A stretch of 42,788 bases of DNA from Candidatus Woesearchaeota archaeon (GTDB taxonomy: Archaea > Nanobdellota > Nanobdellia > Pacearchaeales > GW2011-AR1). The translations under genes were made by a program, and so were the position numbers. The notes below the pieces were generated by a model, which saw only the letters and a list, made by a program, of their open reading frames with translations, was not told where the DNA came from and did not search any database. The DNA is taken from positions 1-42,788 of the forward strand of contig CAYNAV010000001.1 of assembly GCA_964395405.1 (NCBI GenBank), given 5' to 3'. Shown piece after piece: positions 1 to 42,788 of the stretch. Within the stretch, counting starts at the first letter, position 1, and the number at the start of each line of letters is the position of its first letter.

Positions 1-582
1 AAAAAATCAAAATCAAAGATTTCTAAGGCAGGCTCAAAATTAGTTAAGAAAGATATGAATATTTATTCACACTGCCATTCCTCAACCGTAATAGATATTT
101 TAAAATCTGCAAAAAAGCTGGGAAAAGATTTTGTAGTCTATACCACCGAAGTCGAGCCATTATTGCAAGGAAGAAAAACAGCACTAGAGCTTAACAAATC
201 AAAGATAAAAGTAATTGTGGCTCCAGATTTAGCTGCAGAACAGACACTTAAAAAATGTGACTTGCTTTTATTCGGAGCAGACGCATTTCTAAAGAAAGGA
301 GTTGTAAATAAAATTGGCACATCTATTCTATGCAAAATTGCAAAAGAAAATCATATCCCCGCATACGTCTGTGGCGTAAGCTTAAAATTCACAAAAAAAA
401 TCAAGATGGAAATCAGAAAACAAAATGAAGTCTGGCAGAACAATCACAAGACCATAGAAGTTTTTAACCCAGCCTTCGACTTCGTTAAGAAAAAGCTGAT
501 AACCGGCGTAATCTCCGAATTTGGAATTTTATCCTATAAAGAATTTATAAAACTTGCAAAAAACAATTTAAAGAAGTTTTAA
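1..582 (+). CDS. eIF-2B alpha/beta/delta family protein (aIF-2B-like or ribose-1,5-bisphosphate isomerase-like), 5' end cut by window edge
   Basis: The frame of the 55..582 ORF stays open back to nt 1 (KKSKSKISKAGSKLVKKD then MNIY...), so the gene is partial. Blocks YSHCHSSTV, LLQGRKTA, LLLFGADAF..G.VVNKIGT and IPAYVC fit the IF-2B fold family. Confidence 0.7.
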   Translation, partial: KKSKSKISKAGSKLVKKDMNIYSHCHSSTVIDILKSAKKLGKDFVVYTTEVEPLLQGRKTALELNKSKIKVIVAPDLAAEQTLKKCDLLLFGADAFLKKGVVNKIGTSILCKIAKENHIPAYVCGVSLKFTKKIKMEIRKQNEVWQNNHKTIEVFNPAFDFVKKKLITGVISEFGILSYKEFIKLAKNNLKKF

Positions 583-614
583 TGAATTACAGATACCAAA
601 CAATTTCATCAAAT

Positions 615-977
615 TCAATCCTTAGGAATAATACTTCCATCTTCAACCCACTTTTCAAACTCTTCTAAACTCTTAAACAAAACCTTAAACGAATCACCCT
701 CGCCATATTTTTCACATTCATCAGCGGAATGCGCTCTGCAAATATGGGGTCTTTGCTCATAATAACCACACTTTCCATCCTGCAGTTTCATACATTTAGT
801 ATTAAATTGTATGTTCCAAGAATTATCATTGTCAATGAAAACCCAAACATCTCTATGCAAAAGATACCATTTAATCTCATCATAATCTTCCTTATTTTCT
901 GGTTTGTCAATTTCAATGCAGATATATTCGCAACATTTTGTACATCCTTCACAAGGATTTTTGTTTTTCATCTTCAT
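615..977 (-). CDS. YkgJ/UPF0153-type CxxCxxCC putative Fe-S or zinc-binding protein
   Basis: 120 aa. N-terminal CEGCTKCC motif plus later KCGYYEQRPHICR Cys/His block. Confidence 0.65.
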   Translation of the reverse strand: MKMKNKNPCEGCTKCCEYICIEIDKPENKEDYDEIKWYLLHRDVWVFIDNDNSWNIQFNTKCMKLQDGKCGYYEQRPHICRAHSADECEKYGEGDSFKVLFKSLEEFEKWVEDGSIIPKD

Positions 978-1097
978 CTGTTATTAAGTTTATTTTTAAA
1001 TGTTGCCAAAAGATTAACAAAAAAGTAAGAACCTAGTAATAAACAACAAATCAATAACTAAAAGTTAAAGTCCCGAGCAGATATTAAATAAAAACTA

Positions 1098-1505
1098 CTA
1101 AGCCATATCAAACACTTTTCTAAAAATCAAACTAGAAACAATAGCACTTCCAAAATACCACCAAAACCAGTAATTTAACAGCGGTACCTCTCCACCATAA
1201 ATCCCTCGAATCCACGTAAAAATAAGTAAGAACGGGACCATTGTAACCAGCAAGGGCTTAAAACTTGACTTCATCATTACGCCAGTAATCTTCATCATTT
1301 CCATCTGAATCTCTTCCATCATTTTTGGATTATCTTTATGCTTCTTCATTTCAACTTGCAATTCTTTCTGTCTTGCCTTCAAGCTCTTAAGATGCTCCTG
1401 ATTAGTAAGCCATTTTGTAATAAGAGTAGAAAAAATAGTCATAACTATAGAAATTAAGATAATTGACGTCTTAGGATTTGCTTGTATAAATTCAGTTAGT
1501 ACCAT
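1098..1505 (-). CDS. DUF106 / EMC3-like membrane protein (archaeal YidC/Oxa1-like insertase, MJ0480 type)
   Basis: TM helix, then a Lys/Glu/Met-rich coiled segment (KELQVEMKKHKDNPKMMEEIQMEMMK), then two more hydrophobic helices. It sits downstream of secY, as the DUF106 gene does in many archaea. The track start at 1511 is GTG; the first ATG is at 1505. Confidence 0.7.
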   Translation of the reverse strand: MVLTEFIQANPKTSIILISIVMTIFSTLITKWLTNQEHLKSLKARQKELQVEMKKHKDNPKMMEEIQMEMMKITGVMMKSSFKPLLVTMVPFLLIFTWIRGIYGGEVPLLNYWFWWYFGSAIVSSLIFRKVFDMA

Positions 1506-1624
1506 TTTCACCTTTTTATTACAATCATTAAGGGTTTAAAAAGTGTTCTTATTCTCGCTTTTCTAAAGGATTATCTCTCGGAGGATTAACGCCTCCACGA
1601 GAGAATTAACCCTCCCATAACCGA

Positions 1625-1649
1625 AAGATATATAAATAAGATATATCTT
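1625..1649. promoter_or_regulatory. 9-bp inverted repeat (AAGATATAT-N7-ATATATCTT) about 40 nt upstream of the antitoxin ATG; candidate operator/TATA region
   Basis: Read directly from the sequence. It is followed by a second AAATAAGAT copy. It lies in the divergent intergenic region between the DUF106 gene and the AbrB-PIN pair. Confidence 0.35.
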
Positions 1650-1686
1650 GTAAATAAGATTAAACTTATTCGGGAGAAAACAAAAT

Positions 1687-1956
1687 ATGGCTGAAAAAAT
1701 TGAGATGGCAACTGTAAGCTCTAGAGGACAGATTTGTATCCCTAACAACATGAGGGAGGAAATGGGATTAAAAGAAGGAAGCAAAGTTCTTTTCTTACTA
1801 ACTGATGACTCTATTATCCTGAAGAAAGTGAATATGCAAACATGGAATGAAGTGACCAAACCATTAAAAGAAGCAATGGCAAAAACCAACTTAAAGGAAT
1901 CAGAAGTTCCAGACATAGTCCAGAGATTTAGAAAAAAACAAAAAGCTAAAAAATGA
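1687..1956 (+). CDS. AbrB/SpoVT-family antitoxin
   Basis: 89 aa. ATVSSRGQICIPNNMREEMGLKEGSKVLF is a swapped-hairpin AbrB/SpoVT motif. ATGA overlap with the downstream PIN gene. Confidence 0.8.
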   Translation: MAEKIEMATVSSRGQICIPNNMREEMGLKEGSKVLFLLTDDSIILKKVNMQTWNEVTKPLKEAMAKTNLKESEVPDIVQRFRKKQKAKK

Positions 1957-2366
1957 GGATTACCGTAGACACTAATGTGCTGATTTCTTCCAGCTTTTGG
2001 CATGGAGATTCTGATAGAATCTTAAATAAAGCAGAGAATAAAGAAATAGATCTTGTTCTATCCAAAGAGATAATTGAAGAATTTATTGAAGTTTTAAATT
2101 ATGAAGAAATTCTTGATAAAATAAGGGAAAAGAATCTTGAAATGAAAAGGACAATAGAAAAAATTATTTCTCTTTCTACATTAGTCGAGCCAAAAGAAAA
2201 ATTTGATATTATAAAAGAAGATTTGGACGATAATATTATCCTAGAATGTGCTTTTGAGGGGAAAGTGGATTATATTATAAGCCAAGATAATCATCTTCTT
2301 AGATTAGGTGAATTTAAAGGAATTAAAATAGTAACGCCTAAAGAGTTTCTAGCTAAGGATCAGTAA
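1953..2366 (+). CDS. PIN-domain toxin (VapC-like, PIN_3/TIGR00305-like)
   Basis: 137 aa. ITVDTNVLIS N-terminal acidic motif, later EDLDDNIILECA and IISQDNHLL. 4-nt overlap with the antitoxin. Confidence 0.8.
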   Translation: MRITVDTNVLISSSFWHGDSDRILNKAENKEIDLVLSKEIIEEFIEVLNYEEILDKIREKNLEMKRTIEKIISLSTLVEPKEKFDIIKEDLDDNIILECAFEGKVDYIISQDNHLLRLGEFKGIKIVTPKEFLAKDQ

Positions 2367-2390
2367 GATTTTTCTTAAACTTATCAAGAT

Positions 2391-3770
2391 TTACCCACCA
2401 AAAAATCCCTTTAAAGCAGGATTCATATCAACAGCATGCTGTTGAGCAATATTTTGATACAACTGATATAATATCATGACAGCAAGAAGAATTGCAGTTC
2501 CTCCAACTAAAGCACCCATTAAATCCGCAACACTCGCTAACAACCCAATAGCAGCACCACCCATTACAGTTAAAGGAGTAACGTATCTTTTCAAAATACT
2601 TTCTAAGACTCTTTCATCATTTCTAAATCCCGGAATTCTCAATCCAGAAGACAAAATATTTTTTGCCTGACTTTGAGCATCCATCCCCGAAGTATTTACC
2701 CAAAACACAGAGAATAATATTGAAAATAATACATAAAACAAAACATGCCCCAATGCCTGCAAACCATAAATTGCCCTAAAGCTTCCAGTAATAATTGTCT
2801 CTAATAAAGGAACCTGATGAACCCAAAACAAGAAACCACATCCGGCAGCAGTACATACAGGAACACCATTTTCAATATTTCCTAAAAATGTAGGATGCCC
2901 TAAAGTATTCTGCAATAAACCTCCGGCTAATAACAAATTGGCAGAGACAGCCGAAACTAAAATAACCGGCATAACAGAAGCATAGAAGAACTGCAAAGGC
3001 CATTTGATTCCATAACCCCTCATTCTGTCAAAACTTAATGGTATTTCGACTTTTAATGATTGAGCCCATATAACAACTAAAAATAATATGATAGTAACAA
3101 TAATGGGGAACAACGCCCTTGCTGCTCCTGTTCCATCACCAGCAATAACGGCCGCAATTAATGCCAAAACCTTTCCTGACGATTCAAAGGTTCCCTGTAT
3201 ACCGATAAACTGGAATAACTGCGCAAATAATCTCCAACCGATTCCTGCTGCAATGAATATTGAAACACCAGAACCAAAGCCCCACTTCTGCAATACTTCA
3301 TCCATGAATATAATCAAGAATCCACCTAAACATAATTGAACAATAACTAAAGTTACAAATCCGGGTTGAGCTTCAATTCCCCTCATTAAAACATAAACCA
3401 TCGCTTCGAAAAGCACAAATGCAAATGCAAGAATCTTTTGTAACCCTTGGAAATATTTTTTACCTTCATCAGTATGGGTATCAATATTCAAAATCTGCGC
3501 GCCAACTAGCAGTTGAAGGATAATAGAAGCCATTACAATTGGACCGATACCCAGCGAGATAATTGAACCAAAAGATGTTCCAAGTAGGATAGCCAGATAT
3601 TCAAATCTTTGCATTGCATTTGCAGTTGTCCCAAACAAAGAAATATTAGATAAAACAAAGAAAGCCACAAGTATAATTAAAGTCCACTTAAGTTTCACGT
3701 TGAAACTAACTTTCTTTTCAACCGGCCTAGTTACTTCAGGCAGGTTAGACATAATATCTTTTAAAGCCAT
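2391..3770 (-). CDS. secY: preprotein translocase subunit SecY
   Basis: 459 aa, about 10 TM helices. Conserved position after uL15. SecY-like blocks (GIGPIVMASIILQLL, GSGVSIFI, RIPGFR). Confidence 0.95.
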   Translation of the reverse strand: MALKDIMSNLPEVTRPVEKKVSFNVKLKWTLIILVAFFVLSNISLFGTTANAMQRFEYLAILLGTSFGSIISLGIGPIVMASIILQLLVGAQILNIDTHTDEGKKYFQGLQKILAFAFVLFEAMVYVLMRGIEAQPGFVTLVIVQLCLGGFLIIFMDEVLQKWGFGSGVSIFIAAGIGWRLFAQLFQFIGIQGTFESSGKVLALIAAVIAGDGTGAARALFPIIVTIILFLVVIWAQSLKVEIPLSFDRMRGYGIKWPLQFFYASVMPVILVSAVSANLLLAGGLLQNTLGHPTFLGNIENGVPVCTAAGCGFLFWVHQVPLLETIITGSFRAIYGLQALGHVLFYVLFSILFSVFWVNTSGMDAQSQAKNILSSGLRIPGFRNDERVLESILKRYVTPLTVMGGAAIGLLASVADLMGALVGGTAILLAVMILYQLYQNIAQQHAVDMNPALKGFFGG

Positions 3771-3817
3771 GATTTATTGAGATGATTTGGTTTTATAAAG
3801 CTTATTGATAAGTCAAA

Positions 3818-4207
3818 TCATTTCTCTTGATTGTCCGGGTGTTGTTTTAAAACCCACGCGTCCCATGAACCAAAACGAGGGCAATACTCAAACTCAAGAA
3901 TTCGTAATGCAACTGCTTCTGGATGAATAGAATCTAGAATAGGCCAAGGACCTTTCGGAGGAAAATATTTTTCAAAAAGTTTTCTTAGCAAAAATTTATC
4001 CCCTAGTCCTGGCTTAAAACTTACACTGTCTTCTGGCAGACCATTAGCAGTAATAAATGCCCAACCCTCTAAATCCTGAACCATCTCTACCATTTTATCA
4101 AAAATTTGAGGTATATACTCTCTTGAAAGTTCTTCCAGAATCTTTATTCCCTCAGGACCGTAGTCTCTGCTCAGGGGACCATAGTTAAATCTAATTTCTT
4201 CATCCAT
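3818..4207 (-). CDS. hypothetical acidic Trp-rich protein inserted between rpl15 and secY
   Basis: The track ORF 3818..4327 overlaps the uL15 3' end, so I use the internal ATG at 4207 (MDEEIRFNYGPL...), giving 129 aa. No TM segment and no motif I recognise. Confidence 0.6.
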   Translation of the reverse strand: MDEEIRFNYGPLSRDYGPEGIKILEELSREYIPQIFDKMVEMVQDLEGWAFITANGLPEDSVSFKPGLGDKFLLRKLFEKYFPPKGPWPILDSIHPEAVALRILEFEYCPRFGSWDAWVLKQHPDNQEK

Positions 4208-4256
4208 AATAAAAATCCACTCAATTTCCCCACAACTAAGCAGGTCTCTTTTAGAC

Positions 4257-4739
4257 TCACTGCTTTTTCTTTGCAACTTCTTTTTTGCCTTTTTCCTCAG
4301 AAGCAACTTTCTTAACTTTACTTGCAAGTATAATTATATCTCCACCAGCCTTCTTCATCTTATCAATCGCTTGTTTAGAAGCAGATTCAGCCTCGATAAC
4401 AGCCTTAAATCCGTCACCTTCACCTAAAATCTTATATTTCTTCAAATCAACAGTTTTACCCAAATCATAATTTCTTTTAATGGCTATTAAATTGATAGTC
4501 ATTGTTCTTTTCTTTTCAGTGCTTCTTGATGTAAATCCTTTTTTACCAAAATAAGCTTTAGCACCAGCCTCCTTAGCCATTGTCAATAATTTTTGCTTTT
4601 TATGATCTGCTCTCTTTCCACTTCCAGCAAATCCCTTTCCGCCTTTATTTCCAGAACCTTTATGCTTCTGTCTAAACCCATATCCGCATGTTCTTCCGCC
4701 TCTTATCCTTGAAGCTTTTGTACGCTTTTTGAGTTTCAT
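4257..4739 (-). CDS. rpl15: ribosomal protein uL15
   Basis: RIRGGRTCGYGFRQKHKGSGNKGGKG N-terminus. Operon position. ATGA overlap with the uL30 stop. Confidence 0.93.
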   Translation of the reverse strand: MKLKKRTKASRIRGGRTCGYGFRQKHKGSGNKGGKGFAGSGKRADHKKQKLLTMAKEAGAKAYFGKKGFTSRSTEKKRTMTINLIAIKRNYDLGKTVDLKKYKILGEGDGFKAVIEAESASKQAIDKMKKAGGDIIILASKVKKVASEEKGKKEVAKKKQ

Positions 4740-5107
4740 AACATCCTCACTAATAATTTAGATATATCTTCATGTTTGCCTAAAATTCCATTCGGAGCCG
4801 CTGTTTTTGTTGATTTTTTAAATCCGCCTCTTGGAGGATGTAACCTAAAGAAAGGTTTCAACTTTCCTTTATCTTTTCCAGTCATAATCTTCTCTCCCCT
4901 TTTCTCTTCAAGTTCTTTTATCATTTTATCATCAACCTTTCCATAAGCAACATATTCTCTTACTTTTCTTAGCATTCCCATTTGAATTTCATCTTTTTCA
5001 TCAAGTAAAACACAAACAAGTTTTTTCCTCATTCTTAACCTTTCAAGTGTCTCTTTAATATCCATCCTTAATTTAGGTTGACCGTGTATTCTTATTACTG
5101 CTATCAT
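4736..5107 (-). CDS. rpl30: ribosomal protein uL30
   Basis: MIAVIRIHGQPKLRMDIKETLERLRM is a typical archaeal L30P start. Operon position. Confidence 0.92.
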   Translation of the reverse strand: MIAVIRIHGQPKLRMDIKETLERLRMRKKLVCVLLDEKDEIQMGMLRKVREYVAYGKVDDKMIKELEEKRGEKIMTGKDKGKLKPFFRLHPPRGGFKKSTKTAAPNGILGKHEDISKLLVRML

Positions 5108-5109
5108 GT

Positions 5110-5919
5110 TTATATTTCCGCTTTATTCAATTTAATTAGAGCTTCAAAACAAGCCTTTGCATTGTTGATTGTTGTTCTTGTTTTACCAAATGTCTTACTG
5201 TAAACATCTTTTATTCCAGCTAATCTTAACATCTTTTTCAATTCAACTCCTGCAACTAATCCTGTTCCTTGAGGTGCAGGCATTAACTTAACAGTTACAG
5301 AAGAACACTTCCCTGTTGTGATTATAGGGATGCTGTGTAACTCATCACAAGAGCAATCAAAACTAGCGCACCCTCTTATTATCTTTTGAATATTAATTTT
5401 TGCTTTTCTTATTGCTTTCTCCCTAGCTGGCAAAGTTTCTTTAGCTCTTCCGCTTCCCAATCCAATATAACCTTTCCCATTCCCAACAACAGCCATTACA
5501 CTGAAAGTTGCAATGTTACCTTCCTTTGTCTTCTTTTGAGTCTGTCTCCAAGCTCTCCTCTTTCCTCCTCCAAACTTTCCTTTAGCCTGTCCAATAAAAA
5601 GCATATCATTCTTTAAATCAGGTAAAAGCAAATCTACAATTTCAGGTTCAAGTATCTTCCTTCCAGTTGCAAAGATCTCATCAATATTCTTTATCTTCCC
5701 ATTCTTAACTTCTCTTCCTAATTCTGTTTTTGGAACCCATGAACTTAATTTTTCTTTTTCTTCTCTAGCAAATCTTTCTTCTCTAGTCTCCCTTCTTCTT
5801 TCCTCATAAGTCATTTCTTTAATTGCCTCTTCAGTAGCCTCTGTCTCCTTCTTCTTTTCTTTTCTTTCTATAATTTTAGACATTTCTTCTAAATTTTTTT
5901 CATGAATATTTACTGCCAT
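5110..5919 (-). CDS. rps5: ribosomal protein uS5 with about 58-aa Glu/Lys/Arg-rich N-terminal extension
   Basis: WVPKTELGREV and VVGNGKGYIGLGSGRAKE core blocks. Operon position. Confidence 0.93.
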   Translation of the reverse strand: MAVNIHEKNLEEMSKIIERKEKKKETEATEEAIKEMTYEERRRETREERFAREEKEKLSSWVPKTELGREVKNGKIKNIDEIFATGRKILEPEIVDLLLPDLKNDMLFIGQAKGKFGGGKRRAWRQTQKKTKEGNIATFSVMAVVGNGKGYIGLGSGRAKETLPAREKAIRKAKINIQKIIRGCASFDCSCDELHSIPIITTGKCSSVTVKLMPAPQGTGLVAGVELKKMLRLAGIKDVYSKTFGKTRTTINNAKACFEALIKLNKAEI

Positions 5920-6461
5920 TATTTCTTTTCCTTCACTTTTTTAGTTTTCTTTTCTGAAGTTGCCTTCTTTTCTAAAACCGCACCAGAAAGATTTGTTTTT
6001 ACTTTCTGAATTACTGTCTTTACTTCGTCTTTTAAATGTTCCCCATTCAACCTATCTTCACTTGGAAATACTTCTTCATTTGCATTTATCTTTACACCAC
6101 CATCAATTAATCCTTTAACAGCAGCAAAAATCCTGTTTCCCGCAATTGTTCTTACCATACCCAAATCAACAATATAATGATTTTTCCCTGCCATTTTTGC
6201 AAAGAGCAACCCAGTAAGGTAAGCAGCAGGTAGGCTCTTCAAAGAGCCTTCAAACTTCTTATCCCAACCATGGTTTAAAAGTTCTTTTGAAGTAACACCC
6301 ATTACGACACTATCTTTGGACTCTATACTTTTAATAGACTGTATTATAATATACTTATTAGTCTTTCTTATAACTATTCTTTCTTTTCCAGACTTCAAAA
6401 GCTTCAATCTAAGTTTATAGTCTGTTTTACTTTCTTTTCTTCTTCTTCTTTGTGTTCTCAT
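5919..6461 (-). CDS. rpl18: ribosomal protein uL18
   Basis: RRRRKESKTDYKLRLKLLKSGKERIVIRKTNKYIIIQ. Operon position. Confidence 0.93.
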   Translation of the reverse strand: MRTQRRRRKESKTDYKLRLKLLKSGKERIVIRKTNKYIIIQSIKSIESKDSVVMGVTSKELLNHGWDKKFEGSLKSLPAAYLTGLLFAKMAGKNHYIVDLGMVRTIAGNRIFAAVKGLIDGGVKINANEEVFPSEDRLNGEHLKDEVKTVIQKVKTNLSGAVLEKKATSEKKTKKVKEKK

Positions 6462-6859
6462 ATTTCCTCCAAGCTCTCATTTAAATGTCTTTTACTCTTA
6501 AACCTTCTTGCCCTTATCATTTTTCTTATTTCTCCATGTTTTTCCTTTTCAATCTTTCCTGTTTTTAATAAATGTCTAGCAAAAGTTCTTAACTTTCTTG
6601 TTATTGTTGCATACTCTTTTTTATTCGTATTGACTCTTTTCTTTACTTTTCCAACGCCTCTCCTGTGCTTTCTCTTCACTTTTGTTTTCCTGCCCTTAAC
6701 TTCTTTAACTTGTATTGCTCCAGACTTATTCAAATCAAGAATATCCTGTCTTGTGATTGCTTCTTTAATCTCATTTAAACTTCCATCTGCAAAGAAGATC
6801 CTATTCTTCCCAACACCTAGAACTTTAGCTGCAAGAGCTTTCTTTTTACCTAGTTGCAT
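6458..6859 (-). CDS. rpl19e: ribosomal protein eL19
   Basis: KKALAAKVLGVGKNRIFF start and basic C-terminal half. Operon position. Confidence 0.92.
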   Translation of the reverse strand: MQLGKKKALAAKVLGVGKNRIFFADGSLNEIKEAITRQDILDLNKSGAIQVKEVKGRKTKVKRKHRRGVGKVKKRVNTNKKEYATITRKLRTFARHLLKTGKIEKEKHGEIRKMIRARRFKSKRHLNESLEEI

Positions 6860-7226
6860 CTTTACTCCTGTATCTATTTAATACTTTTATCCCTTTTTCC
6901 TTAGCAATTTTTAAAATTTCTTCCCTTAACTTCTTCCCTATTCTTCCAATGATAACCGCGTTCATCTTTGTACTTTTAATCTGCATTAAATTTTCAACTC
7001 TTTCAAACTCCATCCCACTGACTCTATTCTTTGTTTCATTTTTATTTCCCCAACCAACCTTAACTTTTCCCGGATGTCCAGATCTGCTCAATCTTATTTT
7101 ATTATGCCTTCCTTTTGCAGCTCTCCATTTAAGATTTTTCCTTCTTGAAAACCTTATTTTTTTATGCCAGTCTGTTCTTCTGAAATCAGGTTTTTTTCGG
7201 TCAACTTGTTTTTTAACTTCTGCCAT
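6846..7226 (-). CDS. rpl32e: ribosomal protein eL32
   Basis: PDFRRTDWHKKIRFSRRKNLKWRAAKGRHNKIR. I prefer the ATG at 7226 (GGGAG upstream, TAATG junction with the uL6 stop) over the track start at 7244. Confidence 0.9.
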   Translation of the reverse strand: MAEVKKQVDRKKPDFRRTDWHKKIRFSRRKNLKWRAAKGRHNKIRLSRSGHPGKVKVGWGNKNETKNRVSGMEFERVENLMQIKSTKMNAVIIGRIGKKLREEILKIAKEKGIKVLNRYRSKDATR

Positions 7227-7768
7227 TATATTTTTCTCCCGCATTTTTCAGTCATAAATATACCATCCTGAAAAATTCTTCTATCTCTTCCTCTTAATTT
7301 TGTTGCTTTTTCAATGTTTGCAGCAGTCTGTCCAGCTGCTTCTCTTTCATGCGAGGAAACAGTAATCTGGTTTCCTTTTACTTCAACCTTAACATTTTTC
7401 AAAATGTTAGCATGTCTATCTACAGTTTCTCCTAAAAAAGACTTAATAACCAACTTAGCCCCTTCAACCTTTACATTCATTGGGAAGTGAACATTACAGA
7501 CTTCAAGATGGTAAACAAAATCTTCTCCCAACCCTTTAATCATATTTTTGATATGGGCCTCAGCAGTTCCGATAACCCTTAATTCTCTTTTTGTTGCTTT
7601 TTTTGCAGAAAGAATTATTTGATTGCCTTTTTTCTCAATTGAAACATTTGGAAGTTCAAATAATCTTGTTACTTCTTTTCCATCTTTCTTTAAGACTACC
7701 TTAGCCCCGTCTATATTAGCCTGTACTGTATCAGGAATTTCAATAATTCTTTCAATGTCTTTTTTCAT
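7226..7768 (-). CDS. rpl6: ribosomal protein uL6
   Basis: 180 aa two-domain L6 pattern (IPDTVQANIDGAKVVLKK..., VKVEVKGNQITVSS). Operon position. Confidence 0.92.
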   Translation of the reverse strand: MKKDIERIIEIPDTVQANIDGAKVVLKKDGKEVTRLFELPNVSIEKKGNQIILSAKKATKRELRVIGTAEAHIKNMIKGLGEDFVYHLEVCNVHFPMNVKVEGAKLVIKSFLGETVDRHANILKNVKVEVKGNQITVSSHEREAAGQTAANIEKATKLRGRDRRIFQDGIFMTEKCGRKI

Positions 7769-7780
7769 GTTGTTTTCAGG

Positions 7781-8158
7781 TTAGTAAAAATACGCAATAA
7801 CCGCTCCTCCGAGATTTTGTTCAACTGCACTTTCATGAGCCATTAATCCTTTATTTGTGGATATAATTAATGAGCCAAAATTTCTTGAAGGAAGGAACCT
7901 TCTCATATACTTTTCAATTTCATCAACAGTTGCATAGTATCTTGGCTTTACAGCTTTACACATATTCATTTTAATCATTTTTACAATAACACTTTTCTTA
8001 TCCTCTCCAATTTTAAAATCAATATGCTTCTTTTCTTTCATCATTTTAAGGATATTAATTAAAACTTTTGAAATCATTTTTATCTCTGTCTCTGTCTTTC
8101 CAATTCTTTTGGAATTCATTATTTGGTTGAGCGCATCAGCAACAATATCTTGTGACAT
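7781..8158 (-). CDS. rps8: ribosomal protein uS8
   Basis: DIVADALNQIMNSKRIGK start and GGAVIAYFY end. Operon position. Confidence 0.93.
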   Translation of the reverse strand: MSQDIVADALNQIMNSKRIGKTETEIKMISKVLINILKMMKEKKHIDFKIGEDKKSVIVKMIKMNMCKAVKPRYYATVDEIEKYMRRFLPSRNFGSLIISTNKGLMAHESAVEQNLGGAVIAYFY

Positions 8159-8217
8159 TTTTATCTATAAAAATGGCATCTCGAAAATCTTTGATTTACT
8201 TGTGACATTTTTTCCTC

Positions 8218-8448
8218 CTATGAGTATTTTTTAAATCCTAATTCCACTGCAAGTTCTCTGAAACAGTGTCTGCATAAGTGAAGATTATACTGGTTCAAAT
8301 GAGCCCCGAATCTTCCACATCTCTCGCATTTCCTCGAAGCAACACCAAACTTTCTTACTTTTGGCTTATTATGCTTAAGGAACTTCTTTAGCATAGCTGG
8401 CTTTCTTTTAAGCTGTGCTGCGATCTTATTCCAATCACTTGCAGTCAT
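8218..8448 (-). CDS. rps14: ribosomal protein uS14 (zinc type)
   Basis: CERCGR...[10 protein letters not shown] zinc ribbon and ...GFKKYS end. Operon position. Confidence 0.92.
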
Positions 8449-8966
8449 TTTCTCTTCCTTAGGATATTAACCTTAAATTTAGTTATAATATAATCTTCAA
8501 TTTCTTTAGCAGGGATTCTTATTTTCCTTACATCTCCCCTCTTTGTTTTTTTCATCTCGACCCTTCTACCTGCCCTAGAGAAAACGATAGTTACTTCAAG
8601 ACCCATAATGCCTACTTCTCTTATATATTCCATTTTTGGAATCTCAATATACTCATGAATGCCAAATGAAAAGAAATTGTCTTGTATCTGTCTTTCCTTT
8701 ATATTCATATCAACAGCGGGCAATAATCTCTCAAGCATTTCCTCCGCTTCTTTTCCTCTTAATGTTACTTTTGTTCCAACTTCTAAACCTGGCCTTACCT
8801 GCCATGTGGGAATTCTTTTAGTTGCCTTTACCTTTACTGGTTTTTTCTTAGATAAAACTTCTAGAAGTTTGAATCCTTTCTCAAGTTTTTCTCCAGTTCC
8901 ACCTATATTCAAAATAAGTTTTTCAATCTTAATCTTTCTCATGGGGTTTTCCATTTTCTGTTTCAT
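8445..8966 (-). CDS. rpl5: ribosomal protein uL5
   Basis: [19 protein letters not shown] start. Operon position. Confidence 0.93.
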
Positions 8967-9610
8967 CCTATTACCAATATTGTTTTTCCTGGAAGGGTTA
9001 CTTCCTTTTTATCCAATTTAATTAAATATTCCTTCCCTCTTACAAGTTTAATAATTCCTTTAACAACTCCCTTTTCACCAGCATGCTTTCCAGATACAAT
9101 CTCCACTTTTGCATTTTCTTTTAATGGTAGTATCTTATCAATTTTTCCTGTTTTTGTATTTAATATTACAGAATCGCCGACTGAAAAAGACTCCTTTGAA
9201 AGAATATTTTGTCCATCTTCAAGATTCATCTGCACCTTTTTGCCTGATAAAATCTTCTTACCAGATATTTTTACAACCTTTGAATCAATGTCTCCTTTAA
9301 CTTCGATAAGCCTGAATTTCTTATTTACAATCTGCATCCTGTAGCTTTTCTTTGCCTTTTCTAATGTAAGAACATCAAGAACTTGAACTGGAAAATTTTC
9401 ATCTTTTCTTATCTTATTATTTATTTTTATATCTCCATTTAAGGCCATGAATCTAACTTCCTTCTTTGTACTTGCTATCTTTAGAATATCTCTCAGTATA
9501 AATAATACTGAAACTCCTTTATTAATAGAATGGCTTGGCGCAGCTATATATGCTGAACCTTTCCTTGGAACTGGCCAAGACTTTGGCATTTCACTTCGTT
9601 TTATGTGCAT
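8963..9610 (-). CDS. rps4e: ribosomal protein eS4
   Basis: MHIKRSEMPKSWPVPRKGSAYIAAPSH start and KOW-like C-terminus. Operon position. Confidence 0.92.
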   Translation of the reverse strand: MHIKRSEMPKSWPVPRKGSAYIAAPSHSINKGVSVLFILRDILKIASTKKEVRFMALNGDIKINNKIRKDENFPVQVLDVLTLEKAKKSYRMQIVNKKFRLIEVKGDIDSKVVKISGKKILSGKKVQMNLEDGQNILSKESFSVGDSVILNTKTGKIDKILPLKENAKVEIVSGKHAGEKGVVKGIIKLVRGKEYLIKLDKKEVTLPGKTILVIG

Positions 9611-10013
9611 TTTGTTCTCCTGTTTCTAAATTTTTTGTTTCTTTTTTTAATTTAATTCTTTTATTATCTGAAGAGTCTAATGAAACTATCTTTACCTTCG
9701 AGGCATGAAACCAAACATTAATCTTTGTTCCATCATTTTTTGTTCTTTGCAATCCTTCAAGCGCCACCTTTCCAGTTTTAGTATTAACTTCAGTAATTTT
9801 TCCTTGTTTTCCCTTAAGTTTCCCCCTCATCACTTTAACTTCATCGTTCTTTCTTAATTCAATGCTTCTCCTTCCATGTTTCTTTCTTAACTCCCTACTC
9901 AATGTTGCTGATAATTGTTTTTTCTTTAAGTGATTTGGAGCATTAGCTAAATACTTCCTTTGTTTCCTCGGCTGTTTACTTGCCTTCCATTTAGTTGAAA
10001 ATTTTGTCTTCAT
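9591..10013 (-). CDS. rpl24: ribosomal protein uL24
   Basis: KOW motif VKVMRGKLKGKQGKITEV. Operon position. Confidence 0.92.
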   Translation of the reverse strand: MKTKFSTKWKASKQPRKQRKYLANAPNHLKKKQLSATLSRELRKKHGRRSIELRKNDEVKVMRGKLKGKQGKITEVNTKTGKVALEGLQRTKNDGTKINVWFHASKVKIVSLDSSDNKRIKLKKETKNLETGEQNAHKTK

Positions 10014-10014
10014 T

Positions 10015-10416
10015 TTAATATACTATCGTCGCTAGTTTGGAAACCTCCTTCCATCTTTCCTGAATTTCTCTTGCAATAGGTCCTTTAATCTGAGTTCCTT
10101 TTGGATTTCCTTTTTCATCTTTTAATAATGCAACTGCATTATCACTAAAACATACTCTTTCTCCTGTATTTCTCAACCAGGGTTTCTTTTGTCTTACAAT
10201 AACTGCATCAAATACCTCACCTTTCATCTTAGGATCTCCCTTTCTTACAGATACCTTAACCATATCAGCGACTTTTGCATAAACTTGTCTTCCTCTTTTT
10301 GTTTTCCCACCTTTTACGGATACGAGTCTTACAATTCTTGCTCCACTATTATCACATGCTTCCATCTGGCATCCTAAGTTCAATGCTCTTGTTGTTCTTG
10401 CGCTTATTGCTTTCAT
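10015..10416 (-). CDS. rpl14: ribosomal protein uL14
   Basis: CDNSGARIVRLVSV and KGPIAREI blocks. Operon position. GGAG upstream of the ATG. Confidence 0.94.
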   Translation of the reverse strand: MKAISARTTRALNLGCQMEACDNSGARIVRLVSVKGGKTKRGRQVYAKVADMVKVSVRKGDPKMKGEVFDAVIVRQKKPWLRNTGERVCFSDNAVALLKDEKGNPKGTQIKGPIAREIQERWKEVSKLATIVY

Positions 10417-10467
10417 TTTTTGTTCTCCTGTTTAAAAATGATCGAAAATTTACTATTTACTTTCATG

Positions 10468-10854
10468 TTATTTCATTTTCTCCTTAATTTTCTTTTCAAC
10501 TTTTCCAACAACAACAAAATGAATCATTTTGCTGATTGGTCTTGTTTCTGCAATCTTTATTAAATCATCCATATTAATATCATCTTTCATACAATCCGGC
10601 AACTTAGCATGGAGTTTTGTCTTTCTTTTTTCATATCTTTCATACTTTTGAATATAATTCATTCTCTCAAACTGGATTGTAACTCTTCCATGATGTTTTC
10701 TTATAACATGCCCTTCAAAAGTTCTTCCCCTCATTTTTACCGGGCTTGAGCCATGAATGGGACAAAGCTTGTCGTTACATTTAGACTTCTCAGTAGGTTT
10801 TTCTGTCTTCTTCTTTGCCATTCCTTTCTCTATGTTTTTCTTTTCCTTTTCCAT
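10468..10854 (-). CDS. rps17: ribosomal protein uS17 with short Lys/Glu-rich N-terminal extension
   Basis: RGRTFEGHVIRKHHGRVTIQFERMNYIQKYERYEKR. Operon position. Confidence 0.92.
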   Translation of the reverse strand: MEKEKKNIEKGMAKKKTEKPTEKSKCNDKLCPIHGSSPVKMRGRTFEGHVIRKHHGRVTIQFERMNYIQKYERYEKRKTKLHAKLPDCMKDDINMDDLIKIAETRPISKMIHFVVVGKVEKKIKEKMK

Positions 10855-10889
10855 TTTACTATTCCTTTTCTCTTTTTCCCGGGTTTGCC

Positions 10890-11189
10890 TTAATCGTTTA
10901 TGTGGGTTTCATCAAAGCCCATTTCAACTAAAATGGGTTTTACTTTTCCCCTGTGATTGCCTTGAAGCTCTATGACGTTTTTTCTTAAGGTTCCACCGCA
11001 AGCCCTTGCAGACTTCAGCTTTTTTCCAATCTCCTTAATGTCTACGCCGTCATCAAAACCACTAACCATTGTAGTGATCTTCCCAAACCGTCTTTTCTCA
11101 GTCTTCACTTCAATCTTCTGATCTGTTTTTGCTATTTCTTTACAAACACAAGCTTGCAAAGGCAAACCGCATTTTGGACATATATCCAT
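10890..11189 (-). CDS. translation initiation factor SUI1/aIF1
   Basis: 99 aa. N-terminal CPKCG...CVC followed by the SUI1 fold block KRRFGKITTMVSGF....LKSARACGGT....IELQGNHR. Confidence 0.88.
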   Translation of the reverse strand: MDICPKCGLPLQACVCKEIAKTDQKIEVKTEKRRFGKITTMVSGFDDGVDIKEIGKKLKSARACGGTLRKNVIELQGNHRGKVKPILVEMGFDETHIND

Positions 11190-11190
11190 A

Positions 11191-11370
11191 TTATTTGGTT
11201 TGATTCCTTCCAGTTTGACTGGATGGTTTAATTAATTTCGCGACTGTCAATAGTTTCGCAATCTCCCTTTTAATGTCTTTCCTTTTGGAGCTCTGCTTTA
11301 ATAATTCTATTTTCAATTCTTTCAACTTGCTTTCAATTTCTTTCTCTGTTAATTGTTTTTTTTCTGCCAT
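11191..11370 (-). CDS. rpl29: ribosomal protein uL29 (59 aa, not in ORF track)
   Basis: Hand translation gives MAEKKQLTEKEIESKLKELKIELLKQSSKRKDIKREIAKLLTVAKLIKPSSQTGRNQTK. The ATG (11370-11368) overlaps the uS3 stop. Its TAA is at 11193-11191, just before the SUI1 ATG. This is the canonical slot after rps3. Confidence 0.88.
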   Translation of the reverse strand: MAEKKQLTEKEIESKLKELKIELLKQSSKRKDIKREIAKLLTVAKLIKPSSQTGRNQTK

Positions 11371-12035
11371 TATTTCTTCTTCCTTTTCTTTTCAACTACT
11401 GCCTCAACAAAAGTAGCATTTCTTTTTATTTGATTCATAAGATCCTCGTTGATATCAATCTTATCATGTATTTTTGCATATGGAGACAAAATTGCAACTT
11501 TTATTCCGATAACTCCTTGTTTTGTTTCTGCAACCGATTTTGCCTTATCAACAACCTTTGAAGCATCTCCAGTTTTCTTTAAATATCCAAATGTAAATCT
11601 CCAGCTTCTTGCTCTATCACTAGGCAACTTTCCAGAAACCCTTATTTCCGCTCCTGCAGCTCCAGACGCTTTTATTCTACTCAAAACCTTATAACTCACT
11701 GCTTTATATTTTAATGAACCAAATCTTTCCAAAGATAAAGCAATTTCATCTGCAACTAATTGTGCATCAAAATCTGGATGCATTATCTCGGATATTTCTA
11801 TGTGGGGATTTTCCATTTTAAATCTTCTCTTTAACACCTCTGTAAGCTCTGCAATTTTCTCTCCCCTCTTCCCAATAATCCAACCCGGCTTATGTGTTGC
11901 AACAATTATTTTCTCTCCCACAGGAGTATATTCTATCTTAACACTTGAAATTTTCCCTTTTCCAAATGTCCTTCTTACAAATTGCTTTATTGCAAATTCT
12001 TCTTTCCTTACATTAACAAATTTTTTCTCTTCCAT
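11370..12035 (-). CDS. rps3: ribosomal protein uS3
   Basis: KH motif GWIIGKRGEKIAELTEVLKRRF. Operon position. Confidence 0.94.
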   Translation of the reverse strand: MEEKKFVNVRKEEFAIKQFVRRTFGKGKISSVKIEYTPVGEKIIVATHKPGWIIGKRGEKIAELTEVLKRRFKMENPHIEISEIMHPDFDAQLVADEIALSLERFGSLKYKAVSYKVLSRIKASGAAGAEIRVSGKLPSDRARSWRFTFGYLKKTGDASKVVDKAKSVAETKQGVIGIKVAILSPYAKIHDKIDINEDLMNQIKRNATFVEAVVEKKRKKK

Positions 12036-12036
12036 C

Positions 12037-12684
12037 TTATTTTGTTGCAGGGATTAACCTTTTCCCGTCTCTCTTCAATTTAGTTCTATCTCTTGCTTCC
12101 AAATAAACATTAGTTCTCTTCGCTCTTCTTCCTTCTCTCTTATGAGGTCTCGAACCTTTATCTGCCTTAGCAATAAATATCACAGGATTTTCCACACCAT
12201 TAACATCAGCATTCGCTCTTAGTTGTTTTACCATATCTTTCATACCCATTGCCGCATTTACTGGGAATCTTCCTCCAGCAACGCCCTTTCCTTTTTGGTG
12301 AGGCAACTCTCTTTGAGGCATTCGTACTGCAAGTTTACCTTTAATCACCAAATCAAGCATTTCAATTGCCTTTTCAGGTGTTTTACCCTTAATCATTTTA
12401 CAGATACCATAACAGCTCTTTGAACTTATCCTTAACGCAGCCCCATTCACAATCGCAAATTCCTTTGCAATCTTTTCCTTTTTAATTTCTTTTTTCTTCT
12501 CAGTCTTCATTTCTTCTTTAACTTCAGTTGTTTTTTCTTCCATGGTCTTTTCTTCATTTTTAACTTCTATTTTTTTCTCTTCCATTTTTTCTTCTTTAAC
12601 AGCTTTCGCCGGCTTAATTTTTTCATTATTAACTTTAGTTGCTGTCTTCTTTTCTTTCATTGATGGTGCATATTGTTTTTCCAT
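12037..12684 (-). CDS. rpl22: ribosomal protein uL22 with about 70-aa Lys/Glu-rich N-terminal extension
   Basis: The core starts near AIVNGAALRISSKSCYGICKMIKGK. The long start is supported because it sits 2 nt after the uS19 stop. Confidence 0.9.
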   Translation of the reverse strand: MEKQYAPSMKEKKTATKVNNEKIKPAKAVKEEKMEEKKIEVKNEEKTMEEKTTEVKEEMKTEKKKEIKKEKIAKEFAIVNGAALRISSKSCYGICKMIKGKTPEKAIEMLDLVIKGKLAVRMPQRELPHQKGKGVAGGRFPVNAAMGMKDMVKQLRANADVNGVENPVIFIAKADKGSRPHKREGRRAKRTNVYLEARDRTKLKRDGKRLIPATK

Positions 12685-12685
12685 T

Positions 12686-13096
12686 TTATTTTACACTTAA
12701 ACTCGCTGACGATTTAGTTGCTCCTACTCCTGCAGACCCATGCTTTACATGCTTTCTTGTTCCTGCAAACTCACCTAATCTGTGTCCTAACATTTCTTCA
12801 TTAACCTTAATTTGAGTAAATTCTTTTCCATTATGAACACCAATAGTCATCCCAATTAATGCAGGAACAATTACTAAACTTCGATCATGAGTCTTAACTT
12901 GTTTTCCTCTTGAAATTTTTATATCACTTCTCTTTACAAATTCTTCAATAACATTAAAATTTCTTAAAACAGCTCTTCTAGGTCTTGACTTCAAAAGTTT
13001 TGCAAATTCTCGAGTGTCCATCTTCTTAAGCTCTTCAACTGTTTTTCCTCGGTAATTCTTTTCCTTCTTTGAGCTTTGAACTAATATTTCTGCCAT
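12686..13096 (-). CDS. rps19: ribosomal protein uS19
   Basis: VHNGKEFTQIKVNEEMLGHRLGEFAGTRK. Operon position. Confidence 0.94.
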   Translation of the reverse strand: MAEILVQSSKKEKNYRGKTVEELKKMDTREFAKLLKSRPRRAVLRNFNVIEEFVKRSDIKISRGKQVKTHDRSLVIVPALIGMTIGVHNGKEFTQIKVNEEMLGHRLGEFAGTRKHVKHGSAGVGATKSSASLSVK

Positions 13097-13794
13097 TATT
13101 TCTTCCTCCTCCCTGTCCTTCTTGGTCTTAATAAACCTACAGTTTGTCCTGGAGACGCCATTCTTGGAATAATCTTTGACTTAGGTCTTTTTCCTCTACC
13201 AGAACCAAATGGATGGTCAATTGCATTAACCTTTATCGCAGAAGTTCTAGGCCATAATTTTGATTTAGCTTTTTTAATATAGAATTGCTTTCCAGCCTTT
13301 AATATTGGTTTTGCTAATCTTCCATCTCCAGCAGCCCTTCCTATTGTAGCTCGACACTCAGCATCCATTTGCTTAATCTGCTTGGATGGCATTGTAACAC
13401 TTACAATATTACCATTTTTCCCAGTTACTATTGCAAAATTTCCACCGCTTCTAATAAACTTCCCACCATCTTTAGGTTTACTTTCAATATTAAATATCAT
13501 TGTTCCATTTTTTAAACTGCCAATCTTCGCAACATCTCCTTTATTCATTCCATCGGTCATAATCTTCTGCCCCTCATATAAAAGATTCACGGCGATGTTA
13601 TGAAATATCTCTCCACTTTTATTTTTCAATTTTGCGATAGGTGCCGAATGTCCTGCAGATGAAAATAACTTTACAACTTCCCATTCTCCTTCCATGTTTA
13701 CAGGATAAAACGGTCTTACTGAAAATGCTTTTCTTCTTACTCTATATCTTGGACCTCCATGTCCTCGTGCCTGTGTTATTATTCGTTTACCCAT
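13096..13794 (-). CDS. rpl2: ribosomal protein uL2
   Basis: GKRIITQARGHGGPRYR start and NAIDHPFGSGRGKR block. Operon position. Confidence 0.95.
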   Translation of the reverse strand: MGKRIITQARGHGGPRYRVRRKAFSVRPFYPVNMEGEWEVVKLFSSAGHSAPIAKLKNKSGEIFHNIAVNLLYEGQKIMTDGMNKGDVAKIGSLKNGTMIFNIESKPKDGGKFIRSGGNFAIVTGKNGNIVSVTMPSKQIKQMDAECRATIGRAAGDGRLAKPILKAGKQFYIKKAKSKLWPRTSAIKVNAIDHPFGSGRGKRPKSKIIPRMASPGQTVGLLRPRRTGRRKK

Positions 13795-13803
13795 TGTTTA
13801 TTC

Positions 13804-14058
13804 CTATAAGACCCCTAACTTTGTCGCAACATCTGCTGCAATAAAGTCTGGTTTTAATTTTACATATGCTATCTTTTTATTTTTTTGAGTATGAGTTCTA
13901 ACCTTTTCAACTTTAACATTAAAAAGTTCTTCCACTTCTTTCTTAATTTCCTGTTTCTTTACACTTCTATCAACAACAAATGCAAGAAGATTTTCAAGCT
14001 CAATCATCTTCACAATCTTTTCAGTTGCCTTTATTTTTTCTAAGATTATTGTTTTCAT
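13804..14058 (-). CDS. rpl23: ribosomal protein uL23
   Basis: ATEKIVKMIELENLLAFVVDRSVKKQEIKKEVEELFNVKVEKV. Operon position. Confidence 0.93.
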   Translation of the reverse strand: MKTIILEKIKATEKIVKMIELENLLAFVVDRSVKKQEIKKEVEELFNVKVEKVRTHTQKNKKIAYVKLKPDFIAADVATKLGVL

Positions 14059-14837
14059 TTAAACTTTTCTCCGATTTCTTTAATTGCTTTTTCAGTATAA
14101 CATGCTAATCTTCCAGGCTCTCCATTTGGAGCTAGGTCTTTAATCATCAATTCATCTACCTTAACAACATTAATTCCCTTTCTACTCATTTTTTCATCAC
14201 TCGCAATAATGAAGATCATTCCAGCGTTAGACTTATATTTTCTTCCTCTCGTCTTTCCTCTCCCCGCTCTCTGTGTTTTATTTTTTAATATTTTAGCATT
14301 ATCTCCAAAAATCTTTTCCATTGTTTCAATAAATTCTTTTGTCTTTAGTTTTAAAATTTCCTCAGAAAAAACAAAACCTGAATTAAGTTTCATATTGTAT
14401 TTTTTTTCAATTGACTTCTCATCAAATGTTCCGGCCAACGCAGAATTAAAAGCAATCGATAGTTCTTTCTTATTTATTTTTCTGAATGTATTCTTCTCTG
14501 CTTTAGGCGCATGAGGTTTTCTTCCACCTCTTGCAGATGCAACAGTAGCACCAACCCAATTGAAAGATGAACCATGTCTTGACATAATTTTTCTTGGAAC
14601 TCTTGAAATCCCCTTACCATAAGTTCCTTTCCATCTGTGTCTAGCCTTTATTGAAATACCGGAAGCAGAATATCCAGCACCAGCTCCAGGCATGATTCCG
14701 TAAGGTTGCATAAAAAATCCCTTTTGAGCCTCAAAAACTTTTTGCAAGATGTCTTTTCTTATTCTAAATGAAAAGTTCTTAGGCATCTCCATTGTTGATT
14801 TTTCCTTCCCTGTTTTATCTAATATTTTTGTTTTCAT
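14055..14837 (-). CDS. rpl4: ribosomal protein uL4
   Basis: 260 aa. L4/L1e blocks (ARHRWKGTYGKGISRVPR, GRGKTRGRKYK). Precedes rpl23. Confidence 0.93.
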   Translation of the reverse strand: MKTKILDKTGKEKSTMEMPKNFSFRIRKDILQKVFEAQKGFFMQPYGIMPGAGAGYSASGISIKARHRWKGTYGKGISRVPRKIMSRHGSSFNWVGATVASARGGRKPHAPKAEKNTFRKINKKELSIAFNSALAGTFDEKSIEKKYNMKLNSGFVFSEEILKLKTKEFIETMEKIFGDNAKILKNKTQRAGRGKTRGRKYKSNAGMIFIIASDEKMSRKGINVVKVDELMIKDLAPNGEPGRLACYTEKAIKEIGEKFK

Positions 14838-15142
14838 TTTGAACCAACCCCCCTCAAAGATACTCGAGTAGATAAGTCCACAGCCGCATTATATTCTAGA
14901 ACAAAACTAGATTGATATACTTTTTTTGCAGTATCCAAGTCGGTAAAAGTTCTTGAAATACATTCCTCTTCCTTAACAGCTTCTTCAGTAGAGTGTCTTA
15001 ATGCACAAAGATAACCCAGAGGTAAAGTATCAAACTGCTTATTAGTATCCTTTAACAAAATAGCAGCATGAGTTACCAAACCTGTTAACAAATTGTCTCT
15101 CTTAACTGCTTGTGCTCTTGTTAATTGTGTATGTTGGTTCAT
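14834..15142 (-). CDS. hypothetical 102-aa protein embedded between rpl3 and rpl4
   Basis: It is the only long frame here on either strand. Its ATG overlaps the rpl3 TGA (ATGA at 15142-15139) and its TGA overlaps the rpl4 ATG (ATGA at 14837-14834). The protein is not basic, is probably helical, and has no recognisable motif. Confidence 0.7.
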   Translation of the reverse strand: MNQHTQLTRAQAVKRDNLLTGLVTHAAILLKDTNKQFDTLPLGYLCALRHSTEEAVKEEECISRTFTDLDTAKKVYQSSFVLEYNAAVDLSTRVSLRGVGSK

Positions 15143-16083
15143 CTTAATTCAATAACCTCATAATTCTTTTTAGCTGTTAATTTGGTAGGTCTCATAGAAG
15201 GAGTAATCATTACAGGTCTTTTCTTAACGCCAGGAATCGAACCAAGTAAAATCATATAATCTGTTTTTATTTTCCCGTATTTATGAAATCCGGAGTCTTT
15301 ATTTATATCTTTTTCAGAAGTCTTTCCGATCTGTAAAATCATTTGATTATAACTTACTCTTGTCTGCAATCCAACCTGCCCCATCAAAGGAGCTCTAAAT
15401 GTAACTCTTGAAGGATTCCAAGGTGCCAAAGAACCAGGCCTTCTTACTCCTTTCTCAGACTTATGGAATTTAAGAGAGATCCCAAATCTCTTTACAGGCC
15501 CGTGCGTTCCAAAGCCCTTAGTTACACCACGAATATCAACCAACTGATTTTTAAAAACATCTTTAACTGAAATACTTTTATTTATTCTTTCTTTTACAAA
15601 ATCAAGTTTCTCTTCTTTTGTTCCAGAGATAGCAAGCTCAATCATATCAGGTGATTTTTTAATTCCTGTCTTTTTCACATCAGAGTAAACGATAACCCGT
15701 AAATCATCATAGTCTCTAGTAAATTCAAGTTTTCCAGTTTGTTTTGGAACCTTTACCTTGCTCTTAAGATCTTTTTCATTTGAAACAATTATATCTTTCA
15801 AAACAATTCCATTTTTATAAAATCTTACAGAATAAATTTTTAACTCAGGGCACTCAAGCATTGTTGCAGGAACAACAATCTTTTTCCCTTTCGTTAAAGA
15901 ATCAGGAGTATTATCCTTCACATAAACAGAACACATTCCAACTTTATATCCAATAAAACCTTTTAGCCCCTTATCTTTTGTTTTTTCTAGAACAGGACTC
16001 CAGTTAACACTAGGTAAAATCTTTCTTGCCCTTTTTCGAGGGTAAAATTGTAAGCTTCCACTTCTTACTGTGTTGTCTGTCAT
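15139..16083 (-). CDS. rpl3: ribosomal protein uL3
   Basis: GSLQFYPRKRA start, GYKVGM, GVTKGFGTHGPVKRFG, PLMGQVGLQTR blocks. First gene of the string. Confidence 0.95.
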   Translation of the reverse strand: MTDNTVRSGSLQFYPRKRARKILPSVNWSPVLEKTKDKGLKGFIGYKVGMCSVYVKDNTPDSLTKGKKIVVPATMLECPELKIYSVRFYKNGIVLKDIIVSNEKDLKSKVKVPKQTGKLEFTRDYDDLRVIVYSDVKKTGIKKSPDMIELAISGTKEEKLDFVKERINKSISVKDVFKNQLVDIRGVTKGFGTHGPVKRFGISLKFHKSEKGVRRPGSLAPWNPSRVTFRAPLMGQVGLQTRVSYNQMILQIGKTSEKDINKDSGFHKYGKIKTDYMILLGSIPGVKKRPVMITPSMRPTKLTAKKNYEVIELR

Positions 16084-16107
16084 TTTCTGTTTTTATTATT
16101 CTTTCTC

Positions 16108-16145
16108 ACTTTCAAGTATACTTTTTTGTTTATACTTTCAAGTAT
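16108..16145. promoter_or_regulatory. two copies of ACTTTCAAGTAT (period 26 nt) made of ATACTT/AAGTAT half-sites, 25-62 nt upstream of the rpl3 ATG
   Basis: Read directly: 16108-16119 and 16134-16145. The second copy forms the palindrome ATACTT-TC-AAGTAT, and AAGTATACTT lies between the copies. Confidence 0.35.
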
Positions 16146-16341
16146 TTATTGATAAAACAAATAGCAGTTTGCGTTATCTTTTTCATGCTCGCTCAACCTT
16201 GCGAAAAGATTCAATAGCCTAAACATTTAAGTTTTAAGCTCCGTGTTATATGTCTAAACATATAATCTATTATTACTGTGTTTTGAGGCTTTTTAAAGGT
16301 TTTTGTATGAAAATTCTAAAAAGTAACTGTCCAGAAATCAA

Positions 16342-17046
16342 TCACGCAACAAATTCAGCTTCAGAAATCTTCTTTACACCATCAATACTAACTTCTCGGA
16401 TAAGAACACCCTTTCTTTTACTGTTTTCCCTAACTTGTTCAGGCCTCATTCCGTTCATATCTTTAGGATAAATTATTTCATTTATCTTAAGAATGTGTTT
16501 TGCTTTAATCTCACTAAAATCAGGAGAATCGAAAAACAACTCTTTAACCAAAGCCATATCAGAAGTCTTCAAAGAGCAAAAGTCCGCCTTAGGACCATCT
16601 TCATCCGTCTTTCCAGCTTTCCCAGTCTTAGGAGCTTTTGCCTTTATCTTTAATTCAGAAAAACCAGTCTTAAAACTTAAAGCAAAAAAACATCTCGGAT
16701 ACTTTTCCATTAACTTTAAAATTTTATCTTTACTGATTTTTGAATCAATTTCATGCTTTCTAATTCCCTGAAAATTTCCAACTTTCTTAATCTCAAATTC
16801 AGCTTCCTTTCTTAAATCAAAAGTCGCAACAATAATTCCCTTAAATTCAACATCACCATTTGCCTTCTCTAAACATTTTCTAACAAGATAATTTGCAAAT
16901 TCAGCACTAGTCTTTATACTATATTTGTCCTTCTGCTTTTTCCCCTCGGTCAGATATCTATCTTTAAATTCTCCTCGAGAAAACTTTAAAAAATCAGAAT
17001 GAACCTCTTCATCGAACACGCCAGCAAATATGTTTTTTATAATCAT
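16342..17046 (-). CDS. hypothetical protein (234 aa) between nusA and the rpl3 operon
   Basis: Clean ATG-started ORF with no TM segment. Central Lys/Gly/Asp-rich linker (KAKAPKTGKAGKTDEDGPKADFC). No family recognised. Confidence 0.6.
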   Translation of the reverse strand: MIIKNIFAGVFDEEVHSDFLKFSRGEFKDRYLTEGKKQKDKYSIKTSAEFANYLVRKCLEKANGDVEFKGIIVATFDLRKEAEFEIKKVGNFQGIRKHEIDSKISKDKILKLMEKYPRCFFALSFKTGFSELKIKAKAPKTGKAGKTDEDGPKADFCSLKTSDMALVKELFFDSPDFSEIKAKHILKINEIIYPKDMNGMRPEQVRENSKRKGVLIREVSIDGVKKISEAEFVA

Positions 17047-17104
17047 TACAACAAAACAAGAATGTGATTTATAAAACTTTCTTTATCCAGAAATAGACCA
17101 CCAA

Positions 17105-17515
17105 TTACGCAATCTTCAACTTACCAATCTTAAAAAAAATCTTGAGAATATCTTGTAATTCATTTTCTCTCTGCCTTCCTCTCCCAATCAAAGCAGCCTT
17201 ACTCTGTCTCCCTGCAGTCAAAGTAACTAATCCATCCTTTTCTTCTGCTTTTGTAAATGTAATTGGGGAAACAACGTCGGCTATAAACTGCTCAATATTA
17301 TCCGTCATTGCAACAACCTTAATTTTTTTCCTTAAGATTTCACCAACGGACTTCATGTTAATCCCATTTTTCCCAACTGCTTTAGAAACCATAGCTCTTG
17401 GGACAACAAAGATAATTACATTATTATAAACAAAGCAATGCCTTGTAGAAACTCTAGAAACTCTTTCAAACAAATTAATATACCTCATCAGTTGCATGTC
17501 AATTACATTATTCAT
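17105..17515 (-). CDS. nusA: archaeal NusA-like KH-domain protein
   Basis: Two KH-like segments (AVGKNGINMKSVGEIL and AALIGRGRQRENEL). Canonical slot after rpl30e. The track start at 17524 is TTG, and the ATG at 17515 forms an ATGA overlap with the rpl30e stop. Confidence 0.85.
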   Translation of the reverse strand: MNNVIDMQLMRYINLFERVSRVSTRHCFVYNNVIIFVVPRAMVSKAVGKNGINMKSVGEILRKKIKVVAMTDNIEQFIADVVSPITFTKAEEKDGLVTLTAGRQSKAALIGRGRQRENELQDILKIFFKIGKLKIA

Positions 17516-17754
17516 TTCAGACAAAAAACCTCATTTTCAAAACCAATACCTAGATCCTTAGCAACATCTTCCTTGGATTTAAGAACCTCATACTCTATAT
17601 CTTTTGCATCAAGCTTAGCCAAAGTATCATCCCTTGTATCTCTACAAACAAAAACCTTACATTTCTTTTTTCCAGAGCAGCTCTTAAGAGTTTGCTTTAT
17701 TCCAAAACAAACTTTTTCTTTTTCAATTGCTTCTTTAATTTCTTTAACACTCAT
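17512..17754 (-). CDS. rpl30e: ribosomal protein eL30 (short, 80 aa)
   Basis: L7Ae/L30e-like pattern (FGIKQTLKS...KCKVFVCRD...DVAKDLGIGFENEVFCL). Canonical slot between rpoA and nusA. Confidence 0.8.
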   Translation of the reverse strand: MSVKEIKEAIEKEKVCFGIKQTLKSCSGKKKCKVFVCRDTRDDTLAKLDAKDIEYEVLKSKEDVAKDLGIGFENEVFCLK

Positions 17755-17794
17755 TTTATCTTCGTAATTTTAGATTTAAGAACATATTTAAACC

Positions 17795-20700
17795 TTACTC
17801 TTTCTTCTTGGATTTCTGTTTTGCTTTTTGCTCAGCGAGAGGTCCAGTAACTTCTACGAGCAAACCAGGCAATCCAGTTCCAACAGGAACAGGTTGATTC
17901 AAAATTATATTTTCAATTACAGACGCAAGCTTATCTCTCTTTCCAGACTTCGTAGCATTTACAAAATGTTTAACTGGCGTCTCAAACGAAGCTCTTGCAA
18001 GAACACTCCCCTTATCAGAAATAATTCCCATTCTTGTAATTCCTTTAACAACACCCGCATTAGTCATTGTATCAGCAACTAATTCTAAATGTTTCATATC
18101 AATATCAAGGCCCTGTGAAACAATAACCTTTTGAATCTCATGCATAATTGAGGCTCTTGCTGCTTCTATTCCTAGAACTGCACAAATTTCATGTAAATCA
18201 TTTGTAAAAACCTTTTCATTATTTACTCCTTTAAATATAACAATATCTTTAAGATTAGAACCCGCAGTTAAAATAACGTAGTCTCTTTCTCTCTTAACAA
18301 CTAAAACTTGCCTTATACCCTTTACACCAGAAAGGATAACATCTTTTATTTTTTCCTTTGTTTTGTATATCTCTTTAAATGTACTTTGAGAAGCATCAAT
18401 CACAAGTAAGTCATTTTTCTTTTTAATATCATAACCCTTGTCATTCAAAACATCAACAACCTTATCAAGACCCATATGAACTCTCTTTAAAGCATCATTA
18501 TCCATAGTAATTTCTATTTTTTTATTTGTGAAGTTAATCCCAATCTCATTTATAATCTCTTTAAGCTTTACTTCTTTAATTTTTTCAGCAACTATTCTGG
18601 AGTCTTTTTCATTGTTATGATCTTTATCTAAGAATATCTCCATCGTAGGTGTCGAAGGCGTTTTTCTTGCATCTAAAATTTCAATCAATCTTGGTAAACC
18701 TTGCGTAACCTGCATTTCAGCGACACCTGCAGAGTGGAATACATTCAAAACCATCTGAGTAGAAGACTCACCAAACGACTGCGCAGTAACCAAACCAATT
18801 GCTTCACCTGGAGCAACTTTCTGATTTTTATGAGCTCCAGAAACATCAACACCATCACCACCATAGGCAAATTGTATAACGTTATTAGAAGCATCTCTTA
18901 TTGTTCCGTCATAAGCAACGATTAAATCTTGCAATGCATTTGCAAGTCTTCTGTATAAATAACCCGACTTTGGTGTTCTCAAAGCAGTATCCATTAAACC
19001 GTCTCTTCCAGTCATAGCTCCAAAGAAAAATTCTTCAGGCCTTAATCCATTCATGAAAGAATTATAAATAAATCCACCCGCCCTTGGGGATAAATCCCCT
19101 CTCTTGAAAACAGGCAATGTTCTTCCAGTATAACCAAACTGAATTCTCTTACCGCCTAAAACCTGTTGTCCGACCGAACATGAAATCTGAGTAATGTTTA
19201 ACATACTTCCACCAGCCTTAGATAAAATCATTTTGTTAACAGGATTATCTTTTGGGAACTCTTCCTTAACGAATTTACCAATATCCGTTCTAATCTCATT
19301 CAGAACCTGAAGAATCTTTATCTCTCTTGTCTCTTCAGAGGTTTTTCCTGGCAAATCTTCAAGACTCTTATCATAAAAAGATTCAATAATCTTCTGAACT
19401 TTGTCCTCGGCAGTTGCAATAATCTTCTGCGTTTTATCCTTAACATGTTGAGGAACACTAACATCATTCACCGAAATTGTAAACCCATTTCTAGATAAGA
19501 AAACAACTCCAAGTGCAAAAACATCCCTTAACGTATCCACAGCAGTTCTTCTATCAAATTCCTTATCAATTCTAGCTAACGAATCACCATCTTCAACCAG
19601 AAAACCCGAAGAAGTAATCCTAGAATTCCTAAGGTCTTTTGGAAGTGCATTCGCAAAGATTTCCTTCCCAGTATTTGTTTTGTTAACTGAGAAATTCTTA
19701 ATTCCCGCTTCATGAAGCATCTGAATTGCATCTTCTCTTCCAATGTCACTTTCTTCTAAAATATAATTTCCAGTAACTGCATCTCCAATACAACCCAAAA
19801 GATTTGTATTATTCTTCGGAGAAAACATATTAGCTTCAACATTCAACAATACTTCAGCTTCACTTCTTGCTTCCTCCGTCTGAGGCCCATGAATATTCAT
19901 TTCATCTCCATCAAAATCGGCATTGTAAGGGAAACATACTGCTGGATGCATTCTAAATGTTCTGTAAGGTAAAACCTTTACGAAATGAGCCATTAACGAA
20001 GCTCTATGCAAAGAAGGATGTCTGTTAAATAAAACAACATCACCATCTATTAAATGTCTCTCAACAATATAACCTGGTTCAATTTCTTTAGACAAATCAG
20101 CTTTCAAGTCAGGAGTAATTCTTTTTCTTTTTCCATCAGTCCTTATAATATAATTAGCACCAGGATAACTCTCAGCGAGAACTATCTTTCTTAATCTTTC
20201 AATATTCAGAGAAGTAACCCTCTCAGCAACTGTCAAAATTTTAGCAACTTCAAATGGAACACCAACTTCATTCAACTTCAAATTAGGATCTGGTGAAATA
20301 ACAGTTCTTGCAGAGAAATTAACTCTCTTTCCAGCCAAATTCTTTCTAATTCTTCCTTCCTTCCCTTTAATTCTTTCAGTGATCGTTTTTAATGGCTGTC
20401 CGCTCCTATGTCTTGCGGGAGGTATTCTTGCAATAGAATTATCAAAAAATGTTGTAACATGATACTGTAATAAATCCCATAAATCTTCAATGATGACTTC
20501 CGGAGCACCAGCATTTAAATTTTCCCATAACCTCTGGTTTGCTCTTATAATATCAGACAACTTATGGGTCAAATCATCTTCACTTCTCTCTCCAGACTCT
20601 AATGTAATTGAAGGTCTTACGGTTACCGGAGGAACCAAAAGTAAAGTTAGAATTGACCATTCTGGTCTTAGGGTCTTGCCATTAATTCCTAAAAGTTTTA

Positions 20701-21220
20701 ATTCCTCCTGTGGAACCTTTACTAATCTTTCTCTAATCTCTGAAGGGAATAGTCTTCTTTTCCCAGCCCTAAATGTCGCTGGTTTTTCAAGTTTAACTCT
20801 TTCCTGAATGATACCACAATGCGGACACTTCTTGCCATCTTTTGATTTTTTTATTCTAGTTTTTAAATCCTTATCTCTGTCTTTTGCATCAAGTAAAACT
20901 TTCCCACAGGCTTCGCATGTATGCCTTAAAATTAAATCGATTACTTGTAGATATTTAATATGTAAAACTGGCCTAGCCAATTCAATTATCCCCGAATGTC
21001 CTAAACACTCCTTTAATCTTCCACCACATGTTCTACATCTTACACCCGGGTCTATAGCTCCTAGTCTTAAATCCATTAAACCACCATCAACTGGATAACC
21101 ATCGATATCATATAATTCAGGCGTAACTATCTTTGCAACTCCAACTTTTTTAATCTGCTCAGGACTGAACAAACTGAATTTGATTGCATTAACTTGTTTT
21201 TTTATTGGTTTAATTGTCAT
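17795..21220 (-). CDS. rpoA: DNA-directed RNA polymerase subunit A, A' and A'' fused in one 1141-aa ORF
   Basis: N-terminal zinc motifs (CRTCGGRLKECLGH). Catalytic PYNADFDGDE at 19901-19930. Bridge-helix block GRDGLMDTALRTPKSGYLYRRL. Without any stop it continues ...GGDGVDVSGAHKNQKVAPGEAIGLVTAQSFGESSTQMVLNVFHSAGV (the trigger-loop start of A'') through to the A'' C-terminus. Confidence 0.93.
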   Translation of the reverse strand: MTIKPIKKQVNAIKFSLFSPEQIKKVGVAKIVTPELYDIDGYPVDGGLMDLRLGAIDPGVRCRTCGGRLKECLGHSGIIELARPVLHIKYLQVIDLILRHTCEACGKVLLDAKDRDKDLKTRIKKSKDGKKCPHCGIIQERVKLEKPATFRAGKRRLFPSEIRERLVKVPQEELKLLGINGKTLRPEWSILTLLLVPPVTVRPSITLESGERSEDDLTHKLSDIIRANQRLWENLNAGAPEVIIEDLWDLLQYHVTTFFDNSIARIPPARHRSGQPLKTITERIKGKEGRIRKNLAGKRVNFSARTVISPDPNLKLNEVGVPFEVAKILTVAERVTSLNIERLRKIVLAESYPGANYIIRTDGKRKRITPDLKADLSKEIEPGYIVERHLIDGDVVLFNRHPSLHRASLMAHFVKVLPYRTFRMHPAVCFPYNADFDGDEMNIHGPQTEEARSEAEVLLNVEANMFSPKNNTNLLGCIGDAVTGNYILEESDIGREDAIQMLHEAGIKNFSVNKTNTGKEIFANALPKDLRNSRITSSGFLVEDGDSLARIDKEFDRRTAVDTLRDVFALGVVFLSRNGFTISVNDVSVPQHVKDKTQKIIATAEDKVQKIIESFYDKSLEDLPGKTSEETREIKILQVLNEIRTDIGKFVKEEFPKDNPVNKMILSKAGGSMLNITQISCSVGQQVLGGKRIQFGYTGRTLPVFKRGDLSPRAGGFIYNSFMNGLRPEEFFFGAMTGRDGLMDTALRTPKSGYLYRRLANALQDLIVAYDGTIRDASNNVIQFAYGGDGVDVSGAHKNQKVAPGEAIGLVTAQSFGESSTQMVLNVFHSAGVAEMQVTQGLPRLIEILDARKTPSTPTMEIFLDKDHNNEKDSRIVAEKIKEVKLKEIINEIGINFTNKKIEITMDNDALKRVHMGLDKVVDVLNDKGYDIKKKNDLLVIDASQSTFKEIYKTKEKIKDVILSGVKGIRQVLVVKRERDYVILTAGSNLKDIVIFKGVNNEKVFTNDLHEICAVLGIEAARASIMHEIQKVIVSQGLDIDMKHLELVADTMTNAGVVKGITRMGIISDKGSVLARASFETPVKHFVNATKSGKRDKLASVIENIILNQPVPVGTGLPGLLVEVTGPLAEQKAKQKSKKKE

Positions 21221-21387
21221 TGTTTACTTCCCTCACTTAATCCACGATATGCTTCTTCTCGTGTTAGTTCACTTGGATGCCTATCAACTCTTCTTTGATT
21301 ATAAGCCATTGTTCTTTCTATTAAAGTAATTACTACTCTTCCTTCTCTTTTCATTCTTTCATCCTCGCTTAATCTAGCATTATTCAT
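21217..21387 (-). CDS. small ORF (56 aa from ATG 21387, or 45 aa from ATG 21354) bridging rpoB and rpoA
   Basis: Hand translation gives MNNARLSEDERMKREGRVVITLIERTMAYNQRRVDRHPSELTREEAYRGLSEGSKQ. The first ATG lies inside the last rpoB codons. The second ATG is preceded by GAGGA. Its TGA overlaps the rpoA ATG (ATGA). It is below the track length cutoff. Confidence 0.5.
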   Translation of the reverse strand: MNNARLSEDERMKREGRVVITLIERTMAYNQRRVDRHPSELTREEAYRGLSEGSKQ

Positions 21388-24300
21388 ACTTATTCTTCAA
21401 TTCAAATTTAGTTAATATATGCATGCCTTGTAATTCTTCTAATAACAGCTTGAAAGCGTACGACATTTCGACGGGTTCAATTTGTTTTGAACTACATAAC
21501 GAACATATCAATTTATTATGTATCTGGTCGTCAATAGCCATTCCACCACACTTAGAACAAATATGGATTATTACTTTATCCGAATCATACCTTTCCTTTA
21601 GCAATAATGAAGCACCATGAGCAACTAAAGCTTCCTGTTCCATTTCTCCTAATCTTAATGCACCGCCCCTACTTCTTCCTTCAATAGGTTGTCTTGTTAG
21701 TAATGCAATCTTTCCAGAAGCTCTTGCATGCATCTTATCAGCTACCATATACTTTAATTTTAAGTAATACATATTTCCAATAAAGATCTTCATAGGCATT
21801 CTTTTTCCATTAATACCGTTATACAAAATTTCTTTTCCATTGTATCTAAATCCTAACTTCTTCAATTGCTCTTCTAATGTTCCAAGATCTTCTCCAGAAA
21901 ATCCTGAAGCATCAACAATTCTTCCAGATAAAGCAGCAACCTTACCCGCAATTAATTCTAACAGATAACCTACAGTCATTCTAGACGGAATACCGTGAGG
22001 ATTAAACATCAAATCTGGTTTTATTCCTCGTGAAGTAAATGGAATATCTTCATCCGGAGCAATAAACCCAACAACACCTTTCTGACCATGAGGCGTTGAA
22101 AACTTATCTCCGAATTCAGGAGTTCTCAAATCTCTCATTCTTATTTGAACAATTCTATTTCCCTCTCTATCCTGGGTAATAAAAACACCATCTACAGTTC
22201 CTTTTTCTTCTTGTCTTATTGCTGAAGAATTTTCCTTTCTTGTCTGGACTGAAATCTCTCTCGCTTCACTTAAGAATTTAGGAGGAGAAACTTTTCCAAT
22301 AACTACATGTCCTTCATGAAGTTCTGCTTCCGGATAAACAATCCCATCATCCTCTAAAAAGTTATAACTTTCTTCAGTTCTATAACCAGAAACATCTTTC
22401 TCAGGAATGCAAACTTCATCTTTCAAACCACCAGCATAATTCAATTCAACAGAAGTATAAGGTCTAAAATAAGTTGAACGAGCAAACCCCCTATCAACAG
22501 AAGCCTGATTCAATACAATAGCATCTTCCATGTTATATCCTTCATAAGGCATAATAGCTACAACAATATTCTGTCCAGCAGGGTAAATATTTAATGTATC
22601 ATAAATAAAACTTCTTACCAAAGGTTTCTGAGGATAATGTGAAACAGAAACATCTGTATCAATTCTCACGGGAAAATTAGCTGCATAAATTCCAAGAGAC
22701 TGCTTTTGAGTCTTAGAACCCCTCATTAGACGAGAAGACTGATCATGATTACAGTAAGGAACCAAAGAAGCAACAACACCTAAACAATCAATCGGATCAA
22801 CTTCTAAATGGGTATGTTCTGATGTAAGCTCTTTCTCATAAAGCGAGATGAAGCAGTCATCTTCTTCAGCAGCATCAAGGTATTCAATAATCTTTTCCTT
22901 AATCAAATCTTGCCAGGTTAGTGAGCCTTTCTTTATTAATTCTAAATGTTCTTTATTTAATCTAGGAACACCATCATCACAAATAATTAAAGGTCTCAAT
23001 ACTCTTCCAATCTCCGTTGAAATAAAAACAGTATCCAAAAACTGGTCAAATTTAACGCTTAAAAAACCAGGCAACTCTTTATTTCTTCTAGTTTCTTTGA
23101 TTGTTTTAGCAAATTCAATTCCTTTATCAACAGCACCTACGAATCTACCATTATAAAAAACATCAATTCCAGCTTCTTTTTTCATTCCAGCTTTTTCCAT
23201 TATAGAAACAATTTTATCATCATCCATCTCATTTCTTGTAGAAATCTTAGATAAAATCGCCAGATTTTTTCTCAAACCAATTTCAGTTCCCTCAGGAGTT
23301 TCAACAGGGCAGAATCTACCATAATGGGTCGGATGTAAAGTTCTCGCTGCAAAATTTTCCTGCTCCCCAGGCAATGTAGAAGAAACCCTCTGTAATTGTG
23401 ATAAGATTGCCAAATAATTTGTCTTATCCATATTCTGAGTAACTCCACTCCTCTCCCCAATCCAAGAACCAGTAGCAATCGCACTCTCCATCCTATGTGA
23501 AAACAAAGTCGACTTTGCAATAGTTTTTATCGAATAAAACTTCCTTCTTTTAACTGTCTTCTGAAGCGAGTGTTGCATCTCTCTCAAAAGGATGTTCATA
23601 TTCACTCTAAATAAATCAGAAAGTAAATCCCCCGATAAACGAACTCTTTTATTTGCATAATGGTCTTTATCGGTTAAACTATCTTCAGGATGCTCTTTTG
23701 CAACAAAATATTGCTTTACAAATTTACATAAAGTCCTTGCTTTCTCAATTCTAGACTCTTTCTTTAATCCGATATGAGGTAAAAAATAAGAATCAATTCT
23801 CTGCTTAACTCTGTCTAACATCTCTTTTTGAGTTCCGTGTAAGGCTGTTTTTTCAGCAATATGCATCAAAGCGTCCTGAGGATTTGCAATATCAACAAAC
23901 TCATACAAATTAACAATCAAGGTATCATTTTGCTTCCCAATCAACTTGCTTATCTCAGCATCAGATGTCATACCTAAAGCCTTAAGCAAAACAATAACGG
24001 GGATATCCCTAAATCTAGAAAATGAAACATCTAATATACCCTCATTGTTTTCTATAATTGAAATAGGGATTTTATAAGCCCCCCTCTGTGAAAAAAGCCT
24101 TAACATAATTCTCTTTTTTGCTTTTTGCTTTTCAATAAATGTCTGATTTGAAGCCAAATCTTCAGCCATTACAATAACTCTTTCATTACCATTAATGATA
24201 AAATAACCGCCCGGATCTTTCGGGTCAATATAATTCTCTATTAACTCCGCCTCACTCATACCTTGAATGTTACAAACTTTACTTTTAACAATGATTGGGA

Positions 24301-24631
24301 TTCTTCCAAGTTCCACCTCTGCAGTTTCAACCTGGCCCTCATACTTAATAGTGATTTCAATCGTTATTGGGGCTGAATAAGTTAGATTTCTTATTCTAGC
24401 TTCTGCAGGCGTTATTAATTTGGTGCTTCCATCTGCTTCAACGATATTAGGTCTTCCAACTTCTATTTTTCCAAGCTTGATTTCAAAATCTTCAGCAGAA
24501 ATATTCTCGGAAAGTTCGCTGACAATTTCCTGCATTCTTTGTCCTATAAAATTATTAAAAGAAGTAATATTAGACTCAACAAGTGAATGGTTTTTCAGAT
24601 ACTCTTTTACTAATGTATGATCTTGTTGCAT
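21380..24631 (-). CDS. rpoB: DNA-directed RNA polymerase subunit B (unsplit)
   Basis: 1083 aa. Blocks include NYLAILSQLQRVSS, MPYEGYNMEDAIVLNQ, GDKFSTPHGQKGV, RLGEMEQEAL and a C-terminal CSKCG...CSLC zinc ribbon. Confidence 0.96.
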   Translation of the reverse strand: MQQDHTLVKEYLKNHSLVESNITSFNNFIGQRMQEIVSELSENISAEDFEIKLGKIEVGRPNIVEADGSTKLITPAEARIRNLTYSAPITIEITIKYEGQVETAEVELGRIPIIVKSKVCNIQGMSEAELIENYIDPKDPGGYFIINGNERVIVMAEDLASNQTFIEKQKAKKRIMLRLFSQRGAYKIPISIIENNEGILDVSFSRFRDIPVIVLLKALGMTSDAEISKLIGKQNDTLIVNLYEFVDIANPQDALMHIAEKTALHGTQKEMLDRVKQRIDSYFLPHIGLKKESRIEKARTLCKFVKQYFVAKEHPEDSLTDKDHYANKRVRLSGDLLSDLFRVNMNILLREMQHSLQKTVKRRKFYSIKTIAKSTLFSHRMESAIATGSWIGERSGVTQNMDKTNYLAILSQLQRVSSTLPGEQENFAARTLHPTHYGRFCPVETPEGTEIGLRKNLAILSKISTRNEMDDDKIVSIMEKAGMKKEAGIDVFYNGRFVGAVDKGIEFAKTIKETRRNKELPGFLSVKFDQFLDTVFISTEIGRVLRPLIICDDGVPRLNKEHLELIKKGSLTWQDLIKEKIIEYLDAAEEDDCFISLYEKELTSEHTHLEVDPIDCLGVVASLVPYCNHDQSSRLMRGSKTQKQSLGIYAANFPVRIDTDVSVSHYPQKPLVRSFIYDTLNIYPAGQNIVVAIMPYEGYNMEDAIVLNQASVDRGFARSTYFRPYTSVELNYAGGLKDEVCIPEKDVSGYRTEESYNFLEDDGIVYPEAELHEGHVVIGKVSPPKFLSEAREISVQTRKENSSAIRQEEKGTVDGVFITQDREGNRIVQIRMRDLRTPEFGDKFSTPHGQKGVVGFIAPDEDIPFTSRGIKPDLMFNPHGIPSRMTVGYLLELIAGKVAALSGRIVDASGFSGEDLGTLEEQLKKLGFRYNGKEILYNGINGKRMPMKIFIGNMYYLKLKYMVADKMHARASGKIALLTRQPIEGRSRGGALRLGEMEQEALVAHGASLLLKERYDSDKVIIHICSKCGGMAIDDQIHNKLICSLCSSKQIEPVEMSYAFKLLLEELQGMHILTKFELKNKYE

Positions 24632-24858
24632 TATACTACCACCCTGAAATATTCCTGGACTTTGTCTTCTGTTTTTCTTTCAATTTTGAAAACATCGCCA
24701 ATTTGACAGTCTTCCGGGAGGATAGGATCTTTTCTAGAAATTTTAGGTAATTGTGATAATGCTATATTTAGCCTCAAGAGTAATTTGTCAATTTCCTCTT
24801 GTTTTAGTTTACTATGTTTTGGTTGAAGTGCATGCATTTTGATTTTTAGAATGTCCAC
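24631..24858 (-). CDS. rpoH: DNA-directed RNA polymerase subunit H (Rpo5)
   Basis: H.LQPKH...EEIDKLL....LSQLPKISRKDP....GDVFKIERK pattern. Immediately upstream of rpoB. The track start is GTG; the first ATG is at 24837. Confidence 0.85.
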   Translation of the reverse strand: MDILKIKMHALQPKHSKLKQEEIDKLLLRLNIALSQLPKISRKDPILPEDCQIGDVFKIERKTEDKVQEYFRVVV

Positions 24859-24943
24859 TATGGCTTTAGGTAGTGAAATAACAAAAAGTGGGTTTAAAAA
24901 TGTTTTGGTTTTATTATTCTTAAGTAGTTTTAGTCATTTTTGT

Positions 24944-24968
24944 AAGATTTTTTTGAGAAAAAAATCTT
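24944..24968 (-). terminator. perfect 11-bp hairpin with T7 run (AAGATTTTTTT-GAG-AAAAAAATCTT) 18 nt after the reductase stop
   Basis: Read directly from the sequence. Lies between the reductase gene and rpoH. Confidence 0.4.
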
Positions 24969-24985
24969 GGTACTATGAGCCTTAG

Positions 24986-26023
24986 TTAAATCAACCAAAC
25001 CAATTTTTCCTCAACCCACCTACTTTTGAATAAACGATTGAAAACTTCCCATTCAACCTCTGTAAGCGCTTTATTAACCTCGAAGGATCTTAATAACATC
25101 TCTTCTTTTTTCTTGATATCCAAAATATTTTTTATATGTGGGCATTTATATCTTTTACTTATTATTTTATTAGCAACATCTTCTCCAGATTTAATGGCAA
25201 AATATATTCCTTCTCCAGTTAGACCAGAAGCAAACCCTCCAGCATCACCTACTAAGAATTTATTCTTAAACTCATGTCCTTGATAATCGTAATTAATGGT
25301 AAATGCTTGGAACTTAGCCTTTTTCAGATCTATTTTCTTTTTGCAAAAATCCTCAAAATTAGATCTAATTTTCGACACGCTAAGGTCTAGTGCTGGCCGT
25401 TTTATGTTTTTACTTAAATCAGCCCCTGTCCCAATAGAAACAGAGTTCTTATAAGGAAATATCCATAGATACATAGGTCCAAACTTTCCCGGATTAATAA
25501 ATACTTCCAAATCTTTGAATTTTTTTTGAGCAACATATTGAAATGCTTCAAGACTGTTGTTATTTTCTAATCCAAGATGTTTTCTAACGATAGAATTTGC
25601 ACCATCAGCTCCAACAAGATACTTGTAATACAGTTCTTCTTTACCATTAACAATTATTTTTTCATCAAGAATTTTTGTTACAGTTGAATTTATCTTAACT
25701 TCTGCCCCTTGTTTTTTTGCATTGTCCGCCATCCATTTACCTAAATCCTTTCTATCAAGAGTTGCTATAAATGGTTTGTCTAGCTTTATTTCGGTATCTT
25801 GAAGAGGAGTATGAATAATCACTTTTTTAAATTTCCTTTGTATTATGCTCTCTGGAATTCCTAATCCAAAATCTTTTAGGGTTAACCCTCCTGCACATAT
25901 TTTGTCCCCAAAAACAGAATTTTTTTCTAGGACAATAACTCTCTTGTTATTTTTAGCCAAAACTTCAGCACACTTCAATCCAGCCGGCCCTGCACCTACA
26001 ATTATGACATCATAAGCTTCCAT
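24986..26023 (-). CDS. geranylgeranyl reductase family FAD-dependent oxidoreductase
   Basis: MEAYDVIIVGAGPAGLKCAE Rossmann start and VGDAGGFASGLTGEGIYFAIKSG block. The track N-terminus (to 26098) runs into tRNA-Lys, so the start is set at ATG 26023. Confidence 0.85.
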   Translation of the reverse strand: MEAYDVIIVGAGPAGLKCAEVLAKNNKRVIVLEKNSVFGDKICAGGLTLKDFGLGIPESIIQRKFKKVIIHTPLQDTEIKLDKPFIATLDRKDLGKWMADNAKKQGAEVKINSTVTKILDEKIIVNGKEELYYKYLVGADGANSIVRKHLGLENNNSLEAFQYVAQKKFKDLEVFINPGKFGPMYLWIFPYKNSVSIGTGADLSKNIKRPALDLSVSKIRSNFEDFCKKKIDLKKAKFQAFTINYDYQGHEFKNKFLVGDAGGFASGLTGEGIYFAIKSGEDVANKIISKRYKCPHIKNILDIKKKEEMLLRSFEVNKALTEVEWEVFNRLFKSRWVEEKLVWLI

Positions 26024-26051
26024 TTTATCTCCCTCATTTTTATCTCCCAAA

Positions 26052-26167
26052 TGGCCCCGACGGGATTTGAACCCGCGACACCTGGATTTCTTCTTCACGA
26101 AGAATCGAAAGTCACAAAGTGACTCTCTTTAAAAGTCCAGTGCTCTACCAAGCTGAGCTACGGAGCC
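26052..26167 (-). tRNA. tRNA-Lys(UUU) with a 42-nt intron at the canonical 37/38 position
   Basis: Hand fold. Acceptor GGCTCCG/CGGGGCC. D arm GCTC-AGCTTGGTA-GAGC. Anticodon stem CTGGA/TCCAG enclosing CTTTTA[42 nt]A. T arm GCGGG-TTCAAAT-CCCGT. Discriminator A; no encoded CCA. Confidence 0.88.
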
Positions 26168-26375
26168 TGTCATGCTGCATTGAATTTCTTCAATGCTTGC
26201 TTTACCTTTTAGCTAACCCCGGCCTATAATAAAAACCAAAAACCAGGAGCTTGCAATACTCTTGTTAATCGATAACAAGAGCTTAAAATAACACATAGTT
26301 TTGGTTTAAAAAACTTTGGTAGCACCAAGTTTCATAAAGATTAAAAACCCTTGTTTACTTAAACTTTAAAATAAT

Positions 26376-27113
26376 ATGGCAACAAAAAAGAGATCCAAAA
26401 AGAAAGAGGCAAGACAGGAAAAACAAACACCGACGGAAAATTCACAGAACAACCAAAAACAAACAGAAAAAACCCAAGACAAACAACTATTCTGGTTTTT
26501 CACAATAATTGTTCTAGTTTTTTTTGCATTTCTTGGAACCTATTATATTGCCCCAGCCATAGTAAAAAAGATGAACTCCTTTGAATATGTGGGTGTTGAA
26601 TGGACAAAAGAAAAGTTTGATCAATTAGATGTGTACCATGCGAGATACCCAATAATTTACAAAGGACAATTTATGAACACTTATTATAACCTCTATATAA
26701 GAAACGACCCGAGGACAAACACCGTTCCGATAAATAATGTTAAGTTTTTATTCAATCCCACAATAATAAGAACAATCCAGCCAGAGGTTGCTTCATGTCC
26801 GGGAGTAATGCGTTTAAATGCCGATCTCTATGGCTTTTTATCCGCATTTCCAATGGTTAAAGAAATTCAGTTTGGTATTGCTGAGAAGCAAGTAGCAGAA
26901 GAAAGCAACCTGACCTATGCAACATGCGACAACGCAAAAAACGGTACTACGGTAGTTTTAATTAGAAAATCAGAAGCACCATCCATAGATCAAAAAGGAG
27001 ACTGTTATACAATAAATGTAGGTAACTGTGAAATGGGTCCAGCAGTTGAAAAATTCATGATAGGCGTTTTAGCACAACTAAACAATGCCACATTAAATGC
27101 AGCTCCTAATTAG
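26376..27113 (+). CDS. hypothetical type II membrane-anchored protein with Cys-containing extracytoplasmic domain
   Basis: Lys/Gln-rich N-terminus, a single TM helix (LFWFFTIIVLVFFAFLGTYYIAPAIV), then about 180 aa containing 4 Cys. Confidence 0.6.
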   Translation: MATKKRSKKKEARQEKQTPTENSQNNQKQTEKTQDKQLFWFFTIIVLVFFAFLGTYYIAPAIVKKMNSFEYVGVEWTKEKFDQLDVYHARYPIIYKGQFMNTYYNLYIRNDPRTNTVPINNVKFLFNPTIIRTIQPEVASCPGVMRLNADLYGFLSAFPMVKEIQFGIAEKQVAEESNLTYATCDNAKNGTTVVLIRKSEAPSIDQKGDCYTINVGNCEMGPAVEKFMIGVLAQLNNATLNAAPN

Positions 27114-27567
27114 TTTAATACTTACAATTCTCCCATTCATCGAATTAAGAGGCGGACTTCCAGTAATAATAGACTACGCCATTAAGAATAATCTCCCTAT
27201 ATGGCCTTATTTTGCTATAGTTCTTATATTAAACATACTCCTAATCTTCTTCATATTCTTTTTTCTCGATTTCCTACATGTTCATTTCATGAAACTTTCA
27301 TCGTATAGGTATTTCATGAATAAATACTTAGATAGGGTGAGGAAAAAGAGTATTAAATTTCAAAAAGATTTCAAAGCCATAGGGTATTTGGCGTTATGCC
27401 TTTTTGTTGCAATACCTTTACCAGGGACAGGAGCATGGACAGGGTCATTCCTTGCATGGTTCTTAAAATTAAACAGACTAAGGAGCTTTATAGCCATTGC
27501 CCTCGGTGTTACCCTCGCAGGATTTATTGTTTTATTTATCTCCTTAGGCGTTTTCCAGGCTTTCTAG
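27097..27567 (+). CDS. COG2426 / putative small multidrug export-like membrane protein
   Basis: LPFIELRGGLPV motif near the N-terminus and IPLPGTGAWTGS later. About 4 TM helices. Confidence 0.6.
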   Translation: MQLLISLILTILPFIELRGGLPVIIDYAIKNNLPIWPYFAIVLILNILLIFFIFFFLDFLHVHFMKLSSYRYFMNKYLDRVRKKSIKFQKDFKAIGYLALCLFVAIPLPGTGAWTGSFLAWFLKLNRLRSFIAIALGVTLAGFIVLFISLGVFQAF

Positions 27568-28069
27568 TGCACTTTATTAATTCTCGAACATCGGAGTAAA
27601 TAGGGATTTTTCTTATCTTAAACAGCTTTATATCAAGAATCCAGACACCTATTACAAGCAGTGTAGAGACAAAATACCATAAAAACAAATGCATAACATC
27701 AAAATATAGTGAATTATAAATTAAGACTAAAAAGATTATCCTTGCAACATTAAATATAAAAAAACAAGCAAAGGAAAACAGCAATACCTTCACTCTTTTC
27801 ATAAAGTTAATCCCGGGCACAGAAAGAATAAGGATAAACAACAAATAAAAACCCGTTCCAGCAATACAAGCACTAATCAATTCGATTTTGATACTTTGAA
27901 AATAAATAATATTCCCAAAAACATAAACGCGAGAAAACAAAGATAAAAGTGATGAAACAGCTTGGATTGTCGGAAATGTGAACAACTTATAAAAAACCCA
28001 TAAATTCCCAAGACCGGCTACTAAGATTATCAGATATCTCACAAATAAACTCCAAAGCCCCTTTCCCAT
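27536..28069 (-). CDS. minimal exosortase/archaeosortase-family transpeptidase (pacearchaeosortase-like)
   Basis: About 177 aa polytopic membrane protein carrying the family's Cys/Arg/His signature in order: SACIAGTG, FNVARIIF, DVMHLFLWY. The track start at 28072 is TTG; the ATG is at 28069. Confidence 0.65.
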   Translation of the reverse strand: MGKGLWSLFVRYLIILVAGLGNLWVFYKLFTFPTIQAVSSLLSLFSRVYVFGNIIYFQSIKIELISACIAGTGFYLLFILILSVPGINFMKRVKVLLFSFACFFIFNVARIIFLVLIYNSLYFDVMHLFLWYFVSTLLVIGVWILDIKLFKIRKIPIYSDVRELIKCTRKPGKRLRR

Positions 28070-28100
28070 CAACTAACATAAACATTCTTTTTAATAAACC

Positions 28101-28325
28101 TTACTTATTCAATCTTTGCCTGATTAAAGCTCGTTCGATAGCATCATACGCGCCCAATTCATTCTTTCTAAACTTTTCTTCAAGCTCACTTAATCTCTGC
28201 TCATAAGCATACCAACATAATCGCTTACACAATTTATCTCCATAATTTCTACAATAGTCAACTTTTCTTAGGTTAGTTTTATCTGAAAGAACATCTCTGC
28301 AGAAATCTAAATCAATAGGAATCAT
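28101..28325 (-). CDS. hypothetical 74-aa Cys-containing soluble protein
   Basis: 4 Cys (C9, C25, C33, C37), helical C-terminus. Its ATG overlaps the TAA of the surface protein gene (TAATG). Confidence 0.5.
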   Translation of the reverse strand: MIPIDLDFCRDVLSDKTNLRKVDYCRNYGDKLCKRLCWYAYEQRLSELEEKFRKNELGAYDAIERALIRQRLNK

Positions 28326-30280
28326 TAGAAATCAGAATGTCTTGGTTTCCTAGCAGCAACAATAATCAAAACAATTACAAGAATAATTAATAATACTAAA
28401 ACTCCTGCAATTATATAAGTAGTATCTCCTAAAGATTCAAAGAAATTTGTTATTGAACTTTTATTCTCTGTAATTGTAACCGAAACAGCTCTTTCTTCAG
28501 TATTACCATTAGAGATTACTTGAACATTAAAGGTTTTTGTTCCAGCTTCTGTTGGATTAAATGTTAATATTGCTTGCTGTGTACTTCCCGCATTAATTGT
28601 AAGAACTTGAGGTTCAACAGAAACAAGACCAGCCCAAGATTCATAGTTAGTTGGAGCAATAATAAAATTAGCCGCGCCATTACCATTATTCTTAACACTT
28701 ACTGTAACAACTAAGTCTTGGCCAACAACAGCATTAGAACTAAGCTGAGCATTAATTGTAGGTGCTGTTGTGCTTACAACTTCGGCACAAGTCCCTTGAA
28801 CATTAAGATTATATGTTTGATCAAAATAATTTTTATAAGTCTCACTACTATCCTTATAGTCATATTCAACAAAGAGTGTAAATCCATACAACTTTGCAGT
28901 CACATTTTGAGGAATATTAACATCAAAACTTAATGATTCACTATTCCCCTCATCTAATTCAAACTGGTCAGAGTAAGTGCTAATTCCCAAAGCACTATTA
29001 TAAAGTCTTACTCTCATTTTCTCATTATCTCCTAAATTAAAGTTATAAACATCAAACGAAATAGTATCTGATGTTCCACAGAAGAATGAAGTTGGGAACT
29101 TAGCATTTGCAATTAAAATATCGTCATCCGAAGCATAATCAATGTTTTGGTAATATCCAGTATCTCCATTAGTAAAATCAGCATTGCTTGTACAGATAGT
29201 CTTTTCATTAGACCTTACATAAGCTTTCACATACAATCGATAGTCATCATTTTGATTTATATCTGCTGGAAGCTGGAAATCAAAATTAAAGTCTTCATCA
29301 CTATCGTCACTTATTCTTACATTATCGGTTAATTCTCTATCACTAGTTGTCAAATCAACAAATCTTCCTCTGGAAACGTCATATAAACCTATTTTTACTT
29401 CTACACTTTTTGAAGCATCATAATTATTTTCAACAGTCACTCTTAGGCTTATATCTTTCAAAGGACTCCAAGCCCAATCATCGCCTGAAGATAAGTCTCT
29501 TACATCAGTAATTTTCAATTGATTGTTTGTATCGCTTAGTTCTAAGTCAGAGCAATATGTAACTGGAATTTCAACACTTCCAGTATTAGTTACAGTTCCA
29601 CTTGTCGCTCTAATTGAAACAGTGCTATCTTCTCCCAAATTGAGGTTACCCGCATTTGTGGAAGATATTGAAGCAGTTGTACTTTGTCCAGGATTCAAAG
29701 ATGTTGAGCCTAGTGAACCGAAAGTAACATTAAAGTCTGCATCATTTAATGAAGATAAAACAAGTCCAGATAAAACAGTATTTCCTGTATTAGTTATAGT
29801 AACTGTCCCGTTTGACGTTTTTGTCAATCCAGATTGTGTTACAGTCAAAGAAGGTTGTGAATTTACTGTTAATGTTATTGGAAGAGTTCCCCTTAATGAA
29901 CTTGAAGAGGTATTTCCATAAAGAGTCATGCTTCCCTGATAAGTTCCAGCTAATTGATTAGAAGGAATATTAACAATCAATGTTCCAGAAGCATTTTGAC
30001 TAGCAGCTATTGTGCTTGCCACAGTAAAAGATAGACTAGTGTTAGGAATAGTTGAAGAGCCTAAAACTAGACTTTGAAAAGTAACATAGATATTATTAAT
30101 ATCTGTAACCGAAAGAGTGTTTTCTACATTGAAATTTCCTGTAACCTGTGCTCCTTGGTTTCCACTAACAATTGCTGAAGAAGGATAAAACTGAACATCA
30201 TCAACTGCAGAACTCACCAAGCTAAAACTCAAGATTAGTAATGCTAACATTCCGACGAACATAAATGCTTTTTGTGCCAT
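28325..30280 (-). CDS. secreted surface (S-layer-like) glycoprotein candidate with C-terminal TM anchor / sorting-signal-like tail
   Basis: Signal peptide MAQKAFMFVGMLALLILSFSLVSSA. Ser/Thr/Asn-rich beta-type repeats with many N-x-S/T sequons. C-terminus ...GDTTYIIAGVLVLLIILVIVLIIVAARKPRHSDF (hydrophobic helix plus basic tail). Confidence 0.7.
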   Translation of the reverse strand: MAQKAFMFVGMLALLILSFSLVSSAVDDVQFYPSSAIVSGNQGAQVTGNFNVENTLSVTDINNIYVTFQSLVLGSSTIPNTSLSFTVASTIAASQNASGTLIVNIPSNQLAGTYQGSMTLYGNTSSSSLRGTLPITLTVNSQPSLTVTQSGLTKTSNGTVTITNTGNTVLSGLVLSSLNDADFNVTFGSLGSTSLNPGQSTTASISSTNAGNLNLGEDSTVSIRATSGTVTNTGSVEIPVTYCSDLELSDTNNQLKITDVRDLSSGDDWAWSPLKDISLRVTVENNYDASKSVEVKIGLYDVSRGRFVDLTTSDRELTDNVRISDDSDEDFNFDFQLPADINQNDDYRLYVKAYVRSNEKTICTSNADFTNGDTGYYQNIDYASDDDILIANAKFPTSFFCGTSDTISFDVYNFNLGDNEKMRVRLYNSALGISTYSDQFELDEGNSESLSFDVNIPQNVTAKLYGFTLFVEYDYKDSSETYKNYFDQTYNLNVQGTCAEVVSTTAPTINAQLSSNAVVGQDLVVTVSVKNNGNGAANFIIAPTNYESWAGLVSVEPQVLTINAGSTQQAILTFNPTEAGTKTFNVQVISNGNTEERAVSVTITENKSSITNFFESLGDTTYIIAGVLVLLIILVIVLIIVAARKPRHSDF

Positions 30281-30421
30281 TGTTATGATTTTATAATTAC
30301 AACACTTTATAAACTTTTTGTTTTTTGGCTGTTTATCTCAAAGCAACAAAAACTCTTTCTCAAGATGACCTCGTCGGTAAGAAACAAACATTTAAATATA
30401 AATCCCCTATTATAATAGGGC

Positions 30422-30790
30422 ATGGTTAAGTCTAGAGAAAATTTGATAGGGGCATGGGCTTTTTTAATTGGAGTTGTTCTAGCTATTATAATAGGACTAT
30501 TTCAACAGCAATTAAGCCTCGCGGGCGATATATTGAATATCTTCTTAGTTGTTCTAGGTCTTTTAGTCGGATTCCTGAATGTAGGAGACAAAGATTCCAA
30601 CACTTTCTTACTTGCTTCCGTTTCTTTGGTAGTTGTAAGTGCCTTAGGAAATGACACATTACAATTCATATCAAATATAAGCACAGTATTCCCCCATTTG
30701 ATAAGCGTTCTCCGTTCATTACTTGTTTTATTCGTTCCAGCAACGATAATAGTCGCACTAAAAACTGTTTTTTCAATTACAAGAATTTAG
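30422..30790 (+). CDS. hypothetical membrane protein (about 4 TM)
   Basis: 122 aa, hydrophobic throughout. Perfect 16-nt palindrome directly upstream. Confidence 0.55.
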   Translation: MVKSRENLIGAWAFLIGVVLAIIIGLFQQQLSLAGDILNIFLVVLGLLVGFLNVGDKDSNTFLLASVSLVVVSALGNDTLQFISNISTVFPHLISVLRSLLVLFVPATIIVALKTVFSITRI

Positions 30791-30831
30791 GTTATCATCA
30801 ATTTTAAAAACACTCTCTACCCTATTATATT

Positions 30832-31482
30832 ATGTCCAAGATAATTTACTCAGAAGCCAGAAAGAAGTTTCCAAGTAATATAGATTTTTCTCCCTTAGAC
30901 AAATTGCCAGGGAAAACTATATCTCTTGCAGCAGTAATTCAGTATATAGAACTCATCCCAAAAGTAAAAGCTTATCTAAAAAATAAAGGAATGAAAGTAA
31001 TGTTAAAACAGGGAGCATTTTATGAAGGCCATGTTATTGGATGCAACTCCACCGCTTTCGATAAAAAAGCAGATACTTTATTATTAATTGGAGATGGAAA
31101 ATTTCAGGCTATAAACAATGCCCTTCAATTAGACAAAGAAATTTACATCTTTAATCCAGAAACATTTGAAATTATCACAAAAGATGAAATTAATGAATTA
31201 AAAAAGAAAATCAAAGGAAAAATAAACAAATTCCTTATGGCAGATAATATTGGCTTAATCATTTCAACAAAATACGGACAAAACCACAAGCAAATTGAAA
31301 ACCTGAAGAAATCTATTCAAAGTAAAGGAAAAAACATATCCATCTTTGAAGGGGATAACATCAATATTAGCGAATTTGAAAACTTCCCAGATATTCAAAT
31401 GTGGGTCAATACAGCCTGCTATGGCATGGCTATGGATAGTTCAAAAATCGTTAATTATCAGGATGTGTTAGGGTTTTTGTAA
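30832..31482 (+). CDS. Dph2-like (diphthamide synthesis radical-SAM family) protein lacking the N-terminal domain
   Basis: 216 aa. GHVIGCNS, LLLIGDGKFQAIN and MWVNTACYGMAMDS line up with domain 2 and 3 motifs of archaeal Dph2 (GQVLGCN, ILFIGSGIFHPLG, VVVACPRVPLDD, recalled from Pyrococcus Dph2). Confidence 0.55.
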   Translation: MSKIIYSEARKKFPSNIDFSPLDKLPGKTISLAAVIQYIELIPKVKAYLKNKGMKVMLKQGAFYEGHVIGCNSTAFDKKADTLLLIGDGKFQAINNALQLDKEIYIFNPETFEIITKDEINELKKKIKGKINKFLMADNIGLIISTKYGQNHKQIENLKKSIQSKGKNISIFEGDNINISEFENFPDIQMWVNTACYGMAMDSSKIVNYQDVLGFL

Positions 31483-31523
31483 GAATCAGTAGACATAAAC
31501 CCCAAGAAAACATAAACCCAAAA

Positions 31524-31916
31524 CTAAAACCTATCCAACTCTTCTCTACCCTTGGGAGCATCATCACTTGTACCCTTTTGAATCTCAAAAACCTTTGAAG
31601 GAGTTGCAATAACTGTATTCTCTCCAAATCCTGCGATTCTTCCTTCCAAAGCCTCAACTGTCTTTTTTATCTTTGAAACAGCCCTCTTTAACTCAATAAC
31701 ATCTTTATTTTTTAAAGGCTTAATATCAATAACAACAACAGTATAACCCTCCCTTAAAGCGTTAAGAATCGGGTTAATATCCTCATAAGTCTTCAAAACA
31801 AAAGTCTTTATAATGACCTTTGAAGAAGAAGCTTCCTTCTCTAAATCAATCTCAATAAAATCCGGGGCTTCGTCACCCTCTTTTCTCATCATCTTTTTCA
31901 ATCTATCAAATACCAT
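31524..31916 (-). CDS. sepF: SepF-like cell division protein (FtsZ membrane anchor)
   Basis: 130 aa. N-terminal amphipathic MVFDRLKKMM, FIEIDL, then the SepF core ...YEDINPILNALREGYTVVVIDIKPL....ELKRAV.......EALEGRIAGFGENTVIATPSKV. Confidence 0.75.
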   Translation of the reverse strand: MVFDRLKKMMRKEGDEAPDFIEIDLEKEASSSKVIIKTFVLKTYEDINPILNALREGYTVVVIDIKPLKNKDVIELKRAVSKIKKTVEALEGRIAGFGENTVIATPSKVFEIQKGTSDDAPKGREELDRF

Positions 31917-32296
31917 AACATATTTTCATAGAATTGGGTATTTAAATATTTATGTGCTTTTGTATATATTCACACCATCAATAAGGAGTAGTTATTTTTT
32001 AACTGATTTATAATTCCAAGATTTAGTATCTTATACGTAACAATTAAACATATTAGTATTCCAGATATTAATAAAGAAAAATAACTAATTATTTGTTAAA
32101 AGAAGAATAGATTAAATATTATATTTCCAAAATTTATTAAATCCTTTTATCAGAGCCATGAGAGATACTAAACCCCTATAGTTTCAAACAACTATTGCTC
32201 CAATATAAATAAATCTTCATCAGCACAAGAGTACTAAATCCAATTTACATCAAAAATAACAAATTGTTTCAATCATAAATAGCCACCAATAAAAAA

Positions 32297-32680
32297 TCAC
32301 TTCTTACCAGAAATCTTTTCCATAATCTCTTTTCTCAATTCTTCTGTTTTTCCAGAAAATTCTTTTTCCTGCTTATCAATATTTTTCATTCTTAAATCAA
32401 TCAGTTCCTTTTTATGCTTCATTTCTTTTAAAACTTCTTCCTTAGAGCTTTTAATAATAACCTGGTTCCCCACAATCTTAAAAACATCGTCTTTAGCTTT
32501 TGCAACTTCTTCCAATGCATAATCTGTCTCTCTTAATTCTAATTGAAAAGCTTGTTTTTGCATCATCAATTGCTGAAAACTTTGTTCAAGCATTTGTAAT
32601 TCTTGAATTTGATGTTGTGTTTTTTCATCAAGATTTCCAAAAGGATTCTCATTCAAATTATCTTCTTCAGAGTCTTCCAT
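32297..32680 (-). CDS. pfdB: prefoldin beta subunit
   Basis: Two heptad coiled coils flanking a beta hairpin (VFKIVGNQVIIKS). Conserved linkage with rpoP and rpl37ae. Confidence 0.85.
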   Translation of the reverse strand: MEDSEEDNLNENPFGNLDEKTQHQIQELQMLEQSFQQLMMQKQAFQLELRETDYALEEVAKAKDDVFKIVGNQVIIKSSKEEVLKEMKHKKELIDLRMKNIDKQEKEFSGKTEELRKEIMEKISGKK

Positions 32681-32817
32681 TATAATGCTTTAACAGTCTT
32701 CATTTTAGTTCTTGGTTTAAAAAAGACCCTTGAACCGCAGTGAGGACACACAAATCTTTTTTGTAATTCATCTGTTTTTATTTTCTTGCTGCAAAAGAAA
32801 CATTTGTATAGTGCCAT
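32680..32817 (-). CDS. rpoP: DNA-directed RNA polymerase subunit P (Rpo12), 45 aa, not in ORF track
   Basis: Hand translation gives MALYKCFFCSKKIKTDELQKRFVCPHCGSRVFFKPRTKMKTVKAL. CxxC...CxxC zinc ribbon followed by R.FFKPR. Its TAA shares one nt with the prefoldin ATG. Confidence 0.85.
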   Translation of the reverse strand: MALYKCFFCSKKIKTDELQKRFVCPHCGSRVFFKPRTKMKTVKAL

Positions 32818-32841
32818 ATTATTTTTTGTAATTTATCCTAT

Positions 32842-33060
32842 TTAAGCCTTTTCCAGATAGAATACTCCTCCTGCAAATTTTTTCCCACACTTAGAACATA
32901 ACCAAATACCCTTTTCCTTCCTCTTCGCTCTTCCTTTACAAAAAGGACACGACTGTCTTTTTCTTTGTATATCTTCTACAGCTACAAGCCTTTCTTTTAC
33001 TTTTCCATATCCAGCTCCAAATCTTCCAGCTGCTCTAATTTTTTTTGTTTTTACTGCCAT
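32842..33060 (-). CDS. rpl37ae: ribosomal protein eL43 (L37Ae)
   Basis: KIRAAGRFGAGYGKVKERL...CPFC.......GIWLCSKCGKKFAGG. Confidence 0.93.
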   Translation of the reverse strand: MAVKTKKIRAAGRFGAGYGKVKERLVAVEDIQRKRQSCPFCKGRAKRKEKGIWLCSKCGKKFAGGVFYLEKA

Positions 33061-33100
33061 GTTATTATGTCTGAAAATGGGTTTTTAAAGTTAATTAAAA

Positions 33101-33173
33101 TGGGGCTACGCGGATTTGAACCGCGGCCGCGAAGTCCCAAACCTCGAATCCTACCAGACTAGACTATAGCCCC
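33101..33173 (-). tRNA. tRNA-Pro(UGG)
   Basis: Hand fold. Acceptor GGGGCTA/TAGCCCC. Anticodon arm CGAGG-TTTGGGA-CTTCG. T arm CGCGG-TTCAAAT-CCGCG. Discriminator A. 73 nt, no intron. Confidence 0.9.
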
Positions 33174-33272
33174 ATTAATTTAAGGGGTTTTAGTTGATTA
33201 ATAAATCTTACGACTTCTGGATCTAGTATCTGTTACCGATAAAAATTTCTTAGAATTTTAAAATGATAAGAC

Positions 33273-33935
33273 TTATTTCTTGGTCTCTTTCTTAACTTCC
33301 TTCACAGCCTCAGCAGGTTTTGCAACAACAGCTTCAGCTTTCTTTTCTTCCTCAGCTTTCTTTTCTTCCTCTTCTTTCTTCATTGCTGCTTTCTGTCCTT
33401 CTGAAATCTTCTTGAAATAAGCATCCAATTCTTTTTTCTTCTCAATGGGCACATCACTAATCTTCCCATCAATCTGTTTTTTATAAACGCCATTTTTTAC
33501 ATCTTCTAAAACATCCTTAATTTCCTTACTATCAATTAAAACACCCAAGGTCAAACAGGTTCCGATTACAGACTTTAATGTCCCTAAAAAACTATTTGAA
33601 AGCATGCTACCGTGTTTTGTTTTTGCAACTCCTACAACTTGTTCAAAAGCAAGATTTCCAACAATAAGTTTTTTTCTTGCTCCAGACGCAGTTTCAATTC
33701 CAAGCTCCTTCTTAAGTAACTGAGATGTAGGTGGAGATAAAACTTTTATAGTAAAATTTTTCGTTTTTGAGTTAACATCTAGATGAACAGGAACAGTTAC
33801 CCCTTTAAATTCTGCAGTTGCAGCATTTATATCTGATATAACTTTACCAAGATTAATTCCCATAGGCCCCAATTGCTGTGCAACAGCTGGACCTGGTTTC
33901 ATATTCCCGCCTTCAACCAATAATTTGACAATCAT
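33273..33935 (-). CDS. rpl11: ribosomal protein uL11 with about 60-aa Lys/Glu/Ala-rich C-terminal extension
   Basis: VKLLVEGGNMKPGPAVAQQLGPMGINLGKV start. The track start at 33947 is TTG; the first ATG is at 33935. Confidence 0.92.
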   Translation of the reverse strand: MIVKLLVEGGNMKPGPAVAQQLGPMGINLGKVISDINAATAEFKGVTVPVHLDVNSKTKNFTIKVLSPPTSQLLKKELGIETASGARKKLIVGNLAFEQVVGVAKTKHGSMLSNSFLGTLKSVIGTCLTLGVLIDSKEIKDVLEDVKNGVYKKQIDGKISDVPIEKKKELDAYFKKISEGQKAAMKKEEEEKKAEEEKKAEAVVAKPAEAVKEVKKETKK

Positions 33936-33969
33936 GTTATTCCCCAAGAAGTTTAGTTTAAAAAACTAA

Positions 33970-34623
33970 CTATTCTTCTTCCTCCGAATTTACTTCCTCA
34001 TCCTCTCTTCTTATAACTCTTAAATTATCAATCTTTACAGTTACTGGAATTGGAACAGCCGCGCCAAGAAGAGAAACAACCGCCTCCCCCTTTCCTTTAT
34101 CGACTCTGACAACCTTTGCTTTTTCTTTCTTAAATGGTTCTGCAATAATCTCGACAATATCATTCTTCTCAATTTTAACATCTGCAGCGACAGGTTCTAA
34201 CATTGATTTTACTTCATCATAAGAAATAACTTTTGGAATAATCCCTTTTACATAAGGTAAATTAAAAACAGCTTCTTCAGCATGCTCTCTGTCCGGAGCT
34301 TCAAGAAAAATATAACCTCTTAATCCATGAGGTCTCGCAACAGCATAAACACCAATCTTTTTTTTGTTAACTTTTTCAGCAACCAACTCCAGTGCCTTTT
34401 CTTCTTTATTTGTAGTTACCTTAACAACAAAAATCACAGATTTAAGCTCATCTTTATTCTCTTCTGATTTTAATCTCTCTTCTTCGGCATTCATCACTTT
34501 TTCTTCTTTCTTTTCCTCTTCAGCTTCTTTTTCAAGCTCTTCATTTTCCTCTTCTATAGCTTCCTCTAATTCATAATCATCACTCAGAGGTGTGCTGTTA
34601 TTTATTACGGGTAATTCATCCAT
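33970..34623 (-). CDS. spt5: transcription elongation factor Spt5 (NusG) with acidic N-terminal extension
   Basis: NGN block VIFVVKVTTNKEEKALELV...GYIFLEA and KOW block DIVEIIAEPFKKEKAKVVRVD. Slot between secE and rpl11. The track start is TTG. ATG 34623 gives the acidic extension; an alternative ATG at 34494 would give an ordinary-length protein. Confidence 0.85.
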   Translation of the reverse strand: MDELPVINNSTPLSDDYELEEAIEEENEELEKEAEEEKKEEKVMNAEEERLKSEENKDELKSVIFVVKVTTNKEEKALELVAEKVNKKKIGVYAVARPHGLRGYIFLEAPDREHAEEAVFNLPYVKGIIPKVISYDEVKSMLEPVAADVKIEKNDIVEIIAEPFKKEKAKVVRVDKGKGEAVVSLLGAAVPIPVTVKIDNLRVIRREDEEVNSEEEE

Positions 34624-34718
34624 TTTTGTGTGCTCCAACTAGCTCTCAAATTATCTAAGAACTAGATATATTTTTATAGTTTTTGGCTTTTTAAATGTTT
34701 TTATAATCTATAATCTCT

Positions 34719-34898
34719 TTATCCAAAGGCCAGCTTCATTGCAACAGAAATAACAAACCCAATAGCTCCAATAAGAAGCAAACCTATAGCAGAAACTTTT
34801 GAAATTGTTTTAAACTCTTCCATCGAAGGCCTCTTCATTAGTCTCCATACTCTTTTATATTTTGTAGCCTGCGATGAAAGCCATGTTGTAATTTTCAT
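34719..34898 (-). CDS. secE: preprotein translocase subunit SecE (Sec61 gamma), 59 aa, not in ORF track
   Basis: Hand translation gives MKITTWLSSQATKYKRVWRLMKRPSMEEFKTISKVSAIGLLLIGAIGFVISVAMKLAFG. Single C-terminal TM helix. Canonical slot upstream of spt5. Confidence 0.85.
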   Translation of the reverse strand: MKITTWLSSQATKYKRVWRLMKRPSMEEFKTISKVSAIGLLLIGAIGFVISVAMKLAFG

Positions 34899-34935
34899 AT
34901 TAATTCTAATAAGAATGGGTTTTTAAGTTTGATGA

Positions 34936-35790
34936 TTATTGAAATTGAGACAAGAGAGATTTATTTATTTGTTGAGCCATAGCCTTATTCCTTATCACTG
35001 TCATTTTTAATTTCCTTTTTCTATTAACAATCTCTGAAAGCTCAGATAAATCCAGGTTTTTTAGACTATTATTTTTTTTGAAAAACAAATCAAGTTCCTT
35101 TACCAGCTCTTGAGGATACTGCGACTGAACAATTAAGTCTCCATAGGTCCCAACATAGTAAGATTTATCAAAGGAAGAACTAGAAGCACTAATCATAAAT
35201 TTTATACCTATTTTTTTATAAAACCGTTGGATATTCTTATCTAGAATGGAATTTCCTGCCGTAAGAATGTAGGACATAACCCCTTTTTTCTTTAGATTGC
35301 CCATTATTTCCTTTTCTTTATCAAGATGCAAAAGCCCCTCCCATACATGTGCCGCCTGATAGCAGTTTACTTTTTGGTCACCTTTTTTGTATTTTTCATA
35401 CCAGTCCTTAATTAGATTCTGCCAGAACTTCATTAATTCATTAAGAGACTCAAAAGTAAATACAGAAATCTCATTATTAATCGAATCTTGATCTGGGTTA
35501 ATTGTTTCTTGATTAATTGTTTCATAGAGATTATCAATAAATCCTTTAGTTTCTTTCACCCATTCCTTATTAATCATAAACCCCTCTTTTTTATGTAAAA
35601 CAACATTTTGAGAAACTAGCTGTAATGTGGCTTTTCTAACTGCCTGAAATGTAACTTGCTTCCCGTATCTTTTTCTTATAAAATTAGTGAGATGTATTAA
35701 TTTTAAAGGAGACTCCCTAGTAAGTATCGTAAATATAAGGTCTTTGACATCTCCCGAATTGCCGATAGGAAGCAATAAATTTAAGCTCAT
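34936..35790 (-). CDS. hypothetical protein with N-terminal winged-helix-like domain (possible transcription regulator)
   Basis: 284 aa. The first 75 aa (DLIFTILTRESPLKLIHLTNFIRKRYGKQVTFQAVRKATLQLVSQNVVLHKKEGFMI) look like a wHTH. The C-terminal roughly 200 aa are unrecognised. Confidence 0.5.
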   Translation of the reverse strand: MSLNLLLPIGNSGDVKDLIFTILTRESPLKLIHLTNFIRKRYGKQVTFQAVRKATLQLVSQNVVLHKKEGFMINKEWVKETKGFIDNLYETINQETINPDQDSINNEISVFTFESLNELMKFWQNLIKDWYEKYKKGDQKVNCYQAAHVWEGLLHLDKEKEIMGNLKKKGVMSYILTAGNSILDKNIQRFYKKIGIKFMISASSSSFDKSYYVGTYGDLIVQSQYPQELVKELDLFFKKNNSLKNLDLSELSEIVNRKRKLKMTVIRNKAMAQQINKSLLSQFQ

Positions 35791-35906
35791 TAAACCTTTA
35801 AGTTAAATTATATTTTTAAACCTTTTGGTTTAATTAGCATTGAACCAATAAGATATAATACTTTTTTTACTTATAATTTTAATTAAATCAATTGGAGGAA
35901 AACAAA

Positions 35907-36254
35907 ATGGAAAACCAAACTAAAGAACAAAGAGAAGAAAACGCACGTCTAGGGGGTACTCTTACTGGTGCCCTACTCGGGATGATTGTAGGGGGCTTGG
36001 TAGCTTCTATTAGTGTGAGCAGTCATTATAAAGACATAATTGAGCAAAATGCAAGAAGAATTGCAAGAACACACTATGAACCTATTGGAAATGGGGGGGC
36101 TCTTGCTACAATGCATGGTAATCTTAGTCCAGAAAGAAGAGAAATGCTTACAAAAGTATCTGAAACATATAAAGAATATGGCGGAGAAGGATATTTCTCA
36201 AGCCCAGATGTTTTCAGAATGTGTGGAATGAGGGGCAGTAGAGGCGGAAGATAA
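35907..36254 (+). CDS. hypothetical small protein with glycine-zipper-like hydrophobic segment
   Basis: GGAGG lies 8 nt upstream of ATG 35907 (the track start at 35892 is TTG). GGTLTGALLGMIVGGLVASI segment and Gly/Arg-rich end. Confidence 0.5.
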   Translation: MENQTKEQREENARLGGTLTGALLGMIVGGLVASISVSSHYKDIIEQNARRIARTHYEPIGNGGALATMHGNLSPERREMLTKVSETYKEYGGEGYFSSPDVFRMCGMRGSRGGR

Positions 36255-36282
36255 AATTTATTTTTATTTTTTCATTTTTTTG

Positions 36283-36597
36283 TTAAATGTGATTCAAGGC
36301 AATATCAGAAAGCTCTTTAGTATCTTTATGTTGGCATGGTATATACGCCAACCTTACAGATTTTTTCCCTTCCCTCTTTTTTTCATTTGCGTAAAGTATG
36401 TGTATTGAGGGATCTGCAGGACCCCAATTGCTCCCCTCTAAGGCGATAGTCGCCGGAATAATTACAGGATTAGCATATTTCCCCCTCGCTAAATCTAAAG
36501 CAAATCTTGATAAAGTATCCGCAAGCTTATCTCCCCCCGCACTAGCATAAACAACTCTTCCTTGCCTTATTAACTTATGATTTAATGTTTCGCCCAT
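36283..36597 (-). CDS. hypothetical 104-aa protein immediately downstream of ftsZ
   Basis: Its ATG comes 2 nt after the ftsZ TAA on the same strand. No TM segment and no recognised motif. Confidence 0.55.
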   Translation of the reverse strand: MGETLNHKLIRQGRVVYASAGGDKLADTLSRFALDLARGKYANPVIIPATIALEGSNWGPADPSIHILYANEKKREGKKSVRLAYIPCQHKDTKELSDIALNHI

Positions 36598-36599
36598 TA

Positions 36600-37688
36600 T
36601 TATTCCTCCAGAAACTCAATTCCCAATTCATCTTCCATCTCTTCTCTCCTTGCCTGCTCAACGGGCATTCTTTCTCCAGAAATCTGACTACTCTTAACAC
36701 CAGTAACGATTACCATAACTCTTATTGAACCTTCAAGATCCTTTGAAATCTGTGCACCTGAAATCATCTTAGCATCCGGAGAAAGTTTAGCTCCAATAGT
36801 TTCAACAATTTCCTTATACTCTTCTAAAGACAAATCATTTCCACCAATAACATTAACTAAAGCACCAGTTGCATTTGTAATGTCCGCATCAAGCAGAGGA
36901 TTATTAATTGCTTTTTCAACAGCTTCCGCAGCCCTATTACTCGAGTCACTTTCTCCCATCCCAATTAAAGAAACACCACCATTAACCATTACAGCCTTAA
37001 CATCTGCAAAGTCCAAATTAACCAATCCAGATTTTGTAACTAATTCCGTAATTCCTTTAACAGAATTAGTCAAAATTTCATCTGCAACTTTAAATGCTGT
37101 CGGCAAAGGCAAATCTGGAGCAAGTTCAAGCAATTTATCATTAGGAATTATAATCAAAGTATCAACCAAGCCCTCCATTCGTTCTAAACCTTCCATAGCA
37201 TTTTCAATCCTTTTTCTTCCTTCAACAGTAAATGGCAAAGTAACAACTCCAATAGTCAAAGCCCCCATTTTCTTTGCAATTTCAGCAACAACAGGAGCCG
37301 CTCCAGTTCCCGTTCCTCCACCTAAACCACATGTAATAAAAACCATATCAGAGTTCTCTAATTTCTTCTTAATCTCCTGTTCCTGCTCTCTTGCAGCTTC
37401 TGCACCAATTCTCGGATTACTTCCAGCCCCAAGCCCCTTAGAGATCTCCCTGCCAATTAAAATCTTTTTATCAGCATTAGTATATAATAGGTCTTGAGCA
37501 TCAGTATTCACAGCAATAATTTCTCCGCCTCTAATTCCAACCTCTCTCATTCTAGAAATAGTATTCCCCCCAGCTCCGCCAACTCCAACTATCTTAATTC
37601 TTGCAGACTGGTTTTTTAAAAACTCTTCCAGCTCCTTATCCATCTCATTTTCAGAATGTCTTATCTCCTCAATTTCAGGCAAACTCAT
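36600..37688 (-). CDS. ftsZ: cell division GTPase FtsZ
   Basis: IKIVGVGGAGGNTISRM, GLGAGSNPRIG, ITCGLGGGTGTGAAPVVAEIAK, tubulin signature. Confidence 0.96.
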   Translation of the reverse strand: MSLPEIEEIRHSENEMDKELEEFLKNQSARIKIVGVGGAGGNTISRMREVGIRGGEIIAVNTDAQDLLYTNADKKILIGREISKGLGAGSNPRIGAEAAREQEQEIKKKLENSDMVFITCGLGGGTGTGAAPVVAEIAKKMGALTIGVVTLPFTVEGRKRIENAMEGLERMEGLVDTLIIIPNDKLLELAPDLPLPTAFKVADEILTNSVKGITELVTKSGLVNLDFADVKAVMVNGGVSLIGMGESDSSNRAAEAVEKAINNPLLDADITNATGALVNVIGGNDLSLEEYKEIVETIGAKLSPDAKMISGAQISKDLEGSIRVMVIVTGVKSSQISGERMPVEQARREEMEDELGIEFLEE

Positions 37689-37876
37689 AATTATAAGATA
37701 CAGGCAGCATTTATAAGGATTATTGAGGTTGAGTGTATAGTAATGCTTAAGAAATGCTCAGTTGTCTACAGTTCCAATAATCTATCTCTATCATTATATC
37801 TATTTAAACTGTCTAAAACCAAACTTTTTAAAAAATAACGACCTACAATTAATCAGAATTAGCATTACTAAATCGT

Positions 37877-38563
37877 TTATTCTTTATCTTCTTTATCAGC
37901 CTTTTCTTCTTTTTTCTCTATCTTCTCTTTAGGCTTTTCCTCAACCACCTCCACCTCAACCTTTTTTCCCAACATTTCCTCAAAATTCTTACCAAGCATT
38001 TCAACTAAAGGCTTCATCTTTTCTTCTACTTTAAAAATAACTTTATCAGAAACATCGAAATCAAATCTCTTCCTAAAGAAAAAATCTTGAAGGGCATTAA
38101 CCTTTTCATTAATATCTTCTAATTTTTTATTAACATTGAAATCATAAACAACCACCTTTCCAGCAAGGGGATTATTGAAATCAACCAATGTTCTTCCACT
38201 AGATACAGACACAACCTTAACAAGCCTTCCATCAAGGGCGAGTTGCATTCCTCTTTCCGGCCTGATTTTTTGCTCTAAAAATGCTTTTGTTGGTATCATC
38301 CTTATCAAAGAGGCATTTCTCTTTCCAAACGCTTTTTCAGGGCCAAATTCTTCAGAATACTTTTCCCCAACCTGCTTCCCATTCAGAGACTCATCAAATC
38401 CAGGAATAATCATATCATGCCCAACACATAAAACAAAAGGTTTTGCTTCGATCTTTAGCCCCGCTTTTTCAGCATCTTCTTTAATATTAGTGTCAAAAAC
38501 TTCCCCATCCTTGACTCTTGCGGTGAATTCTATTTCAATGAAGTCATTTTTCTTAATTTCCAT
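37877..38563 (-). CDS. FKBP-type peptidyl-prolyl cis-trans isomerase (long archaeal type with insert-in-flap) with Lys/Glu-rich tail
   Basis: FIEIEFTARVKDGEVFDTN, IIPGFDESLNGKQVGEK, DFNNPLAGKVVVYDFNV. Confidence 0.88.
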   Translation of the reverse strand: MEIKKNDFIEIEFTARVKDGEVFDTNIKEDAEKAGLKIEAKPFVLCVGHDMIIPGFDESLNGKQVGEKYSEEFGPEKAFGKRNASLIRMIPTKAFLEQKIRPERGMQLALDGRLVKVVSVSSGRTLVDFNNPLAGKVVVYDFNVNKKLEDINEKVNALQDFFFRKRFDFDVSDKVIFKVEEKMKPLVEMLGKNFEEMLGKKVEVEVVEEKPKEKIEKKEEKADKEDKE

Positions 38564-38653
38564 GTCTGTTTTAGAAATATATGCTTTAAAAGGTTAATTG
38601 TTATTTTTTAAAAATTCCCAAAACTTTATAAATCAACTTTATCATTTTTAGTT

Positions 38654-39043
38654 ATGGCATTTAAAATTGTTGACGCTTCAGAACTTAGGGTTGGGAGTAA
38701 TATGTTAATTGATGGAGAATCATGCACAGTTAAAAAAATGGATATTTCTAAAACAGGAAAACACGGACATGCAAAGTGTAGAATCGAAGCAGTTGGCATC
38801 ATTTCTGGAAAAAAGAAAGTTTTAGTCGTTCCAGGCCATGATAAGTTTGAAGTTCCTTTAATTGAAAAGAAGAAAGCACAGGTTTTATCAATCATTGATG
38901 AGAAAGCATCTATAATGGATGCAGAAAGTTTTGAAAATTTTGAAATAGCAATACCTGAAGAGCTAAAAGGCCAAGTTCAGGAAGGCATGAACGTTGAATA
39001 TTGGGACATCGAAGGCGATAAAATTATCAAGAGGACATTATAA
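38654..39043 (+). CDS. eif5a: translation initiation factor 5A (aIF5A)
   Basis: Hypusine-loop motif SKTGKHGHAK and an OB-fold C-terminal half. Confidence 0.93.
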   Translation: MAFKIVDASELRVGSNMLIDGESCTVKKMDISKTGKHGHAKCRIEAVGIISGKKKVLVVPGHDKFEVPLIEKKKAQVLSIIDEKASIMDAESFENFEIAIPEELKGQVQEGMNVEYWDIEGDKIIKRTL

Positions 39044-39207
39044 TGGCATCAAAAATTTTAGCAGCACAAAATAGATTATTTAAGAACGCATTTGTTTGTA
39101 AGTATTGTAAACATAAAGTTAGAGTAGCTCCTTTAAAAGTTCTGACAGGCAAAGTGAGTTGCAGAAAATGCAAGAAAAAAGATTTCAGGCCAGTTAGGAA
39201 GAAATAA
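39043..39207 (+). CDS. rpl40e: ribosomal protein eL40, 54 aa, not in ORF track
   Basis: Hand translation gives MASKILAAQNRLFKNAFVCKYCKHKVRVAPLKVLTGKVSCRKCKKKDFRPVRKK. CxxC...CxxC followed by a basic tail. Its ATG shares one nt with the aIF5A TAA. Confidence 0.8.
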   Translation: MASKILAAQNRLFKNAFVCKYCKHKVRVAPLKVLTGKVSCRKCKKKDFRPVRKK

Positions 39208-39257
39208 TTCTTTAATCAAATCAAACCATTTAAAAACCTCTTTTGTATAATAATCCA

Positions 39258-40634
39258 ATGGTGAGTTTCGTTGTTTATGATTTAATCTTTTTGGTAGTGT
39301 TTACCTTATTTATTATCCTTTTCCTTCATAAAAAAAGAAAAAACCTTAAGAGAGAAGGCATTATGTATCTTTATAGAACCAAATTAGGCGTAGAAGCAAT
39401 AAATTATATTGGCAATAAATACAAAAAAACACTCCATTTTTTAAAATATCTTGTTGTTGCGGTTGGCTATATTCTCATGATTGGAATGATATACCTTCTG
39501 TATAAGTCGGTTCAGACTTACTTATTTGTTCCTCTTCCCGCCGAACTAGCTAATGCCCCACCTATAGCCCCGCTAATTCCTTATTTTCCTCAGTTGTTTG
39601 GTTTAGAAAGTTTCTTCCCTCCTTTTTATTTTACCTATTTTATTGTAGCATTAGCAATCGTCGCAATCGTTCACGAATTCTCCCATGGAATATACATGAA
39701 ATTGTTCAAGATAAAAATAAAATCAACAGGCTTCGCATTCCTTGGTCCAATACTTGGCGCTTTTGTGGAAGAAGACAGAAATCAATTTATAAAAAAGAAA
39801 AACCTTGAACAAAGGACAGTTCTTGCAGCCGGAGTTTTTGCAAATACTTTATTTGCCTTAATTTTCTATTTGCTATTGGTCGGATTTTTTTATATCTCCT
39901 TCGCTCCCTCCGGTTATATTTTTAATTCATACGCATATTCAATCATAAACTCAAATGAGATAACCCAAATAAATCAATCAGGAAACCTTACTGCGGTATA
40001 TGCGGGAAACAAAACATATTTTCTTACATCAGATATGAAACAACAGCTGGACAATAATCTGTCTCAAATTATTGCTTATGAGGATACTCCAGCATTCAGA
40101 GCAATGATTAAAGGAGCAATAATCCAATTGAATGATGTAAAAATAAAAAACCAACAAGATCTACAAGAATTTTTACAAAATAAAAAACCAGGAGACCAGG
40201 TAGAGATTAAAACAATTTCAAATGGAGTTGAAGAAAAATATTCAATCATCCTCGGGAATAGCCCATCAAACGAATCAAAAGCTTACATGGGCATTGCATC
40301 AGCACAGTCAAATGCAAAAGGGGTCCTACAGAAAATAATCTTAAAATTTACATCATTTAAAGATCAATCAACATATTATTCGCCAAGATTTGATGGAGAT
40401 ATTATAATTTTCATTTATAATTTATTATGGTGGGTAATGATCATTAATTTGTTAGTTGCATTATTCAACATGCTCCCATTAGGAATTCTCGACGGAGGAA
40501 GGTTCTTTTACTTGACAATACTATCCGTTACAAAATCAGAAAAGGCATCCTCAATCATCTTCAAGATTACAACTTACCTAATTATTCTTTCTTTTGCATC
40601 AATTATCCTTTTTTGGCTGTTTAGATTTATTTAA
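39258..40634 (+). CDS. M50 family site-2 metalloprotease with PDZ-like insert
   Basis: HEFSHG zinc motif in a TM helix and NMLPLGILDGG (NxxPxxxLDG) near the C-terminus. Polytopic. The track start at 39243 is TTG; the first ATG is at 39258. Confidence 0.88.
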   Translation: MVSFVVYDLIFLVVFTLFIILFLHKKRKNLKREGIMYLYRTKLGVEAINYIGNKYKKTLHFLKYLVVAVGYILMIGMIYLLYKSVQTYLFVPLPAELANAPPIAPLIPYFPQLFGLESFFPPFYFTYFIVALAIVAIVHEFSHGIYMKLFKIKIKSTGFAFLGPILGAFVEEDRNQFIKKKNLEQRTVLAAGVFANTLFALIFYLLLVGFFYISFAPSGYIFNSYAYSIINSNEITQINQSGNLTAVYAGNKTYFLTSDMKQQLDNNLSQIIAYEDTPAFRAMIKGAIIQLNDVKIKNQQDLQEFLQNKKPGDQVEIKTISNGVEEKYSIILGNSPSNESKAYMGIASAQSNAKGVLQKIILKFTSFKDQSTYYSPRFDGDIIIFIYNLLWWVMIINLLVALFNMLPLGILDGGRFFYLTILSVTKSEKASSIIFKITTYLIILSFASIILFWLFRFI

Positions 40635-40660
40635 TTTTACCGACGGAGAAATTTTCATTG

Positions 40661-40682
40661 AAAAATAAAAATTTTTATTTTT
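40661..40682 (+). terminator. perfect 22-nt A/T palindrome (AAAAATAAAAA/TTTTTATTTTT) 27 nt after the protease stop
   Basis: Read directly from the sequence. Followed by further T runs. Confidence 0.35.
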
Positions 40683-40738
40683 AGAAAGATATTTAAACAA
40701 CTTTATCTTCATTTAATTAATTAAAAAGAGGTTTAATT

Positions 40739-40807
40739 ATGGCAAAGAAAAAAGCAGCTAAAAAGAAAACAACAAAGAAAAAAGCAGCTAAAAAGAAAAA
40801 GAGATAA
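40739..40807 (+). CDS. candidate 22-aa polycationic micro-protein (MAKKKAAKKKTTKKKAAKKKKR)
   Basis: GAGGT lies 6 nt upstream of the ATG. The ORF contains a 27-nt exact tandem duplication (40743-40769 and 40773-40799). T-rich tract downstream. Confidence 0.35.
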   Translation: MAKKKAAKKKTTKKKAAKKKKR

Positions 40808-40844
40808 ACAACACATTTATAAATTTTTATTTTTTTATTAATTA

Positions 40845-41864
40845 ATGAATTCTAAAAAAAACATCGAAAGCATACGAAAGACCCTCGGGAAACAGAAATA
40901 TGCTTTTGCTGGTCATCATTCAGCCGTTCAGATATGCCGATGGACAAAAAATTCTCTAAATAAAAAAGGATCTTGCTGGAAAGAAAAATTTTATGGGATT
41001 GAATCTCACCGCTGTTGTGAGATGTCTCCTGCGGTAATATGGTGCGAAAATCAATGTTTGCATTGTTGGCGTCCGATAGAATTAAATCTCGGAACAAAAT
41101 TAGAAACAATAGACGAACCAGAAAAAATATTAACAGGAATTATTGAAGCAAGAAAAAAACTTATCATGGGGTTCAAAGGAAATAAAAAGGTATCTGAAAA
41201 AAAATTTAAAGAAGCTTTAGAACCAACACTTTTTACAATGTCCTTATCCGGAGAACCAACGTTATATCCAAGACTGGGGGAATTATTTTCAGAAATAAGA
41301 AAAAGAAAATGCATTTCATTTCTCGTAACCAATGGCCAGAACCCAGAAGTTCTTGAAAAATTAGAAAAAGAAAATAATCTTCCAACCCAATTAACAATCT
41401 CCATGAATGCAGGAAATGAGAAATTATTCAAACTCTGGCATCGTTCCTCAAAAAAGGACGCATGGAAAAGATTTAATCAGTCATTAGACATAATTAAAAA
41501 TTTAAAGGAAAAAACCCGTAGGGCAGTTAGATTAACCCTAGTAAAGCCAGGAACAAATAAGGCAAAATACCAAGAACTTACAAATATGTCTGACGAAAAC
41601 GCAAAAGAATATGCCCTACTAATAAAAAAAGCAGATCCAGACTTCATCCATGTGAAAGGCTTCATGTCTGTTGGATATTCTAGAGAAAGACTAGGTTACG
41701 ATAAAATGCCTTGGCATTATGAGATTAAAAAGTTTGCAGAAAAGCTTTTAGAAGAACTAAAAAAGCAAGGCATGAAAGACTACAAGATAATGGGTGAAGA
41801 AAAAAGAAGCTGCGTTGTCCTATTAGCTAAGAATAAAAAAGATTTGAAGATTAAGAACGTTTAG
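40845..41864 (+). CDS. tyw1: tRNA 4-demethylwyosine synthase (TYW1/Taw1), radical SAM
   Basis: HSAVQICRWTK....CWKEKFYGIESHRCCEMSP....C.N.CLHCWR and LSGEPTLYP blocks. Confidence 0.88.
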   Translation: MNSKKNIESIRKTLGKQKYAFAGHHSAVQICRWTKNSLNKKGSCWKEKFYGIESHRCCEMSPAVIWCENQCLHCWRPIELNLGTKLETIDEPEKILTGIIEARKKLIMGFKGNKKVSEKKFKEALEPTLFTMSLSGEPTLYPRLGELFSEIRKRKCISFLVTNGQNPEVLEKLEKENNLPTQLTISMNAGNEKLFKLWHRSSKKDAWKRFNQSLDIIKNLKEKTRRAVRLTLVKPGTNKAKYQELTNMSDENAKEYALLIKKADPDFIHVKGFMSVGYSRERLGYDKMPWHYEIKKFAEKLLEELKKQGMKDYKIMGEEKRSCVVLLAKNKKDLKIKNV

Positions 41865-42275
41865 TCAAGCAGTTTTCGTTCTGGATTCTTTAGCTAAACT
41901 ATCAAGATAACCATAATAAAGATATTCATCTTCTGAAGAGTACCAATCTGCTTTTTTCTCATTGCTAAGATTATTAAGTAATTGTGAATATTCCCATGCC
42001 TGAAGAGTTTCTATCTGTCTTCTGTTTCCGAATTCTAATCTTCCCATATTTTTCAAATCATTTTCAACATCAACCAATTCTCGCAAAGGAGTTATTACTC
42101 TCTGATACTTCGCTCTGTTTTGCGGAAATAAAGTAAAATAAAGACCAAAAATAAGACTAAACCCCTCTCTTTCGAACCATTCAAGTTGCTCCCTCCAACT
42201 TCCATCTCTGAATAAAGGATCTTGATTTCCATCAAGAGAGAATTTTTTTCTAGATATTATTCGTTTCATCTTCAC
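41865..42275 (-). CDS. hypothetical 136-aa protein, second gene of a two-gene unit
   Basis: The GTG at 42275 overlaps the upstream TGA (GTGA); the first ATG is at 42269. No His, no TM segment, no recognised motif. Confidence 0.5.
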   Translation of the reverse strand: MKMKRIISRKKFSLDGNQDPLFRDGSWREQLEWFEREGFSLIFGLYFTLFPQNRAKYQRVITPLRELVDVENDLKNMGRLEFGNRRQIETLQAWEYSQLLNNLSNEKKADWYSSEDEYLYYGYLDSLAKESRTKTA

Positions 42276-42622
42276 AAAAACACAACACCTTCCTTTGTCA
42301 GAGCTGTAAATCTCACCCCAACAGGAATCGAAAGCAAAGCAGAAATCAAAGCCATATGCTCCTTTCCAGACCCAGAAGCAAGAGACAAAGCGACCTCTAA
42401 ACCATCCAATCTACCCTTCAATTTATCCCCAAAGTCTTTTTTCAATTGGACTAATGAGCTTTCAGAGTCATATTCAATAAAATCAAATGGAATCTCAGAT
42501 GTAAACTCTTGTGCATAACTTGGCCCGAGAATAATTATCTTCTCCCATTCCCCTTTCTTCATTAATCCAGCAACCTGTCCCCAAGTTCCCTTTCCTGATG
42601 ACAAAACACCAATAAATTCCAT
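42272..42622 (-). CDS. hypothetical small alpha/beta (Rossmann-like, CARF/Csa3-N-terminal-like pattern) protein
   Basis: 116 aa. Beta-strand/Gly-loop start FIGVLSSGKGTWG. Later LSLASGSGKEHMALISALL followed by VRFTAL, resembling the TGG-type loop of CARF-like ligand-binding domains. Weak, pattern-level call only. Confidence 0.45.
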   Translation of the reverse strand: MEFIGVLSSGKGTWGQVAGLMKKGEWEKIIILGPSYAQEFTSEIPFDFIEYDSESSLVQLKKDFGDKLKGRLDGLEVALSLASGSGKEHMALISALLSIPVGVRFTALTKEGVVFL

Positions 42623-42788
42623 AATTAAAAATAACCCTTGTGATTTATAAGGATTTATATGATTAAGTATATCTCAAACATTAAGCAAGCACCATGAATA
42701 CCTTATAAAGCCGAACCAACTTAAACACCGGACATCAGTTACTAGACAATACTCAGACCAGGAACAAAATAAGATACTGCCGCATTCC

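Follow-up and report, generated by a model that had tools for sequence, protein, structure and literature searches.

An orphan open reading frame welded between rpl3 and rpl4 in a Pacearchaeota ribosomal protein operon, a probable member of a recurrent class of fast-turnover junction ORFs

The rpl3-rpl4-rpl23-rpl2 gene string is regarded as almost immutable and is in wide use as a source of phylogenetic and binning markers. In a Pacearchaeota contig of 42,788 nucleotides, analyzed over its whole length and referred to here as the window, a 102-codon ORF lies exactly between rpl3 and rpl4, raising the questions of what this ORF encodes and how it persists at such a position. Its minus-strand frame, its ATGA overlaps at either end (Table 1), and its translation were exactly as given in the initial annotation of this DNA. 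The orphan ORF and each of its neighbors are co-directional and overlap by −4 (ATGA), the arrangement of termination-reinitiation pairs, and the probable translational coupling proposed in that annotation is supported by analogy, since overlaps of this type couple genes by termination-reinitiation in experiments with Haloferax volcanii and E. coli, strictly so in archaea (Huber et al. 2019, 2023; PMC6728339, PMC10666635). The Shine-Dalgarno-like run ahead of rpl4, GAGGGGGG, also sets the C terminus of the orphan product (...LRGVGSK). Approximately 13 of the 28 junctions in the operon of the window are −4, −1, or +1, so welding is nothing peculiar to the orphan ORF. The DNA of the ORF was identical across eight retrieved contigs (JGI, ENA, and Logan assemblies), representing at least eight independent assemblies. 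SUI1 and SecY are also present in the ribosomal protein cluster of the window.

Table 1. Features of the rpl3-rpl4 junction in the window
Feature	Coordinates	Strand	Remarks
rpl3 (uL3), complete, 314 aa	15139..16083	(-)	PF00297 E 1.5e-54; NCBIfam archaeal L3 model positions 5-327 of 342
GAGGT, Shine-Dalgarno-like	15155..15159	(-)	within rpl3 3' end, 12 nt upstream of orphan ORF ATG; read from sequence, putative function
ATGA overlap 1	15139..15142	(-)	rpl3 stop TGA 15141-15139 / orphan ORF start ATG 15142-15140
Orphan ORF, 102 aa	14834..15142	(-)	neutral (pI 7.8); TM segment absent; helical prediction at low confidence
GAGGGGGG, Shine-Dalgarno-like run	14848..14855	(-)	within orphan ORF 3' end, 10 nt upstream of rpl4 ATG
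ATGA overlap 2	14834..14837	(-)	orphan ORF stop TGA 14836-14834 / rpl4 start ATG 14837-14835
rpl4 (uL4), complete, 260 aa	14055..14837	(-)	PF00573 E 1.1e-17; TIGR03672 positions 1-250 of 251

The orphan ORF is a separate gene-like ORF. An open frame of this length had been called improbable by chance, and only three of 20,000 mononucleotide shuffles of its interior were stop-free (P ∼1.5e-4). Its in-frame codon score was 0.317 bit/codon, as compared to 0.338 ± 0.106 in 100-codon windows of the real genes of the window, −0.158 ± 0.098 in random stop-free strings, and approximately −0.85 in its own off frames. Codon usage lay 4 to 5 SD above that of random stop-free strings, with the amino-acid part and the synonymous part of the score each within the range of genes. 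Synonymous codon usage was that of host genes, and the GC content of the insert was 0.356 versus 0.336 in the flanks. The opposite strand was likewise free of a competing ORF, as the initial annotation had held: none of at least 40 aa lies inside the orphan ORF, and the overlap of a 40-aa ORF at 14749-14871 is limited to its 3' end. Structured RNA was not detected at the ORF, either by folding (z-score −0.05) or by Rfam at the gathering threshold; the only Rfam matches in the window were two tRNAs, both away from this locus. Elsewhere in the AT-rich window, 69 spurious open stretches of at least 60 codons were counted, all of them antisense to real genes.

No homolog of the orphan product was detected. 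A search of 5.8 billion clustered proteins returned only the protein itself, whose 90% cluster has a single member, and an exhaustive phmmer search of 1.84 billion representatives returned itself and one artefact (P0122, E 3.6e-7), a 633-aa tandem-repeat protein matched over six repeats. Pfam and NCBIfam gave no match at E ≤ 1, and PHROGs, IMG/VR, and phage records gave none; the best match to PDB sequences had an E of 1.6, and the best PADLOC match, typeIV_Cas8 (E 0.0074, 13.8 bits), is not credible, such that the product remains without a known family, as first reported. An ortholog was absent from the ∼150 related Pacearchaeota loci. The 107 other junction ORFs matched the orphan ORF no better than E 0.3 by phmmer and 2.6% probability by hhalign, and a hidden superfamily was rejected after iterative HMM searches and hhalign tied the ORF to nothing. 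Searches by blastn and tblastx against the rest of the masked window and the loci of 80 relatives gave chance matches only. A detached piece of uL3 or uL4, which the initial annotation had considered only as a possible refutation, is contradicted by the full-length match of both proteins to their archaeal NCBIfam models and by the lack of any Pfam or NCBIfam match for the orphan product. The product is indeed not basic, in contrast to neighboring ribosomal proteins of pI 9.7 to 11.2; on this ground and for want of an ortholog in the ∼150 loci, a new lineage-specific ribosomal protein was rejected. Single-sequence AlphaFold2 modeling gave four helices with a mean pLDDT of 44.8, too poor for a fold search.

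Comparison of related loci placed the orphan ORF within a wider pattern. Across the ∼150 related loci, rpl3 abuts rpl4 in approximately 77%, the closest relatives included, and a same-strand ORF of 64 to 149 aa fills the L3|L4 junction in approximately 23%. The initial annotation had named abutment, or a non-conserved and frame-broken spacer, as grounds for abandoning its proposal; abutment was found in the closest relatives and spacers, where present, are non-conserved, but in no case was the frame broken. By a frame-aware measure of available room, spacers of at least 120 nt owned by neither neighbor occur at L3|L4 in 34 of 151 loci, at L4|L23 in 18 of 136, at L23|L2 in 32 of 129, and at L2|S19 in 13 of 118. 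The uL22 of the window is N-terminally extended, which had biased an earlier estimate of the S19|L22 gap. Of the gaps exceeding 150 nt, 59 of 63 from genomes and 33 of 34 from metagenomes had a same-strand ORF covering 80% or more of their length, these ORFs lying mostly −4 to +2 nt from their neighbors, and the sense frame was open in all of more than 90 analogous spacers. Inserted ORFs gather in the part of the operon around uL3, uL4, uL23, and uL2; the S19|L22|S3 junctions do not share in this clustering. Occupancy is patchy and differs even between sister genomes; an occupant is present at L3|L4 in 23 of 80 genomes, requiring at least 19 state changes, an approximate count taken from a quick neighbor-joining tree of uL3 and uL4 only. 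The L3|L4 occupants form 24 mutually unrelated sequence clusters, with Cys-rich, beta-rich, and helical classes that differ by eye and no cross-cluster hhalign link (probabilities ≤3%), and no cluster spans two junctions. Weak hhalign links were confined to three beta-type families at L23|L2 and L2|S19 (57-69% over ∼30 residues), and a six-sequence L23|L2 family modeled by AlphaFold2 at pLDDT 48.6 was too poor for a fold search. Most junction proteins of relatives have a neutral or acidic character. None of the 23 L3|L4 ORFs matched a nuclease family, and tested junction ORFs had no relatives outside the junction context, the largest small-ORF family having six members among 5.8 billion proteins. 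An RNase_T exonuclease gene lies inside the operon of at least 10 relatives. One apparent locus with a different downstream neighbor (L008) was discarded as a 508-nt chimeric contig. Inserted ORFs in DPANN ribosomal protein clusters were not described in any text returned by a full-text literature search.

Welded mini-ORFs of 6 to 52 codons bridge 15 of the 25 spacers of 25 to 160 nt, as compared to approximately two expected from shuffles. The closest relatives, L089 and L104, carry mini-ORFs of 19 and 16 codons, respectively, with ATGA at either end and a Shine-Dalgarno-like motif, and in L069 a welded remnant of 17 codons stands at the position of the 111-aa ORF of L044, a sister with 93% identity. 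Shine-Dalgarno-like 4-mers occur at −18 to −5 of the downstream ribosomal protein gene start in 46% of inserted ORFs versus 14% of internal windows, a 3.3-fold difference.

Junction ORFs evolve more rapidly than the genes that flank them. The L060/L084 junction ORF has a dN of 0.23 versus 0.07 to 0.10 in flanking ribosomal proteins, with omega ∼0.2, and the L075/L082 ORF a dN of 0.65 versus 0.09 to 0.25. Judging from these comparisons, such fast evolution can explain the orphan status of the 102-aa ORF: with junction ORFs evolving 3 to 4 times faster than ribosomal proteins and uL3 68% identical, an ortholog would lie near the limit of detection. The nearest relatives show direct rpl3-rpl4 abutment or mini-ORFs of 16 to 19 codons, and a homolog of the orphan ORF appeared nowhere in the searches. 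Since the nearest uL3 sequences are only 68 to 70% identical to that of the window, there is no alignable ancestral sequence for the orphan ORF. Local duplication as a source gave chance matches only, by blastn and tblastx of the ORF against the masked window and of relatives' inserts against their own loci. Repeats flanking the ORF were chance repeats, and target-site duplication was not evident, with junction contexts 0.459 alike within a locus and 0.459 alike between loci; together with the confinement of each cluster to one junction and the host-like GC and codons, this led to rejection of a mobile cassette or insertion element. The ORF bears no sign of import from outside, having host GC and no viral, phage, or defense match, and the GC of inserts is close to that of flanks in most relatives. 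Prokaryotic orphans with host-like GC have been argued to be mostly native (PMC11293555). A native origin is what the sequence suggests here, with de novo birth or rapid divergence as plausible routes.

The reading that we consider probable, from these sequence comparisons and by analogy to experimentally coupled gene pairs, is that the 102-aa ORF is a native small-protein gene, truly translated and limited in its taxonomic range, and that it belongs to a recurrent class of fast-turnover junction ORFs, its welded frame held open by the need of rpl4 for reinitiation rather than by a ribosomal function. In Pacearchaeota, the members of this class appear to be lodged in the first four junctions of the rpl3-rps19 cluster. 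Ribosomes ending rpl3 at its UGA would reinitiate on the overlapping AUG of the orphan ORF, translate its 102 codons, and terminate at the UGA overlapping the rpl4 AUG, where, with GAGGGGGG 10 nt upstream, the same ribosomes would reinitiate on rpl4. Reinitiation is expected to collapse once stop and start are separated by ∼20 nt, so that DNA between rpl3 and rpl4 could persist only as an uninterrupted, welded, and efficiently decoded ORF. We propose that the open frame, the ATGA welds, the embedded Shine-Dalgarno-like run, and the host-like codons result from this constraint and not from conserved ribosomal function and that the product, being translated between rpl3 and rpl4, is made at roughly ribosomal protein levels. 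We infer that coupling operates at this locus from its sequence and from the Haloferax and E. coli experiments, with the welded mini-ORFs across 15 of 25 short spacers lending indirect support. The product would be an accessory protein that is soluble, not basic, and quick to evolve, with perhaps a weak function of its own; the protein may be dispensable. However, the purifying selection in one sister family (omega ∼0.2) shows that at least some junction ORFs encode constrained proteins, and “weak or dispensable” may be wrong for the orphan product.

A lineage-specific ribosome-associated protein, assembly factor, or dedicated chaperone of uL3 or uL4, coupled so as to meet its partner, would suit a gene welded between rpl3 and rpl4, and heteromeric-complex subunits are rich in short overlaps (PMC10666635). 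The concentration of inserts around uL3, uL4, uL23, and uL2, the purifying selection in one sister family, and the acidic or neutral nature of many junction proteins, a property that might be expected of a chaperone for strongly basic partners, are also consistent with such a role. Against it stand the absence of an ortholog from ∼150 related loci and billions of proteins, a junction empty in most relatives, occupancy that differs between sister genomes, and 24 unrelated clusters of differing length and composition; the orphan product itself is not basic and its model is not confident. The ribosome-associated or assembly factor put forward in the initial annotation is thus not borne out, and we regard such a function as unlikely. 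Its other suggestion, a stowaway exploiting the expression of the operon, comes nearest of its readings to the data, but no sign of import from outside was found. A horizontally acquired or selfish element (viral, plasmid, toxin, antitoxin, defense, or anti-defense), hard to lose since loss must be exact, would be compatible with the patchy occupancy, with the recognizable non-ribosomal exonuclease in some operons, and with individual inserts whose GC departs from that of their flanks (L011, 0.45 versus 0.38; L086, 0.365 versus 0.446; L068, 0.253 versus 0.324). It is quite unlikely for the orphan ORF, which is host-like in GC and synonymous codons and has no credible match in PHROGs, PADLOC, IMG/VR, or phage records and no flanking repeats or target-site duplications. 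Nor do sequence clusters move between junctions, and the junction ORFs tested have no relatives beyond them.

Descent of all rpl3|rpl4 occupants from one ancestral gene, diverged past recognition and lost many times, would draw on the fast evolution of junction ORFs, the junction specificity of their clusters, and the documented loss by deletion in L069 relative to L044 (the L044 ORF being homologous to one in the distant L058). Lengths from 64 to 149 aa, clearly distinct composition classes, hhalign links of ≤3%, and the demand that at least 19 state changes all be losses render this account improbable. That the orphan ORF is no gene at all (but a spacer that is not translated and is open by chance, a regulatory RNA with structure, or an artefact of misassembly or frameshift) would fit its lack of homologs and its low-confidence structure prediction; long spurious frames do occur in the window, but only antisense to real genes. 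The shuffling and codon statistics, the exact welds, the identical DNA in eight independent assemblies, the featureless RNA folding and empty Rfam result, and the open sense frames of the analogous spacers leave that account largely refuted and very improbable. The preferred reading of a translated junction ORF under a reinitiation constraint can be set beside several known systems.

In T4-like phages, free-standing homing endonuclease genes lie between conserved genes and, like the junction class, are small extra ORFs of patchy distribution between highly conserved neighbors, with sisters differing; the L3|L4 ORFs, in contrast, are shorter, match no nuclease family (0/23), and show no evident movement between junctions or genomes. 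Eukaryotes possess dedicated ribosomal protein chaperones, Acl4 for uL4 and Rrb1 for uL3, non-ribosomal proteins tied to uL3 or uL4 production as the chaperone explanation would require; the likeness is one of analogy only, with no demonstrated similarity of sequence or fold and no conservation. Among the non-ribosomal residents of ribosomal protein clusters are secY, adk, infA, and map in bacteria, aIF1/SUI1 and RNase P Rpp29 in archaea, and Hsp20 in some Asgard archaea (PMC10833476). These residents share with the orphan ORF a place in the co-transcribed S10-spc cluster without a structural role in the ribosome, whereas they are conserved families at fixed positions across phyla and the orphan ORF and its analogues are single-lineage, variable, and within L3-L4-L23-L2. 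Coupled overlapping pairs (Huber et al. 2019, 2023) resemble the orphan ORF and its neighbors in being co-directional, with 4-nt ATGA overlaps, a Shine-Dalgarno-like motif in the 3' end of the upstream gene, and operons encoding subunits of one complex; the orphan ORF differs as a relay between partners normally coupled directly, its own coupling being predicted. Prokaryotic orphans (Vakirlis and Kupczok 2024, PMC11293555) are likewise homolog-less and short, with host-like GC and low-confidence structures, but the orphan ORF, with host-typical codons, lies inside a gene string that ranks with the best conserved known, in a slot re-used by unrelated orphans in many relatives.

A broader and more tentative interpretation, possible but short of probable, is that the rpl3-rps19 cluster of Pacearchaeota serves, at its 5' junctions, as a translation-locked cradle for new proteins, in which DNA between genes must stay a welded ORF and is expressed at ribosomal protein levels from birth, the orphan product being a newborn or adolescent protein. 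If so, the junctions would hold occupants of every size between relays of 6 codons and proteins of 150 aa, in dozens of unrelated orphan families that are gained and lost rapidly and now and then acquire a function (as with omega ∼0.2 in one family), and would amount to a natural, replicated experiment in archaeal de novo gene birth. No earlier description of a lineage-wide, forced-translation cradle pattern at ribosomal operon junctions was found in the literature searched. Within one archaeal order, orphan ORFs of unrelated sequence are tolerated time and again in the rpl3-rpl4-rpl23-rpl2 string, and the leftovers too stay open and are probably translated. Obligatory termination-reinitiation that forces intervening DNA to be an ORF provides a testable rule, and for annotation, junction ORFs and mini-ORFs should not be discarded as spurious. 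More than 60 orphan proteins, predicted to be highly expressed, come to notice in organisms of largely unknown biology, and their junctions offer a replicated natural system for the origin of prokaryotic genes, whether these grow de novo, diverge rapidly, or are imported.

The 102-codon ORF between rpl3 and rpl4 (hereafter X) lies where it was initially annotated, with the same translation and with ATGA overlaps to the rpl3 stop codon and the rpl4 start codon. Both neighbors are complete, with uL3 matching PF00297 (E 1.5e-54) and spanning positions 5–327 of 342 in the archaeal L3 model and uL4 spanning positions 1–250 of 251 in TIGR03672, so that X is no split-off piece of either and this origin was ruled out. 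The opposite strand inside X contains no ORF of at least 40 aa, and the interior of X was stop-free in only 3 of 20,000 shuffles, bearing out the earlier claims that no ORF competes and that the open frame exceeds chance. In-frame codon usage scored 0.317 bit/codon, as compared to 0.338 ± 0.106 for 100-codon windows of real genes, −0.158 ± 0.098 for random stop-free strings, and about −0.85 for the off frames of X; the codon usage of X is like that of this genome's genes. Both components fell inside the gene range, the amino-acid term (0.042; genes, 0.074 ± 0.063) lying 2.7 SD and the synonymous-codon term (0.143; genes, 0.134 ± 0.079) 4.2 SD over random. That X is not a gene is essentially excluded. 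Its DNA is identical across eight contigs from JGI, ENA, and Logan assemblies, among them a short chimeric contig (L008, 508 nt) in which rpl4 gives way after 23 nt to unrelated, GC-rich sequence. GC content is 0.356, versus 0.336 in the flanks. The product was described as neither basic nor membrane-spanning, and indeed its pI is 7.8 (9.7–11.2 for its neighbors) and no hydrophobic segment is present. Junctions of −4, −1, or +1 nt occur at about 13 of 28 positions in this operon; such welding, in which ORF ends overlap or adjoin the neighboring stop and start, is thus the operon's house style and not peculiar to X.

No credible match to X was found in Pfam, NCBIfam, PHROGs, or PADLOC, and PDB sequences yielded nothing (best E 1.6). 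Searching 5.8 billion protein clusters by word index recovered X alone; its 90% cluster has one member, seen on at least 12 contigs. Exhaustive phmmer search of 1.84 billion representatives returned X and one 633-aa tandem-repeat protein (P0122), rejected as an artefact whose spurious E of 3.6e-7 arises via six repeats. The initial statement that X belongs to no recognized family therefore held across profile libraries, PDB sequences, and billions of proteins. Neither IMG/VR viral contigs nor phage records contained a relative, no similarity to X was found elsewhere in the window, and no repeats were found flanking it. The region gave no RNA-structure signal (z = −0.05) and no Rfam match. Membership in a known family, a recognizable mobile cassette, and a structured RNA were each considered and rejected. 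AlphaFold2 without an alignment produced four helices, with a mean pLDDT (44.8) too low for the model to be used.

The organism is a Pacearchaeota-type DPANN archaeon whose closest public uL3 proteins are only 68 to 70% identical. Ribosomal protein genes were mapped in two sets of 80 loci each, one taken from species-representative genomes and the other from metagenomes. In most, including the close relatives L009, L094, and L099, rpl3 directly abuts rpl4, which by the refutation criterion set out in the initial annotation weighs against a conserved factor. A substantial minority do contain spacer DNA, whose reading frame is intact. With spacers defined as 120 nt or more assignable to neither neighbor (some loci being in both collections), they were present at L3/L4 in 34 of 151 loci scored, at L4/L23 in 18 of 136, at L23/L2 in 32 of 129, and at L2/S19 in 13 of 118, as compared to 0 of 83 at S19/L22 and 0 of 54 at L22/S3. 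When gaps exceeded 150 nt, a same-strand ORF filled at least 80% of the gap in 59 of 63 cases from genomes and 33 of 34 from metagenomes, usually −4 to +2 nt from both neighbors. An extreme case is the locus L169 (Ga0315537_1000027), with the order L3-L4-(RNase_T, 214 aa)-L23-(129)-(108)-L2-(80)-S19-(100)-L22-S3; its five extra ORFs, one of them at S19/L22, are all 1 to 2 nt apart, and all genes were called independently by JGI.

Clustering of occupants of at least 50 aa (blastp threshold 1e-3) gave 24 clusters at L3/L4, 25 at L23/L2, 11 at L4/L23, and 9 at L2/S19, none of which spanned two junctions. X was unmatched among 107 other junction ORFs (best phmmer E 0.3 in a database of 108; best hhalign probability 2.6%), and the 23 L3/L4 occupants from genomes had no credible match in Pfam, PHROGs, or PADLOC. 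The sole recognizable family is an RNase_T/DEDD exonuclease of 212 to 221 aa (PF00929, E 7e-10), found welded at L4/L23 in ten or more related loci (listed as L040, L053, L065, L073, L079, L134, L135, L142, L160, L167, and L169). The largest small-ORF family, at L23/L2, is limited to six members among 5.8 billion proteins, and its AF2 model is poor (pLDDT 48.6). Weak profile similarity (hhalign probability 57–69% over about 30 residues) was observed between L23/L2 ORFs of L033/L060/L084/L162 and L2/S19 ORFs of L044/L058 and L060/L099; it runs through an N-terminal motif, L..L..L..GD.V, and hints at a shared beta-rich superfamily, whose fold the AF2 model is too poor to name. Most occupants are neutral or acidic proteins (median pI 6.5; 61% below 7), none has a TM-like segment, and their GC content is generally like that of the flanks.

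Occupancy turns over rapidly. Of 80 genomes, 23 have an occupant at L3/L4, and a neighbor-joining tree of uL3 and uL4 implies at least 19 changes of state. The sister genomes L044 and L069 share 93% DNA identity and differ at L2/S19, where L044 has a 111-aa ORF and L069 a 52-nt spacer. This spacer encodes a 17-codon ORF with a TAATG weld at both ends, and it looks like a deletion remnant since its 5′ end aligns with that of the longer ORF. In pairs close enough to measure, occupants evolve about three to four times faster than flanking ribosomal proteins and not neutrally: the L060/L084 ORF (64% amino acid identity) has a dN of 0.23 (flanks, 0.07–0.10), dS of 1.15, and omega of about 0.2, and the L075/L082 ORF (44%) a dN of 0.65 (flanks, 0.09–0.25). 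At this rate, an ortholog of X in a genome of 68% uL3 identity would lie close to the detection limit or past it.

Spacers of 25 to 160 nt were bridged by a mini-ORF of 6 to 52 codons in 15 of 25 cases, as compared to about 2 in shuffles, starting within a few nucleotides of the upstream stop and ending at the downstream start or immediately beside it. Two of the closest relatives, L089 and L104, have L3/L4 mini-ORFs of 19 and 16 codons with ATGA at both ends; ahead of rpl4, each also shows an SD-like GGAG. SD-like 4-mers at −18 to −5 of the downstream ribosomal protein start were found in 46% of inserted ORFs versus 14% of internal windows. X itself carries GAGGGGGG 10 nt upstream of the rpl4 ATG, a motif that dictates its C-terminal ...LRGVGSK. 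It has been established experimentally in Haloferax volcanii and E. coli that termination–reinitiation strictly couples ATGA/TGATG pairs and that a spacing of about 20 nt almost abolishes reinitiation (PMC6728339, PMC10666635). By analogy, each downstream ribosomal protein gene in these operons would be supplied by ribosomes terminating just upstream, such that DNA lying between genes would persist only if it formed a welded ORF that is decoded efficiently. Such a relay constraint would explain why X has an open frame, an ATGA overlap at each end, an internal SD motif, and even host-like synonymous codons. Coupling fed from upstream is the simplest reading and does not require a conserved protein function; X has the features of termination–reinitiation coupled genes, as judged here from sequence.

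X is thus probably a native, translated orphan whose least role would be to relay translation between rpl3 and rpl4. Its product would be an accessory protein, soluble, non-basic, and quickly evolving, that is produced at ribosomal protein-like levels, has a possibly weak function of its own, and is perhaps dispensable. The anatomy and uniqueness of X, the pattern across the lineage, the bridging mini-ORFs, the SD enrichment, and the faster yet constrained evolution in sister families are shown directly; operation of the coupling, native origin, and dispensability are inferred. X may have arisen by de novo growth from mini-ORFs or by rapid divergence. A size continuum from 6 to about 150 codons, host-like GC content, and no outside homologs would be expected under a de novo route, and bacterial orphans with host-like features have been argued to be mostly native (PMC11293555). 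The initial annotation was borne out as to a separate, unrecognized gene, and its idea of a lineage-specific ribosome factor was not supported, most relatives having no occupant; its interpretation thus holds in part. A dedicated ribosome or uL3/uL4 factor, suggested by the location of X and by enrichment of occupants at the first four junctions, is unlikely given absence from about 77% of relatives and the unrelatedness of occupants. It is also unlikely that X is an imported or selfish stowaway: viral, defense, repeat, and compositional signatures are lacking and clusters never change junction, although the distribution is patchy. Descent of all occupants from one ancient, hyper-divergent family lost many times would require at least 19 losses, and lengths and compositions differ without profile links; fast evolution and one documented loss favor this scenario, which we consider improbable.

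Other features of the window were observed in passing. A second gene in the operon without a Pfam match encodes an acidic protein between uL15 and SecY and is not welded (gaps of 49 and 47 nt). The ORF directly upstream of rpl3 has tblastn relatives upstream of rpl3, 73 to 2500 nt away, in 50 of 79 related genomes and is thus a conserved lineage protein. RNA polymerase subunit A, split into A′ and A′′ in most archaea, is a single ORF here, and the rpoB-rpoA-L30e-NusA(KH) cluster leads straight into the rpl3 cluster with no S12, S7, or elongation factors between. The N-terminal additions of uL22 and uS5 are lineage-specific extensions. The 116-nt span of one tRNA match suggests an intron.

Coordinates of features in the window and in related loci
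Feature	Location	Strand	Remarks
X	14834-15142	-	102 aa
X ATG / rpl3 TGA	15142-15140 / 15141-15139	-	ATGA overlap
X TGA / rpl4 ATG	14836-14834 / 14837-14835	-	ATGA overlap
Acidic ORF	3818-4207	-	129 aa
uL15	4257-4739
SecY	2391-3770
uS5	5110-5919	-	269 aa; about 120 residues ahead of S5 domain
uL22	12037-12684	-	215 aa; N-terminal extension about 85 aa, Lys/Glu-rich
ORF upstream of rpl3	16342-17046	-	234 aa; no Pfam match
RNA polymerase subunit A	17795-21220	-	1141 aa; Rpb1 domains 1-5
Stretch listed with RNA polymerase subunit A	16342-17754
tRNA (Rfam)	26052-26167	-	Not called by ARAGORN
tRNA-Pro	33100-33174		Only ARAGORN call in window
L008 contig	1-508		Carries X
L044 ORF at L2/S19	2767-3102		111 aa
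L069 spacer at L2/S19	5683-5734		17-codon ORF
L169 locus	1-6390		Five extra ORFs

X can be classed broadly among taxonomically restricted orphan genes. With non-ribosomal residents of ribosomal protein clusters (secY, adk, aIF1/SUI1, RNase P subunits, and Hsp20 in Asgard archaea, PMC10833476) it shares only cotranscription; unlike X, these residents belong to conserved families and keep fixed positions. Full-text literature searches turned up no account of orphan ORFs within the L3-L4-L23-L2-S19 string of DPANN archaea, which does not in itself prove novelty. Taken alone, X is unremarkable as an orphan gene, though its location is extraordinary. The interest lies in the pattern: in an operon supposed to be invariant, unrelated ORFs of fast turnover occur again and again at four junctions. 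Translational coupling would lock the frames of these ORFs open, and we tentatively raise the less certain idea that the junctions might act as a translation-locked cradle for de novo proteins.
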